This document shows, piece by piece, positions 1 through 59,758 of a DNA stretch of 59,758 nucleotides (within the stretch, counting starts at the first letter, position 1; each line of letters begins with the position of its first letter). The notes under the pieces are model-generated. The model saw only the letters and a list, made by a program, of their open reading frames with translations. It had not been told where the DNA came from and did not search any database. Source of the DNA: an uncultured Dehalococcoidales bacterium (GTDB lineage: Bacteria > Chloroflexota > Dehalococcoidia > GIF9 > AB-539-J10); assembly GCA_964545665.1 (NCBI GenBank), contig CAZJGF010000001.1, forward strand, positions 1-59,758. Reading direction: 5' to 3'. The position numbers and the translations under genes were made by a program.

Positions 1-590
1 TCAAACATAGTGGAGGATATCAGAATAGCTACCAGGCCATTGACAAATGAGGAAATCGGTGTTATGGTTCATGTCCATAGAGGGATATCACATGACCGCC
101 AGGGTAACACACAAATTGAGGAGGATAACACTCCAAATCCCCGAGCAGATGAAGTGATGTCGAGGGATGTAAGGAGAATATCAGGTTTCAGTAATGAGAA
201 GGGGGTAGGGTCATTGCTAGCTAGGGGAAGCTAGTAGGGCGATGAAGGAGCGCTGCCTGGCCGGTTCTGGGTTAGCGAGGCTGCTTAGAAACTGATGATT
301 AAGCTGTCCTTACTATGGCGGAGGTTTTTTTGAACCAAGCAAACTCAATCTTTATGGCTTCACATTATTTTCGACTGCTCCATTGGAGGGTTAGCACCTT
401 GACAATAGTGTAGATCAGCCTGGCGTTTTATTGTCTGGGCATTTAGATTCAGGTAGCTTTGGGGGTGAAGCAACAAAAGGGAGGCCTTTCAAAATTAAGC
501 AGACTCAAACGATGTGAAAGGAGGTGATAGAAGAAGAAGTAGGGTTAAAAAATACTCAACAGGCGAAAATCTAGAAGGGAGGTAAGTGAA

Positions 591-1733
591 TTGAAAAAGC
601 GAATAGTCATGCTGGTGTTGACGGTAGCAGTTATTGCCGGCCTGGTCATTGTTGGCTGCGCCCCTGAGGCAGCACCGCCACCGGCGGAAGAAGAGGAGGC
701 GCCACCACCAGAAGAGGAGGAGGAAGCCCCGCCAGCAGCGCCGGAGGAAGAGGTGTTCAAAGCGACCTGGCAGGATATTGACGCACCAGCACAATCCCAG
801 TGGTACGCCCTGCAGAACCTTGCTGATAGAGTGAGGAAAGCGTCGGGGGGCAGGCTCGATATCACAGTCCATCCCGAGGGTGAGATAGTCCCGCGAAATG
901 AATGTACCCCGGCCGTGAAAGATAGAGTCGTGGAAATGGCCACTATCACTTCTTCCATGGACGAGGGCCGCATCGGGCCGGCCACTTATTTACTGACTGC
1001 CTCAGGCCTTCCCGCTGGTCCCAGCACGCTAGAATGCATAGTATGGCTATACCAGGGGGGCGGGCTGGAGATATTTAATGAGGTGTATGAAGACTGGTGT
1101 TACGTAATCGGCGCTTCAGCAGGGGCAGCAGAACTCTTCTGCCACTCTAACGAGCCGCTTACCACTGCAAAGGACTTCAAGGGTCTGAAGTTCCGCACCA
1201 TGGGTATGTGGGCTGAGGTTCTGGGGCAATATGGGGCTTCGGTCACAATGCTACCGGGGGCTGAGCTTTACGCAGCTGTGGAGAGAGGTGTCATCGATGC
1301 TTTTGAGTATGGTCCTCCCAGCACCAACTGGTCTCAGGGCTTCCATGAGGTATGCAAGTACGTCGGCCTTCCCGGCATCCAGTCACCGGGGTATGCCAAG
1401 CCCGTTCTGGTGAACAAGGAGTTTTTCGAGGAGCTGCCCGACGACCTGCAGGAACTGCTGACGCATGAGTGTATGCTACTGTCGCTTGACAGCTATGGGA
1501 TTGTGCAGTACGCAGACGCTGAGGCTATGGTAAAGTACGAGGACTATGGCACCGAGTTCTTCTATGTCGAGGAAGACTTTCAGGCAGACATCGCTGCGAA
1601 GAGCAAAGCACTATGCGAAAAATATGCTGCCGAAGACGCCATGTTCGCCAAGGTCTGGGAGAGTCAGAATGCTTTCTTCAGCGTTTGGAGGAGCCTCAGC
1701 GGAATCTTCCCGAAATACACAATATATGACTAG
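591..1733 (+). CDS. dctP: TRAP transporter substrate-binding protein (DctP family), lipoprotein-anchored
   Basis: 380-aa ORF with a TTG start 8 nt after GGGAGG. It has a signal peptide plus lipobox (LVIVGC), then a Pro/Glu/Ala linker, then a DctP-like body (GMWAEVLGQYGASVTMLPGAELYAAVERGVIDAFEYG). DctQ and DctM genes follow. Confidence 0.85.
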   Translation: MKKRIVMLVLTVAVIAGLVIVGCAPEAAPPPAEEEEAPPPEEEEEAPPAAPEEEVFKATWQDIDAPAQSQWYALQNLADRVRKASGGRLDITVHPEGEIVPRNECTPAVKDRVVEMATITSSMDEGRIGPATYLLTASGLPAGPSTLECIVWLYQGGGLEIFNEVYEDWCYVIGASAGAAELFCHSNEPLTTAKDFKGLKFRTMGMWAEVLGQYGASVTMLPGAELYAAVERGVIDAFEYGPPSTNWSQGFHEVCKYVGLPGIQSPGYAKPVLVNKEFFEELPDDLQELLTHECMLLSLDSYGIVQYADAEAMVKYEDYGTEFFYVEEDFQADIAAKSKALCEKYAAEDAMFAKVWESQNAFFSVWRSLSGIFPKYTIYD

Positions 1734-1760
1734 GAATTGAGGCTAACTGGGTTCTGGTTT

Positions 1761-1793
1761 CGGCAGCCTGCCACCTTTGGTCGCAGGCTGCCG
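1761..1793 (+). promoter_or_regulatory. Intercistronic stem-loop between dctP and dctQ (perfect 11-bp stem, 11-nt loop)
   Basis: CGGCAGCCTGC-cacctttggtc-GCAGGCTGCCG, read directly, 28 nt after the dctP stop. There is no clear U-tract, so it is more likely an mRNA-stabilising or attenuating hairpin than a full terminator. Confidence 0.45.
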
Positions 1794-1818
1794 AAGGGTT
1801 GTCTTAACAGAGGTTGGT

Positions 1819-2340
1819 ATGACGGTTATAGAGAAGATATATAATCGCATAGGCATGATTAGCGAATGGTCAGGCAGGACAGTAAGGTTTCTGATGATCA
1901 TACTGGTACTGAATATCGTTTATGATGTGTCCGCCAGATACATTTTCAACGCACCCACCGTCTGGTCGTTTGGTTTGAGCTACATGACCGGGACCGCCAT
2001 TATAGCCATGGGCATGTGCTATGTGTATTACCACCACGCCAATGTAAGGATTGACATAATATATTCCAGGCTGCCACCAAAGGGAAAACTGATGATAGAT
2101 GTAGCCTTGACCATTGTTTTTTTCTTCCCCCTGGTTCTGATGCTTACCAAGGTATGGGCGCAGGACACCTGGCAGGCCTACGTTCTTAAGGAGGTATCTA
2201 GCGAGACGATATGGTATCCGCCGCTGTGGCCGATTAAGCTGGTGGTGACAATTGGTTTTGTTCTTCTGTTGTTGCAGGGGATAGCCACTTTTCTCAAGGA
2301 TGTAATATCTCTGGCGAAGGGGGGTAGCGAGCCGTGGTAG
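1819..2340 (+). CDS. dctQ: TRAP transporter small permease (DctQ family)
   Basis: Small hydrophobic protein with four predicted TM segments, lying between dctP and dctM. I prefer ATG 1819 over the track start TTG 1777, which lies inside the hairpin. Its stop overlaps the dctM start. Confidence 0.8.
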   Translation: MTVIEKIYNRIGMISEWSGRTVRFLMIILVLNIVYDVSARYIFNAPTVWSFGLSYMTGTAIIAMGMCYVYYHHANVRIDIIYSRLPPKGKLMIDVALTIVFFFPLVLMLTKVWAQDTWQAYVLKEVSSETIWYPPLWPIKLVVTIGFVLLLLQGIATFLKDVISLAKGGSEPW

Positions 2341-3671
2341 AAATAAGTCCCGAGCTGGTAGTGGTGGTAATGTTCGCCGGAGTATTTATCGGCATTCTTC
2401 TGGGTTATCCGTTGCCCTTTGTCGTTGGCGGGGTAGCCATGTTTCTGGGTTGGGTGCTCATCGGCCCCCAGGTATTTACCCTGTTCCGCTTGCGCCTGTG
2501 GGACATGATGAGCAGCTATATCTTGTTAGCCATACCGCTGTTTGTTTTTATGGGGTCAATGGTGGAAAAATCGGGATCTGCCGAGAGGCTCTACTCAGGC
2601 CTTTACCTATCGTTTGGAAAGGTTAGAGGAGGTCTAGCCATAACCACTGTATTAGTGGGCACAGTCTTGGCGGCTTGCGTTGGCATAATCGCCGCATCGG
2701 TAATCACTCTGGGGCTTATTGGCGTCCCCAGCATGTTGAAGCGAGGCTACAACAAGGAGCTAATTTGCGGCTCGGTCTGTGCCGGGGGGAGTCTGGGTAT
2801 CCTTATCCCGCCCAGTATAATGCTGGTTATATATGGTCCCATGGCCGCCATCTCAGTGGGCAAGCTGTTCATGGGAGCCTTTGGTCCCGGCTTGCTTCTT
2901 TCTGGTCTATACGTCAGCTATATTGCGGTTTGGTCCTGGCTCAAGCCCAGTGTAGCGCCTCCAGTGTCAGCGGAAGAGCGGGCTGTGCCTCTAAGGAGAA
3001 AACTATTCATACTGGTAACTGGAATGCTACCCCCGTTCTTCTTGGTACTGAGCGTGCTGGGAGTTATTTTCTTCGGCATTGCCGCCCCAACCGAGGCAGC
3101 CGCCTGCGGTGCATTCGCAGCGACGCTACTGGCGCTGGCCTACCGCCGCCTCAATTGGGAAACACTGAAAGCGGTGATGCTGGAGACAGTGAGGGTTGCC
3201 ACCATGGCTTTGCTCATCGGCTGGAGCGCCTCCATGTTCACCGGCGTTTTTCTCAGGCTTGGAGGTGGTGAAGTAATCGCCAACATGGTGATGGCTGCCC
3301 CGTTCGGCAAATGGGGAGCCTTTGCCCTTATCATGTTGGTGGTCTTCGCCTTAGGGTTTCTTGTTGACTGGATAGCCATTGTCTTCATCATAGTTCCTCT
3401 GGTGGCGCCCATTGTTCCTGAACTGGGCTTTGACCCCCTCTGGTTTGCCATAATGGTCTGCGTTAACCTTCAAATGGCCCTTATGACTCCGCCTATGGCC
3501 CCGGCCATCTTCTTTCTGAAGGGGATAACAAAGCCAGAATGGGGGATAGAAACGGGGCACATCATTCGAGGAATAATTCCGTTCGTCATATTCATAATAG
3601 TCGGGCTTGCTATATGTATCGCTTTCCCCGACATAATAATGTGGCTGCCTCACCAGATGATAAAGTTCTGA
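2334..3671 (+). CDS. dctM: TRAP transporter large permease (DctM family)
   Basis: 445-aa polytopic membrane protein. Its GTG start overlaps the dctQ stop (GTGGTAG). This is the typical DctM position and size. Confidence 0.9.
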   Translation: MVEISPELVVVVMFAGVFIGILLGYPLPFVVGGVAMFLGWVLIGPQVFTLFRLRLWDMMSSYILLAIPLFVFMGSMVEKSGSAERLYSGLYLSFGKVRGGLAITTVLVGTVLAACVGIIAASVITLGLIGVPSMLKRGYNKELICGSVCAGGSLGILIPPSIMLVIYGPMAAISVGKLFMGAFGPGLLLSGLYVSYIAVWSWLKPSVAPPVSAEERAVPLRRKLFILVTGMLPPFFLVLSVLGVIFFGIAAPTEAAACGAFAATLLALAYRRLNWETLKAVMLETVRVATMALLIGWSASMFTGVFLRLGGGEVIANMVMAAPFGKWGAFALIMLVVFALGFLVDWIAIVFIIVPLVAPIVPELGFDPLWFAIMVCVNLQMALMTPPMAPAIFFLKGITKPEWGIETGHIIRGIIPFVIFIIVGLAICIAFPDIIMWLPHQMIKF

Positions 3672-3737
3672 GCTTCACTGGTGGGTTCAATATGCAAAAC
3701 AATAATTGATGATGTAATATAGACGGAAGGAGGTAAG

Positions 3738-4187
3738 ATGGACAGCAAAACGTTTTCCCAGATTCATCACATAGGAGCAGTAGTCAAGGACATAGAGAAA
3801 AGTATGCAGTATTTATCATCGTTAGGTATTGGCCCATGGGGGCCGATGCCAGGGAAGCCCTTTATGGGAAATAAGAAGCTGCGGGGGAAGCCCGCTGACT
3901 ACAAATTGACGGCAAGATTTGCCCCGCTGGGGCCGATACAGCTTGAATTGGTCCAACCCCTTGGTGGAGAGTGTGTCCAGAAGGAGTTCTTGGAAGAAAA
4001 AGGAGAAGGCATCAATCATCTGGGCTTCCTGGTGAAAGACATCGATAAAACGGTAGCCGAGTTAGCCAAGCAAGGAGTCAATGTCATACAAAGCGGTCCA
4101 GGAACAACCAAGGGCGGCTTTGCTTACCTTGATACTGAGGCGGCCTGTGGCATTACTCTGGAGTTGGTTGAGTGGGATGAGGATTAG
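3738..4187 (+). CDS. VOC-family protein (glyoxalase / methylmalonyl-CoA-epimerase-like)
   Basis: 149 aa with paired beta-alpha-beta-beta-beta module signatures (HHIGAVVKDIEKS ... INHLGFLVKDIDKT ... GITLELVEW). GGAAGGAGG precedes the ATG. Confidence 0.7.
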   Translation: MDSKTFSQIHHIGAVVKDIEKSMQYLSSLGIGPWGPMPGKPFMGNKKLRGKPADYKLTARFAPLGPIQLELVQPLGGECVQKEFLEEKGEGINHLGFLVKDIDKTVAELAKQGVNVIQSGPGTTKGGFAYLDTEAACGITLELVEWDED

Positions 4188-4225
4188 AGTGGGTAATAGT
4201 ATCTTTTGGAGGTGTAGTTGAGACG

Positions 4226-4262
4226 TTGTGCTGCTTTGAAAAGGAAGCAGCACAATGTTATT
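4226..4262 (+). terminator. Rho-independent-type terminator hairpin after the VOC gene
   Basis: TTGTGCTGCTT-tgaaaagg-AAGCAGCACAA (perfect 11-bp stem) followed by TGTTATTCT. It covers the track start codon at 4255 of the next ORF, which argues for the downstream ATG at 4300. Confidence 0.5.
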
Positions 4263-4299
4263 CTCAGCGCCAAATATTAATGATAACAGGAGGTTGAGT

Positions 4300-4830
4300 A
4301 TGTCGAAGGAACCAGCTAGAGAAGAACTTCTGGACAAGGTTGAGGAGACAGCATCGAAATGTGAGAGAGAACTTCATGGTTGTGGACGCTGTGCGCTAGC
4401 AGCGTTGATGCAATGCTTTGAACTGGGAGACAAAACAAGTGCGGACCTGATTTTGAAAGCAATTTTACCGCTGTCGGGGGGGATTGCGCAGACGCGTAAT
4501 ACGTGTGGTGCATTGCTTGGTGGTCTAATGGCAATAGGGATGGTCTGTTTCCCTGGCAAATTAGAGGATGCCACCATGGACGATATTCGAGCAGCAATGA
4601 CACTGGGCAGGCAATACTATCGCAAGTTTGAGAAGGAGGTAGGGAATGTCCGCTGTTTTGATATTCGAGAGGTGGGGTTGGGGCGTTGTTTCGATACTGC
4701 TGACCCAGATGAGTATGATAAATTTGTGAAAGCAGGTGCTTACGACTTCTGCAGCAAAGTATGTGGCAAAGCGGCTCGATTAGCCGCTGAGTTTATTCTG
4801 GAGATCCAGCAGAAACAGCGCGAAGGTTAA
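4300..4830 (+). CDS. C_GCAxxG_C_C family putative redox-active protein (copy 1)
   Basis: Has the conserved Cys pattern of the family (GCGRCALAAL ... NTCGALLGGLMAIG ... C-terminal FCSKVCGKAARLAAE). ATG 4300 lies 7 nt after AGGAGG. Confidence 0.7.
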   Translation: MSKEPAREELLDKVEETASKCERELHGCGRCALAALMQCFELGDKTSADLILKAILPLSGGIAQTRNTCGALLGGLMAIGMVCFPGKLEDATMDDIRAAMTLGRQYYRKFEKEVGNVRCFDIREVGLGRCFDTADPDEYDKFVKAGAYDFCSKVCGKAARLAAEFILEIQQKQREG

Positions 4831-4969
4831 ATTGCAGTCAATAATAGCCTTTCAAAAGCCGCGATGAATTAGGTCATACCAAGGGGTGATAGGTGGAGTG
4901 GCTTATGAAAGCTCATCAAACCAAATCCCTTACACAGGGCAGCCACGAATTACATAAAGGAGGTTAGCC

Positions 4970-5743
4970 ATGAGGCTAGAGGGGAAAGTGGCGCTAATAA
5001 CCGGTTCCGGCAGGGGTATTGGCCAAACAATGGCTTTGCTCTTCGCCAGGGAAGGTGCCGATATAGCTGTGAACGATATAGGCCTGCCATCTGCCGAGAA
5101 AACGGCTGGGGAGATAAGGCAGATTGGGCGAAAGGCTATCGCCATAAAAGCCGACGTAGGTAATCCTGATGACGTTGATATAATGGTTGACAGGATAATA
5201 AACGAGCTGGGAGGAGTTCATATATTAGTAAACAATGCGGGGATTCTTGATGAGGCAGTCCCCACAATTGAATCGTCAGTGGAGCACTGGGATGAAGTAA
5301 TTAGAGTTATTCTGCGTGGCACTTATCTATGCTGCCGCCGGGTCGGGCAATGGATGACAACTCATAAGACAGGGAAGATTGTTAACATTGCCTCTGTTGC
5401 TGCCATGGCAGGACTCGCCCCGCGGCCTTCCTATGGACCAGCTAAGGCGGCCGTCATCCAGTTGACACGAACCCTGGCTGTGGAGTGGGCACCATACAAC
5501 ATCAACGTAAATTGCATAGCGCCAGGTTTCTGTTTGACGCCCTTGGTGGAGGAGGCATTTAAGAGGGCCAACGCTGATCTGGCGTCAATCGGGAAACATA
5601 TTCCACTTGGGCGTATGGCCAGACCTGATGACATCGCGAATGCAGCGTTGTTTCTGGTCTCTGATGAGGCCGAGTTTATAACCGGGGTGACTTTGCCAGT
5701 CGATGGTGGGTGGCTGGCTTATCGTACACTCCCGAAAGGCTAG
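4970..5743 (+). CDS. Classical short-chain dehydrogenase/reductase (FabG-like), copy 1
   Basis: TGSGRGIG Rossmann motif, NNAG, and the catalytic S...YxxxK (YGPAKAA). 257 aa. Confidence 0.9.
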   Translation: MRLEGKVALITGSGRGIGQTMALLFAREGADIAVNDIGLPSAEKTAGEIRQIGRKAIAIKADVGNPDDVDIMVDRIINELGGVHILVNNAGILDEAVPTIESSVEHWDEVIRVILRGTYLCCRRVGQWMTTHKTGKIVNIASVAAMAGLAPRPSYGPAKAAVIQLTRTLAVEWAPYNINVNCIAPGFCLTPLVEEAFKRANADLASIGKHIPLGRMARPDDIANAALFLVSDEAEFITGVTLPVDGGWLAYRTLPKG

Positions 5744-5865
5744 ATTAAGGTCTCTTCTCGTAAGATACCAAAAGAACATCAACAAACAAGCTCAGGGGAA
5801 GCTGGTAAGTAAGTGTGTGATTTCAAGAAGGTTTCCTGAGATCTCAGTCTTGGGTAAAAGGAGTA

Positions 5866-6846
5866 ATGTCTATGGCGAATAGTATGATCACCGGTGGGTT
5901 TGGGTTCGTGGGGCGGCATCTAATCAGGATGCTTTTAGACAGAGGGGACAAGGTTACCGTTTTTGATGCAGTTTCTAGCTCCAAGTTTCTCGAGGACGTA
6001 ATGGACAGACTCACTGTGAAGGTAGGGAACCTCAGCAACTGGACGGATGTAGCCGAGGCGATCAAGGAAAACAGAATCGACGCAGTCTACCACCTGGGTG
6101 CTGCAATTCCGCCGCTGACCGAGCAGGATTCCTCAGTAGCATTCTATAGCAATGTTGTTGGCACTTTCCACATTCTAGAAGCAGCCCGACTCTTCAGTGT
6201 GGGCAGTGTTATCTTTGCTAGTACCCAGTCCTCATATAAGGAGGGCGATGTCTTCATTCCAGATGACTATCCACAGCGCCCCAACACTTTCTATGGCATG
6301 ACCAAGGTCTGCGGTGAACGTCTGGGTGAGGCCTACTGGCGGACGTGCGGCGTGAACTTCCGCGGCGTGCGTTATTGTATCGTCAACGGCCCTGGCCGCG
6401 GCGGCGTCAACCCTGGTCAGTTCGTCATCTGGACGCTCCAGATGGCGGCGCTGGGTAGGGCCTTCAAGGTATTTGTTGAGCCGGAGACCGAGGTGGCCAC
6501 GATCTACGTGAAGGATGCTGCCAAGGCGCTCATTGAGCTGAATGATGCCGAGGAGTCGAGACTTACCAAGCGGGTATACAGTCTGTTTGGCTATTCGGTT
6601 ACTGCCCAGCAACTTGTTGATGCCGCCAAGAAGTACCTGCCTGAGACAAACCTTACCTTCAGGGTCAACGAGGAGATGATGCGGAAGGTGCGTGACCTGA
6701 ACCTACCACGCCGCATGGATATTTCCTCTGCTGAACACGATTGGGGTTTCAAGCCGCAATTCGACCTTGACAAGACTGTCCAAGACTATATCCAGGAATG
6801 TACGGAGAATAGGAGTCTCTTTGACTACCAGATCCCTGAGTTCTAG
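5866..6846 (+). CDS. NAD-dependent epimerase/dehydratase family protein (extended SDR, threonine-dehydrogenase-like), copy 1
   Basis: GGFGFVG Rossmann motif, YGMTKV (YxxxK), and a C-terminal DWGFKPQFDL block. The second ATG at 5872 has better spacing to GGAG and may be the real start. Confidence 0.8.
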   Translation: MSMANSMITGGFGFVGRHLIRMLLDRGDKVTVFDAVSSSKFLEDVMDRLTVKVGNLSNWTDVAEAIKENRIDAVYHLGAAIPPLTEQDSSVAFYSNVVGTFHILEAARLFSVGSVIFASTQSSYKEGDVFIPDDYPQRPNTFYGMTKVCGERLGEAYWRTCGVNFRGVRYCIVNGPGRGGVNPGQFVIWTLQMAALGRAFKVFVEPETEVATIYVKDAAKALIELNDAEESRLTKRVYSLFGYSVTAQQLVDAAKKYLPETNLTFRVNEEMMRKVRDLNLPRRMDISSAEHDWGFKPQFDLDKTVQDYIQECTENRSLFDYQIPEF

Positions 6847-6975
6847 GTGCAAGACTTGTGGCTTCAAGTGTGGTAACGTATAGCAGACTCTGAATGGTTC
6901 TTTTCCTTCCAAGGGCATCCTCCGGATCTCGCGATGTTGGGAAAATAAATATGAAAGGAGATAGGAAGTACAGAA

Positions 6976-7965
6976 ATGGCAAAAGTGTATGTATGCAGAA
7001 GCTGGTTTCCTGACGTACTCGATAGACTCGCCCAGCTTCATGAAATGAGAGTGTGGGAGGGAGAGGATAGTCCGCCACGGGATGTGCTCTTAGCACAGGT
7101 TGCAGATATTGAGGGTCTCATTCCTGTTGGTAACCCGGTTGACGCTGAGGTAATGAATGCTGCTCCAAAGCTAAGGGTAATTAGTAACTTCGGCGATGGG
7201 TGTGATCACATTGATGTGGCTGAAGCCACAAGGCGTAGTATTCCTGTGGGGCACACTCCCAATGTGCTAACTGAAACGACTGCTGACCTTGCCTTTGCCC
7301 TTATCCTGGCATCCGCCAGGCGTATTGTAGAAGGTGACGCTTTTACCAGGCAGGGGAAGTGGAGAATGCATGCTCACCTGGATCTTCCTGGTGTTGACGT
7401 TAATCATGCTATCTTAGGTATAGTAGGATTAGGTAAGATAGGAATGCAGGTAGCGAAACGAGCCAAGGGGTTCAATATGCGGGTGCTTTATTACAGCCGA
7501 ACCAGGAAGGTGGATATCGAAAGCCTTCTGGGGGTGGAATATGTTCCTGAGCTGCACTCGCTTCTTTCCCAATCTGATTTCATAAGCATTACCACGCCGC
7601 TGACTGAGCAGACCAGGCACATGATTGGGGCTGATGAGTTTGCGGTAATGAAGCCGACGGCGATATTGGTTAATGCCGCTCGAGGCTCGGTTATAGACCA
7701 AAGAGCGTTATATGAGGCGCTGAAGTCGCGCCGGATTCTACGTGCTGCTATAGACGTAACTGAGGTTGAGCCGATATCACTTGATGATCCTCTGCTGACT
7801 CTGGACAATCTGACCATTGTTCCGCATATTGGGAGCGCCGTGCCTGCTACGAGGAAGAGGATGATGGCCATGGCAGTGGACCAGCTTATTGCTGGTTTAG
7901 GAGGGGATAGAATAGCTCACTGTGTTAATCCCAGCGTCTATCACGGATCCTCAGAAGAAGGTTGA
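6976..7965 (+). CDS. D-isomer-specific 2-hydroxyacid dehydrogenase (glyoxylate/hydroxypyruvate-reductase-like)
   Basis: GIVGLGKIGMQVAKRA NAD motif, the catalytic region VNAARGSVID, and HIGSA near the C-terminus. 329 aa. Confidence 0.85.
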   Translation: MAKVYVCRSWFPDVLDRLAQLHEMRVWEGEDSPPRDVLLAQVADIEGLIPVGNPVDAEVMNAAPKLRVISNFGDGCDHIDVAEATRRSIPVGHTPNVLTETTADLAFALILASARRIVEGDAFTRQGKWRMHAHLDLPGVDVNHAILGIVGLGKIGMQVAKRAKGFNMRVLYYSRTRKVDIESLLGVEYVPELHSLLSQSDFISITTPLTEQTRHMIGADEFAVMKPTAILVNAARGSVIDQRALYEALKSRRILRAAIDVTEVEPISLDDPLLTLDNLTIVPHIGSAVPATRKRMMAMAVDQLIAGLGGDRIAHCVNPSVYHGSSEEG

Positions 7966-8017
7966 TGGAAACAAAAGCGACGGTGTGCAATTAAGCGGGG
8001 TCAAACGAAATTTTGAG

Positions 8018-8056
8018 GATATCTGGGAGGAAATGGCTTACAATAGGTGAAGACGG
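8018..8056 (+). repeat. Intergenic repeat, copy A (direct repeat of 17096-17134)
   Basis: My hand alignment gives 33 of 39 positions identical to 17096-17134 (GATATCTGGGAG.AAATGGCTT.CAA.AGG.GAAGA). Weaker similarity extends about 15 nt upstream. Both copies start about 40 nt after a stop codon. Confidence 0.5.
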
Positions 8057-8202
8057 AGGGCAGGGTATTGACGTCTTCCCCTCTGTCAAACCCGTGTAGG
8101 GTCTTGGTTAACCTCTTATCCGAAAAGGAGGTGACATTATGTGACAGAGATAGGTAACATAGAAGGGCAGACAAGGTATGAGGAATTTAGGGAGGTTTCA
8201 AG

Positions 8203-8493
8203 GTGCAAGAAAAAGCAATATTAATAGATGAAAGAGACAATGTAGCCACGGCGTTGTGCCAACTGGAGAAGGGTGATTCCGTCCCGGTTGGGGTAGAAGA
8301 TCGTAGCGTTAGTATTGCATTATCGCAGGATATTCCCTTTGGACACAAGTTTGCCTTGACGGATATTCAGCAGGGAGAGGCTGTAATCAAATATGGTGAG
8401 GCAATAGGCCTAGCTACGAAACAGATTCGGCAAGGGGAGCATGTCCATGTCCACAATGTGGAAAGTCAGAAAGGGAGGGGTGACAAGCGATGA
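8203..8493 (+). CDS. UxaA-family dehydratase, small (SAF-domain) subunit
   Basis: 96-aa ORF with the N-terminal UxaA/SAF pattern (DNVATAL ... IPFGHKFAL..I..GE.VIKYGE.IG). Its stop overlaps the start of the large subunit. Confidence 0.75.
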   Translation: MQEKAILIDERDNVATALCQLEKGDSVPVGVEDRSVSIALSQDIPFGHKFALTDIQQGEAVIKYGEAIGLATKQIRQGEHVHVHNVESQKGRGDKR

Positions 8494-9647
8494 AGTTTGT
8501 GGGATACCGTAGAAGCAATGGCAAGGTTGGCATACGAAACCACGTATTGATATTCCCCACTATAGTGTGTGCCGCTGAGGTGGCGCGGATGATAAGCAAC
8601 GAAGTACCAGGTACAGTTTATGCCATCCATGGTTGTGGGTGTGGTCATGTTGGTGAAGACAAGGAACAGGTAATCCGGACTATGGTTGGTTTTGTCGGCC
8701 ATCCAAATGTTGCTGGCGTATTACTGGTTGGAAATGGCTGTGAGTTAATAACACCCGAAGTGATTGCAGGGGAGTTGGCGAAGGTTGGTCAGAGGATGGA
8801 AACCATCAGTGTACAAGAGGCAGGGGGCACGACCGGGTGTGTAACGGAAGGAAAGAGGTTAGCGGAAAGGCTTTTGACAGAGGCATCAGATGTTGACCGT
8901 GAATCAGTGGATGTTTCCGAGCTTATCTTGGGCCTGGAGTGTGGTGGCTCTGATGCCTTTTCAGGGCTTACTGCTAATCCAGCGTTGGGTATTGCCTCCG
9001 ATCTACTGATCGCTGAGGGAGGCTCAGCCATATTCTCAGAGACTACGGAGATGCTGGGCACTGAGCAGGTACTGGCAAAAAGGGCGGCGAATGCTGAGGT
9101 TGAGAAGCGTATCTATGAGATAATTGCTGCTGCTGAGGGCAAAGCTAAGTCTATGGGTGTGGATATCCGTGGGTCACAGCCGTCACCGGGAAACATAGCC
9201 GGAGGACTAACCAGCATTGAGGAGAAGTCGCTGGGCTGTATCCGTAAAGGTGGTAGCACGACTATTATGCAGGTAGTCAAGTATGCGGAGCAGCCTACTA
9301 AGAAAGGCTTGACAATAATGGATGGCACGGCCCTTGATGTCATGAATAACATTGGGCTGCTAGCTTCTGGAGCACAGATAATCGTTTTTACTACCGGGCG
9401 AGGAACACCAGTGGGCACGCCTATCGCCCCGGTGATAAAAGTATCAAGCAATAGTGTCACCTACAACAAAATGAAGGACAATATTGATATAAACGCAGGG
9501 GTGATAGTAGATGGTCAGGGTAGTCTGCGGACTGTTGGCGAACAGATATTTAACGAGATAGTTGAAGTGGCATCGGGAAAGCTAACCAAGGCAGAAATCC
9601 TGGGGCACCGCGAGTTTGACATTCATTCGCTGGGGCCTGTGCTCTAA
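8490..9647 (+). CDS. UxaA-family dehydratase, large subunit (altronate/galactarate-dehydratase-like)
   Basis: 385 aa. It begins MKFVGYRRSNGKVGIRNHVLI and contains the GCGC/GNGCE blocks typical of UxaA C-terminal domains. It is translationally coupled to the small subunit. Confidence 0.8.
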   Translation: MKFVGYRRSNGKVGIRNHVLIFPTIVCAAEVARMISNEVPGTVYAIHGCGCGHVGEDKEQVIRTMVGFVGHPNVAGVLLVGNGCELITPEVIAGELAKVGQRMETISVQEAGGTTGCVTEGKRLAERLLTEASDVDRESVDVSELILGLECGGSDAFSGLTANPALGIASDLLIAEGGSAIFSETTEMLGTEQVLAKRAANAEVEKRIYEIIAAAEGKAKSMGVDIRGSQPSPGNIAGGLTSIEEKSLGCIRKGGSTTIMQVVKYAEQPTKKGLTIMDGTALDVMNNIGLLASGAQIIVFTTGRGTPVGTPIAPVIKVSSNSVTYNKMKDNIDINAGVIVDGQGSLRTVGEQIFNEIVEVASGKLTKAEILGHREFDIHSLGPVL

Positions 9648-9670
9648 CTATAAGAAAGGCGGTATTCAAG

Positions 9671-10918
9671 ATGAATAAGTCAAAGGTGATTCGGCTACCG
9701 CAAATGGAGTGGTATGGAGATACCGAGCTCGAGATAGATTTCCCTGGTTCCTGGGATGTAACTGTGTGTCACATGCATGGCCACGATGCTTCCCCGCTGG
9801 GCGAGGATGGAATCAGGAAAGCTTTTGCCAATCCCATCGGCACCAGGACCATAAAGGAGCTGGCTAAAGGAAAGAAAGAGGTTGTAATACTGTTTGACGA
9901 CATGTCACGGGCAACACCGACTGCAGTATTGATACCTTATGTTTTAGAGGAACTTGCCTCTGCTGGCATTCCCGACGATAATATCAGGTTCATTGCTGCC
10001 ATTGGGGCTCATGGCTCGATGAATGGCATAGACTTCAGAAAGAAGCTGGGAGACGAGGTGATGGGTAGATTTCTGGTTTACAATCATAATCCTTATGAGA
10101 ACTGTACTCCACTTGGAATGAGCAGCCGGGGCATACCGATATCTATCAATAGCGAGGTAATGTGTTGCGACCTTAAGATTGGCATTGGCTCCATCGTACC
10201 GCACCCAATGAGTGGCTATGGTGGTGGCAGCAAGATAATTCTCCCCGGAGTTGCCTCCATAGAGACCATAGATTCCAATCACACAAGGCTTGCACTTTCT
10301 CCGACAACTGGCATAGGCAAGTACGAAGGCAACATATTGAAACAGGACATGGATGAAGCAGCCAGAATGGCAGGGCTTGACGTCAAGGTAGATGCCATTC
10401 TTAACCTAAAAAGAGAGGTAACGGCTCTTTTTGTTGGTGACCCTATTGAGGAACACGCAGAGGGAGTGAAATTAGCCAGGGAGCGCTATGCCACGGATAT
10501 GGTTACCGATTGTGATATCGTCATTGCTAACTGCTATTCCAAGGCGAACGAGATGGTTCTTGCTCCTGCGGTAGCATCTCCGTTCTTGTCTCAGAAGGGC
10601 GGCGACATGGTAGTCATAGTAGTCACTCCAGAAGGACAGATAAATCATTACTGGGGTAGGAGCTTTGGGAAGAGGTTTGCTGGCAGGGGCTGGGTCCGCA
10701 GGACAAGTCTGCCCCGTAACACCGAGCGACTCTTTGTCATGGCACCCTACTCAGATAGGGTTGGTGGCGATTGGGTAGCACCGTACAGCTCTATCAATTG
10801 GACAAAAACATGGGCTGAAGTAATCCAGGAGCTCAAGAACAGATATGGTGATAAAGCAAAGGTAGCGGTGATACCGGATGCAACGATACAGTACTTTCCT
10901 GATGCCCTGAAGCCATGA
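9671..10918 (+). CDS. LarA-like (lactate-racemase family, nickel-pincer-dependent 2-hydroxyacid racemase/epimerase homolog)
   Basis: 415 aa with the Lar_N pattern: FDDMSRATP, IGAHGSM, and PHPMSGYGGGSKIILPG. The last block carries the Lys that tethers the nickel-pincer cofactor in LarA, followed by a conserved His (NHTRL). Confidence 0.75.
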   Translation: MNKSKVIRLPQMEWYGDTELEIDFPGSWDVTVCHMHGHDASPLGEDGIRKAFANPIGTRTIKELAKGKKEVVILFDDMSRATPTAVLIPYVLEELASAGIPDDNIRFIAAIGAHGSMNGIDFRKKLGDEVMGRFLVYNHNPYENCTPLGMSSRGIPISINSEVMCCDLKIGIGSIVPHPMSGYGGGSKIILPGVASIETIDSNHTRLALSPTTGIGKYEGNILKQDMDEAARMAGLDVKVDAILNLKREVTALFVGDPIEEHAEGVKLARERYATDMVTDCDIVIANCYSKANEMVLAPAVASPFLSQKGGDMVVIVVTPEGQINHYWGRSFGKRFAGRGWVRRTSLPRNTERLFVMAPYSDRVGGDWVAPYSSINWTKTWAEVIQELKNRYGDKAKVAVIPDATIQYFPDALKP

Positions 10919-10985
10919 GGAGAGCCTTCTTCGAGCTCAGGGTGCACTGCTAAGCAATTTCTAAAGGAAGGAGATACGTGAGTCA

Positions 10986-12218
10986 ATGGTAACTAAGAAG
11001 GAACCTTGGAAATCGGACAATTGGTTTGTTAGCCCGTGGAATTTCTTGGAGGAGGTAACTAGGGATTTTCATCCTCCCAGGCAGGTGAGGGTTCATGACA
11101 TTACCCTGCGTGATGGAGAGCAGCAGGCGGGCATCATATTCAGAAAGGACGACAAAATACGCATCGCTGAGAAGCTAGCCGAGGCGGGTGTTCACCGCAT
11201 TGAAGCTGGTATGCCAGTTGTGTCCCCGCAGGATGAGGCTGCTATAAAGGAGATAGTGAAACGCCACTTGGGTCCTGAGATATTCTGTTTCTGCCGGTGC
11301 ATGGTAGATGATGTAGAGAGAGCAGTGGATTGTGGTGCGGCTGGTATTATCATTGAGATTCCTTGCTCCCAACATTTAATTGAGCACGCATATAGATGGC
11401 CCTTGGAGAAGGCTATTGAGCTTCCCGTTAAGGCAACTCAATTTGCCAAGGAACAGGGGCTGTATACGGTTTTCTTCACTATTGATGCCACCAGATCGGA
11501 TATGGACTGGTATCTGAACCTCATAGAAAGGGTGGCCAAGGAAGGTCACATGGATGCACTGGCTCTAGTGGATACCTTTGGCGTACTCTCGCCGCAGGGT
11601 GCTTTCTACTATACAAAGACTGTTAAGGAAAGGATTAATAAGCCGCTGGAAATACATTTTCACAATACCTTTGGCATGGCCACGGCTAACACGATAATGT
11701 CGGTACTTGCTGGAGGAGAGGTAATTCACTCTACAGTTACCGGGATCGGTGAGGGCCCCGGTAATTGCCCTATGATTGATACACTCATGGCGCTGTTGAT
11801 ACTGTATGGCATAGATGTAGGCATCAAGTATGACAAGCTGACCGAACTTGCTGAGCTGGTAGATGACCTTGCCGGTGTGCCGGCTAACCGACCCTTTGTG
11901 GGAGATGGAGTCAATGATATAGAATCTGGAATCGTTGCCAGCTGGTATAGGAATAGCTATGAGCAGTACCCAACGGGGATAACTCCTATTCTTCCTAGGG
12001 TTGTAGGCCATAGGGCACCTAAGGTATTGATGGGGAAGAAAAGTGGACTGGATTCCATAGCCATATGGGCGGACAAGCTAGGCATTGAGCTTACCAAGGA
12101 GGAAATAGAGGGAGTTCTACGCCGGGTTAAACAACGGTCACATGACCTTAAGCGGCTGTTGAGTGAGAGCGAATTTCGAGAAATCGCCTTGGCTGTGAAG
12201 GCTAACAGCAAGGGTTAA
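10986..12218 (+). CDS. HMGL-like (pyruvate carboxyltransferase) domain protein, LeuA/NifV/4-hydroxy-2-oxoacid-aldolase superfamily
   Basis: ITLRDGEQQAG motif at the start of a TIM barrel, and HFHNTFGMATANT metal-binding block. 410 aa with no recognisable LeuA regulatory domain. Confidence 0.75.
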   Translation: MVTKKEPWKSDNWFVSPWNFLEEVTRDFHPPRQVRVHDITLRDGEQQAGIIFRKDDKIRIAEKLAEAGVHRIEAGMPVVSPQDEAAIKEIVKRHLGPEIFCFCRCMVDDVERAVDCGAAGIIIEIPCSQHLIEHAYRWPLEKAIELPVKATQFAKEQGLYTVFFTIDATRSDMDWYLNLIERVAKEGHMDALALVDTFGVLSPQGAFYYTKTVKERINKPLEIHFHNTFGMATANTIMSVLAGGEVIHSTVTGIGEGPGNCPMIDTLMALLILYGIDVGIKYDKLTELAELVDDLAGVPANRPFVGDGVNDIESGIVASWYRNSYEQYPTGITPILPRVVGHRAPKVLMGKKSGLDSIAIWADKLGIELTKEEIEGVLRRVKQRSHDLKRLLSESEFREIALAVKANSKG

Positions 12219-12346
12219 ACATTCTGTTATGATCTATTTTCTCTTTCCATAGGAAGAAGGGGGCAATTATTGGGTAAAAGAGCAACGAAGATGGGCAGGC
12301 GTCTGGACTAACAAGTACAAAATAGAGCAAAGGAGGCTAAAGAGAA

Positions 12347-12892
12347 GTGATAGAAGAAAAGGATGCAAAGAAGTTGATTGAAAAGGCATACAAGCTAGGT
12401 TACGAATATGAGAATGTTTACAGGGGCTGTGGCCAGTGTGCGCTAGCTGCGCTTCAGGATACCTTTGACATGAGGGATGATGCTACCTTTAAGGCGATGA
12501 CTGGCTACGCTGGCGGAGGTGGAACAGCCGGTGATGCTGGGTGCGGTGCTTATGTGGCAGGGGTTCTGTTTCTGAGCATGCTGAAGGGGAGAGAAAGGGA
12601 CAATTTTGCCGATCCTGAGCGTGTCCGGTTTGAAAGCTTTGCGCTAGCCAGAAAGCTACATGATAAACTCATCGCCGAATACGGCACCGTTATATGTAGG
12701 GACATTCATCAGAAACTCTTTGGGCGCCCTTACTACATGCCTGACCCAGATGAATTTGCCAAGTTTGATGCTGCTGGGGCACACACTACAGTTTGTACGG
12801 AAGTATGTGGCAAAGTGGCAAGGTGGACTGCTGAGATTGCGATACAGGAGAACTTGTTACCGGAGGAGAAGCTTAGTAAGCTGGTAAAGTAA
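12347..12892 (+). CDS. C_GCAxxG_C_C family putative redox-active protein (copy 2)
   Basis: GCGQCALAAL ... AGCGAYVAGVLFLS ... VCTEVCGKVARWTAE. It is collinear with the copy at 4300. GTG start 9 nt after AAAGGAGG. Confidence 0.7.
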   Translation: MIEEKDAKKLIEKAYKLGYEYENVYRGCGQCALAALQDTFDMRDDATFKAMTGYAGGGGTAGDAGCGAYVAGVLFLSMLKGRERDNFADPERVRFESFALARKLHDKLIAEYGTVICRDIHQKLFGRPYYMPDPDEFAKFDAAGAHTTVCTEVCGKVARWTAEIAIQENLLPEEKLSKLVK

Positions 12893-12893
12893 A

Positions 12894-13847
12894 ATGGGGA
12901 AGAATCTGATAACTGGGGGGTTTGGTTTCATTGGATATCATTTAGCTAAGCTGTTGCTGGATGAAGGTGAGGAGGTAGTGCTATTTGACGTGGCTTCTGA
13001 TTCAAGGCTTGCTCAGGGCGTCAAGAGTAGCGTGACGATTGTCCGTGGAGACTTGAGCAACTGGGTGCATGTGCTCGACGCGGTGAAGGATAACGACATC
13101 AGTTGTATATACCATGCTGGAGCTCTACTGCCGCCTATCAGTGAGCAAAGCCCTGCTACAGCTTACGCCGTAAATGTTACCGGCACTTTTAACGTACTGG
13201 AGGCCGCCCGCCTACTTGGTGTAGGTAGCGTTATCTATCCTAGCACGCTGGCTACGTTCGGTTTAGATGTTCCTCGAATAGTACCCAATGATGCCCCGCA
13301 ACGACCGCCTAACATGTATGGTGTGACCAAAGTATGCAGTGAACGTCTTGGCGAGTACTACCATACCAGGTTTGGGGTCAACTTCCGTGCAGTTAGATTT
13401 ACTCCGATAATTGGTATGGGCCGGTTTGATAGGGCGCAAAGCGCTTATAACTACCTGGCTATACAGGAATCTGCTTTGGGGCGGCCCTACACCATCTATG
13501 TTGATGAATCAACCACGATAGCTCTGTTGTATGTAAAAGATGCAGTGCGGGGCTTAGTTGACCTAAAGAGAGCCGAGGAGGCGAAGCTAACGAGGCGCGT
13601 TTATAACTTATACGGGTTTTCAATTACAGCACAGCAGCTGGTTGGTAGTGTGAGAAGATGTATACCCGAGGCACAGATAGACTTTAAGCCAGACCAATCA
13701 ATGATTAGACTGGTGAAGAACTTGCCTGAGAAGCTGGATGATACTTTGGCTAGAGAGGATTGGGGGTGGTCTCCTCGTTACTCTCTTGATCAGGCGGTGG
13801 AGAATTTCATAGGGGAGGTTCGAGCTAATAGGGCTATTTACGAGTGA
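12894..13847 (+). CDS. NAD-dependent epimerase/dehydratase family protein (extended SDR), copy 2
   Basis: GGFGFIG, YGVTKV and DWGWSPRYSL motifs. It is collinear with 5866-6846 along its full length. Confidence 0.8.
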   Translation: MGKNLITGGFGFIGYHLAKLLLDEGEEVVLFDVASDSRLAQGVKSSVTIVRGDLSNWVHVLDAVKDNDISCIYHAGALLPPISEQSPATAYAVNVTGTFNVLEAARLLGVGSVIYPSTLATFGLDVPRIVPNDAPQRPPNMYGVTKVCSERLGEYYHTRFGVNFRAVRFTPIIGMGRFDRAQSAYNYLAIQESALGRPYTIYVDESTTIALLYVKDAVRGLVDLKRAEEAKLTRRVYNLYGFSITAQQLVGSVRRCIPEAQIDFKPDQSMIRLVKNLPEKLDDTLAREDWGWSPRYSLDQAVENFIGEVRANRAIYE

Positions 13848-13857
13848 AGGAGGGAAA

Positions 13858-14622
13858 ATGAGACTAAGTGGTAAAGTTGCTCTGGTGACTGGAGCAGGAA
13901 GGGGCATTGGCCTAGCAATAGCTTTGGGGCTTGCCAGGGAAGGTGCTGATGTGGCTGTAAATGCTGCACATCTATCATCTGCCGAGGGAACTGCCGAAGC
14001 CATAAAGCAGCTAGGGCGAAGAGCTATTGCTATAGAAGCCGATGTGGCTGAGGCGAATCAGGTTGACAAGATGGTAAATAGAGTAATCAACGAGCTTGGC
14101 GGTATACATATCTTGGTAAACAATGCCGGCGTTAATCTGGAGATTGTTCCCACAGTGGAACAATCCCTGGAGAAGTGGGACAGGACAATGGGCGTTAATG
14201 TACGCGGCGTTTATCTCTGTTGCCGACAAGCAGCGCAGTGGATGATAGCTCACGAGGTGGGGAAAATCATCAACATCGCTTCAAATTTTGGCATGAGTGG
14301 TTTTCCCATGCGCACCGCTTATTCGCCATCTAAAGCAGCGGTAATAAATATGACCAAGGACTTGGCAGCAGAGTGGGGTAAATACAGTATCAACGTGAAT
14401 TGCATAGCCCCGGGATACACTATGACTGATATGATTAAGAATTGGATAGCCCAAGGCAAGTTCGACCTGGAAACTCTACAGAGGCGGACTCCTCTTGGGA
14501 GATTGGCCACGCCTGATGATATTGCCAATGCAGCCGTGTTCTTGGCATCTGATGAGGCCAAGAGCATAACCGGGGTAACTTTGCCCGTGGACGGCGGGTG
14601 GATAGCCTATGGGTATATATAA
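13858..14622 (+). CDS. Classical short-chain dehydrogenase/reductase, copy 2
   Basis: TGAGRGIG, NNAG and YSPSKAA motifs. It is clearly paralogous to 4970-5743 and shares the C-terminal ITGVTLPVDGGW. Confidence 0.9.
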   Translation: MRLSGKVALVTGAGRGIGLAIALGLAREGADVAVNAAHLSSAEGTAEAIKQLGRRAIAIEADVAEANQVDKMVNRVINELGGIHILVNNAGVNLEIVPTVEQSLEKWDRTMGVNVRGVYLCCRQAAQWMIAHEVGKIINIASNFGMSGFPMRTAYSPSKAAVINMTKDLAAEWGKYSINVNCIAPGYTMTDMIKNWIAQGKFDLETLQRRTPLGRLATPDDIANAAVFLASDEAKSITGVTLPVDGGWIAYGYI

Positions 14623-14684
14623 CCAGTCTTTCAGCTTCTTAGTATTAGCCTAAGGTGCTCCCAATTTCAGCAAGGAGGTAGAGG

Positions 14685-15527
14685 ATGTCGAAGACTGTAA
14701 GGGTGGGCCTTATTCAAGCCAAGTGGGAAGGCGATGTGGAGGCAATGGTTCAGAAGCATGAGAGAATGATCGACGAGGCAGCGGATAAGGCTGTCCAGAT
14801 CCTCTGTCTCCAGGAATTGTTCTTTGCACCCTATTTTCCTGCCGAGCAAGATGCAAAGTGGTATGAACTTGCTGAGCCAATACCGGGACCGATAACCAAT
14901 AGGATGCAGGAAAAGGCAAAAAAGCACAGGATAGCTCTAATAGTACCTACCTACGAAAAGGAGATGACCGGAGTTTACTACAATACTTCAGTTATTTTCG
15001 ATGCTGACGGTAAGATGTTAGGCAAGTATAGGAAAAATCATCTACCCCACAATCTTCCAGGTTTTTGGGAAAAGTTCTACTTTAAGCCAGGCAATTTGGG
15101 GTACCCTGTGTTCAATACGAGGTATGCCAAGGTTGGAGTATACCTCTGCTACGACAGGCATTTCCCAGAAGGAGCGCGGATTTTGGGCTTGAATGGCGCA
15201 GAGATTGTCTTTAACCCTTCAGCAACGGTCGCAGGTCTTTCAAAGTACTTGTGGGAACTTGAGCAACCTGCCCATGCCGTAGCTAACGGGTACTTTGTCG
15301 CACCTGTTAATAGAGTGGGAATAGAAGAACCTTGGAATATCGGGAAATTCTATGGATCTAGCTATATCTGTAATCCAAGAGGCGAGATCATAGCTAAAGG
15401 GTCTGAAGATAGAGACGAGATAGTTGTTGCCGACGTTGACCTAGATATGATTAGGGAGGTAAGGCATATCTGGGAATTCTATAGGGATAGGAGACCTGAA
15501 ACCTACGGCAAGCTGGTGGAATTATGA
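14685..15527 (+). CDS. Carbon-nitrogen hydrolase (nitrilase superfamily, beta-ureidopropionase / N-carbamoyl amidase-like)
   Basis: Glu-Lys-Cys triad context: CLQELF (Glu), YRKNHLP (Lys), GVYLCYDRHFPE (Cys). 280 aa. Confidence 0.85.
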   Translation: MSKTVRVGLIQAKWEGDVEAMVQKHERMIDEAADKAVQILCLQELFFAPYFPAEQDAKWYELAEPIPGPITNRMQEKAKKHRIALIVPTYEKEMTGVYYNTSVIFDADGKMLGKYRKNHLPHNLPGFWEKFYFKPGNLGYPVFNTRYAKVGVYLCYDRHFPEGARILGLNGAEIVFNPSATVAGLSKYLWELEQPAHAVANGYFVAPVNRVGIEEPWNIGKFYGSSYICNPRGEIIAKGSEDRDEIVVADVDLDMIREVRHIWEFYRDRRPETYGKLVEL

Positions 15528-15549
15528 AACAGCCACAAGGGGATGAGAC

Positions 15550-17058
15550 ATGGCGTTGAAAGGGTTTACCCGCAACTTCAGGCCTCTGAAGTTGCTGACT
15601 GATGAGGAAGTTGAGGCGATTCACCGGGGGACTTTAGAGGTTCTTTGGAAGACAGGCATCAGGATGGAGCATGAGAGGGCGTTAAAGCTACTGGAGAGGA
15701 ATGGTTGTAAGGTAGATTACCATGAAATGAGGGTGAGGATTCCACCGGCTCTGGTTGAGGAGTCTCTGCGTAAAACTCCCAGCAGCTTTCATGCCTTGGC
15801 AAGGGACGACAAACACAGCTTGATGCTAGGAGGTAATAACCTTTACTTCGCCCCGGCACCCGGGCAGCAGACTGTGGACCTTGATACCTGGGAGCCTCGG
15901 GTGCCAACAAGAAAAGAGTATTATGACGGTGTAACTGTGCTGGATGCATTGCCTACCGTTCATTTCTTCTGTCCTTACACACCATACTTTGGGTTTGAGG
16001 GCGTTCCCCCGTGCATGGCGATGCCAGAGAGTCTTGCTGCCAGGGTAAGGAATTCCACCAAGTTCCAAGGTGTAGGTTTCTCCAATGACTCGGAAATATT
16101 TGCCATAAAAATGGCCCAAGCAGTGGGGATAGAAATCATGGGCACCTGTGCCTTTGCGCCGCCTTTGACCGTTTTCGGGGACGCTGTCGAATCCGCATAC
16201 AGGTTTGCTGAAGCTGGACTCCCTATGCGCATCATCAGTGGTCAGGTGATGGGTGGGACTGGGCCAGCCACAATCGCTGGAGGAGTAATAACCAACAATG
16301 CTGAAGTCATCGCTGGGGTAGTACTGGCGCAGTTGATAAAGCCAGGGACAAGAGTGTTGGTTAAGGACTTTTCATGTTCCATGAATATGAACACGGGAGC
16401 TCCTGCTTTTGGCGGTATAGAAGCTTGCTTACATAACGCGGCATCCAATCAAATCTTCCAAAGATATGGTGTCCCTATAGATAATTGCACTGGCTATCCC
16501 AACTCAAAGAGGCCAGATTACCAATGTGGCTATGAGAAAGCCTCTCGCCTTTTAGTGGCTGCTCTATCTGGAGCAAATACGCTGCTACTGCATGGCAGTG
16601 TATATGGCGAAATCACACATCACCCCATCCAGGCCATATTGGACGATGATTTGGCTGGCATGGTGGGACGTTTCATGGAAGGTGTTAGTGTAAACGATGA
16701 AACGTTGGCAATAGACCTAATAGAGGAGGTTGGGCCAATTCCAGGACATTTTCTGAACAAGGCACATACCCGAAAGTGGTGGAAGCTGGAGCAATTTGTG
16801 CCCAGGGCAGCCGATAGGCTGACTTATCCTGAATGGATGAAGAGTGGGAAGAAGAGTTGTCTTGATTATGCCAGAGAGAGGATGGAAGAGATACTGGCAG
16901 CACATAGGCCAGCCCCCCTGACTCCCGGTCAGGAGGAGGATGTGGAGAGGATACTGGAAGAGGCAAGGAAGTATTACAGGGAGAAGGGCCTGATATCAGA
17001 AGATGAGATGGCGAGATATAGAGACAGCATGAAATCAGCTAATTACCCGTATGAGTAG
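15550..17058 (+). CDS. MttB-superfamily methyltransferase, non-pyrrolysine type (quaternary-amine:corrinoid methyltransferase candidate)
   Basis: 502-aa uninterrupted ORF with an MttB-type N-terminus (LTDEEVEAIHRGTLEVLWKTGIRMEHERALKLLERNGCKVD). It has no in-frame TAG. Confidence 0.85.
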   Translation: MALKGFTRNFRPLKLLTDEEVEAIHRGTLEVLWKTGIRMEHERALKLLERNGCKVDYHEMRVRIPPALVEESLRKTPSSFHALARDDKHSLMLGGNNLYFAPAPGQQTVDLDTWEPRVPTRKEYYDGVTVLDALPTVHFFCPYTPYFGFEGVPPCMAMPESLAARVRNSTKFQGVGFSNDSEIFAIKMAQAVGIEIMGTCAFAPPLTVFGDAVESAYRFAEAGLPMRIISGQVMGGTGPATIAGGVITNNAEVIAGVVLAQLIKPGTRVLVKDFSCSMNMNTGAPAFGGIEACLHNAASNQIFQRYGVPIDNCTGYPNSKRPDYQCGYEKASRLLVAALSGANTLLLHGSVYGEITHHPIQAILDDDLAGMVGRFMEGVSVNDETLAIDLIEEVGPIPGHFLNKAHTRKWWKLEQFVPRAADRLTYPEWMKSGKKSCLDYARERMEEILAAHRPAPLTPGQEEDVERILEEARKYYREKGLISEDEMARYRDSMKSANYPYE

Positions 17059-17095
17059 CAGGATTTAGCTGAGTGAAGGCAAGTTGAATTTCAAA

Positions 17096-17134
17096 GATAT
17101 CTGGGAGAAAATGGCTTGCAACAGGAGAAGATGT
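17096..17134 (+). repeat. Intergenic repeat, copy B (direct repeat of 8018-8056)
   Basis: See copy A. It lies between the mttB-family stop and the 3' side of the transposase relic. Confidence 0.5.
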
Positions 17135-17170
17135 GGAACGGAACGGGCGCCTGTTGCGTCACAAATCATG

Positions 17171-17521
17171 TTACCCAAGCCTTAATAAGCTTTGAGCTTC
17201 CTTTGTTGATGGAAGGGGCGTTCGGCCAAGACTGACAAACAATTGGAAGCCTTCGGTGCTCCCACCGCAGTGGGACACCAAGTCTGCTTCGAGAAAGCCA
17301 GGACGCTCATCCTGCCAGTCAGCGAAGGTTCCGATAGGTATTGCGCTTTTCAGCTAGCTTCCTGGCTTGGTAGCAGTAAAGGAGCGACGCCCACCAAGTC
17401 GCCCATAGGGGCGCAAGAGCTGATCGATGGTTGAAGGGCTTGTCTGACATGACTCGGCTTCCATCTCAGCAGCCATGGCACTTGTTAAAACACATCCAGA
17501 ATCTGTCCTTTCTCTCCTTCT
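17171..17521 (-). pseudogene. Relic of a DDE-type (rve-like) transposase/integrase: N-terminal fragment with an in-frame stop
   Basis: The minus-strand frame reads ...SPSTIDQLLRPYGRLGGRRSFTATKPGS*LKSAIPIGTFADWQDERPGFLEADLVSHCGGSTEGF.... That is the conserved N-terminal and first catalytic-Asp region of this transposase type. There is an in-frame TAG at 17354-17356 and no remaining catalytic core. The + strand ORFs in the track here are antisense artefacts. Confidence 0.55.
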
Positions 17522-17661
17522 TCAAGGCTCGCAAATATCGCCCCCGTCTGCCTCGGTGTATTTGCCTATGCTGCCTCTTGTTATTTTGTTCCCTTTCAGT
17601 AACACTTTTTTGAGGCAACAATACCACTTTCGATAACAAAACTATGAAGCAACTGGTTCTC

Positions 17662-17690
17662 TTGATTTCCTTATTGCGGTAGGATACAAT
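17662..17690 (+). promoter_or_regulatory. Candidate sigma-70-type promoter for the Wood-Ljungdahl operon
   Basis: TTGATT (17662-17667), a 17-nt spacer, then TACAAT (17685-17690). The cooC ATG at 17705 has no Shine-Dalgarno sequence, so the transcript would have a very short leader or none. Confidence 0.4.
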
Positions 17691-17704
17691 CCTGTCTTTG
17701 CGAC

Positions 17705-18499
17705 ATGAAAATTGCTATTAGTGGCAAAGGAGGGGTGGGCAAAACACTGTTAGTGGCCTTCCTTTCCACTGTATTTGCTAAATCCGGCTATTCTGTCCTA
17801 GCGATAGACGCTGACCCCAACATTAACCTAGCGGCTGCTTTTGGCTTTCCTAACTCCGAGAAGATAGTACCTATATCCAAGATGGATGACCTTATCGAGG
17901 AAAGGACAGGAGCAAGACCTGGTCAAATGGCACCCTACTTCAGGCTAAATCCGAAAGTTGACGATTTGCCAGACAAATGCTCCCTAAGACGTGAAGGAAT
18001 TAAGATAATGGTCATGGGGCCGATTAAAGCAGCTGGCAGTGGTTGTTATTGCCCCGAAGGCGCTTTGCTTGAGGCCCTGGTTGCCCATTTGCTCCTCAAA
18101 GTAGATGAAGTGGTTATCTTAGATATGGAGGCTGGGATAGAGCATTTAACACGGGGGACAGCGAAGGGAGTAGATAAGCTGATTATAGTAGTGGAACCAA
18201 GTAGAAGAAGCGTTGAGACAGGCTATAGAGTAAGAGACTTAGCCCGAGAGATAGGTTTGCACAATATTGGGGTAGTGGGCAATAAGATTCGAAACGAGAA
18301 GGAAAAGGATTTCCTTATTTCCAGCATGGCGGACTTTGAATTCCTCGGATTCATCCCTTACGACGAAGGCGTAGCGGAGGCTGACATTACCGGTTTTCCC
18401 CTCATTGATTCTAGCAAAAGGGTTATGAGAGAGGTGGAGGACATTGCTGCTCGGCTTGGGGTTGTTAAATTGAAAACTGTTGGCGAGCTGGCAAGTTGA
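17705..18499 (+). CDS. cooC: CooC/AcsF-family Ni-insertion ATPase for CODH/ACS
   Basis: Deviant Walker A GKGGVGKT at the N-terminus and a CxC metal motif (GSGCYCPEG). 264 aa, at the head of the CODH/ACS operon. Confidence 0.85.
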
Positions 18500-18527
18500 A
18501 AATCACGAATTAAGGAAGGAGATTGCT

Positions 18528-20291
18528 ATGGCATACGATGCAACAAAACTGAAGGATTGGCAGATTTCGGAAGCGGCTGAAGAAAACATGCCAACTCTCG
18601 ATGAGTGGCGGGGGAGACTGGGCCTGGAGAAGGACGAGATTATTCCCTACGGAAGACTATGCAGGCTGGATTTCATGAAGATTATTGAGCGTCTTAAAGA
18701 CAAGCCGGACGGCAAGTACGTCGAGGTGACTGCTATAACTCCTACGCCACTGGGCGAAGGGAAAACGACGACCACTATGGGCATCTTAGAAGGTATGGGC
18801 AAGCGGGGCAAGAATGTGGGCGGTTGTATACGTCAGCCCTCCGGTGGTCCAACTATGAATATCAAGGGGACTGCTGCTGGGGGAGGCAATGCGCTACTTA
18901 TTCCCATGACCGAATTCTCCATGGGGCTTACTGGTGACATCAACGATATCACCAATGCGCATAACCTAGCTATGGTGGCACTTACTGCGAGGATGCAGCA
19001 TGAGCGTAACTACAACGACGAAGAACTGGCCAAGCGGAGCAGGATGCGCCGCCTGAACGTTGACCCTACGCGAGTGGAGATGGGCTGGGTAATGGATTTC
19101 TGTGCTCAGAGCCTCAGGAACATCGTCGTAGGTCTCGGTGGTCGCATGGATGGCTACCCAATGCAGTCCAAATTCGGTATTAGTGTGGGCTCTGAGCTTA
19201 TGGCTATGCTATCTATAGTCAGGGATCTGGCAGATCTGCGTCAAAGAATGGACGGAATTACTGTAGCCTTCGATAGGGATGGTAATCCTGTTACTACGGG
19301 CGATCTAGAAGTGGGAGGTGCCATGACTGCTTGGATGCGCAACGCCATCAACCCCACACTGATGTGCACGGTGGAGTATCAACCTTGCATGGTGCATGCT
19401 GGTCCCTTTGCCAACATCGCCGTGGGGCAATCCTCCATCATCGGCGACCGCATCGGGCTGAAGATGTTTGATTACCATGTAACTGAGAGCGGCTTCGCCG
19501 CAGATATCGGGTTTGAGAAATTCTGGAATGTCAAGTGTCGCTACAGCGGGCTAAAGCCCCATGTGTCGGTACTTACCACTACTATCAGGGCGCTGAAAAT
19601 GCACGGTGGCGGGTCCAAGGTGGTGGCGGGGCTGCCCTTGCCCGAGGCTTACACCAAAGAGGATATGGGGCTCTTGGAGAAAGGCATTCCCAATATGCTG
19701 CACCACATCAACACGATCAGGACATCGGGCATCAACCCCGTGGTGTGTATCAACTCCTTCCACACTGACACTAAGGAGGAGATTGCCGTGGTGCGCAAGG
19801 CAGCCGAGGCGGCTGGGGCACGTTGTGCGTTCAGCGAGCACTGGCTCAAGGGTGGCGATGGTGCCCTGGAACTGGCAGACGCCGTAATGGAAGCCTGTGA
19901 AGAGAAGAACGATTTCAAATTCCTTTACCCTATGGAAATGAAGCTGCGAGAGCGGGTCGATAAGATCGCCAAGGTGGTCTACGGAGCCGATGGCGTATCC
20001 TGGACTTCTGATGCTGAGGCCAAGGCCAAGATGGTTGAAAGCGACTCAAAATATGATGAATACGCTACCATGATGGTGAAGACCCACCTGAGCTTGACGC
20101 ACGACCCCGCCATTAAGGGTACGCCTAAGGGATGGAGCTTGCCCATTCGCGACGTCTTGATCTACTCCGGGGCGAAATTCCTCTGTCCCTGCGCTGGCGC
20201 CATCAGCCTTATGCCGGGGACAAGCTCTGACCCGGCTTTCAGGAGAGTGGACATAGATACTAAGAGTGGTAAGGTGCAGGGGCTATTCTAG
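18528..20291 (+). CDS. fhs: Formate--tetrahydrofolate ligase
   Basis: Classic Fhs blocks ([28 protein letters not shown]-like regions, C-terminal MPGL-type tail). ATG 18528 after AAGGAAGGAG is preferred to the TTG at 18480, which overlaps cooC. Confidence 0.95.
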
Positions 20292-20341
20292 GGGCGACGG
20301 GCTTATCTTGGGAAAATAGACTCAGCGCTGCATTTGTTGGT

Positions 20342-21001
20342 TTGTTGGTAAAAGCCAAGAATATTTGCTTGACTATTGATGGTAAACAGGTGGCAGCTGT
20401 CGAAGGTGACAGAGTGTTATGGGCAGCTTTGGATAATGACATCTACATCCCGAATCTCTGTGCCATCCGGGAGGCATCAGAGCCTTTTGCTTCCTGTCGT
20501 CTTTGCTTTGTGGAAATAGAAGGTGAGGATAGGCCTGTTACAGCCTGCACTACGCCTGTGGCCGAAGGCATGGTGGTTAATACCAAAGGGGCAAAGGCCT
20601 TAAAGCTAACTCGCACTGGTTTCGAGTTGCTCTTAGCCAATTTGCCTCTAGACTGTGCCCATTGCCCCAAAAGCGGTTCTTGTGAAATTCAAAAGATCGC
20701 CAAGCATTTAAGGGTAAAGCTCACCTCAAAGAGGTTCAGGAAGACACTGCGTGAGCTACCCATAGATTCTAGCAGCCCTGTATTTATCTATGATCCTAAC
20801 AAGTGTGTGCTCTGCGGCAAGTGTGTTTGGATATGCCAGGAAAAGTTAGGCATAGGAGCTATTGGATTCGCCCACCGTGGATTCCAGCGAATTGTTACCA
20901 CTTTTGCCGATGAGCCTATTGGCGAATCCCGGTGCCAAGGCTGTGGAGAGTGTGTTAAGGTTTGTCCTGTTGGTGCTTTAGTATTTAAAGGCGGAAATTG
21001 A
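20342..21001 (+). CDS. Stand-alone FeS protein equivalent to the N-terminal domain of NuoG/HydA/FdhA ([2Fe-2S] plus [4Fe-4S] clusters)
   Basis: 219 aa, collinear with residues 1-210 of the FdhA at 37019: IDGK..., IPNLC...CRLC [2Fe-2S], CAHCPKSGSCE, CVLCGKCVWIC, CQGCGECVKVCPVGAL. No catalytic domain follows. The start codon is uncertain (TTG, no clear SD). Confidence 0.75.
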   Translation: MLVKAKNICLTIDGKQVAAVEGDRVLWAALDNDIYIPNLCAIREASEPFASCRLCFVEIEGEDRPVTACTTPVAEGMVVNTKGAKALKLTRTGFELLLANLPLDCAHCPKSGSCEIQKIAKHLRVKLTSKRFRKTLRELPIDSSSPVFIYDPNKCVLCGKCVWICQEKLGIGAIGFAHRGFQRIVTTFADEPIGESRCQGCGECVKVCPVGALVFKGGN

Positions 21002-21060
21002 CACATGGGTTCTTATGTGTTATACGAAGCTGATTTAATATATACTAAGAGGGGTGCTAC

Positions 21061-21945
21061 ATGATTATTATAGGCGAGAACATACATGTTATAGCCAGAG
21101 CAGTTTCCACGGCGATAAAGGAGAGGGATGCCAAGCCAATTCAGGATTTGGCTAAGGCTCAAGCCGAGGCCGCGGTGGATTACATAGACGTGAATGTTGG
21201 TTACTTAAGAAAAGATACCGAGGAAACCATGACATGGATAGTCAACACAATTCAAGAGGTTACTGATTTGCCTTTATCCATAGATACTATGAATCCTGCA
21301 GCCATGGAAGTAGGTCTTAAGCTTTGCAAGAAAAAACCCTTGCTTAATTCCGCTTCAGGAAAGACCGACTCTAAAGAGCAGATGCTCCCGTTAGCAAAGA
21401 AATATAACTGTGATGTAGTTATTTCGGTGATTAACGATAAAGGTATGCCTGCTGAAGGTGATTCAAAGTTGGACAGCATCATGGATACAGTGGCTTACGC
21501 TAACGATCTTGGAATTCCCAATGAGGATATTTGGGGTGACCCCATAGCCCTCCCCGTAAGCACTGCTGGTGAGGGACAGAAGAATGCCTTGGCAACTTAT
21601 GAATTCATAGAGATGCTTCCTGAAGCTTTGCCCGGGCTTAAATCAACGGTAGGGCTTTCGAATATATCTAACGGGGCACCTGAAGAACTTAGGCCTCTGC
21701 TTAACCATGTTTACTTGATAATGTTGGCTAGGAAAGGACTCTATTCATCAATTCACGATGCCTTGGATAAGGATATTATGGGCATATCCAAGGGCGGGAA
21801 GGAGAATCTAGTTGACCTCGTCTACAGAACGTGGGATGGGGAGGACATAGACTTTTCTTCCCTATCCCAGGAGCAAATAGACTACGTCAAGACGACCAAG
21901 GTCCTCACAGGTGAAGTCCTCTATTCGGATGCCTGGCTTGAGTAA
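21061..21945 (+). CDS. acsE: Methyl-THF:corrinoid/iron-sulfur protein methyltransferase
   Basis: Pterin-binding TIM-barrel protein that starts MIIIGENIH and has GLSNISNG near the C-terminal half. It sits directly upstream of the CFeSP small subunit. Confidence 0.85.
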   Translation: MIIIGENIHVIARAVSTAIKERDAKPIQDLAKAQAEAAVDYIDVNVGYLRKDTEETMTWIVNTIQEVTDLPLSIDTMNPAAMEVGLKLCKKKPLLNSASGKTDSKEQMLPLAKKYNCDVVISVINDKGMPAEGDSKLDSIMDTVAYANDLGIPNEDIWGDPIALPVSTAGEGQKNALATYEFIEMLPEALPGLKSTVGLSNISNGAPEELRPLLNHVYLIMLARKGLYSSIHDALDKDIMGISKGGKENLVDLVYRTWDGEDIDFSSLSQEQIDYVKTTKVLTGEVLYSDAWLE

Positions 21946-21957
21946 GGAGGTTTGATA

Positions 21958-22875
21958 ATGGAGTATAAAGCACCAGTTGAAGCATACACTGGAGTAGTTA
22001 GGGAGGAAACTATTGGGACGGGGGAGAAAGCCCTAAAGCTTGGAGGGGAAAACATGCTTCCTTTACATTTCTTTGATGAAGGTTCATTCCCTAATGCGCC
22101 AAGCTTCGCCTTGGAGATATTGGATATGGAGCCTACAGATTGGCCAGAACACTTAGTTGAGACCTTTAAAGATGTGGTATCCGATCCAGTGAAGTGGGCC
22201 AGGAAATGTGAGGAATTTGGTGCGGATGCGGTCAGCATTTTTCTCTTAAGCACTGATCCAGCAGAGAAGGACAGCCCTGCGGATGAAGCGGCAGCACTGG
22301 TAAAAGAAGTGGCTGAGTCAATAAGCATCCCTGTGCTGGTGTACGGCTCTGGGGATGATAAGAAGGATGCTGAGGTTCTCCCCAAGGTTGCTGAGGTGTG
22401 CGACGGGATGAATCTCCTTCTAGGTCCGGTGCTTAAGGAAAACTACGAAGTTGTCGGGAGGGCAATTCTAGAGCATGGACATAAAGCCTGGGCTGAGAGT
22501 CCTTTGGATATCAATTTGCTTAAGGAGTTGAATGTAAAACTGTGTCATTTCCTGCCTCCAGAGAGAATTGTAATCGATCCAGAATCCACAGCGCTGGGCT
22601 ATGGCTTTGAATATGGCTTCACTCTAATGGAAAGGGTGAAGCAGCTTGGTGTAATTATTAAGGATAGCATGACCCAGATGCCCATGATAGCGAATTTAGG
22701 AAGGGAAGTCTGGAAGACAAAGCAAGCCAAGGAGAGCGCAAAGCAAGGCTTGCTGTTTGAGGCAATGACGGCCTTAGGACTTCTTTTAGCCGGGGCAAAT
22801 ATCCTTGTATTGAGGCATCCGGAAAGCATAAAGCTAGTGAAAGAAACTGTTGGAGGCAAAGCATGGCAGAAGTAA
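21958..22875 (+). CDS. cdhD: Corrinoid/iron-sulfur protein small subunit (ACDS delta)
   Basis: About 305 aa, lying between acsE and the CODH gene, with the typical AcsD/CdhD N-terminus (YKAPVEAYTGVV.E..IG). ATG 21958 lies 8 nt after AAGGAGG. Confidence 0.85.
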   Translation: MEYKAPVEAYTGVVREETIGTGEKALKLGGENMLPLHFFDEGSFPNAPSFALEILDMEPTDWPEHLVETFKDVVSDPVKWARKCEEFGADAVSIFLLSTDPAEKDSPADEAAALVKEVAESISIPVLVYGSGDDKKDAEVLPKVAEVCDGMNLLLGPVLKENYEVVGRAILEHGHKAWAESPLDINLLKELNVKLCHFLPPERIVIDPESTALGYGFEYGFTLMERVKQLGVIIKDSMTQMPMIANLGREVWKTKQAKESAKQGLLFEAMTALGLLLAGANILVLRHPESIKLVKETVGGKAWQK

Positions 22876-25181
22876 AAGAACTAGTAAAACAACTAACCAG
22901 GAAGGAACAGGAAATTCGGGAACTGATAAAAGCGGACATCCCCTGGGAGCCAGTAGGGCCTACTCCCATGCCTGAAATCCCGGATCTCAGATCATGGGAT
23001 ATGCGGCTTCTCAAAACGTATGCGCCTTGGTATGCTCCCTTCTGTGATTTGTGCTGTCTCTGCACCTATGGCAAGTGCGATCTCAGTCAGGGGAGAAGAG
23101 GGGCTTGTGGTCTTGATATAGCCACTCAACAAGGGAGGATAATTCTCCTTGCTTGCTTGATGGGGTGCTCTGCTCATGCGGCTCATGCCGGGCACATCCT
23201 GGAATTCCTGATAGAAAAGCACGGCCCGGATAAGAAGATAGACTTGGGCCCATTTGTTGATCTGGAGGCACCAAACATAAGGACGGTTACGGGACTAAAG
23301 CCTGAGACTTTAGGCGACCTTAAGATAGCTATAGAGTATGTCTACAGGGAAATCGCCCATCTTCTTGATTCCACCCATACCGGGCAGGAGGGAGCTGCTC
23401 TGGATTACGAGTCCAAAGCCTTGCATGCCAGCATGCTGGATCACGTAGGCATGGAGGTGGCTGATATCGCTCAGATTGTGGGATTCGATTTCCCCACTTC
23501 GGTTGCTGATACCCCTTTGGTGGATATGGGGTGGAACTCAATTGACAAATCGAAGCCGGTGATCTTGCTAGTTGGGCATAACCCAGCTACTTCATGCACT
23601 CTCATTGATTACCTGCGGGAAAATGACCTTTATGACAAAGTTGAGGTAGCTGGCATCTGTTGCACTGCCCTGGAGACAACAAGATATTCTGATAGAGCAA
23701 AAATTGTAGGCCCTCTTTCGCGGCAACTTTTCTTTGTCCGGACGGGGATTGCCGATGTCATCATGACCGATGAGCAGTGTATCAGGACTGATATGCCCAT
23801 AGAGGCAGACAAGGTTGACTCACGAGTTATCGCCTGTTTGGACAAGGCCATGTATGGACTTGAGGAAGCCAGCGACAGGGAAGTAGATGGACTGGTAAAA
23901 GAAATGGTGGAGGATAAGAAGCATTTCGCCATTCTAGACCCTAAAAAGGCGGCGGAGGTAGCAGCGAAAGTTGCAATGGAGATTGCGCCTCAGAGGAGGA
24001 AGGAATGGATAGCAGAAGAAGAGGCCATAGAGCTAGCTAAGAAATGCACCAATTGCGGTATGTGTGAGAGAGTATGTCCCAATCTTTTCTCTATCGGCGA
24101 TGGTATAACTGAGCTTGCCAAGGGTAATCTTGACCTGATAAGGCAGCAGTTCAATCTGTGTATTGGCTGTGGTAAATGTGAGCAAGAGTGCCCGAACGAT
24201 GTTCCCATCTTTAAGATAATGCAGATAGCAGCGAGCAAGGAGACCTGGAAGATAAGGGCTGGGCGCGGTGCTGTAATGGATACCGAGATAAGGAATGTGG
24301 GAGCACCCATAACTTTGGGCACGATCCCTGGTGTCCTCGCTTTCGTTGGCTGCTCTAACTATCCCGATATAGACGACGTTGCCGACATGGTATATGAGTT
24401 TGCCAAGAGGAAATATATCGTGGTTCTCACCGGTTGTGCTGCTATGGTGGCTGGGATGAAGAAATTTGAGGATGGCAAGACCGTATATGAACTGTTTCCC
24501 CCTGATTTTGATGCCGGCGGGGTAGTGAATGTTGGCTCCTGTGTTTCCAATGCCCATATTACTGGGGCAGCAATAAAGATAGCTAACATCTTCGCTGCTC
24601 TCCCGTTAAGAGCAAACTACGAAGTGATGGCCGATTACGTTCTTAATAGAGTAGGTGCTTGCGGAATAGCCTGGGGAGCGATGTCCCAGAAGGCAGCTTC
24701 CATTGGCACAGGGTGCAACAGGCTAGGTATCCCGGTGGTCCTGGGCCCTCACTCCTCCAAATATAGAAGGCTGTATCTCTCAAGAAATGAGGAGGATGAC
24801 TGGAGAGTAATGGATGCCAGGAAGAGGGAAATTGTCGATAGCGGGGAGCCTTCCCCTGAGCACTTAGCTTATGCGGCAGAGACAAAAGAAAAAGCCATGG
24901 TGATGATCCCCAAACTTTGCATAAGGAAGAACGATACCCCTCAAGGAAGGTCGATAAAGCTTAATCACTATGTCTCTCTATATAAGAAGTATATGGGAGG
25001 TGGGCTTCCTGAGGACCTTCACCTCTTTGTCAGAAGGGATGCTGACATCCCACTAGTGTACAAGAAGGAAGTAAGAGCATACTTGCAGCAAATTGGCTGG
25101 CAGCCTAAGGAACCTGTGGGATTGCCTACCTTGATTGGAACTTATCCCAGCAAGGTTCCTTTGGATGCCGTGATACATTAG
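22863..25181 (+). CDS. cdhA: CODH catalytic subunit, archaeal ACDS-alpha type
   Basis: 772 aa with an internal 2x[4Fe-4S] ferredoxin insert (CTNCGMCERVCPN ... CIGCGKCEQECPN). That insert distinguishes CdhA from the shorter bacterial AcsA/CooS. A CdhB-like gene follows. The start overlaps the cdhD stop. Confidence 0.9.
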   Translation: MAEVKELVKQLTRKEQEIRELIKADIPWEPVGPTPMPEIPDLRSWDMRLLKTYAPWYAPFCDLCCLCTYGKCDLSQGRRGACGLDIATQQGRIILLACLMGCSAHAAHAGHILEFLIEKHGPDKKIDLGPFVDLEAPNIRTVTGLKPETLGDLKIAIEYVYREIAHLLDSTHTGQEGAALDYESKALHASMLDHVGMEVADIAQIVGFDFPTSVADTPLVDMGWNSIDKSKPVILLVGHNPATSCTLIDYLRENDLYDKVEVAGICCTALETTRYSDRAKIVGPLSRQLFFVRTGIADVIMTDEQCIRTDMPIEADKVDSRVIACLDKAMYGLEEASDREVDGLVKEMVEDKKHFAILDPKKAAEVAAKVAMEIAPQRRKEWIAEEEAIELAKKCTNCGMCERVCPNLFSIGDGITELAKGNLDLIRQQFNLCIGCGKCEQECPNDVPIFKIMQIAASKETWKIRAGRGAVMDTEIRNVGAPITLGTIPGVLAFVGCSNYPDIDDVADMVYEFAKRKYIVVLTGCAAMVAGMKKFEDGKTVYELFPPDFDAGGVVNVGSCVSNAHITGAAIKIANIFAALPLRANYEVMADYVLNRVGACGIAWGAMSQKAASIGTGCNRLGIPVVLGPHSSKYRRLYLSRNEEDDWRVMDARKREIVDSGEPSPEHLAYAAETKEKAMVMIPKLCIRKNDTPQGRSIKLNHYVSLYKKYMGGGLPEDLHLFVRRDADIPLVYKKEVRAYLQQIGWQPKEPVGLPTLIGTYPSKVPLDAVIH

Positions 25182-25195
25182 AAAAGGAGGGGAAA

Positions 25196-25750
25196 ATGAG
25201 TGCAGTAATACCGCTTCATCGAGTCAATGTTCTAACCGGAATAAAGTCAGCCAGGGTGATAGAGGACGCCGCACAGTATGCCAACTTGCTCGAAAAAGCA
25301 AAAAGGCCTCTACTGGTGCTTGGTCCTCTGCTATCCGAATGGTCACTTGACGGCAAGCTGGCGATCGAATATGCCGAGGAGATAGCCAAAGCTGCCAATA
25401 TCCCTATATGTGCTACGGCTCACGTTAAGGGCAAGATGGTGGAATTGGGGATGAAGCCTGACAGCGTTTATGACGCTGTAGAGATAGTAAACCACCTAAA
25501 AGATCCTGAATGGCAAGGGGTTAGGAAAGAAGGAAACCACGACCTAGTTATCTTCTTTGGCATAAGGAGCGACCTTGAAGAACAATGCCTTTCTGTCCTT
25601 AAACATTTTGCCTTTAAGCACTTAATAACCATGACCTTGGATAAATATTACTTCCCCAATGCGAATTATTCCCTTCCCAATTTCAAGAGGGAAAAGCAAT
25701 GGAAGGCATTCTTAGAAAGCCTAATAGACAGCTTGAAGAAAGGAGATTAA
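25196..25750 (+). CDS. cdhB: ACDS epsilon subunit
   Basis: 184 aa directly after cdhA. It is collinear with CdhB as I remember it (KAKRPLL, KAANIPI.AT, L.DPEW.G....GN.DLVI..G). Confidence 0.8.
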   Translation: MSAVIPLHRVNVLTGIKSARVIEDAAQYANLLEKAKRPLLVLGPLLSEWSLDGKLAIEYAEEIAKAANIPICATAHVKGKMVELGMKPDSVYDAVEIVNHLKDPEWQGVRKEGNHDLVIFFGIRSDLEEQCLSVLKHFAFKHLITMTLDKYYFPNANYSLPNFKREKQWKAFLESLIDSLKKGD

Positions 25751-25753
25751 GGT

Positions 25754-27004
25754 ATGGCACCAGAGTTTCATACAGACTTAGGACCTCAATATGAAGGTGA
25801 GGTAATAAGGAAAGAAGACCTTTACATGGAGTTTGGAGGGCCGAAGGTAGCTCATAAGTTCGAATTGGTAACCTTGAAGCGACCCGAGGAAATTGAGAAT
25901 GAGAAGGTGGAGCTTATCGGACCGGATATAACTGAACTGCAGCCTTATGATGACGCAACTGGCGAAGGTGGGAGCTACCCTATAGCTGTCCTGGTCGAGG
26001 TTGCCGGAGCAGAGTTAGACAAGGATGCCGAGGCAATCATCGAAAGGAAGATCCATATGTATACGAACTATACTCAGGGTTGGTATCACATGAATCAGCG
26101 TCAGGATGCCTGGTATAGGATGAACAAAGAGGCTGCAAAGAAAGGGTTCAACTCTTTAAGAGAGTTAGGGGAAATTTTCAATTTGCTTTTCACCTCGGAG
26201 ATGCCCATTATTGAAGCAATACAAACTACTATTATTACTGACGATGAGAGAATAGCGAAACTCTTGCCAGACGCATTAGCTACTTATAAGGCAAGGGACG
26301 ACAGGGCGCTAAGCCTTAGGGATGAGGATGTAGATACATTTTATGGCTGTGTCCTTTGCCAGAGCTTCGCTCCCACCCACGTCTCCATCATAACCCCCGA
26401 TAGAATCGCCAATTGTGGAGCTATAAATTGGTTTGATGGCAGGGCCGCAGCCAAGATTGACCCTGAGGGACCTATATTCGCCATACCTAAGGGGGAGCTT
26501 ATAGACCACGTAAAGGGTGAATATGATGGAGCGAACAAAGTCGAATATGAGAGGTCTATGGGGACTTACGATCGGGTTTATCTCTACAGCGCCTTCGAGC
26601 ATCCCCACACCTCCTGTGGCTGTTTTGAAGCCATTGTTTTCTATATCCCTGAGGCGGACGGATTCGGACTGGTGCACAGAGATTTTAAGGGCCCAACTGT
26701 GATTGGGGAAACCTTCTCCCACATGGCCGGTGACACCTCCGGGGGCAGGCAGGTAGAAGGTCGCTTGGGAACCGGCTTGGAGCAGCTACGCTCCCCGAAG
26801 TTCATTCAGGCAGACGGAGGGCGAAAAAGGATGGTATGGATGCCCAGGGAGATACTGGACAGATATAAGGAAGCTTTTGAAGCTGAGGGGCTATATGACA
26901 AGATACCCACAGAGAACGAGGTTAAAACCGTTGATGAGTTAATGCCATGGTTAGAAGAGCATCAGCACCCTTGGATAATGGGGGAGGTTGAGCTTCCCGA
27001 GTGA
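25754..27004 (+). CDS. cdhC: Acetyl-CoA synthase catalytic subunit, short (archaeal CdhC-like) form
   Basis: A-cluster ligand blocks CVLCQSFAPTH and HTSCGCFEA (Cys-Gly-Cys). At 416 aa it lacks the N-terminal domain of bacterial AcsB. Confidence 0.9.
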   Translation: MAPEFHTDLGPQYEGEVIRKEDLYMEFGGPKVAHKFELVTLKRPEEIENEKVELIGPDITELQPYDDATGEGGSYPIAVLVEVAGAELDKDAEAIIERKIHMYTNYTQGWYHMNQRQDAWYRMNKEAAKKGFNSLRELGEIFNLLFTSEMPIIEAIQTTIITDDERIAKLLPDALATYKARDDRALSLRDEDVDTFYGCVLCQSFAPTHVSIITPDRIANCGAINWFDGRAAAKIDPEGPIFAIPKGELIDHVKGEYDGANKVEYERSMGTYDRVYLYSAFEHPHTSCGCFEAIVFYIPEADGFGLVHRDFKGPTVIGETFSHMAGDTSGGRQVEGRLGTGLEQLRSPKFIQADGGRKRMVWMPREILDRYKEAFEAEGLYDKIPTENEVKTVDELMPWLEEHQHPWIMGEVELPE

Positions 27005-27107
27005 GACCGTTTGAGCAAAGCGAAGGAATCCCTGAGCTGTAAATAAGAGAGAAAGGTAGCCCTCGTCCATGCTATGCTTTGTCCTGGCGAGGGGCAGGAG
27101 GTTTGTT

Positions 27108-28472
27108 ATGCCGGTATCAGGCTCTGAGTTAGTAAAGTTACTGCCAAAAAGGAAGCCATGTAGGGACTGCGGCTTTCCCACTTGCTTCGCCTTTGCCATG
27201 AAGCTGGCTTCAGGCGGAGCTAGTGTAGATAAGTGCCCTTATCTGGATGAGGAAACAAAAGCCAGGATAACAGATCTTCTCGCTCCGCCCATAAGGCTCG
27301 TAACCATTGGCTCGGGGGAAAATAAGCTAGAGATGGGAAATGAGGAGGTAGTATACAGACATGAGAAGACTTACTACCATCCACCGGGAATCGGTCTACT
27401 TATCTCCGATAAGGAGGCTGACGACAAGATTGACGAGAAGATAAGGAAGATAAAAGAGTTGCAGTTCCCGTGGATAGGATTAATGCTAAAGGCGGATTTC
27501 TTGGCTCCCTACTTTGAATCGGGTGATAAGGACAAATTTCTAGCTTTGGTCAAGAAAGTGTACCAATCAACCGATGTGCCAATGATTTTGATCTCAGAAG
27601 ATATGGATGCCTTATTTTCTGCCAGGGATATATGTGCTGATAGAAATCCGCTTCTTTACCCCATAACCAAGGAAAACATAGAGGAGGCAATCCCAAAGAT
27701 CAAGGAGAAACCTAGCCCGATAGGAATTCGAGGAGATAGTCTAGAGTCGCTGGTGCCTTTGACTATGAAATTAAAGGATGCCGGGATTGAAGATGTTGTC
27801 CTAGACCCGGGTTCCAAGAAGCTAATGGAGGCGATAAGAGACCAGACTTTTATCAGGAGGGCAGCTATAAAGCAAGGGTTTAGGCCGCTTGGCTATCCTA
27901 CCATTGCCTTTCCCTGCTTCATAGCTAACGACGGGCTAGAGGAAGCCATGGCTGGCTCAACCTTCATAAACAAGTTCACTAGCATTATTGTATTCTCCGA
28001 TTTCGACCAGTATTCCTTGCTCCCCACCTTAATACAAAGGCTCAATATCTATACTGACCCTCGTTTCCCCATGGGGGTGGATGAGAAATATTACGAGGTA
28101 TTGGAACCTGATGAATATTCCCCCGTTCTTGTCACGTCAAACTGGGCCTTGACTTACTTCCTGGTATCATCGGCTGTCGAGGCTACTAGAATTCCTGGCT
28201 ATGTTTGCGTAAAGGATGCGGAAGGGCTTGGTGTCCTTACAGCTTGGGCAGCAGGCAAGTTTGACGGCGAATCTGTAGGAGAATTCATAAAGAAAAGTGG
28301 AATCGCAGACCGTGTGAAACACAGAACGCTAATTATCCCGGGTAAGGTAGCCAGGATTAAAGGCGCCCTTGAAGATGCTTTGAATCTTGAATGGGAGGTT
28401 GTAGTCGGTCCCAGAGAAATAACTGCGTTGGGAAAGTTCCTTCCAGACGTTGCTAAAAGTCTAAGGAAATAA
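27108..28472 (+). CDS. acsC: Corrinoid/iron-sulfur protein large subunit (ACDS gamma)
   Basis: N-terminal [4Fe-4S] motif CRDCGFPTCFAFAMKLA. ATG 27108, 6 nt after AGGAGG, is preferred to the track start at 27069. Confidence 0.85.
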   Translation: MPVSGSELVKLLPKRKPCRDCGFPTCFAFAMKLASGGASVDKCPYLDEETKARITDLLAPPIRLVTIGSGENKLEMGNEEVVYRHEKTYYHPPGIGLLISDKEADDKIDEKIRKIKELQFPWIGLMLKADFLAPYFESGDKDKFLALVKKVYQSTDVPMILISEDMDALFSARDICADRNPLLYPITKENIEEAIPKIKEKPSPIGIRGDSLESLVPLTMKLKDAGIEDVVLDPGSKKLMEAIRDQTFIRRAAIKQGFRPLGYPTIAFPCFIANDGLEEAMAGSTFINKFTSIIVFSDFDQYSLLPTLIQRLNIYTDPRFPMGVDEKYYEVLEPDEYSPVLVTSNWALTYFLVSSAVEATRIPGYVCVKDAEGLGVLTAWAAGKFDGESVGEFIKKSGIADRVKHRTLIIPGKVARIKGALEDALNLEWEVVVGPREITALGKFLPDVAKSLRK

Positions 28473-28475
28473 GAG

Positions 28476-28988
28476 TTGATAGGGACACAGGAGAAAGAGC
28501 AATTAGCCGAGACTTTGTCCTCATACGGTAAGGAAAGGAAAAGCTTAATTCCCTTATTGGAGGAAGTTCAGGTGGACCTGGGGTATCTTCCCAAGGAAGT
28601 GATGCAAGAGATTGCTACTTTCTTGGCCATTCCTGAAGTTGAGGTCTATGGAGTCGCCACCTTCTATAACCAATTTCGCTTTGTTCCGCTGGGGAAGCAC
28701 CATGTTAGAGTTTGCATGGGAACCGCATGTCATCTAGCAGGGGGAAAACTTATCCTAGAAGCTTTAGAAAGGGAGCTTGGCATTAAGGTGGGAGAAACTA
28801 GGGAGGATGGGGAATTCAGCCTAGAGCGAGTTGCTTGCGTTGGTTGCTGCATGCTGGCTCCGGTAATGATAGTAGGGGATGGAATTCATCCTAGGATGAC
28901 GCCTTTCAAGGCAGAGGAAGCCTTAATACCCTACAGGCAAAAATCCGATGGGGCAAGCTCAAGTGAAGAGCAAGCTGGGGCACAGTAG
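28476..28988 (+). CDS. nuoE: NuoE/HydC-like [2Fe-2S] thioredoxin-fold subunit (copy 1)
   Basis: VCMGTACHLAGG ... VACVGCCMLAPV cluster motifs. 170 aa, directly upstream of a NuoF-like gene. Confidence 0.85.
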   Translation: MIGTQEKEQLAETLSSYGKERKSLIPLLEEVQVDLGYLPKEVMQEIATFLAIPEVEVYGVATFYNQFRFVPLGKHHVRVCMGTACHLAGGKLILEALERELGIKVGETREDGEFSLERVACVGCCMLAPVMIVGDGIHPRMTPFKAEEALIPYRQKSDGASSSEEQAGAQ

Positions 28989-29001
28989 GAAAGCGTAGTG
29001 A

Positions 29002-30930
29002 ATGACGTTTCAGGAAATCCAGAACCGGGCGAAATCCGAATGGGAGAACCTTCAGAATAACGCCTATATCCTCATTGGCACAGCCACTTGTGGTAGGGCG
29101 GCTGGTGCTTTAAGCACCCTTGAGGCTTTCCAACAAGAGTTATCGCGGCGGAATATCGAGGTTAAGACCATCCAAGTTGGATGTATGGGGCTGTGCCATG
29201 CTGAGCCATTGGTCACTATATCCAAGCCTGATTCTTTCCGCGTCGTCTACGGGAACGTGACCTCCGAGCTTGTTCCCCGCCTGGTAGAAGGCTACATTGT
29301 GGGAGATGACCCCTGCCTTGAGCTTGCACTGGGTACCCTGGAGGGAGGCCAGGGAGAAGCCCCCTATATTCCGGAACTTCCTAGGTTTGAACACGAGCTC
29401 CGCCTTGTGTTCCGCCGCTGCGGCTACATCGACCCGGTGAATATAAATCATTACATCGCCAATGGTGGATATAGCAGCTTGGAAAAGGCATTAAGGAGGC
29501 AACCCGAAGAGATAATTGAGGAGGTAAAAAACTCAGAGTTGCGGGGGCGAGGTGGGGCTGGATTTCCTACTGGGCTGAAGTGGGAGTTTTGCCACAGCGC
29601 TAAAGGAGATCCGAAGTATGTGGTGTGTAATGCTGATGAGGGAGATCCAGGCGCATTTATGGACCGAGTTGTCTTGGAAAGTGACCCTCAGCAAGTTATC
29701 GAGGGAATGATTATTGGGGCTTATGTCATAAGTGCTAAGCAGGGTTACATCTATGTCCGTGTCGAGTATCCTTTAGCCGTTGAGCGGGTAAAGATTGCCT
29801 TAAAGCAAGCAGAGGAACTGGGTCTCTTGGGAGATAATATCCTAGAAAGCGGTTTTGGTTTCCATATAGAGCTAGCCATGGGAGCTGGTGCTTTCGTCTC
29901 TGGCGAGGAGACGGCACTCATGGCGGCTGTGGAAGGAGAGATGAGCACGCCCAGGCCGAGACCTCCTTATCCTGCTCAGGCGGGCTTATGGGGTAAACCT
30001 ACATTGCTGAATAACGTGAAAACTTTCGCCAACGTCCCGTTGATAATCGAGCGGGGGGCAGATTGGTTTTCCTCGATTGGCACTGAGGGAAGCAAGGGAA
30101 CAGCGGTGTTCACCCTGGCAGGCAAGGTTAACAATAAAGGATTGACCGAAGTGCCTATGGGAACAACGTTCCGTGAGATCATTTATGACATCGGTGGGGG
30201 AATCCCCGAATCCAAGTCATTTAAGGCAATACAGATTGGTGGTCCCTCAGGAGGCTGTATCCCAGCAAGCTTGCTTGATACTCCCATCGACTATGACTCC
30301 CTTCGTCAAGCTGGCTCCATGATGGGCTCGGGGGGACTAATTGTAATGGATGAGGATAACTGCATGGTTGATGCTGCAAGGTTTTTCTTGGATTTCACCA
30401 CAAAGGAGTCCTGTGGCAAATGCACCATGTGTCGTCTAGGAACCTTGCAAATGCACCAAATTCTTGAGGCTATTGTAGCCGGCAGAGCTGAACCTGAAGA
30501 CCTTAACCTCCTCTTTGAATTAGCTGAAGACGTCAAAGCAGGGTCGCTTTGTGCCTTAGGAGGAACAGCCCCAAATCCCATTCTTACTACTCTACGTTAC
30601 TTCCGAGATGAGTATGAAGCACATGTAATGGAAAAGCGCTGTCCTGCCAAGGTATGTCCTGAGCTCACCGCCTACTATATCCTTCCCGACAAGTGTGAAA
30701 GAAGCTGTGAGCATTGCGTGCTTACCTGTCCTACCGAGGCTGTTAAAGGCGAAAAAGGGGAGATAAAGGTTATTGATCAAGAGAAATGCGTTAATTGCGG
30801 CACTTGCCTGGATGTCTGCCCTCCTGAGTATGATGCGGTAGTGAAGCTATCGCCTATTAGCCAACTCCCCCCGGAAGATGCAGCAGCTAAAGAAAGGGGC
30901 ATAGCGCAGCGAGCACAACAGGTCGTATAG
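29002..30930 (+). CDS. nuoF: NuoF/HydB-like NADH- and FMN-binding subunit with a C-terminal 2x[4Fe-4S] ferredoxin domain (copy 1)
   Basis: GRGGAGFPTGLKWEF (FMN), ESCGKCTMCRLG and SLCALGGTAPNP (N3 cluster), and a C-terminal CEHCVLTCPTEA / CVNCGTCLDVCP. The N-terminal thioredoxin-like domain carries Cys motifs. Confidence 0.9.
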   Translation: MTFQEIQNRAKSEWENLQNNAYILIGTATCGRAAGALSTLEAFQQELSRRNIEVKTIQVGCMGLCHAEPLVTISKPDSFRVVYGNVTSELVPRLVEGYIVGDDPCLELALGTLEGGQGEAPYIPELPRFEHELRLVFRRCGYIDPVNINHYIANGGYSSLEKALRRQPEEIIEEVKNSELRGRGGAGFPTGLKWEFCHSAKGDPKYVVCNADEGDPGAFMDRVVLESDPQQVIEGMIIGAYVISAKQGYIYVRVEYPLAVERVKIALKQAEELGLLGDNILESGFGFHIELAMGAGAFVSGEETALMAAVEGEMSTPRPRPPYPAQAGLWGKPTLLNNVKTFANVPLIIERGADWFSSIGTEGSKGTAVFTLAGKVNNKGLTEVPMGTTFREIIYDIGGGIPESKSFKAIQIGGPSGGCIPASLLDTPIDYDSLRQAGSMMGSGGLIVMDEDNCMVDAARFFLDFTTKESCGKCTMCRLGTLQMHQILEAIVAGRAEPEDLNLLFELAEDVKAGSLCALGGTAPNPILTTLRYFRDEYEAHVMEKRCPAKVCPELTAYYILPDKCERSCEHCVLTCPTEAVKGEKGEIKVIDQEKCVNCGTCLDVCPPEYDAVVKLSPISQLPPEDAAAKERGIAQRAQQVV

Positions 30931-31694
30931 TGGTTAGGAAAATTGTTTCCACAGGAAGAGGAGGAGCCGGGAAATCAACTTTCGTCGCTCTTGTTAGCAA
31001 GTACCTGAAACCTCCAACATTGCTCATTGACCTTGATCCCGATCTCAGCCTCGCCGATATGCTTGGACTGGATTTTCAAAGGGAAGGGAAAAGGACTGTT
31101 TGCGAAGCGCTTTACGATGTCATTGAGAAAAGAAAAAGTAACATAAGCCCCACGATTACGACACATGATTCAATGGAATCTTTGCTATGGAGCGATTGTT
31201 TATACGAAGGAAAGAAAATTGACCTGATCAGCCTAGGAACAAAACTTACCGAAGGCTGTCTTTGTGCTGCAGATGAACTGCTCAGGAAAACAATTCCTAG
31301 GCTGGCTAAGAACTATACCAACGTGCTAATAGACTCACCAGCTGGGGTGGAACATCTGAATCGAAACATAGTGTCAGACATAAATGACCTCTTTGTCCTA
31401 TGCGATCCCTCTGACAAATCTTTGAAGCACATACCAAGGATCAAAGAAATTATCAAGCAAGTAGGAATTAGATACGGTCACTTCTACCTGGTGGCAAACT
31501 ATGAGTGCACCGAAGAGGCAGAGAGGTATCTACAGAATACAGGTGAAATCTACCTGGGCAGAATAGACTACGACGCTCGTTTGCAGCAGTACAACTTGGA
31601 GGGCAAATCTCTTCTCGAGTTGCCAGAGGATTCAGTTGCTTGTTTGTCTGTGAGAAGGATTCTGACGAAGGCAGGTTATCAAATCGGATCTTAA
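30930..31694 (+). CDS. CooC/AcsF-like ATPase with variant Walker A (tandem paralog 1)
   Basis: N-terminal STGRGGAGKST instead of GKGGVGKT, with the CxC motif retained (EGCLCAADE). The GTG start overlaps the nuoF stop. Confidence 0.7.
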   Translation: MVRKIVSTGRGGAGKSTFVALVSKYLKPPTLLIDLDPDLSLADMLGLDFQREGKRTVCEALYDVIEKRKSNISPTITTHDSMESLLWSDCLYEGKKIDLISLGTKLTEGCLCAADELLRKTIPRLAKNYTNVLIDSPAGVEHLNRNIVSDINDLFVLCDPSDKSLKHIPRIKEIIKQVGIRYGHFYLVANYECTEEAERYLQNTGEIYLGRIDYDARLQQYNLEGKSLLELPEDSVACLSVRRILTKAGYQIGS

Positions 31695-31701
31695 TTTGGC
31701 T

Positions 31702-32520
31702 ATGGGAAGAGTAATTGTTTCCACAGGGAGAGGAGGAGCAGGGAAATCGACTTTTGTGGCTTTGGCTAGCAAGTATTTGAATTCGCCGAAGCTGCTGATA
31801 GACCTCGACCCTGATGAGAGTCTAGCTGACATGCTTGGAGTAGATTTGAACGAGAAAGGCAAAAAGACCATCTCAAGCGCACTCTACGACGCTATAGAGG
31901 AGAACAAAGGGGTCGGTCGCTCGGGCTACAATCTCCTATCCGAGGTACTGCAACCTGTTTTGTACCGAGGGGCAGAATTTGACCTTATCGCCCTGGGAAC
32001 GAAGTTCACCGTGGGTTGTTATTGTGCTCCAGACGCAGTGCTCAAAGACTTCATCCCCACTCTGGTTAAAGATTATGACGAGGTACTAGTAGACGCACCT
32101 GCGGGGTTGGAGCACTTCAATCGCAAGGTGGTGGTAGATATAGATGACCTGTTTGTGCTTCTGGATCCATCCGAGAAGTCCATCAAGCATATAGAAAGAG
32201 TCAAAGATATTACCAGGGAACTGAAGGTTGGTTACAATCATCTGTACCTGATAGGGAACTACAGATTTACTGAGGAAACGGAAGAGTATTTACGAAGTGC
32301 GGGAGAAGCCTATCTAGGGAAGATAGACTACGATCCTAATGTCAAACGATATAATCTGGAAGGGAGATCTCTTCTTGAGTTGCCTGGGGATTCTCCCGCT
32401 GCCCTTTCTGTAAAGAGGATTCTAGCGAAGGCAGGCTATAGAATTACGGATGGGAATCTTGCTAGTGAGTCGAGCCAGAAAATAGCCAAGAGTTCACCTT
32501 TACGGGAGACTAGGAGGTGA
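31702..32520 (+). CDS. CooC/AcsF-like ATPase with variant Walker A (tandem paralog 2)
   Basis: STGRGGAGKST and VGCYCAPDA motifs. It is collinear with 30930-31694 at both protein and DNA level. ATG 31702 is preferred to TTG 31696. Confidence 0.7.
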   Translation: MGRVIVSTGRGGAGKSTFVALASKYLNSPKLLIDLDPDESLADMLGVDLNEKGKKTISSALYDAIEENKGVGRSGYNLLSEVLQPVLYRGAEFDLIALGTKFTVGCYCAPDAVLKDFIPTLVKDYDEVLVDAPAGLEHFNRKVVVDIDDLFVLLDPSEKSIKHIERVKDITRELKVGYNHLYLIGNYRFTEETEEYLRSAGEAYLGKIDYDPNVKRYNLEGRSLLELPGDSPAALSVKRILAKAGYRITDGNLASESSQKIAKSSPLRETRR

Positions 32521-32705
32521 ATGACAAACTTATGTCCGAAAAAGAAGAGGCGATTGGTGGTTTTGGGCTTTCACTTTCAGCTACAATCCCTCAAGACGCC
32601 TATATTGCTGATTTGGAGATAATAGTAACACCGCTGGCGGAGCTCCCCTGGGATTCCCCTCTTCCAGCCAAGGTGAAAGGAGTAGCGAACTTGCTTCAAC
32701 TATAA
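32517..32705 (+). CDS. Hypothetical small protein (weak call)
   Basis: 62-aa ORF overlapping the stop of the preceding gene by 4 nt. I recognised no motif, so only position and strand support it. Confidence 0.2.
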   Translation: MNDKLMSEKEEAIGGFGLSLSATIPQDAYIADLEIIVTPLAELPWDSPLPAKVKGVANLLQL

Positions 32706-32726
32706 CAGAAGTGCATATTTGCTATA

Positions 32727-32756
32727 TTGATAGGCTTCGGCCTAAGAGGTTAAAAT
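32727..32756 (+). promoter_or_regulatory. Candidate promoter upstream of the cNMP-domain gene / FDH unit
   Basis: TTGATA (32727-32732), an 18-nt spacer, then TAAAAT (32751-32756), about 58 nt upstream of ATG 32814. Confidence 0.35.
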
Positions 32757-32813
32757 TGTGTGCTTAGCAATAAATAAGCCGGGGATTAGGGACTTGTACA
32801 GGAGGTGACAACG

Positions 32814-33293
32814 ATGGTATCAGCTGAGATGTTAGCAGGTTTTCAATCGTTTGAAGGGTTGGAGGAAAGCGAGCTAGTGGAGATAGCTAGACTTTGCCAC
32901 CAGCGAAGTTACGAGAAAGATTCAGTCATTTTTACATCGGGGGGCTCAGCTGCAGGCATTTACCTTCTCAAAGATGGTGAAGTTCACATACAGGTTGAAC
33001 TCGTCATCTATGACCTGGAGGCCAGAGCAACCATCTACACAGTGAGAAAGGGTGAGACCTTCGGCTGGTCAGCCTTGGTACCACCACATAAGTTCACAGC
33101 ATCAGCTAGATGCGGGCAAAACTCTGAAGTCCTCACCATAGATGGCCAAGACTTGATGAACATCTTGAACAAGAATAACCATATAGGCTATCTGGTCATG
33201 AGGAACCTCAGCAACGTGATAAGTGCGAGGTTGGCTGCAACCATGGTAGCACTGAGACACCAGGTCCAGAGAGCCTCGGCCAGCAGGGTGTAA
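32814..33293 (+). CDS. Stand-alone cyclic-nucleotide-binding-like domain protein
   Basis: About 160 aa with the cNMP beta-roll pattern (IYLLKDGEV ... GETFGWSALV ... ASARC). No DNA-binding or other output domain is present. ATG 32814 lies 8 nt after GGAGG. Confidence 0.7.
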   Translation: MVSAEMLAGFQSFEGLEESELVEIARLCHQRSYEKDSVIFTSGGSAAGIYLLKDGEVHIQVELVIYDLEARATIYTVRKGETFGWSALVPPHKFTASARCGQNSEVLTIDGQDLMNILNKNNHIGYLVMRNLSNVISARLAATMVALRHQVQRASASRV

Positions 33294-33451
33294 ACATATT
33301 TGGTGCGCCCCGAGGCTAAAAGGGGAAAGCCTTTATCGGCTGTGGAGGAGGCGCCGCAATCATCCATAGAGGCGGCGGAAGAAGCGTGGACCAGGTGCGA
33401 GCAAATCTGGGAAGGTAAGCTAGATATTGAAACGTAATAGGGAGACGGTGG

Positions 33452-33907
33452 ATGAAAGTAAAGGAACGTTTGACTGAAATTCTGGCGCCGTACAAAGAGA
33501 AGAAAGGTGCCCTGATACCTGTCCTGCAGCAAGTCCAAGGTGAACTGGGCTATCTCCCCAAGGAAGCAGTATCTGGAATCGCCCGCTTCTTGGGTACCTC
33601 AGAGAGCGAGGTTTTTGGTGTGGCTAGCTTCTATGCTCAGTTTCGCTTTACTAGAGCTGGGAGGCACATTGTAAAAGTATGTCTGGGCACTTCTTGCTAT
33701 GTGCGGGGTGGAGCGCGTGTCATGGAAACGGTAGAGAAAGAACTTGGCATTAGGCAAGGAGAGACTAGAACCGACTATGAATTCAGTTTAGAGAGGGTTG
33801 CTTGCTTTGGTTGCTGCGCTTTGTCTCCAGTAATGGTGGTCGACAACGGTGTTTATAGCAGGATGACTCCGACAAAGGCAAAGCAAGTCTTGTCCTCTTA
33901 TTATTAG
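33452..33907 (+). CDS. nuoE: NuoE/HydC-like [2Fe-2S] subunit (copy 2)
   Basis: VCLGTSCYVRGG ... VACFGCCALSPV motifs. 151 aa, paralogous to 28476-28988. Confidence 0.85.
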   Translation: MKVKERLTEILAPYKEKKGALIPVLQQVQGELGYLPKEAVSGIARFLGTSESEVFGVASFYAQFRFTRAGRHIVKVCLGTSCYVRGGARVMETVEKELGIRQGETRTDYEFSLERVACFGCCALSPVMVVDNGVYSRMTPTKAKQVLSSYY

Positions 33908-33921
33908 CTTTGGAGGCTGGG

Positions 33922-36900
33922 ATGACCTTTGAAGAGATTCAGAGTCGAGCCGAATTGGAGTGGGAAACCTTAGCGCATAGTGAAAAGCCCCGCATCCTCG
34001 TTGGCGCTGCCACCTGTGGTCGCTCAGCGGGTGCGCTAAACGTGCTCCAGACTATTAATGATGAGCTAGCCAAGCGTAGTATTGATGCTATTGTGATACA
34101 GGTGGGATGTATCGGGCTATGTTATCTTGAGCCTTTGGTTGATATCATCAAGCCAGGTCGTCCTCGCATTTGCTATGGCAATATCACCCCCGAAATCGCA
34201 CCTGAACTTGTGGAAGACTACCTAATTAAGGACGATGCTCGCCCTGATTTAGCCCTGGGGACGATAGGTGATGGGGACATTAATGGCGTTCCCAGATTCT
34301 TTGATTTGCCCATGCTCAAACCACAGGTTCGCATCATTCTGAGAAATTGTGGGACTATTGATCCCGAAAATATTAATCACTATATTGCCAATGGTGGTTA
34401 TAATGGATTTGCTCGAGCGCTTGAGATGAGCCCAGAGGAAGTCATAGAAGAGATTAAGCGGTCAGGGCTTAGGGGACGAGGTGGTGCTGGCTTCCCTACA
34501 GGGCTGAAGTGGGAGTTCTGCCGTAAATCTCCTGGCAGGGGAAAATACCTCGTTTGCAATGCTGATGAAGGAGATCCGGGAGCCTTCATGAATCGGTCCG
34601 TTTTGGAAGGAGATCCACATGCTGTGCTGGAGGGCATGCTTATCGCTGCCTACGCTATAGGGGCAACACACGGCTATATCTATTGCCGCGCCGAATACCC
34701 ACTGGCACTGGAACGATTGAATATCGCCCTGGCTACGATGAAGGAGTACGGCCTTCTGGGGGAAAGCATCCTTGGTTCGAGCTTCAATTTCAACATAGAA
34801 ATCAAAGAGGGAGCAGGAGCTTTCGTCTGCGGCGAAGAGACGGCATTGATGGCTTCTATCGAGGGCAAAAGGGGCATGCCTCGTCCTCGTCCTCCCTTCC
34901 CCGCTCAATCCGGCATCTGGGGTAAACCAACCAACATCAACAATGTAGAGACCCTTGCCGCTGTGGCGGCGATTCTGCAAAGAGGCGCAGATTGGTATGC
35001 CCAATACGGAACGGAGAGGAGCAAGGGAACAAAGACCTTTGCTTTAGCCGGAAAGATAAAGCGCACCGGACTCATCGAAGTTCCCTTAGGCATCACCCTT
35101 CGTGAGATCATCTATGATATTGGTGGCGGTATTGCTGACGATAAGCCGTTTAAGGCAGTGCAGACTGGCGGTCCTTCAGGAGGTTGTCTTTCTGCTGACC
35201 AGCTTGATCTCCCTGTAGACTATGAGACCTTGACTAGGGCCGGTTCCATCATGGGCTCAGGTGGCATGATCGTTGCTGACGAGGATACTTGCATCGTTGA
35301 TTTTGCCAAGTTTTTCCTCACCTTCACTCAAGCCGAATCCTGTGGAAAATGTGTCCCCTGCCGAGTGGGCACAAGGCAGATGCTAGATATCTTGGAACGC
35401 ATAACCCGTGGAGAGGGGCAAGATGACGACATCGATAAACTACAGCAGCTTGCTGAAACGGTCAAGGATGGCTCGCTCTGTGCTTTGGGGAGAACGGCGC
35501 CTAATCCTGTCCTGACTACTCTCCGCTACTTTCATGATGAATATGAAGCTCACATCAAGAGAAAGAAATGTCCCGCTGCAGTCTGTAAAGGGCTGGTTAA
35601 AGCTCCCTGCAGCCATACCTGTCCTGCTGGGGTGGATGTACCCCGCTACCTCCGCTTCATTGGCCAAGGTAAGTTTGACGAGGCATTGGCTGTAGTTCGG
35701 GAGAAAATCCCTTTTCCCTCAGTCTGTGGGCGTGTCTGCCCTCATCCCTGTGAAGCCAAGTGCAGGCGAGGGGAGGTGGACGAACCAATTGCCATTAGAG
35801 CACTCAAGCGCTTTGCCGCTGAAAGGGGGAACGGACTCTGGAAAGTCAAAGCAAGAATGGCTCTGGCTACAGGTAAGCGAGTGGTCATCATTGGCTCTGG
35901 GCCAGCAGGACTGACCGCAGCCTACTACTTGGCGAAACGAGGGCATAGTGTCACTGTGCTCGAGGCGCTCCCTGAGCCAGGTGGCATGATGAGGTACGGC
36001 ATTCCTGAGTATCGTTTGCCCAGAGAAGTATTGGCCGAAGAGATTGAGGAGATAAAGGGTGTTGGCGTCAACATAGAGCTGAATACTAAAGCAAGCTCTT
36101 TGGACGAACTTTTCGCCCAAGGCTATAACGCCATTTTCCTCGCTATCGGTGCTCACCAAGGGGCTAAGCTTAACATAAAGGGGGAGGATAGCCCTGAGGT
36201 TATCGAGGCTGTGTCCTTCCTCAGGGAGATAAATATGGGGAATGAGATCAAGGTAGGCGGCAGGGTCGCTGTCATTGGCGGAGGCAATGCCGCCATAGAT
36301 GCCTCTCGCAGTGCTCTTCGTCTTGGTGGCAGAGAGGTAACCATTGTCTATCGCCGAAGCAGAACTGAGATGCCAGCAAGCGAGGAAGAGATAGAGGAGG
36401 CGATACATGAAGGGATAAGGATAGATTTCCTTGCCGCCCCAACTAGAATAGAGAGAAAAGATGCTGCGGTGGAGCTCATATGCATTCGCATGGAGTTGGG
36501 GGCAGTGGATGCCAGCGGTAGAAGGCGGCCAGTGCCAATCGAAGGCAGCGAATCTAGTTCGATCTTTGATACTGTGATTGCTGCCATCGGTCAGCTGCCA
36601 AAGGCTCCAGAGCAATTTGGGCTTCCTCTGGGAAAGGGAAATGTGTTCCAAGTTGACCCTTATACCTTAGCTACAGGCAGGGATGGGGTCTTTGCTGGCG
36701 GCGACGCCGTCACTGGACCAGCCACGGTCATCGAGGCTATCGCTGCCGGAAGGCAGGCGGCAACCTCGATTGATAAATACTTGGGCGGCAGCGGAGTTAT
36801 AGACGAAACGCTGGCATCGCCTGAGGAACTAGAGGCGCTGCCCGACATTGAGGAGGGGGAGAGGCATCGCAGCCCAATACCCACTCTGCCTTTAAACGAC

Positions 36901-37002
36901 CGACTTGGTAGCTTTGCTGAGGTGGAGCTTGGACTCAGCGAAGAGATAGCCACTGCGGAGGCAAGACGGTGCTTAAGGTGCGATTTGGAGGAGCGGGAGT
37001 AA
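33922..37002 (+). CDS. NuoF/HydB-like subunit fused to a GltD/NfnB-like NAD(P)H:FAD oxidoreductase module
   Basis: The N-terminal ~550 aa match the NuoF copy at 29002 (GRGGAGFPTGLKWEF, ESCGKCVPCRVG, SLCALGRTAPNP). From about 35570 onward the motifs are GltD-type: CPAGVDVPRY, CGRVCPHPCEAKCRR, IIGSGPAGLTAAYYL, GGMMRYGIPEYRLP, VIGGGNAAIDASR, GVFAGGDAVTGP. ATG 33922 gives the same MTFEEIQ start as the paralog. Confidence 0.9.
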   Translation: MTFEEIQSRAELEWETLAHSEKPRILVGAATCGRSAGALNVLQTINDELAKRSIDAIVIQVGCIGLCYLEPLVDIIKPGRPRICYGNITPEIAPELVEDYLIKDDARPDLALGTIGDGDINGVPRFFDLPMLKPQVRIILRNCGTIDPENINHYIANGGYNGFARALEMSPEEVIEEIKRSGLRGRGGAGFPTGLKWEFCRKSPGRGKYLVCNADEGDPGAFMNRSVLEGDPHAVLEGMLIAAYAIGATHGYIYCRAEYPLALERLNIALATMKEYGLLGESILGSSFNFNIEIKEGAGAFVCGEETALMASIEGKRGMPRPRPPFPAQSGIWGKPTNINNVETLAAVAAILQRGADWYAQYGTERSKGTKTFALAGKIKRTGLIEVPLGITLREIIYDIGGGIADDKPFKAVQTGGPSGGCLSADQLDLPVDYETLTRAGSIMGSGGMIVADEDTCIVDFAKFFLTFTQAESCGKCVPCRVGTRQMLDILERITRGEGQDDDIDKLQQLAETVKDGSLCALGRTAPNPVLTTLRYFHDEYEAHIKRKKCPAAVCKGLVKAPCSHTCPAGVDVPRYLRFIGQGKFDEALAVVREKIPFPSVCGRVCPHPCEAKCRRGEVDEPIAIRALKRFAAERGNGLWKVKARMALATGKRVVIIGSGPAGLTAAYYLAKRGHSVTVLEALPEPGGMMRYGIPEYRLPREVLAEEIEEIKGVGVNIELNTKASSLDELFAQGYNAIFLAIGAHQGAKLNIKGEDSPEVIEAVSFLREINMGNEIKVGGRVAVIGGGNAAIDASRSALRLGGREVTIVYRRSRTEMPASEEEIEEAIHEGIRIDFLAAPTRIERKDAAVELICIRMELGAVDASGRRRPVPIEGSESSSIFDTVIAAIGQLPKAPEQFGLPLGKGNVFQVDPYTLATGRDGVFAGGDAVTGPATVIEAIAAGRQAATSIDKYLGGSGVIDETLASPEELEALPDIEEGERHRSPIPTLPLNDRLGSFAEVELGLSEEIATAEARRCLRCDLEERE

Positions 37003-37018
37003 GTTTGATTACGAGCAG

Positions 37019-39697
37019 GTGAGCATGGATACTGTTACTTTGATTATTGACGGTAAGGAAGTAAAAGCGAGAAAGGGAACCACAGTTTTAGACGCAGCTC
37101 TAGAAGCGGACATTTATATTCCTACACTTTGCTACCACCCAGACCTAACTCCCTTTGGTGCCTGCCGCCTGTGCATCGTGGAGATCGAAGGGATGGTCGG
37201 CTTTCCCCCGGCATGCACTACCCCGGCGGCTGAAGGAATGACAGTCCATACCAATACCGAAAAGTTGCAGGAGCTTCGCCGCAATATAATGGAGCTGATT
37301 TTGAGCGAACATCCGTATTCCTGCCTCACCTGCTCCAAAAACCTAAATTGCGAATTGCAGAGGGTTGCTCGCTATATCGGACTGGAAAAAGTAACTCTCC
37401 CTTATACCAGTAAGGAACTCCCCATTGATAGGGAAAACCCGTTCTTCGACCGAGATTATAACTTGTGCATTCTTTGTGGTCGCTGCGTCCGCATGTGCCA
37501 AGAGGTACGCAAGGTGGGAGCCATCTCCTTTATCTATCGAGGGAGTAAGGCTTTGATAGGTACTGCCTTCGATCGCCCGCTACAGGAAGTGAGCTGCGAA
37601 TTCTGCGGCGCTTGCATTGATGCTTGCCCTACTGGAGCCCTGACGGAGAGAACCAATAAGTGGGAGGGTTTGCCTGACCGTGAAGTAGTCACTATTTGCC
37701 CATATTGTGGTGTTGGCTGCCAACTCAAGCTCAAGGTCAAGGATGAGAGAATAATGACTACCGTCCCCGCTCCAGACGGCGTGACCAATCATGGTCAAGC
37801 ATGTGTCAAGGGCCGTTTCGGTATCGCTGAATTTGTCCATCACCCCCAGCGTTTGACTTCTCCCTTAATAAGACAGAACGGGGAGTTGAAAGAGGCATCT
37901 TGGGAGGAAGCGGTAGGGCTGGTGGCCAGGAAACTGAGAACTTATAAAGCAGAGGAAGTAGGGTTAATTGCCTCAGCCAAGTGCACCAACGAGGAGAATT
38001 ATGTCATGCAAAAACTTGCTCGAGCGGTGCTGGGCAGCAACAACGTTGATCACTGTGCCCGACTATGTCATGCTCCCACTGTGACCGGCCTCGTTCAAAG
38101 CTTTGGTAGCGGAGCTATGACTAATTCCATCAACGAAATTGGCCACGCCGCTTGCATTCTTGCTATCGGCACTAACACTACGGAAAATCACCCAGTGATC
38201 GGGCTTGAAGTGAAGAAAGCAGTAGATAGGGGGGCAGAACTCATCGTAGCGAATCCTCGCGAAATTGACCTCTGCCGCTTTGCCAGCCTCTGGCTACGGC
38301 ATAGCCCGGGCACAGATGTTGCCTTGCTCATGGGTATGATGCGGGTTACAGTGGACGAGGAATTGTTCGACTCAGCGTTTATCAGAGAGAGATGTGAAAA
38401 CTTCGATGCTTTTAAGGAATCGTTAAGAAACTTTGACCTTGATTTTGTCGAGCAGGTCACCAGAGTGCCGCAGGACGAGATAGCAGAAGCTGCCCGCACG
38501 TATGCTACTAATAGTCCTGCCATGCTGCTCTACGCCATGGGTATCACCCAGCATTCCCATGGCACCGACAATGTGGTGGCTACAGCCAACCTGGCAATGC
38601 TAACTGGAAACATAGGCAAGCCCTCAGCCGGGGTCAATCCGCTCAGAGGCCAGAACAATGTGCAAGGTGCTTGCGATATGGGTGCTCTGCCCAATGTTTA
38701 CAGCGGCTATCAGGCAGTAGCTGATCCGGCTGTTAGAGAGAGGTTTGAGATTGCCTGGGGCTGCTCATTACCTTCATCTCCAGGGCTAACCTTGGTTGAG
38801 ATGCTTGAAGCTGCATATCGGAATGAGATAAAGGCGCTTTACCTCATTGGCGAGAATCCGGCAATGAGCGACCCTGATCTTGGACATATTCGAGAAGCAC
38901 TAGCTAGAGTCGAATTTCTTGTTGTTCAAGATGTTTTCCTTTCGGAGACCGCAGAGTTTGCCCATGTTGTTTTGCCAGCGGCAAGTTTTGCTGAGAAGGA
39001 CGGTACCTTCACCAACACTGAGCGGCGAGTGCAACGAGTAAGGAGGGCTATTGAGCCAATTGGGGATTCTAAGCCGGATTGGTGGATCGTCTGCCAGCTA
39101 GCCAAGAGGTTAGGAGCTAGAGGGTTTGACTATAGCCACCCGCTTGACATAATGGAGGAAATCCGCCATCTCACTCCCAGCTATGGTGGCATAAGTTACC
39201 AGAGGTTAGAGGCCGGTGGACTCCAATGGCCCTGCCGTACTGATGACCATCCAGGTACACCGGTACTGCATGTGAATACTTTTGCCAGGGGGAAAGGTAG
39301 ATTCATCCCACTGGAATATATCCCCCCTGCGGAGCTGGCAGACGAAGACTATCCTTTGATTCTCACCACAGGCCGTAGTCTGTACCACTTTCATAGCGGG
39401 ACAATGACTCGGAAAGTAGCTGGCCTCAATATCATAGAGCCTGAAGGTACAGTGGAAATTAGCCCCAGCGATGCTTCACGGCTCAGCGTAGCCCAGGGGG
39501 ACAGGGTTAGAATCAGCTCTCGGCGTGGTGAAATCATCGCTAAAGCCAAAGTAACTGAGGCATCGCCTCCTGGAGTGGTGTTTATGACCTTCCATTTCGC
39601 CGAAAGTCCCGCCAATATCCTTACCAACCCTAAGCTAGACCCAATGTCCAAGATTCCTGAACTCAAAGTCTCAGCAGTCAGGGTAGAAAGACTGTGA
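37019..39697 (+). CDS. fdhA: Formate dehydrogenase catalytic subunit (Mo/W-bis-PGD), cysteine type, with an N-terminal FeS domain
   Basis: N-terminal [2Fe-2S] and [4Fe-4S] motifs. The catalytic domain has ICPYCGVGCQ and the active-site block DHCARLCHAP, with a TGT Cys codon at 38066-38068 where Sec-type enzymes carry TGA. ATG 37025 is an alternative start. Confidence 0.9.
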   Translation: MSMDTVTLIIDGKEVKARKGTTVLDAALEADIYIPTLCYHPDLTPFGACRLCIVEIEGMVGFPPACTTPAAEGMTVHTNTEKLQELRRNIMELILSEHPYSCLTCSKNLNCELQRVARYIGLEKVTLPYTSKELPIDRENPFFDRDYNLCILCGRCVRMCQEVRKVGAISFIYRGSKALIGTAFDRPLQEVSCEFCGACIDACPTGALTERTNKWEGLPDREVVTICPYCGVGCQLKLKVKDERIMTTVPAPDGVTNHGQACVKGRFGIAEFVHHPQRLTSPLIRQNGELKEASWEEAVGLVARKLRTYKAEEVGLIASAKCTNEENYVMQKLARAVLGSNNVDHCARLCHAPTVTGLVQSFGSGAMTNSINEIGHAACILAIGTNTTENHPVIGLEVKKAVDRGAELIVANPREIDLCRFASLWLRHSPGTDVALLMGMMRVTVDEELFDSAFIRERCENFDAFKESLRNFDLDFVEQVTRVPQDEIAEAARTYATNSPAMLLYAMGITQHSHGTDNVVATANLAMLTGNIGKPSAGVNPLRGQNNVQGACDMGALPNVYSGYQAVADPAVRERFEIAWGCSLPSSPGLTLVEMLEAAYRNEIKALYLIGENPAMSDPDLGHIREALARVEFLVVQDVFLSETAEFAHVVLPAASFAEKDGTFTNTERRVQRVRRAIEPIGDSKPDWWIVCQLAKRLGARGFDYSHPLDIMEEIRHLTPSYGGISYQRLEAGGLQWPCRTDDHPGTPVLHVNTFARGKGRFIPLEYIPPAELADEDYPLILTTGRSLYHFHSGTMTRKVAGLNIIEPEGTVEISPSDASRLSVAQGDRVRISSRRGEIIAKAKVTEASPPGVVFMTFHFAESPANILTNPKLDPMSKIPELKVSAVRVERL

Positions 39698-39749
39698 GGA
39701 CTTTGCAAGAGATATTAGCTGCGAGCACCAGGCTTCTCAGGTCAAATCT

Positions 39750-40673
39750 TCAGGGGCGGGGGCAAAGGCCGGCTGCGCTACAGATTCTTGGAATAGTCTC
39801 CTCTCGCTGAAGGGTCATGATGTGGATGCCCGCTACCCCTTCTACCTCTTTCAGTTGATTTATTGTGGCGATAGCGATTTTTGTCCCTTCCGTTGCCATT
39901 TCTTCTTTCGTGCGAGCCTTTAGGAGGCGTTCAATAATTTCATCTGGGACGTCAGTATTGGGGACTTTTGTCTTCATATACCTTGCTGCTGCTAGGGATG
40001 TTATGGGACTGATTCCAGCAAGGATTTTAACCTTCCTATCTAGTCCCTCTTCTTGAACAAGCTCCATCCATTTCTTAAATCTCTCAATGTTATAAACAGG
40101 CTGCGTCTGGACAAAATCTGCCCCGACAGCAACCTTATCCCTCAGGCGAATCACTTCGTCCTCTAGGGATTCGGCAAAGGGGTTTGCTCCTGCCCCAATG
40201 AAAAGTCGTGGCTCTCTTCCAGCTATTGGCTGTCCATTTTCAAACTCTTTCTCATCCCGGAGTCGTTTGACCATCCTGATAAACTGGATGGAATCGAGGT
40301 CGAAGACGGGCTTTGCCTCAGGACAATTTCCGAAAGAAACAGGATCCCCGGAGAGACAAAGTATGTTATTCACGCCAAACGCGGAGATGCCCAACACATC
40401 CATTTGGAGAGCAATTCGATTTCTGTCACGACAAGTCATTTGCGCTATGGGATCAAGACCCTCTTGTTTGCCTATAAGGCAGGCTGCCCAGCTTGCCATC
40501 GCTACCACCGCTGACTCTCCATCTGGGACATTAAAAGCATCAACATAGCCCTTAATCAGATTGAATTTTTCCCTTATCGCCTCGGTCTCCGTATTCTGAG
40601 GGGGACCAACTTGAGCAGTTACGGCAAAACATCCTGTTCCAAGTATCCTCTCCAGGTTGCTTTTCGTCTTCAT
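39750..40673 (-). CDS. metF: Methylenetetrahydrofolate reductase (acetogen-type MetF), stand-alone copy
   Basis: 307 aa with MTCRDRNRIALQ, LCLSGD, and FVQTQPVYN blocks. It is collinear with the second copy at 46759. Confidence 0.85.
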   Translation of the reverse strand: MKTKSNLERILGTGCFAVTAQVGPPQNTETEAIREKFNLIKGYVDAFNVPDGESAVVAMASWAACLIGKQEGLDPIAQMTCRDRNRIALQMDVLGISAFGVNNILCLSGDPVSFGNCPEAKPVFDLDSIQFIRMVKRLRDEKEFENGQPIAGREPRLFIGAGANPFAESLEDEVIRLRDKVAVGADFVQTQPVYNIERFKKWMELVQEEGLDRKVKILAGISPITSLAAARYMKTKVPNTDVPDEIIERLLKARTKEEMATEGTKIAIATINQLKEVEGVAGIHIMTLQREETIPRICSAAGLCPRP

Positions 40674-40763
40674 TTTGAACCCTGTAGCAAATATCTTATC
40701 ATGGTTTGCTGAAATTGATATACCTCGTTGCCAGCTTTCTGGAAACGATTAAACCACCAGTAT

Positions 40764-40792
40764 TTGCAGAAATCCTTAGAAGTACTTATAAT
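40764..40792 (+). promoter_or_regulatory. Candidate sigma-70-type promoter for the kinase/regulator/hdr unit
   Basis: TTGCAG (40764-40769), a 17-nt spacer, then TATAAT (40787-40792). The annotated GTG at 40806 has no SD, which implies a very short leader. An inverted repeat AGCAAA-n13-TTTGCT lies at 40686-40710 in the same divergent region. Confidence 0.4.
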
Positions 40793-40805
40793 GTAAACCC
40801 TTGAA

Positions 40806-41936
40806 GTGAAAGCAGTAACCGGGTTGGGCTCAGGCAAGGAAATACTAAAAGAATCAGACCTGTTCCGCGGTCTGAGCGACGATGAACTAGATAAGCTGCC
40901 ACCGCTTTGCCAGGAAGAAGTTTATGAGGCTGGGGTGGTTGTTTTCCTTGAAGGCGGCTGCTGCCATGCTATGTATATTGTGGAATCGGGCAAGGTGGCT
41001 CTGGAAATGAACCTTCATATTGGTCGGGTGGCAGAGGAAAGTGCGACGATTGACGTAATAACTAAAGGTGGCTGCTTGTGTTGCTCAGGGCTGATAGATC
41101 CTTGTATCCTTACTGCCACAGGCCGGACTCTTGAGACAACCAGGGTTGTTGTCTTAGATACGGCAGAGCTTATAGGCTTGCTCCAAGAGAACCCTGAAAT
41201 AGGATGTAAGGTGATGAATAACCTGGCCAAGATAGTTTCTTCAAGGCTTAAACACATTAGGGATACGATGGGACGTATTCTGTCCGTTATTTTCCACGAC
41301 CTAAAGGCTCCCTTGGCTGCGGTGGAAAGCTATAATCGGCTGTTGCTTGGTGAGTTCGCCGGAGAATTGAATGAGGAGCAAACGAACATAGTGAAAAGAA
41401 GTAGCAAGAGACTCTCTGATCTTCTAAATTTGGTGAGTAACATCATCGATTTTTCCCGAGTTGGTTTCGGGGACTTGAGGATGGAGAGAATTCCTGTGGG
41501 AAAAGTGATAGAAGATTGCATTGAAGCTATGCGCCCCTTAGCTGAGGAAAAGGGACTGCAACTGGTTGCTGAAGTATCTCCAGAACTCCCCGCTGTTCTC
41601 GGAGTTCAAGAGCGGCTTAAGCAGGTAGTTACCAACCTGTTGTCCAATGCCATTAAATTTACTCCTCACGGAGTAGTAACGGTTAAGGCGAGGGATGGTG
41701 CGGATGGCATACAGGTAGAGGTGGCGGATACCGGGATTGGTATTCCTGCCGAGGAATTGCCTAGGATATTTGATGGCTTCTATCGAGGTCTTGACATGGC
41801 TGAAAGGGGGGCTGGCCTAGGGCTTTCCATAACTAAGCAAATAGTTGAGGCCCACCGTGGTAGGATATGGGTGGTTAGCCCCTGTCCTGAAACCGGGAAG
41901 GGAAGCAAATTTGCCTTCACTTTGCCAAGGACTTGA
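40806..41936 (+). CDS. Cytoplasmic sensor histidine kinase with an N-terminal cNMP-binding-like domain
   Basis: H-box FHDLKAPL, N-box LLSNAIKFTP, G-boxes DTGIGI and GAGLGLS. The N-terminal ~150 aa have a cNMP-like fold pattern with a Cys-rich stretch (GGCLCCSGLIDPC). No TM segments are present. Confidence 0.8.
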   Translation: MKAVTGLGSGKEILKESDLFRGLSDDELDKLPPLCQEEVYEAGVVVFLEGGCCHAMYIVESGKVALEMNLHIGRVAEESATIDVITKGGCLCCSGLIDPCILTATGRTLETTRVVVLDTAELIGLLQENPEIGCKVMNNLAKIVSSRLKHIRDTMGRILSVIFHDLKAPLAAVESYNRLLLGEFAGELNEEQTNIVKRSSKRLSDLLNLVSNIIDFSRVGFGDLRMERIPVGKVIEDCIEAMRPLAEEKGLQLVAEVSPELPAVLGVQERLKQVVTNLLSNAIKFTPHGVVTVKARDGADGIQVEVADTGIGIPAEELPRIFDGFYRGLDMAERGAGLGLSITKQIVEAHRGRIWVVSPCPETGKGSKFAFTLPRT

Positions 41937-42000
41937 AAAGGTGAGGGAAAGGAGTGAGCGGATTAGGCGATTATTAGAACCAGTCGCCGGAGTAAGGTAG

Positions 42001-42423
42001 ATGGCTAAGATTCTGGTAGTAGATGATGACCCTGACATGCGGCTGGCAATTGGTAGCGTGCTAAAGTCGCGTTCCTATGAGATAGTTGAGGCTCGCGATG
42101 GAGAGGAGGCTCTAGCTAGGCTGAATGAAGAAAAGCCAGACTTAATGCTCCTAGACCTTCTGCTGCCAAAGATGGATGGTTTTGCTGTTGTCAAGGAGCT
42201 CAAGAACACCCAGGAGAGGTATCCCAGCGTACCTATACTAATCATAAGCTCGGTAAGGGAGGAAGCCAGTCACCGGCGCTATGAGCTAGAGGTAGGTCAT
42301 AAACTCAATATTGATGAGTATATTGAAAAACCCATTGAGCCGTTTATTCTACTGGAGCGTGTAGAGAGGCTTTTGTCTAAAGGAGGAAAAGATGCAAAAA
42401 CAAACCAAGATACTGGTCATTGA
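42001..42423 (+). CDS. Single-domain response regulator (CheY-like)
   Basis: ILVVDDD ... DLMLLDLLLPKMDG receiver motifs. 140 aa with no output domain. Confidence 0.85.
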   Translation: MAKILVVDDDPDMRLAIGSVLKSRSYEIVEARDGEEALARLNEEKPDLMLLDLLLPKMDGFAVVKELKNTQERYPSVPILIISSVREEASHRRYELEVGHKLNIDEYIEKPIEPFILLERVERLLSKGGKDAKTNQDTGH

Positions 42424-42799
42424 TGACGACCCCGATTTGCAGGCAGCAGTGAAGAAGGTGCTTGAAAGTAAGTCCTACGAAGTGGCTGCTGCGCTCAACG
42501 GAGACGAAGGTTTGCGGAAGGTAGTGGATGAAAGGCCCGATCTAATCATTCTAGACGTAGTGATGCCAGGTAAGAGTGGATTCGAGGTTTGCAAAGAACT
42601 CAAGACTGACCCAAAATATTACTTCTTCTCTCACATCCCTGTGCTGATGCTAACCGTTTATCCTGACGACAGAGAAAAGATGCACCTCTCTATGCGAGAG
42701 GGGATGACGATGGAGGCGGAAGACTACCTGCACAAGCCATTTGATCCTGACGAACTGCTAAACCGAGTGGAGGAATTGCTAGAAAAGAAAGAAAACTAG
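42392..42799 (+). CDS. Single-domain response regulator (CheY-like)
   Basis: ILVIDDD ... DLIILDVVMPGKSG ... KPF receiver motifs. 135 aa. It overlaps the preceding gene. Confidence 0.85.
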   Translation: MQKQTKILVIDDDPDLQAAVKKVLESKSYEVAAALNGDEGLRKVVDERPDLIILDVVMPGKSGFEVCKELKTDPKYYFFSHIPVLMLTVYPDDREKMHLSMREGMTMEAEDYLHKPFDPDELLNRVEELLEKKEN

Positions 42800-42802
42800 A
42801 TA

Positions 42803-44044
42803 GTGAATAAGTCAGTTGCAGTTATTGGCGGCGGCATAAGCGGAATAACTTCAGCATTAGAATTAGCCAATAGCGGCTTTAGAGTATACTTAATAGAGAG
42901 AGAAGCAGCAATTGGAGGGCAAGCTGCTTCTTTTTGTTGCAAGGCAACAGAGATCTGCACAAAGTGCTCAGTCTGCTTAATACCCCAAAAACTCAATAAG
43001 GTCGCAGTTCATTCCAAAATCTCGATCCTGACTGATTCGACAGTGGCAGGCTTAAGCGGCAAAGCCGGATATTTTGAGGTCGAAGTGCTTCGAAAACCTC
43101 AATATATTGCTCCAGAGAGATGTGTTGCTTGTGGAATATGTGCCCGAGTCTGTCCTACTGAACCTAAGGCAATCCGTTCTCCTTCCCCGGATGCAATCCC
43201 TTATTGTTATGTCATCGATGAAAGTCGATGTCTTCGCCTTAGAGGTGAAAAGTGCAACCTCTGTCGGGGAACGTGTCCCACAAACGGCATAGATTTTGAC
43301 CGGGAGCCAGAAAGGAAGGAGCTAAGCGTCAGTGCTATCATCGTTGCTACCGGATTCGAGGTTTTCAATGCTCGAGAAATGGGCTCCTTGGGCTATAGTA
43401 GATATCCTAACGTTCTGACTGGCCTTGACCTTGAGAGGATGTTCAATCGGTGGGGCTTTCTTAGACTTCCCTCCAATGGGAAAGAGCCTCGAAAAGTCGC
43501 CTTCATCCAGTGTGTAGGCTCAAGGGATGAAACTCGTGGCTATTGTTCCCAGGTATGCTGCAAGTATGCCATGAGGTTTGCTCGGCTTATCAAATATCAA
43601 AACCCAAATACTGAGGTGACCATCTTTTATATTGACCTTCAGACTGCTGGAAAGGGCTTTGCCGAGTTTTATGAAGAGTGTCGAGGGAATATTCAATTTA
43701 TTCGAGGAGTGCCAGTGGAAATTCTGGAGACCTCCGGGGAACTCGAGGTAAGGTTTGAGAATATTCTAGAAGGGAAGGTTGAACGAGAAACCTTTGACCT
43801 TGTAACCCTTTCGGTGGGCATCACCCCCAGGAAAGACTCCTGGAATCTGGCGAGAGTCTTGGGAATAAATTTGGGAGACCATGGCTTCTTCGATACCAAG
43901 GAGCCGTTTAATTCCATAGAGACGAATGTTGAGGGGATTTTCCTTGCCGGAACTTGTCAGGGTCCTAAAGACATCCCTGATTCTATTGCTCATGGAGTGG
44001 CTGCGGCAGAGGGAGCAATGGGGGTTCTAGAGAAATGCAAGTAA
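42803..44044 (+). CDS. hdrA: HdrA-like flavoprotein (first half of a split tandem HdrA)
   Basis: VAVIGGGISGITSALELA FAD motif, ferredoxin motifs CVACGICARVCP / CNLCRGTCP, and the HdrA signature FIQCVGSRDE..YCSQVCC. The usual LDKTFPT.DCS.C block is replaced by SFCCKATEICTKCSVC. Confidence 0.8.
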   Translation: MNKSVAVIGGGISGITSALELANSGFRVYLIEREAAIGGQAASFCCKATEICTKCSVCLIPQKLNKVAVHSKISILTDSTVAGLSGKAGYFEVEVLRKPQYIAPERCVACGICARVCPTEPKAIRSPSPDAIPYCYVIDESRCLRLRGEKCNLCRGTCPTNGIDFDREPERKELSVSAIIVATGFEVFNAREMGSLGYSRYPNVLTGLDLERMFNRWGFLRLPSNGKEPRKVAFIQCVGSRDETRGYCSQVCCKYAMRFARLIKYQNPNTEVTIFYIDLQTAGKGFAEFYEECRGNIQFIRGVPVEILETSGELEVRFENILEGKVERETFDLVTLSVGITPRKDSWNLARVLGINLGDHGFFDTKEPFNSIETNVEGIFLAGTCQGPKDIPDSIAHGVAAAEGAMGVLEKCK

Positions 44045-45699
44045 AGATGGGCATCTTCCTATGCGATTGCGGGGGGAGTCTAAAGAACATAGATTTTCCC
44101 AAAATTAGCGGAGATTTAGAGAAACTTGAAGACGTTGCCTTTATAGACATAAGCCATAGCTTGTGCCTTGAAGAAGGAGAGAAGGCGATAACTTCCAGAA
44201 TCCTGAGTGAGAACATAAATAGAGTAGTAATCGCTGCTTGCTCACCGGAGTTACGTGAGCACAAATTTGTCAGACTTCTAGAAGGGCTTAGATTTAACCC
44301 CAGTCTTCTTTCCTTGGCAAACATCAGGGAACAATGTTCTTGGACTCGTGAAGGCGATGTCACTGAGAAGGCGACGGAACTTATAAGAATGGCTATGGGT
44401 AAAGCTCGGTTGCTTCAGCCTGTGGAAAGAGAGAGCGTTTCAGTAAACAAAGAAGTACTAGTGCTGGGCGGAGGATTCTCTGGGATGAAATCGGCTCTTG
44501 AGCTTTCCCGGCTTGGAATCAGGACAACCATAGTGGAAGGGAAGTCAACCTTGGGGGGCAAGCTTAAGGAGGTTGAGGGCTTCTACGGACTTAAAACAAG
44601 CCCGAAACAGATGCTTGACTCGATGATAACGGCGATAGAGAAAGATAATAATATCGAGGTTCTAACCTCTGCTGAAGTTACAAGGGTGCGAGGGGAGGTG
44701 GGGGATTTTGACATAACAATAAGAGGAGGGAGAAAAGAATTCTCCCTGAGCTTTGGCGCTATCATCTTTGCCACCGGATATAGAACTGAAATTTTGCCGC
44801 AAGACTTTGAGCTTAAACCCGGAGGTAATATCATCTCACAGCTAGACCTTGTTGAGATGCTGCGAGCTCCAGAGAAGTTGAAACGAAGACCTGAGACTAT
44901 AGGCTTTATTCTCGATGTCTGTGATGAGAATTCACGCCTCCCTACCCTCTCCAGTCTCAACAATGCCTTGGCGGTTAGAGAGAAACTAGGAAGTGAAGTC
45001 TACGTGTTCTGTAAGAATCTGAAGGTAGATAGTGAAGGGGCGGAGGAGCTTTACCGAGAGGCGCGCAATCGCGGAGTAGTGTTTTTGAAATTTGACGAAC
45101 CACCACAGATATACTGTGAGGATGGCCGAGTGGCCATCGAGGCAAAGGATGTTCTTTTGGGTGAAGAGGTGGTGCTCCCCTGTGACCTCTTGGTGGCTGA
45201 GGAAAGAGCTTTGCCCCCAGAAGGAACCAAAGGCTTAAGCTCTATGCTAAATATAGGGACCGACTTCCAAGGCTTCTATCAGGATGAAAATGTGCATCTT
45301 TATTCAGCGGCATCAGCTAGGAAAGGGATGTTTTTTGTCGGAGGCTGCCGCGGGAATCTGGATCTCCGTCGAGCTTTGACCGATATTGCATCTGCGGTGA
45401 TGGGCAGCTATTCGCTTTTGGCTCTGGGGGAGGCAGTGGTCGAGGTGGAGAAAGTAAGGGTCGACCCGGAAAAGTGTCGGGCGTGCCTGACCTGCATCCG
45501 TGTATGTCCCCACGGTGCAGTTCAGTTAGTTCGGTTGGATACTGAGAAGGAGGTAGCTCAGATTTACGATCTGGCTTGTGATGGATGTGGCATCTGCTCT
45601 GCCTTATGTCCGGCAAAGGCAATAGATTTTAAAGGCTATGCCGATGAACAAATCCTTGCTGAAGTTGAAGCAATGGGAGAAACTAATGAACGTAGATAA
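44035..45699 (+). CDS. HdrA-like protein (second half of a split tandem HdrA)
   Basis: It starts with the HdrA-type MGIFLCDCGG domain, then a second Rossmann motif VLVLGGGFSGMKSALELS, and ends with 2x[4Fe-4S] (CRACLTCIRVCPHG, CDGCGICSALCPAKA). It is collinear with residues ~917-1480 of the protein at 48169 but lacks a CVGSR/YCS.VCC block. ATG 44047 is an alternative start. Confidence 0.75.
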   Translation: MQVKMGIFLCDCGGSLKNIDFPKISGDLEKLEDVAFIDISHSLCLEEGEKAITSRILSENINRVVIAACSPELREHKFVRLLEGLRFNPSLLSLANIREQCSWTREGDVTEKATELIRMAMGKARLLQPVERESVSVNKEVLVLGGGFSGMKSALELSRLGIRTTIVEGKSTLGGKLKEVEGFYGLKTSPKQMLDSMITAIEKDNNIEVLTSAEVTRVRGEVGDFDITIRGGRKEFSLSFGAIIFATGYRTEILPQDFELKPGGNIISQLDLVEMLRAPEKLKRRPETIGFILDVCDENSRLPTLSSLNNALAVREKLGSEVYVFCKNLKVDSEGAEELYREARNRGVVFLKFDEPPQIYCEDGRVAIEAKDVLLGEEVVLPCDLLVAEERALPPEGTKGLSSMLNIGTDFQGFYQDENVHLYSAASARKGMFFVGGCRGNLDLRRALTDIASAVMGSYSLLALGEAVVEVEKVRVDPEKCRACLTCIRVCPHGAVQLVRLDTEKEVAQIYDLACDGCGICSALCPAKAIDFKGYADEQILAEVEAMGETNERR

Positions 45700-46075
45700 T
45701 AACAAGATTGTTGCTTTTTGCTGTGCGAACTCAGCTTATCAGGCAGCGGACAAGGCGGGAAAGATGAGGCTTTGTTATCCAGATAATGTCAGGATCATTC
45801 GAGTCCCTTGTGCTGGAAGGGTGGATGTTGTTCATATTCTTAAAGCCTTTGAGAAAGGCGCCGCTGGGGTACTGGTGATGGGTTGTCAGGAGGGTGCCTG
45901 CCAGCATCTTACAGGCAACACTCGAGCGAAGGAAAGGCTAAAGTATGCCGGCGATTTGCTCAAAGAAGTAGGAATAGATAGAGAGCGAGTTAAAATGGTC
46001 AATCTTGCCCCAGACATGGCTCAAAAGTTCATCTGTGAGATTGAGGTGATGATGGAGAAGATAAAGGAGGCGTGA
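45686..46075 (+). CDS. mvhD: MvhD/FlpD-like [2Fe-2S] electron-transfer protein (copy 1)
   Basis: KIVAFCCANSAYQAAD ... IIRVPCAGRV ... GVLVMGCQEGACQH, the typical MvhD Cys pattern. ATG 45686 is preferred to the upstream track start, which overlaps hdrA. Confidence 0.85.
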   Translation: MNVDNNKIVAFCCANSAYQAADKAGKMRLCYPDNVRIIRVPCAGRVDVVHILKAFEKGAAGVLVMGCQEGACQHLTGNTRAKERLKYAGDLLKEVGIDRERVKMVNLAPDMAQKFICEIEVMMEKIKEA

Positions 46076-46078
46076 GGA

Positions 46079-46741
46079 ATGATAATTGCTGAAAGGAAGC
46101 CTTTCGAGGAAATCAAGAACATGATTGTTGGTTATAAGAGAATCCTGGTGGTAGGGTGCAGGACTTGTGTCACTATCTGCTGGGCTGGTGGGGAAAAGGA
46201 GGTGGGAATACTTTCCTCCCAACTGAGGCTCCAATCGAGCAGGAACGGAGATGAGCTTTCTATTTTGGAAGCCACTGTCGAAAGGCAGTGTGAAAAGGAG
46301 ATGGTGACCCAGGAACTTGGAGATAAGGTACAGGATATAGAGGCGATTCTCTCTATGGGCTGTGGAGTCGGGGTGCAGACCATAGCCGAGATATATGAAG
46401 AAAAGCCTGTTTTCCCGGCACTTAATACTACATTTGTAGGGATGCCTGAAAAGGAAGGGCTATGGATTGAGACGTGCGGAGCGTGCGGGGATTGCTTTTT
46501 GGACAGAACAGGGGGAATCTGCCCAGTTGTGCGCTGCGCCAAGGGGCTGCTCAATGGGCCTTGTGGCGGCACAAGAAGGGGTGGGAAGTGCGAGATAGAT
46601 CCAGAGAAAGACTGTGCGTGGGTTCTTATTTACCGAAGGCTGGAAAAGCAAGGCAGGCTTGACCTAATGAGGAAATACTACGAGGCTAAGAACTATAGGA
46701 AAGTGAAAAGACCTGGGAAAATCGAAGCCTTGGAAGCTTGA
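46079..46741 (+). CDS. metV: MetV (MTHFR C-terminal-domain protein, Cys-rich partner of acetogen MetF)
   Basis: CGACGDCFLDRTGGICPVVRCAKGLLNGPCGGTRRGGKCE...CAW is the characteristic MTHFR_C block. It lies directly upstream of metF. Confidence 0.8.
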   Translation: MIIAERKPFEEIKNMIVGYKRILVVGCRTCVTICWAGGEKEVGILSSQLRLQSSRNGDELSILEATVERQCEKEMVTQELGDKVQDIEAILSMGCGVGVQTIAEIYEEKPVFPALNTTFVGMPEKEGLWIETCGACGDCFLDRTGGICPVVRCAKGLLNGPCGGTRRGGKCEIDPEKDCAWVLIYRRLEKQGRLDLMRKYYEAKNYRKVKRPGKIEALEA

Positions 46742-46758
46742 ATCATAGGGGGTGGAAA

Positions 46759-47649
46759 ATGGCAAAGCCCTTTAGGGAAACGCTAAAAAAGAAGGATTTC
46801 ATTGTAACCGCCGAGGCGGGTCCAGTGAAAGGCTCCAATGTGACAAATATGATCGAGCATATTGAACTTCTTAAAGACAAGGTGGATGGCCTAAATGTAA
46901 CTGATAATCAAAGTGCTGTCATGAGGTATCCCTCGCTTGGGACTTGCCTTCTCGTCAAAGAGCATGGCGGAGAGCCAATTCTCCAAATCACATGCAGGGA
47001 CCGTAATCGCCTGGCAATTCAGGCAGATCTTCTTTTTGCTTACTCCAGAGGAATAGATAATGTCCTCTGTCTTACCGGCGATTCTGTGGATGTTGGTGAC
47101 CATAAGGAGGCAAAACCAGTTTTCGATCTCGACTCGGTCCAGCTGATTCATTTGGTTCATAGTTTGAATTCTGGAAAAGATATGGTGGGGAATGAACTCG
47201 ATGGGGGTGTTGATTACTGTATCGGTGCCTCTGCCACCCCTTCGGCAGATCCAATCGAACCTCAGCTTATTAAATTTGATAAGAAGCTAGATGCCGGGGT
47301 GGACTTTGTTCAAACCCAGGCTGTCTATGATCTGGATGAACTCAAAAGATTTATGGAACATACCCGTAGGATGGACGGAAAGGTCAAAATTCTGGCTGGC
47401 ATAGTGCTTCTTGTCGGGGCGAGAATGGCGATGTGGATGAATGACAATGTTCCTGGCATATTTGTTCCTCAGCACTTCATTGATGAGATGGCTGAGGCTC
47501 CAAAGGGCAAAGGAGTTTCTAGGGGGATAGAGATTGCTGGAAGGCTCGTACGACAGATAAAAAAGGAGAAAATCTGTGATGGGGTTCATATCATGGCTAT
47601 TGGAAGAGAGGAGAGGGTTCCTGACATTCTAGAGGCGGCCGGAATATGA
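46759..47649 (+). CDS. metF: Methylenetetrahydrofolate reductase (acetogen-type MetF), MetV-linked copy
   Basis: ITCRDRNRLAIQ, LCLTGD and FVQTQAVYD blocks. ATG 46759 follows GGGGGTGGA. Confidence 0.85.
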   Translation: MAKPFRETLKKKDFIVTAEAGPVKGSNVTNMIEHIELLKDKVDGLNVTDNQSAVMRYPSLGTCLLVKEHGGEPILQITCRDRNRLAIQADLLFAYSRGIDNVLCLTGDSVDVGDHKEAKPVFDLDSVQLIHLVHSLNSGKDMVGNELDGGVDYCIGASATPSADPIEPQLIKFDKKLDAGVDFVQTQAVYDLDELKRFMEHTRRMDGKVKILAGIVLLVGARMAMWMNDNVPGIFVPQHFIDEMAEAPKGKGVSRGIEIAGRLVRQIKKEKICDGVHIMAIGREERVPDILEAAGI

Positions 47650-47676
47650 GAATTCAAAACTTGGGAAGGTAAGAAA

Positions 47677-48156
47677 ATGACTGTAGCGCTAAATGAGTTG
47701 GATTCCAAATTTAAATATGATGTGGCTGAAGAGCCCGGAGGAGAAAACATTAAGCTTTGTTTTGCCTGTGGTCTCTGCACCGCAAGCTGCCCAGTTGCGG
47801 ATATTGATCCGGAGTATAACCCTCGAAAGATAATTCATATGGTTCTCTTAGGGATGAGGGAGGCAGTGCTTTCTTCTAACTTTCCCTGGCTTTGCACTCA
47901 GTGCTATACATGTCAGGCTCACTGTCCTCAAAATGTAAACTTCTCTGATGTAATGAAGGCATTGAGGAGTATGGCGGTTAAGGAAGGATATGTCCATCCT
48001 TCCTTTGCCGATCAAATAAAGGAGATTGACACCTTCTCGCAAAAGCTACGTCATCAAATGGTGCTATCCATCGTGGCTAGGAAATCCGAAGAACTAAAGG
48101 CGGACGTAGAGAAACTTGCTAAGGAAGCACTGGAGAAGGCGAGAAAAGAAGTCTAG
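47677..48156 (+). CDS. hdrC: HdrC-like 2x[4Fe-4S] protein
   Basis: CFACGLCTASCPV ... CTQCYTCQAHCPQ, with the helical spacer typical of HdrC. 159 aa. Confidence 0.75.
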   Translation: MTVALNELDSKFKYDVAEEPGGENIKLCFACGLCTASCPVADIDPEYNPRKIIHMVLLGMREAVLSSNFPWLCTQCYTCQAHCPQNVNFSDVMKALRSMAVKEGYVHPSFADQIKEIDTFSQKLRHQMVLSIVARKSEELKADVEKLAKEALEKARKEV

Positions 48157-48168
48157 AGGGCCAAAGCT

Positions 48169-51100
48169 ATGGAATCTAAGAACAGCCTCGTAGGAGCGGC
48201 GCTAGTAGTTGGCGGAGGAATTGGAGGGATGCAGGCTGCGCTTGACCTTGCCGAGTCTGGGTATCACGTCTATTTGGTGGAGAAATCCCCGGCTATCGGT
48301 GGGGCAATGGCTCAGCTGGATAAGACCTTTCCCACCTTAGATTGTTCCATGTGTATTCTCTCTCCCAAACTCATTGAATGTGGAAGGCATCCCAACATAG
48401 AATTGCTTTCCTGCTCAGAACTTGTTGAAGTCAACGGGGAGCCGGGGGATTTCAAAGCCAAGGTCTTAAAGCATCCGAGGTATGTTGATGTTGCCAGGTG
48501 CACCGGGTGCGCTGAGTGTGCTGAAGTCTGTCCGGTAGAGCTTCCCAACGAGTTCGAACAGGATTTAGCTTCGAGGAAGGCCATATTCAGGCCATTCGCC
48601 CAAGCCTTTCCCAATGCCTTTGCCATCGAGAAGAGGGAGAGACCGCCATGCACTTTGACTTGTCCAGCAGGGATAAACATTCAAGGATACGTGGCTTTGA
48701 TCGCCAAGAGGAAATATAGAGAAGCGCTATCCCTGATCAGGGAGTGGGTTCCTATCCCAGGAGTACTGGGTAGGATTTGCCCTGCTCCCTGCGAGGAGAA
48801 ATGCAACCGCAAGCTCTTAGAAGAGCCTGTAGCAATTCGAGTCCTGAAGAGATTTGCCGCCGATATGGTTGAAGATGAATTGTCACCTCCCGAGATAGAG
48901 GAGAAAGAGGAAAGGGTTGCTATCATCGGCTCAGGGCCAGCAGGGCTTACCTGCGCCCATTACCTTCGTCGCGAAGGATATCAGGTTACTGTCTTTGAAG
49001 CCCTCCCTGTGGTTGGAGGAATGCTTTATGTAGGCATCCCTGAGTACCGTTTGCCTAAGAACGTTGTTGAGAAGGAGATTGAGAGTATCAAACGCCTGGG
49101 GATAGAGATAAAGACCAATACCCCTATTGGTGCAGAAATTGGCATTAAAGACCTTCTTGAACAAGGATATGAAGCCGTATTTATCAGTGTTGGAGCGCAT
49201 CGTAGTCAGCGACTTGGCGTTCCAGGCGAAAATGCAGAAAGGGTGATTCACGGTGTCGATTTCTTGAGAGATATTAATTTGGGGAAGGAAGTGAAGACGA
49301 AAGGGAAAGTAGTGATAATAGGAGGTGGAGACGTTGCCATAGATTCAGCCCGCTCTGTTCTTCGCTTGGGTGCCGATGAAGTCGTAGTCCTTTACAGGAG
49401 GACGAGAGTTGAAATGCCTGCCAGGGAGGAAGAGGTTAAAGCTGCCGAAGAGGAAGGGGTGAAGATAGAATATTTGGTCGCTCCTGTGGAGATCCTCTGC
49501 GAAAATGGTAAGGTTACCGGAGTAAAGTGTACTCGTATGCAGCTTGGGGAGCCCGACGTCACCGGGAGGAAGCGTCCTATACCCATACCGGGTTCCGAGT
49601 TTGACCTTAAGGTTGATATGGTAATTCCGGCAATCGGGCAGACGCCTGACCTCTCCTTTGTAGAAAACAGCGGGATAAACATCTCCAGCAGGGGCACTAT
49701 CCAAGTTGACCCAATGACTTTGGAAACAGGCTGTGAAGGAGTCTTTTCTGGAGGGGATTGCCAGACTGGGCCCTCTATTGCAGTTGAAGCTGTAGCCGCT
49801 GGTGCGCGGGCAGCAGAATCCATCATCAGATATATTAACCATCAAGACCTCAAAGAGGGAAGGACTGTAGAGAGGAAGCTCTCCGGTGTTTCTTTTATTC
49901 CTTTCGGTATGGCCAGGGAGTCAAGACAGAAGATGCCAACCATCCCTGTTGAGGAGAGGAAGGTAAGCTTTAAGGAGATAGAGCTTGGCTTCCCTGAAGA
50001 TATGGCCATTAGGGAGGCAAGTCGCTGCCTTGCCTGCGGAATTTGTTCTGAGTGTATGCAATGCGTCGCAGCTTGCAAAGCTAATGCTATTGATCACAAC
50101 ATGAGAGAAGAGATTGTACAACTGAATGTGGGCTCTGTGGTACTCTGTCCTGGATTTGATGAATTCGACCCTGGCCCTCTCTTCAATTACGGATACAGGA
50201 GATATTCCAACGTGGTAACTAGCATAGAATTTGAGAGGATGCTCTCGGCATCGGGGCCATATCAAGGAGAGCTCAAGAGGCCTTCAGATGGGAGGCCGCC
50301 TCAAAGGATAGCCTGGATTCAATGCGTTGGCTCAAGAGATGAAAGCCTAAATCGAGGATATTGCTCTTCTGTGTGCTGCACCTACGCTGTGAAACAAGCT
50401 ATTATCGCCAAGGAACATGTCCCTCTTGAACTGGAAGAGACTATCTTCTTCATGGATATACGAACTCAAGGGAAGGACTTTGATAAGTTCTACAGGCGGG
50501 GAGAGGAAGAGGGAATAGAATTTATGAGGGCTAGGGTCTATAGGATTGAGGAATCAGATGGCACCGGTAGTTTACTTCTCAAGTATGTAGGCGAGGATGA
50601 TAAGCCAAGCACTCGTGAGTTTGACCTGGTTGTCCTATCTGTAGGCCTTCAGCCTTCCTCGACAGCGATAGAACTAGCCAAGAAGCTTGGCATCCAGCTC
50701 AATAAATATGGATTTTGTCACACGAATACATTTTCTCCAGTGGAGACTTCGAGGCCGGGAATCTTTGCCGCTGGCGCCTTTCAAGGCCCGAAGGATATTC
50801 CTGAGACTGTGATGCAGGCAAGCGGAGCAGCGGGAAGCGTTTCCGCTTTGCTTGCTCCGGCACGGAATACCCTGATCAAGAAGAAGCAATATCCGCCGGA
50901 AAGAGACGTCTCTGGGGAAGAACCCAGGATTGGTGTTTTCATATGCCACTGTGGCATCAATATTGGGGGAGTGGTCAATGTGCCTGACGTCACTGACTAC
51001 GCTAAGACACTTCCTGGCGTAGTTTATGCTGAAGACAACCTCTACACTTGCTCTCAGGACACTCAGGAAAGAATAAAAGCAATGGCAAAGGAACATGGTC

Positions 51101-52611
51101 TAAATCGGGTGGTGGTAGCATCGTGCACCCCTCGGACACATGAGCCTTTGTTCCAGGAGACTATCAGAGAAGCCGGCTTGAATAAATACCTTTTTGAGTT
51201 TGCCAATATCCGTGACCAATGCTCCTGGGTTCACATGCATGAGCCAGAGAAGGCTACTGAGAAGGCGAAGGATTTGCTAGGAATGGCAGTGGCAAAGGTA
51301 AGGCTGAAAAAACCACTTAAGCCTCTGTCTCTCCCAGTTAATCACTCTGCTTTGGTTATTGGGGGAGGAATAGCAGGGATGGTAAGTGCCTTAAACTTGG
51401 CAGAGCAAGGTTTCGAAGTCCATCTTATTGAGAGGAGCAGCGAGCTCGGTGGTATGGCAAGGAAAATACATCATACTATTGATAATGGAGATGTTCAGAC
51501 TTTTCTCGGCGATTTAATTAAGAAGGTTAAGGAACATACTAAGGTTAGGGTCTATTACAATACTTGGATTGTAGATGCCTATGGATATGTGGGTCACTTC
51601 ACCACCGAGATAATGAGATATCGAGGCAGGGTAGTAGAGAAGATAGAGCATGGCGCGACTATCATTGCCACCGGGGCCCAGGAGTATAAGCCGAACGGTG
51701 AGTACCTCTATGGAAGAGACCCAAGGGTGCTTACCCAACTTGAACTTGAAGATGAGATAGCCAGAGAGAGTCCGGACATTATCAACTGCGATAACGTAGT
51801 GATGATTCAGTGTGTGGGCTCTCGCAATGGTCAACGACCTTATTGCAGCCGGGTGTGCTGCAATCAAGCAATTAAGAATGCTCTAAAGCTTAAGGAAATA
51901 AGGCCTGAAATGAACATTTACATCCTCTATCGGGATATGAGGACGTATGGATTCTATGAGGAACATTACCGGGAGGCAAGACAACAAGGGGTTGTCTTCC
52001 TCCGCTATGAGCCAGAAGATAAGCCTCGGGTGAGTCAAGAGAGAAAGAGTGGCCAGCTTTTGATAAGGGTTGAGAGCAAGGATCCGGTGCTGGGGGAGAA
52101 AGTAGCTATTGATGCTGATATTCTTGCCCTATCTGTGCCCATGGTTCCCCCGGAGGAAGCAAGAGAGCTTGCAATGCTCTACAAGGTGCCTTTAAACGAG
52201 GATGGCTTCTTCCTAGAGGCACATGTAAAGCTTCGTCCGGTGGATTTCGCCACCGATGGGATCTTTGTCTGCGGGCTTGCCCATGCCCCTAAGTCGATAG
52301 AGGAAAGCATCGCTCAGGCTAAAGCAGCCGCCTCTCGAGCAACCACTATATTAGCCAAGGATACCGTTACGGCTGAGGGCATTGTTGCCTCCGTAAACGA
52401 AAATATTTGCTCAGGTTGTGGCATTTGTGAGGCTCTCTGCCCTTATGGGGCTATCACTATTGATAGGGATAAGAATGTAGCCAAAGTTAACGAAGCTTTG
52501 TGTAAGGGTTGTGGCACTTGCTGTGCCGCTTGCCCTTCAGGAGCTGCCCAACAAAGGAGTTTTACCTCGGAGCAGATTTCAGCCATGCTGGATGCTATTT
52601 TGGAGGTTTAG
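48169..52611 (+). CDS. Giant HdrA-GltD-HdrA fusion flavoprotein (HdrL-like)
   Basis: 1480-aa uninterrupted ORF. Order of parts: HdrA N-part (VVGGGIGGMQAALDLA, LDKTFPTLDCSMC, CTGCAECAEVCP); GltD-like insert at ~48640-49860 (CPAGINIQGY, ICPAPCEEKCNR, IIGSGPAGLTCAHYL, GGMLYVGIPEYRLP, IIGGGDVAIDSAR, GVFSGGDCQTGP); rest of HdrA (CLACGICSECMQC, WIQCVGSRDE..YCSSVCC); the IGVFICHCG domain; a second HdrA unit (VIGGGIAGMVSALNLA, MIQCVGSRNG..YCSRVCC); and a terminal CSGCGICEALCP / CKGCGTCCAACP. Confidence 0.9.
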   Translation: MESKNSLVGAALVVGGGIGGMQAALDLAESGYHVYLVEKSPAIGGAMAQLDKTFPTLDCSMCILSPKLIECGRHPNIELLSCSELVEVNGEPGDFKAKVLKHPRYVDVARCTGCAECAEVCPVELPNEFEQDLASRKAIFRPFAQAFPNAFAIEKRERPPCTLTCPAGINIQGYVALIAKRKYREALSLIREWVPIPGVLGRICPAPCEEKCNRKLLEEPVAIRVLKRFAADMVEDELSPPEIEEKEERVAIIGSGPAGLTCAHYLRREGYQVTVFEALPVVGGMLYVGIPEYRLPKNVVEKEIESIKRLGIEIKTNTPIGAEIGIKDLLEQGYEAVFISVGAHRSQRLGVPGENAERVIHGVDFLRDINLGKEVKTKGKVVIIGGGDVAIDSARSVLRLGADEVVVLYRRTRVEMPAREEEVKAAEEEGVKIEYLVAPVEILCENGKVTGVKCTRMQLGEPDVTGRKRPIPIPGSEFDLKVDMVIPAIGQTPDLSFVENSGINISSRGTIQVDPMTLETGCEGVFSGGDCQTGPSIAVEAVAAGARAAESIIRYINHQDLKEGRTVERKLSGVSFIPFGMARESRQKMPTIPVEERKVSFKEIELGFPEDMAIREASRCLACGICSECMQCVAACKANAIDHNMREEIVQLNVGSVVLCPGFDEFDPGPLFNYGYRRYSNVVTSIEFERMLSASGPYQGELKRPSDGRPPQRIAWIQCVGSRDESLNRGYCSSVCCTYAVKQAIIAKEHVPLELEETIFFMDIRTQGKDFDKFYRRGEEEGIEFMRARVYRIEESDGTGSLLLKYVGEDDKPSTREFDLVVLSVGLQPSSTAIELAKKLGIQLNKYGFCHTNTFSPVETSRPGIFAAGAFQGPKDIPETVMQASGAAGSVSALLAPARNTLIKKKQYPPERDVSGEEPRIGVFICHCGINIGGVVNVPDVTDYAKTLPGVVYAEDNLYTCSQDTQERIKAMAKEHGLNRVVVASCTPRTHEPLFQETIREAGLNKYLFEFANIRDQCSWVHMHEPEKATEKAKDLLGMAVAKVRLKKPLKPLSLPVNHSALVIGGGIAGMVSALNLAEQGFEVHLIERSSELGGMARKIHHTIDNGDVQTFLGDLIKKVKEHTKVRVYYNTWIVDAYGYVGHFTTEIMRYRGRVVEKIEHGATIIATGAQEYKPNGEYLYGRDPRVLTQLELEDEIARESPDIINCDNVVMIQCVGSRNGQRPYCSRVCCNQAIKNALKLKEIRPEMNIYILYRDMRTYGFYEEHYREARQQGVVFLRYEPEDKPRVSQERKSGQLLIRVESKDPVLGEKVAIDADILALSVPMVPPEEARELAMLYKVPLNEDGFFLEAHVKLRPVDFATDGIFVCGLAHAPKSIEESIAQAKAAASRATTILAKDTVTAEGIVASVNENICSGCGICEALCPYGAITIDRDKNVAKVNEALCKGCGTCCAACPSGAAQQRSFTSEQISAMLDAILEV

Positions 52612-52612
52612 A

Positions 52613-53032
52613 ATGGCCAAGAATGAATTTGAGCCGAAAATACTAGGTTTCTGTTGTAACTGGTGTTCGTATGCTGGTGCTGACCTTGCTGGTGTCTCGC
52701 GGTTCCAATATCCCCCCAATATAAGGATAATAAGGGTGATGTGCTCCGGCCGGGTAAGCCCTGCTTTTGTTCTGAAGGCATTAGCGGTTGGATTCGATGG
52801 TGTGCTCATCGCTGGCTGCCATCCAGGGGATTGCCATTATATATCCGGCAACTATAAAACGAGAAGAAGGGCGGAATTCACAAAAAGGCTTTTGGAGCAG
52901 TTTGGAATGGAACCAGAAAGACTGAGATTGGAGTGGATCTCAGCATCTGAGGGAATGAAATTTGCTGAGGTGGTGAGAGACTTCACCAACAAAATAAAGG
53001 AGTTAGGACCAAATTCACTGAAAAGGAGCTGA
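52613..53032 (+). CDS. mvhD: MvhD/FlpD-like protein (copy 2)
   Basis: KILGFCCNWCSYAGAD ... IIRVMCSGRV ... GVLIAGCHPGDCHY. ATG 52613 lies 2 nt after the stop of the giant gene and 7 nt after GGAGG. Confidence 0.85.
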   Translation: MAKNEFEPKILGFCCNWCSYAGADLAGVSRFQYPPNIRIIRVMCSGRVSPAFVLKALAVGFDGVLIAGCHPGDCHYISGNYKTRRRAEFTKRLLEQFGMEPERLRLEWISASEGMKFAEVVRDFTNKIKELGPNSLKRS

Positions 53033-53036
53033 GCAG

Positions 53037-53689
53037 ATGGCAAGAAGATGGAAAATAGAACTAGCCTTTTATTGGGCAGCCACCTGTGGAGGCTGTGATG
53101 TGGCAACTTTGGACATTGGAGAGAAAATCCTCGATGTGGTGGACATTGCCGATATTGTCCTTTGGCCTGTGGCGATGGACTTCAAGTACAGAGACGTAGA
53201 GAAGATGGAGCCAAAAAGCATAGATCTGTGTTTGTGTAACGGCGCGGTAAGAAGTCCGGAGCATGAGGAAATAGCCAAGATGCTAAGGGAAAAACCAAAG
53301 GTGATGGTAGCATTTGGAAGTTGCGCCTGCTTCGCGGGATACCGGGGCTTGGGAATGTAGCAAATAAAGAGCAAATATTTGATGTGGCATACCAAGAGAC
53401 ACCTTCCACAGTGAACCCAGATTCTATTGTGCCCAAGACAGAATGTGAAGTGGCGGGAGAGATTTTGACACTTCCTGAGTTGTACGACACGGTGAAGACA
53501 CTGGATCAAACAGTGGATGTTGATTATTACGTGCTTGGTTGGCCCCCGGTTGTAGACGGTATAAACGACGCTGTGGGAATAATCGCCAAGTACGCAGAAA
53601 CCGGGGAGCTGCCTCCAAAGGGAACAGTTGTCGCTTTCGACAAGACTGTATGTGATGAGTGTCCACCCAGCTTCACTTCTGTGCCTTAG
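53037..53689 (+). pseudogene. mvhG: [NiFe]-hydrogenase small subunit (MvhG-like): frameshifted, mutated and 3'-truncated
   Basis: Frame 0 reads ATCGGCDVATLD ... AFGSCACFAG and then stops. The expected continuation GIPGLGNVAN... is in the -1 frame from the GGG run at 53336-53338. The conserved PGCPP is LGWPP (TGG at 53540-53542). The ORF ends soon after VCDECP, so the C-terminal cluster-binding part is missing. Confidence 0.7.
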
Positions 53690-54807
53690 GAGCCCCGGAC
53701 TTTATTGTAGGCCCAAGAGCTGAAGCAGCGAAGAGAAACATAATCGGAGTAGTAGAAAAAGCAGGCACGGAATTGGGGCTGGCGGTGATACATGCTAGGG
53801 GATATGCACAGAGAATACAGGAGATAGTGGGAGGAAAGGCAACACATCCAGTATGTGGCCTGCCCGGGGGTATGTCAAAGGCTCTCTCGAATGAGGAGAG
53901 GGATGAGATAGAGGGTGAGGCCAAGAAGCTAGTTGATTTTGGCAAGAAAAGCCTTGAGATATTTGATGACCTTGTGTTGAAGAACAAAGAATATGTGGAT
54001 TTGATCACAGGTGATACTTATTACCATGAGACGTATTACATGGGCATGGTAGATGAAAATGAGAAAGTAAATTTCTATGAAGGAAAAATAAAGGTGGTGG
54101 ATCCGGATGGAAAGGAATATGCTAGATTTGATGCCAAGGACTACTTGGACTATATAAGCGAAGCAGTGGAGCCTTGGTCGTACCTAAAGTTTCCTTATCT
54201 AAAAGGGGTTGGATGGAAAGGGCTCGTAGATGGGAAGGAGAGTGGCATTTATAGACTGAATTCACTGGCAAGGCTGAATGTTGCCAGTGGCATGGCTACT
54301 CCTAGAGCACAAGAAGCATACACGAGAATGTATGACTTCTTCGGTAAAAAGCCAGTCCATAGCACCCTTGCGTTCCACTGGGCCCGCCTCATAGAGAATC
54401 TATATGCTGCTGAGAGATGCTTGGAGCTCATTCAAGACCCGGAGACAAGTTCTCAAGATATAAGAGGCGACTTAGGAGAGCCTGGCGAGGGGCTAGGTTG
54501 CGTAGAAGCTCCTCGTGTTACACTCTTCCATCACTACTGGGCAGATGAAAAAGGAATAACCAAGAAAGTTAACCTAATAGTCGCCACAGCTCAGAATAAC
54601 GGCCCGATGTGTATGTCAATTAAGAGAGCGGCGCAGAGCTTAATAAAGAATTGGAAAGTAGAAGAAGGCTTACTAAATATGGTAGAAATGGCTTTTAGGG
54701 CTTACGATCCTTGCCTTGCATGCGCAACTCATACGCTTCTAGGACAGGTGCCCCTAAAAATCGTCATAGTTGGCCCAGACAGAAAGGAGTTGCAAAGGCT
54801 AGGTTGA
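53659..54807 (+). pseudogene. mvhA: [NiFe]-hydrogenase large subunit (MvhA-like), 5'-truncated
   Basis: It reads from LHFCALGAPDFIVG to the C-terminal Ni-ligand motif DPCLACATH. The first ~110 aa, including the N-terminal R.CG.C Ni-binding motif, are absent. The frame is closed immediately upstream by TGA TGA (53653-53658). Confidence 0.7.
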
Positions 54808-54940
54808 AGCATCCCATACGACAACTGGCTGACGGCTGACAGCTTAGAGATGGAGACTCTGGTTTCTAGACTGGTGCAAAATTGGACAAAGTGGTATTCT
54901 GTATTGTCACCTGCTCTAATACTCTTGCCAGAGTAGCAGA

Positions 54941-57757
54941 TCAAGACGCTAATGTGATCTCTCTCATCTCGACCGCGTCATCTGCCTCAGCCATAACCTC
55001 AGCCGCTCTACCCGCTGCTCCTGAGGCCTGAGTTACAGAATCTGGGATATCCCGCGGGCTGTGAACATAGCCGCAAGCAAAGATGCCGCGCTTTGTGGTA
55101 TCTAGCGGTTGCAGCAATTTATTTGGAATCTTCACGAAGCCATTTTCATCTAACTCTATGCCTAAGATTTCTGCCAGTTCCTCGCTAATTTGAGGAATCA
55201 TCGCTTGGGCAAGAACCACCAGTTCTGCCTCAAGGCTCTTTATTTCCCCGGTGGTGGTGTCCTCGTACGAAATAACAGGGTTATCGTTCTTGGGGTTGAC
55301 TTCGATCCTGCCGGGACGTCCCCTGATATATGTTGCGTTGTACTCCTTCTTAGCCCTAGCGATATATTCCTGAAACCTCTTACCCACAGCCCTCATGTCC
55401 ATATAGAGAATTGTGGACTTCGTTCCTGGCTCATGTTCATATGCCATCATGGCTTCCTTGGTGGCATGCATGCAGCAGACGCTGGAACAATATGCTTTGT
55501 TCCTAAGATCGCGGGAGCCAACGCATTGGATGAAGGCTATATTGTGAGGGATTTTCCCATCTGAAGGGCGCCTAAGTTCTCCCATAGTAGGTCCTGACGC
55601 TGCAGTTAGCCTCTCGCATTCCATTGCTGTAATAACGTTCTTTATCTTTCCATAGCCATATTCTTCAATGCTTGAGATATCATGAAAATTGAGTCCTGTG
55701 GCGAGGATTATTGCTCCTACATCGAGGCGAATATGCTCATCCTGCATGTGATAATCAATCGCATTTGCCTCACACCGTTTCTCACATTCGTGACATTCGA
55801 TGCACCCTTCTATCTGCCCAGCAAGGCAGCGAGAAGCCTCCTCCACAGCTTCTTCTGGAGTGTAGCCCAAAGTCACCTCACCAAAGCCTCTCATCCTCTC
55901 CTCCACAGGCTCCTTTTCCATCTCGACTCGCTTTTTGAACGGAAAGCGTTTTTGCCTGTCCGCTACCTCCTCCTCGGAAAGCTTCTCCGGCTTCCTTTCC
56001 TCCTCAGACTCAATGGGTTTACCTTGCAAATACAGGTCTATGGAGCGAGCTGCCCTGTTACCTGCTGCTATGGCATCGATAACGAAAGCAGGACCTGTAA
56101 CTACATCCCCGCCGGCAAATACTCCCTCGATGTTAGTTGCCCCGGTATTAGGATCAATTTCTATTGTGCCTCTGTTGGAGAGTGATACGCCAAGCTTCGC
56201 GGCAAACTCTGTTTTCGGATTTTGACCAAGGGCAGTGATTACTGTGTCCACTGGAGCAGAAAACTCAGAGCCTTCGATAGGAATAGGTCGGGGACGCCCG
56301 CTCGCATCCAACTCCCCGAGTTCCATTCTCATACACTCCACCCTGGCGATTCTCCCATCGTCCCGGCAAAAGCGGGTTGGGGTAGTCAGGAAATCAATCT
56401 CTATCCCCTCCTCCTCGGCTGCCTTTACCTCTTCCGCCGAGGCTGGCATTTCGGCGCGGGAACGGCGGTACACAATGTTCACCTCTTCGGCACCAAGGCG
56501 CTTTGCCAGTCGAGCGCAGTCAATAGCTGTGTTCCCCCCACCAATTACTGCTACTTTTTTACCTACCTTCACCTTCTCCCTAAGGTTTACAGCACGAAGA
56601 AATCCTATTCCCTCGAACACCCCGGAAAGGTTTTCCCCCTCCACTCTGAGTCGCGTTCCGCTGGGAGCTCCGGTAGCGAGGAAAAGGGCATCATAACCTT
56701 TGTTTATTTCTTCAAGGGCAATATCCTTGCCAACTTCTACCCCTGTCCTTATTTCCACGCCAAGCTTTTGGATGTAACCTATCTCCTTGCGCACAATCTC
56801 CTTAGGAAGGCGATATTCAGGAATGCCATAGTGGAGCATTCCCCCAGGCTCAGGGAGAGCCTCGAAAACAGTCACCTGGTACCCCTTAAGGGCAAGGTCA
56901 TTAGCAGCAGCAAGACCTGCAGGCCCTGAGCCTACGATTGCTACCTTCTTGTCCCTTTTTGTAATAGCTGGAACTTCAAGCTTGTCAATATCCACTTGAT
57001 CTGCAGCGAACCTCTTTAAGTCGCGGATGGCTATAGGCTCATCAATTTGACCACGATTGCAGGCTTCCTCGCAGGGAGCGTAGCAAACTCGGCCGCAGAC
57101 AGCAGGGAGAGGATTTGTATCTCTTATGAGCTTGTAAGCTTCCTGGAACTTCCCTTCGGCTATGAGCTTAACATACCCGAGCACATTGGTATGAGCAGGG
57201 CAGGCATCCTTGCAAGCTGCTTTACATGGCCTCTCCTCTATCTTAGCGACGGCATACTTCTTAGGGACGGCTTGAGGGAAGGGAATGAAGATGGCTTTTC
57301 TCTCGCCAAGCCCCTGGTCAAATTCGCTCGGCATGATAACCGGGCATCCCTCCGCGCAAAGACCACAGCCAGTGCATTTATCCCAATCAACATAAGGTGC
57401 TCTCCTCTTCACCTTAGCCTGGAAACTTCCAACCTCTCCTGAGACTTCTTCGACTTGGGAATAGGTCAAAAGTTCTATATTTGGATGCTGGCTTGCTTCG
57501 ATCATCTTGGGGGCTAAAATACACATAGCACAATCGTTAGTAGGAAAGGTCTTATCTAGCTGTGCCATCCTCCCTCCGATGCTGGGCGTCTTTTCCACCA
57601 AATACACCTTAAACCCCATATTAGCCAGATCGAGAGAAGCTTGAATCCCAGCTATACCCCCCCCGATTACCAACATTGAGTTATTCGTGGTCTCACCCCC
57701 TTTGTAATTCAGAATGTTTTCCTGTCTTACCAGTTTTCGTGGCTCAGCGTACACCAC
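54941..57757 (-). CDS. HdrA::GltD fusion flavoprotein (single HdrA unit with a GltD-like insert)
   Basis: 938-aa ORF collinear with the first ~900 aa of the giant protein at 48169: IGGGIAGIQASLDLA, LDKTFPTNDCAMC, CTGCGLCAEGCP, then the insert at ~56017-57235 (CPAHTNVLGY, VCYAPCEEACNR, IVGSGPAGLAAANDL, GGMLHYGIPEYRLP, VIGGGNTAIDCAR, GVFAGGDVVTGP), then FIQCVGSRDL..YCSSVCC. The start is uncertain (GTG 57757 or ATG 57676). Confidence 0.85.
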   Translation of the reverse strand: MVYAEPRKLVRQENILNYKGGETTNNSMLVIGGGIAGIQASLDLANMGFKVYLVEKTPSIGGRMAQLDKTFPTNDCAMCILAPKMIEASQHPNIELLTYSQVEEVSGEVGSFQAKVKRRAPYVDWDKCTGCGLCAEGCPVIMPSEFDQGLGERKAIFIPFPQAVPKKYAVAKIEERPCKAACKDACPAHTNVLGYVKLIAEGKFQEAYKLIRDTNPLPAVCGRVCYAPCEEACNRGQIDEPIAIRDLKRFAADQVDIDKLEVPAITKRDKKVAIVGSGPAGLAAANDLALKGYQVTVFEALPEPGGMLHYGIPEYRLPKEIVRKEIGYIQKLGVEIRTGVEVGKDIALEEINKGYDALFLATGAPSGTRLRVEGENLSGVFEGIGFLRAVNLREKVKVGKKVAVIGGGNTAIDCARLAKRLGAEEVNIVYRRSRAEMPASAEEVKAAEEEGIEIDFLTTPTRFCRDDGRIARVECMRMELGELDASGRPRPIPIEGSEFSAPVDTVITALGQNPKTEFAAKLGVSLSNRGTIEIDPNTGATNIEGVFAGGDVVTGPAFVIDAIAAGNRAARSIDLYLQGKPIESEEERKPEKLSEEEVADRQKRFPFKKRVEMEKEPVEERMRGFGEVTLGYTPEEAVEEASRCLAGQIEGCIECHECEKRCEANAIDYHMQDEHIRLDVGAIILATGLNFHDISSIEEYGYGKIKNVITAMECERLTAASGPTMGELRRPSDGKIPHNIAFIQCVGSRDLRNKAYCSSVCCMHATKEAMMAYEHEPGTKSTILYMDMRAVGKRFQEYIARAKKEYNATYIRGRPGRIEVNPKNDNPVISYEDTTTGEIKSLEAELVVLAQAMIPQISEELAEILGIELDENGFVKIPNKLLQPLDTTKRGIFACGYVHSPRDIPDSVTQASGAAGRAAEVMAEADDAVEMREITLAS

Positions 57758-57864
57758 AACCGGGCAGGTAGCTGTTCATCTAAGTTGCCTACCCAAGCCT
57801 CTATTTTGCTGATGTCACCACTGGCCAAAAGCAACTCTCTTCCGCAGTTAAGGAGCGATATCCT
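57727..57864 (-). pseudogene. Truncated paralog (C-terminal ~40 codons) of the 95-aa gene at 58367-58654
   Basis: The minus-strand frame reads ...ELLLASGDISKIEAWVGNLDEQLPARLWCTLSHENW*. The intact gene reads ...ELAALVSGDIKNIERWVGKLDKQLATWLWCRLSQEKW*. From SGDI onward, 20 of 31 residues are identical by hand alignment. The fragment has no start codon and an upstream stop at 57865-57867. Confidence 0.5.
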
Positions 57865-57876
57865 CTAAGGCTGTAG

Positions 57877-58326
57877 TCATTCTGAGGCTCTCCTTGCCAT
57901 GACCAGAAGGGCAGTAGACAACCCACCAGCGACAGCTAAGCCTACGCCTATGTCCATAAAGGGGATCATCCCTCCGCTGGATATTTCCCCAGGGTTAAGG
58001 CTAGGGGAAAGAGTCTCACCGAAAACGGAGGAACCAACAAGGAAATTATGGAAGAAACTCGAGTGGAACATGCCTGCAAATGCTAAGCTGATGAATATCA
58101 GCAATCCAACGCTCATCAAAACAAGGAAATGGGCTCCATCCAGACTTCTACGAATGGAATGGGAGCCAAAGGCGACAATGAGCAAGGCTACACCTGAGGC
58201 AATTACAGCACCCCCCTGAAATCCACCTCCGGGAGTCAAGTGCCCGTGCATGATGATATATAGACCGAAGATAAGGATGGGCAGAATCAGAAAGCTGGAC
58301 ATGGTACGCACAATCTTGGACATCAT
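57877..58326 (-). CDS. MnhB-domain membrane protein (Mrp/Mbh antiporter-module subunit-like)
   Basis: 149 aa with four hydrophobic segments and the MnhB signature HGHLTPGGGFQGG. Confidence 0.7.
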   Translation of the reverse strand: MMSKIVRTMSSFLILPILIFGLYIIMHGHLTPGGGFQGGAVIASGVALLIVAFGSHSIRRSLDGAHFLVLMSVGLLIFISLAFAGMFHSSFFHNFLVGSSVFGETLSPSLNPGEISSGGMIPFMDIGVGLAVAGGLSTALLVMARRASE

Positions 58327-58366
58327 CTTTTATCACCTCCTTTCTATTTTTCTTAAGTTCTCTCGG

Positions 58367-58654
58367 CTACCATTTCTCTTGAGACAGCCGGCACCACAAC
58401 CAGGTAGCTAGCTGTTTATCTAGCTTGCCAACCCATCTCTCTATGTTCTTTATGTCGCCGCTGACCAACGCCGCCAGCTCATCTGGAGCTAGGGCGTAAT
58501 ACCCTCTGAGTGCCTCACCGGGGTTATCCGCCAGCTGAGCTAAGAATCCACTGTCATCAGCAGCCCTGGCTAAGACCTCTAGGATTGCTTCTCTTCCCCT
58601 CAGTCTTTCCGTCGGACCGGGAATCTTCCTCTCTTCTACTATCCCTTGTCCCAT
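58367..58654 (-). CDS. Hypothetical small soluble protein
   Basis: 95-aa ORF with GGAGG-type RBS (aggaaggaggca) upstream. I could not assign a family with confidence. A truncated paralog lies at 57727-57864. Confidence 0.5.
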   Translation of the reverse strand: MGQGIVEERKIPGPTERLRGREAILEVLARAADDSGFLAQLADNPGEALRGYYALAPDELAALVSGDIKNIERWVGKLDKQLATWLWCRLSQEKW

Positions 58655-58862
58655 TGTGATGCCTCCTTCCTCTGTTGCTCTAGTTTTAGATTAATATTTG
58701 CCAGAGCACATTACATCGGCCTCAAGGCCTATTTTGCTGTGGTCAAGGTACATTCCGGCCTGCCCTAAAGTCCCATATCTTGAGGCCTATGGTAAGGTGT
58801 CCTTGAGGTTTTGCTTCAGCTAGCTTAAAATTAGTTGGTAGTTGTTAACATAGGAGAGAGGA

Positions 58863-59570
58863 ATGCCTATGAGGAAGATCAGGATTCTGCTTGCTGATGA
58901 CCATGCGGTGCTGAGGGAGGGCATGCGCAACCTAATAGAGCAGGAGAAAGACATGGAGGTAGTTGGTGAGGCCGGTGATGGTGAAGAAGCCGTTGAATTG
59001 GGGACTCGGCTGAAGCCAGACGTAGTATTAATGGATATCGTTATGCCTAAAGTTAGTGGAGTTGTGGCTAGCAAATTGATCAAAGAAGCCAGTCCCAATA
59101 GTGCCGTATTGATACTGACTGCCTATGACGATAACCGCTACATCCTTGGACTTTTGGAAGCTGGAGCATGCGGCTACTTACTGAAAAACGCACGCGGTTG
59201 TGAGATTATAGGAGCTATACGGGCGGTACATTTCGGTGAATCTGTGCTTGACCCAGTAGTAATCCGTAGACTCTTGGAGCGCGCAAGCGGTCTAGCAAGG
59301 GAAAGTGGGGGATTTGAAGCCAAGGGGCTACTTAGCCAAAGGGAAATTGAGACTTTGAAGTTGGCAGCCAAGGGAATGAGTAACAAAGATATCGCCAATG
59401 AGCTTTTCCTCAGCGTGCGCACGGTGAAAGCCCACTTGAGCAATATCTTTAACAAGCTGGGAGTTAGTTGCCGCACTGAAGCTATACTCCAAGGGTTGAG
59501 GCAGGGCTATATTAGCCTTGATGACGTACCTCAAGGGTCCGGATCAGACGGGACCCCTGATAGAAGGTGA
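58863..59570 (+). CDS. NarL/FixJ-family response regulator (REC + LuxR-type HTH)
   Basis: ILLADDH ... DVVLMDIVMP receiver motifs and a C-terminal LSQREIETLKLAAKGMSNKDIANELFLSVRTVKAHLSNIFNKLGV. Confidence 0.9.
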   Translation: MPMRKIRILLADDHAVLREGMRNLIEQEKDMEVVGEAGDGEEAVELGTRLKPDVVLMDIVMPKVSGVVASKLIKEASPNSAVLILTAYDDNRYILGLLEAGACGYLLKNARGCEIIGAIRAVHFGESVLDPVVIRRLLERASGLARESGGFEAKGLLSQREIETLKLAAKGMSNKDIANELFLSVRTVKAHLSNIFNKLGVSCRTEAILQGLRQGYISLDDVPQGSGSDGTPDRR

Positions 59571-59573
59571 GCA

Positions 59574-59758
59574 ATGAGAACAAGATTTAAACTGCCTCAG
59601 CAAGGCTACAAATACCTGTTTGAGAACGTCACTGACGCTATTTTGGTTCACGATATGAGTGGTGATATCGTGGCAGCAAACAAGGCATGTGGAAAACTCA
59701 CAGGATATTCCCGAAAGGAATTAATTGGCGCCAATGTTAGGGAATTCATTACCGATAG
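59574..59758 (+). CDS. PAS-domain sensor protein, 5' part only (runs off the window)
   Basis: ATG at 59574, open to the window end. The translation (YLFENVTDAILVHDMSGDIVAANKACGKLTGYSRKELIGANVREFI) has the typical start of a PAS fold. It lies 4 nt after the regulator gene, so it is probably the cognate kinase. Confidence 0.6.
   Translation, partial: MRTRFKLPQQGYKYLFENVTDAILVHDMSGDIVAANKACGKLTGYSRKELIGANVREFITD

Follow-up and report, generated by a model that had tools for sequence, protein, structure and literature searches.

A probable mvhG-mvhA hydrogenase pseudogene at the 3' end of a metV-metF-hdr-mvhD operon in an uncultured Dehalococcoidia bacterium

In the Hdr-Mvh system of Methanothermococcus thermolithotrophicus (5ODC), mvhD, mvhG and mvhA follow one another beside hdrA. 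The same gene order is found at the locus described here, the intact allele of which also carries the RxCGxC and DPCxxCxxH motifs of the group 3c enzyme. Type III HdrA proteins with an inserted GltD domain are clustered with mvhADG in Bathyarchaeota (PMC12054007); our locus likewise has a GltD-inserted HdrA beside Mvh, and two related contigs (L004 and L010) show this arrangement with Mvh intact. Clusters of hdr, mvhD and metVF genes have been reported from marine Chloroflexi, and no hydrogenase was found there (PMC5736913). Like those clusters, the present one is a metV-metF-hdr-mvhD series within a Wood-Ljungdahl locus, without a functional hydrogenase, and a second metF in the same stretch is flanked by a two-component system.

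Here we describe positions 53037-54807 of this stretch as, with a probability of about 0.9, a non-functional remnant (pseudogene) of mvhG-mvhA, which in intact form encode a cytoplasmic [NiFe]-hydrogenase of group 3c (Mvh type). We found no earlier description of this pseudogene in the literature.

The locus, its host and the intact reference loci

The window (that is, the whole 59.8-kb stretch of DNA analysed) is a Wood-Ljungdahl locus with genes for formate-tetrahydrofolate ligase (FTHFS), archaeal-type CODH/ACS subunits, NuoE, a NuoF-GltD fusion and FdhA, together with two MTHFR genes, MetV, HdrA pieces and two MvhD genes. Named proteins from Dehalococcoidia/Chloroflexota MAGs match its FTHFS at 92% identity, and a Dehalococcoidia MAG (L003) is syntenic with the window locus at a protein identity of 76-86%; the host is, judging from these proteins, an uncultured Dehalococcoidia/Chloroflexota bacterium. 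The closest of the GTDB representative genomes searched stood at 76-80% (the best listed match is 76%, and the 80% refers to a partial match), so that the species of the window is absent from the representatives searched.

The mvhG-mvhA remnant forms the 3' end of a metV-metF-hdrC-hdrA(GltD)-mvhD operon. After mvhD, both the ORF list and the raw sequence give three successive open frames on the plus strand, which are placed below among the other features of the locus.

48169..52611, + strand: HdrA-GltD-HdrA fusion, intact, 1480 aa; a 'type III' HdrA with an NAD(P)H-binding GltD insert
52610..53032, + strand: mvhD, intact, about 140 aa; full-length Pfam FlpD match (E = 1.6e-58)
53037-53360, + strand: ORF 1, 107 aa
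53321-53689, + strand: ORF 2, 122 aa
53659-54807, + strand: ORF 3, 382 aa
53037..53666, + strand: mvhG remnant; of 330 codons the first 210 remain, spread over two frames, from alignment to L088, L002, L003 and L004
53334..53335, + strand: lesion 1, 1-nt deletion (GGC>G-C), frameshift
53534..53545, + strand: lesion 2, PGCPP changed to LGWPP, proximal-cluster cysteine lost
53666..53667, + strand: lesion 3, junction of the deletion (741 nt against L088)
53667..54807, + strand: mvhA remnant, codons 109-487 and the stop codon, DPCLACATH retained
54941..57757, - strand: convergent hdrA-gltD-like gene, intact, 938 aa (Pfam); flanking control

Pfam recognises Pyr_redox_2, Fer4_20, FAD_oxidored and Fer4 in the HdrA-GltD-HdrA fusion, and the MvhD of the window is 76-88% identical to the MvhD proteins of L002-L004. 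Homologues of the 382-aa ORF are annotated as the large subunit of F420-non-reducing hydrogenase; a protein search with this ORF found full-length relatives (486-493 aa, up to 88% identity) as well as two proteins of 382 aa at 99% and 91%. Five intact loci were fetched (L002, L003, L004, L005 and L088), and all of them have the order MvhD, MvhG (330-336 aa) and MvhA (476-493 aa, the value of 476 reflecting a cut at a contig end). The intact-allele MvhA, P0121, and its partner MvhG have their best matches in MvhA (chain F, E = 1.9e-124) and MvhG (chain E, E = 1.9e-71) of 5ODC. The adjacent genes are mvhD and hdrA, and the nearest solved or named relatives are MvhA and MvhG, as is expected for descent from group 3c. 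A preliminary description of this DNA, made from the letters alone, had recognised here the decay of an Mvh-type [NiFe]-hydrogenase beside mvhD and the HdrA-GltD-HdrA fusion, and the analysis supports this.

Among the ORFs scanned in the window we found no hyp gene, no hycI and no second hydrogenase; HycI follows mvhA in L004 and L005. A scan for promoters and terminators near the locus found none above shuffled expectation. A widespread family of N-terminally truncated MvhA proteins, comprising about 20 homologues of 416-420 aa, was considered separately and rejected, because in the three loci checked these are selenoproteins which gene callers have split at an in-frame TGA in RICGV[U]P.

Lesions in mvhG and mvhA

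Lesions were mapped by DNA alignment to four intact loci (L088, L002, L003 and L004). At lesion 1 the intact alleles read TGC TTC GGC GGG ATA CC (CFGGIP) and the window reads TGCTTC-GCGGGATACC, the lost base being one G of the GGC codon; over the same positions L088, L002, L003 and L004 have TTCGGCGGG, as against TTCGCGGG in the window and in the contigs L001 and L086. The preliminary description was right that the frame is broken but had put the break in the GGG run at 53336-53338, 2-3 nt to the right of the actual site at 53334/53335, and the ancestral protein was AFGSCACFGGIPGLGNVAN, not ...CFAG joined to GIPG.... The base was lost from a GG dinucleotide and not from a long homopolymer, and frame 1 then reaches a stop codon at 53358-53360. 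In the first fragment Pfam finds only positions 1-84 of the 128 of Oxidored_q6. As the ribosome-binding site and ATG of mvhG are intact, the 107-aa N-terminal MvhG peptide may still be made.

Lesion 2 had been described as TGG in place of the cysteine codon of PGCPP, and alignment to the intact loci, which have TGC or TGT there, confirms it at 53540-53542; adjoining it, CCT>CTT replaces P by L at 53534-53536. The C>W change is limited to the window-type allele. L001 and L086 instead keep the PGCPP Cys codon and have lost one base there, which gives them a second frameshift, so that the C>W change of the window is an independent hit; the lesions had been taken for independent events, and this is supported.

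The junction of lesion 3 lies between 53666 and 53667 (TGTCCAC/CCAGCTT). The deletion measures 741 nt against the closest intact allele, L088, and 697-702 nt against L002-L004. It takes away MvhG codons 211-330 (120 codons, which hold every medial and distal Fe-S cysteine), then the 56-nt spacer in which the ribosome-binding site of mvhA lay, and finally the first 107 codons of MvhA and 2 nt more, with the R63-I-C-G-V-C68 Ni ligands among them; the 5' two-thirds of mvhG now run out of frame into the 3' four-fifths of mvhA. Comparison with orthologous loci had been proposed as a way of defining this deletion; intact mvhGA were indeed found (in L002-L005 and L088) and the deletion could be sized, and the codons missing from the alignment agree with the earlier estimate that the small-subunit C-terminus and about 110 N-terminal residues of MvhA are gone. 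Clean microhomology was considered for the 741-nt deletion and is not claimed, since with L088 as reference no more than 1-3 ambiguous bases are common to the two breakpoints.

What is left of the locus is without two of the four Ni-Fe cysteine ligands and without all medial and distal Fe-S clusters. DPCLACATH, previously noted as intact, is present in the 382-aa ORF, in which Pfam recognises positions 338-508 of the 508 of NiFeSe_Hases. The mvhA remnant has neither its native start codon nor its ribosome-binding site, and the only start is a GTG at 53659 with no Shine-Dalgarno sequence; the 382-codon ORF is open in the window-type and the L001-type alleles. In the window this remnant has two replacements at invariant columns, V200L and G287V (PRGT motif), where invariant means conserved in at least 97% of 94 full-length homologues; there are five such replacements in P0002 and none in the four nearest intact proteins. 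Four features that define a working enzyme are missing from the window copy: the Ni ligands at the N-terminus, a small-subunit frame without a break, the cysteine of PGCPP, and the medial and distal clusters. The remnant is predicted to be unable to oxidise or make H2.

Alleles, recombination and selection

Exact-sequence look-ups of the 382-aa product and of P0001 gave no match, and relatives were found by homology search and by a scan for the junction 22-mer. Contig L001 (JGI 3300008516) has a frameshift and junction identical to those of the window, while surrounding positions differ by 3-7%. The 22-mer scan, carried out on metagenome contigs, yielded one further contig, L086 (Ga0315533_1000533), in which the frameshift and junction are again identical. 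Cluster look-ups added four more truncated proteins from further assemblies: P0126, which has the full truncated length of 382 aa; P0125, a product of 217 aa; and P0001 (382 aa) and the contig-cut P0123, both of which carry window-type substitutions. In L086 a further 386 nt of the mvhA remnant (window-equivalent 54238-54623), flanked by GAGAG repeats, are missing and the frame is shifted; beyond this deletion DPC has become DAC and the stop codon is lost, and P0125 is the identical 217-aa product.

The dead allele comprises two sub-lineages 4.8% apart, with further lesions in each, and its flanking sequence falls into two backgrounds which differ by about 7%. The decay had been called recent, and in evolutionary terms it is rather recent, as an intact allele is only 2.9-3.8% away over the locus and is identical in the 360 nt of the downstream gene compared; yet the dead allele is old enough to have given rise to sub-lineages 4.8% apart, and the term needs to be read accordingly.

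The protein of the intact allele, P0121 (MvhA, 487 aa), was found in the 90% cluster of P0001. Contigs L088, L089 and L090, which come from three runs of one series, encode MvhD, an MvhG of 330 aa and an MvhA of 487 aa, and share the convergent downstream gene of the window. L088 and the window show no difference in the 360 nt compared at the 3' end of this gene and one difference in the 133-nt intergenic spacer; divergence between them is 2.9% over the mvhA part, 3.8% over the mvhG part and 3.2% over mvhD. Because contigs with the intact allele match the downstream 360 nt of the window exactly, the loss of mvhGA is evidently a polymorphism within one species-level population.

With L002 as outgroup, informative sites that group the window with L001 and those that group it with L088 number 13 and 3 to the left of the junction, and 2 and 17 to the right (P = 3e-5, Fisher). 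Since the phylogenetic signal switches at the junction, these sites demonstrate homologous recombination involving the dead allele, with a breakpoint no more than about 80 nt from the junction. Either the dead allele would have spread into the background of the window, or an intact allele would have been restored in L088. A wider extension, which we regard as unlikely, is that the dead allele is being spread by recombination among diverged strains within a marine Dehalococcoidia population as an adaptive loss, in a gene-specific sweep. If that were true, loss of Mvh would be advantageous, for example under H2- or nickel-poor conditions or by stopping the leakage of H2 from the bifurcating Hdr complex.

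We calculated pairwise omega by the method of Nei and Gojobori and obtained branch values by parsimony. Between the window and L001 the mvhA remnant has an omega of 0.22 (34 nonsynonymous and 39 synonymous differences; dS 0.175) and departs from neutrality (P = 5e-9). The mvhG remnant, with an omega of about 0.7 (20 nonsynonymous to 8 synonymous), is consistent with neutrality, and the nonsynonymous/synonymous ratio is lower in the mvhA remnant than in the adjoining mvhG remnant (P = 0.028, Fisher). In the same comparison the intact 938-aa neighbour has an omega of 0.196 (dS 0.149), over which the 0.22 of the mvhA remnant is no clear excess; ancestry here being mosaic, pairwise dN/dS gives no simple test of pseudogene status for the mvhA part. 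Among intact orthologues omega is 0.05-0.085. Branch values are 0.05 for the intact L002, 0.10 for the stem, about 0.22-0.26 for the dead-allele branches and about 0.7 for the youngest tips. Substitutions specific to the window number 25 in the 1769 nt of remnants as against 1 in 863 nt of functional flanks, an excess of about 12-fold (P = 6e-4); mvhD has one such change in the 370 nt compared. Constraint on the dead allele is clearly relaxed, yet the mvhA part is not fully neutral.

Neutral divergence differs on the two sides of the junction: it is 0.11-0.14 to the right (four-fold sites and intergenic DNA), and to the left it is 0.048 over all sites of the mvhG remnant and 0.031 at four-fold sites of mvhD. 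Mosaic ancestry would account for much of the low omega of mvhA, as the synonymous divergence to the right of the junction would be older than the inactivation. The mvhA remnant of the window shares its recent ancestry with a functional gene, and its low omega and open frame may thus be explained without invoking a function.

Alternative readings and comparison with known systems

Measured against its intact orthologues the locus has a disrupted frame, its lesions are reproducible, and selection is relaxed with lesions accumulating, as is expected of a pseudogene. A base-calling error combined with a mis-join could in principle give the same appearance over a true genome with intact mvhGA: the contig is derived from a metagenome, single-base indels are a common class of error, and related contigs do contain an intact allele. 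However, the identical 1-nt deletion and junction recur in L001, in L086 and in the product P0126, which come from different samples and different assemblers, amid a surrounding divergence of 3-7%, the lost base belongs to a GG dinucleotide, and the dead alleles have extra lesions specific to their lineages. The frameshift and junction are no assembly artefact, because independent assemblies share both of them and have further lesions of their own, and we assign an artefactual origin practically no probability. A more restricted reading accepts mvhG as the only true pseudogene and proposes that the 379-codon C-terminal fragment of MvhA has been selected for a new, non-catalytic role, for example as a scaffold or binding partner of MvhD/HdrA. 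The open frame in both allele types speaks for it, as does a nonsynonymous/synonymous ratio which is well under the neutral value on both lineages and below that of the mvhG remnant. We nevertheless consider such a role improbable, given that the native start and ribosome-binding site are deleted, that invariant residues are replaced, including the G>V in PRGT, and that in L086/P0125 the frame was destroyed by the 386-nt deletion and the DPC and stop changes followed; the switch of topology at the junction is, moreover, a simpler reason for the excess of synonymous changes.

The pseudogene reading leaves the question of what the loss meant for the Hdr complex. According to the preliminary description, an H2-donating Mvh module was being replaced by an NAD(P)H (GltD) module newly inserted in HdrA, and the GltD insert is indeed the only visible electron-input module left in the operon. 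Related loci do not support this interpretation. In L004 (60% identity over 1428 aligned residues) and L010 (67% identity) the same fusion is immediately followed by an intact MvhD-MvhG-MvhA, and in L004 HycI comes next. In L003, NuoE/NuoF take the place of the fusion and MvhDGA is intact too. Since L004 and L010 combine the GltD insert with an intact Mvh, and Bathyarchaeota combine it with mvhADG, the NAD(P)H module is older than the loss and as a rule occurs together with the hydrogenase, and we regard its being a newly arrived replacement as very improbable. The ancestral complex would instead have had both an H2 and an NAD(P)H branch, of which the dead allele would have dropped the H2 branch only. 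In its carriers the Hdr/MetFV complex would then be left with NAD(P)H, by way of the GltD insert, and not with H2 as its electron partner.

Because annotation pipelines label the 382-aa ORF as the large subunit of a Ni/Fe hydrogenase, a metabolic reconstruction of this MAG would attribute H2 metabolism to it in error; the practical value of the present result lies in keeping this ORF out of hydrogenase counts. Within a single Chloroflexota population the Hdr/MetFV system would vary in its coupling to H2, which bears on the question of whether marine subsurface Dehalococcoidia use H2.

Compared with 5ODC, the window copy is without the RxCGxC half, one proximal cysteine and the medial and distal clusters, and is spread over three reading frames; its host is a bacterium of the Chloroflexota, and in the operon it is partnered with MetFV and not with a CoM-S-S-CoB reductase. 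The type III HdrA clusters belong to methane- and alkane-metabolising archaea (PMC12054007), whereas the present ones are found in Dehalococcoidia-like bacteria, are linked to metVF and, in the window allele, have a dead Mvh. Unlike the marine Chloroflexi clusters (PMC5736913), the window keeps the remains of mvhGA, and its relatives have mvhGA intact; this indicates that the hydrogenase-free state is secondary in this lineage. In kind, the locus resembles other segregating loss-of-function alleles of bacteria, which combine a disrupting deletion or frameshift, added lesions, an intact conspecific allele and recombination. It is textbook gene loss, well documented in kind and with no new mechanism, and what sets it apart from other segregating pseudogenes is no more than the presence of a single dead allele in two flanking backgrounds that differ by about 7%.

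Probable selenocysteine in relatives of the hydrogenase and its partners

A protein homology search with the 382-aa ORF of the mvhA remnant gave, among the best 120 matches, about 20 homologues annotated at only 416-420 aa. Gene callers break these genes in two, and in the three loci checked (L087, L091 and L092) the break lies at an in-frame TGA; further in-frame TGA codons lie in MvhD of L087 and in the HdrA-GltD fusion of L004, a relative with intact MvhDGA.

In-frame TGA codons in relatives
L087, 3983-3985: MvhA homologue
L091, 2983-2985: MvhA homologue
L092, 1943-1945: MvhA homologue
L087, about 3198-3200: MvhD, at FVGG[U]HPGDC
L004, 2839-2841: HdrA-GltD fusion, cysteine position marked U in HDCAM[U]M

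Within the N-terminal Ni-ligand motif of all three MvhA homologues (RICGV-TGA-PGAHHMAS), the TGA coincides exactly with the second of the two cysteines, and the cysteine of the C-terminal motif is kept (DPCxxC), which implies that selenocysteine replaces the N-terminal ligand. The selenocysteine of MvhA/VhuA/VhuU is listed as UxxC in a 2026 selenoproteome review (PMC13188914); the one predicted here would occupy a different ligand position. The L092 enzyme looks functional, as HycI and a full MvhG are also encoded there. For the L004 fusion and L087 MvhD, selenocysteine in the relatives contrasts with cysteine at the matching positions of the window.

A shortened MvhA homologue and a near-identity island

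The MvhA homologue of Deltaproteobacteria MAG AB_3033_Bin_88 (L018, about 275-553) reads ...NVKDSYFQ|AHHMASSK..., with about 31 residues, the RxCGxC motif among them, missing in frame. This is possibly a further inactivated hydrogenase, or else an assembly problem.

Downstream of the remnant, within the 938-aa hdrA-gltD-like gene, positions 55526-56125 of the window are nearly identical (5-7 differences per 400 nt) to L001, the metagenome contig that shares the frameshift and deletion junction, and the flanks of this island differ by 6-10%. This is a further indication that the population recombines often.

Hdr, formate dehydrogenase and MTHFR genes

L003 (syntenic Dehalococcoidia locus with intact MvhDGA), 1616-7677: HdrA in two parts, an N-terminal piece and the remainder, with a NuoE-like and a NuoF-like gene, each a gene of its own, lying between them
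Window 33452-39697: consecutive NuoE, 1030-aa NuoF-GltD fusion and NuoG-domain/FdhA fusion
Window 39750-42799: second MTHFR gene on the minus strand, adjoining a histidine kinase and two single-domain response regulators
Window 42803-46075: two neighbouring HdrA-like ORFs, slightly overlapping, then a second mvhD

Where L003 has NuoE- and NuoF-like genes the window has the GltD insert; among relatives, one NAD(P)H-input module can therefore stand in for another in this Hdr complex. At 42803-46075, the first ORF aligns to HdrA2 positions 139-562, and the second aligns to positions 1-230 and to a ferredoxin domain. The HdrA here is split and apparently permuted. The row at 33452-39697, which adjoins Wood-Ljungdahl genes, has the look of a formate dehydrogenase linked to NAD(P)H and possibly bifurcating. 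The MTHFR, kinase and regulator arrangement resembles the metF_1/phoBR layout reported in deep-sea Chloroflexi.
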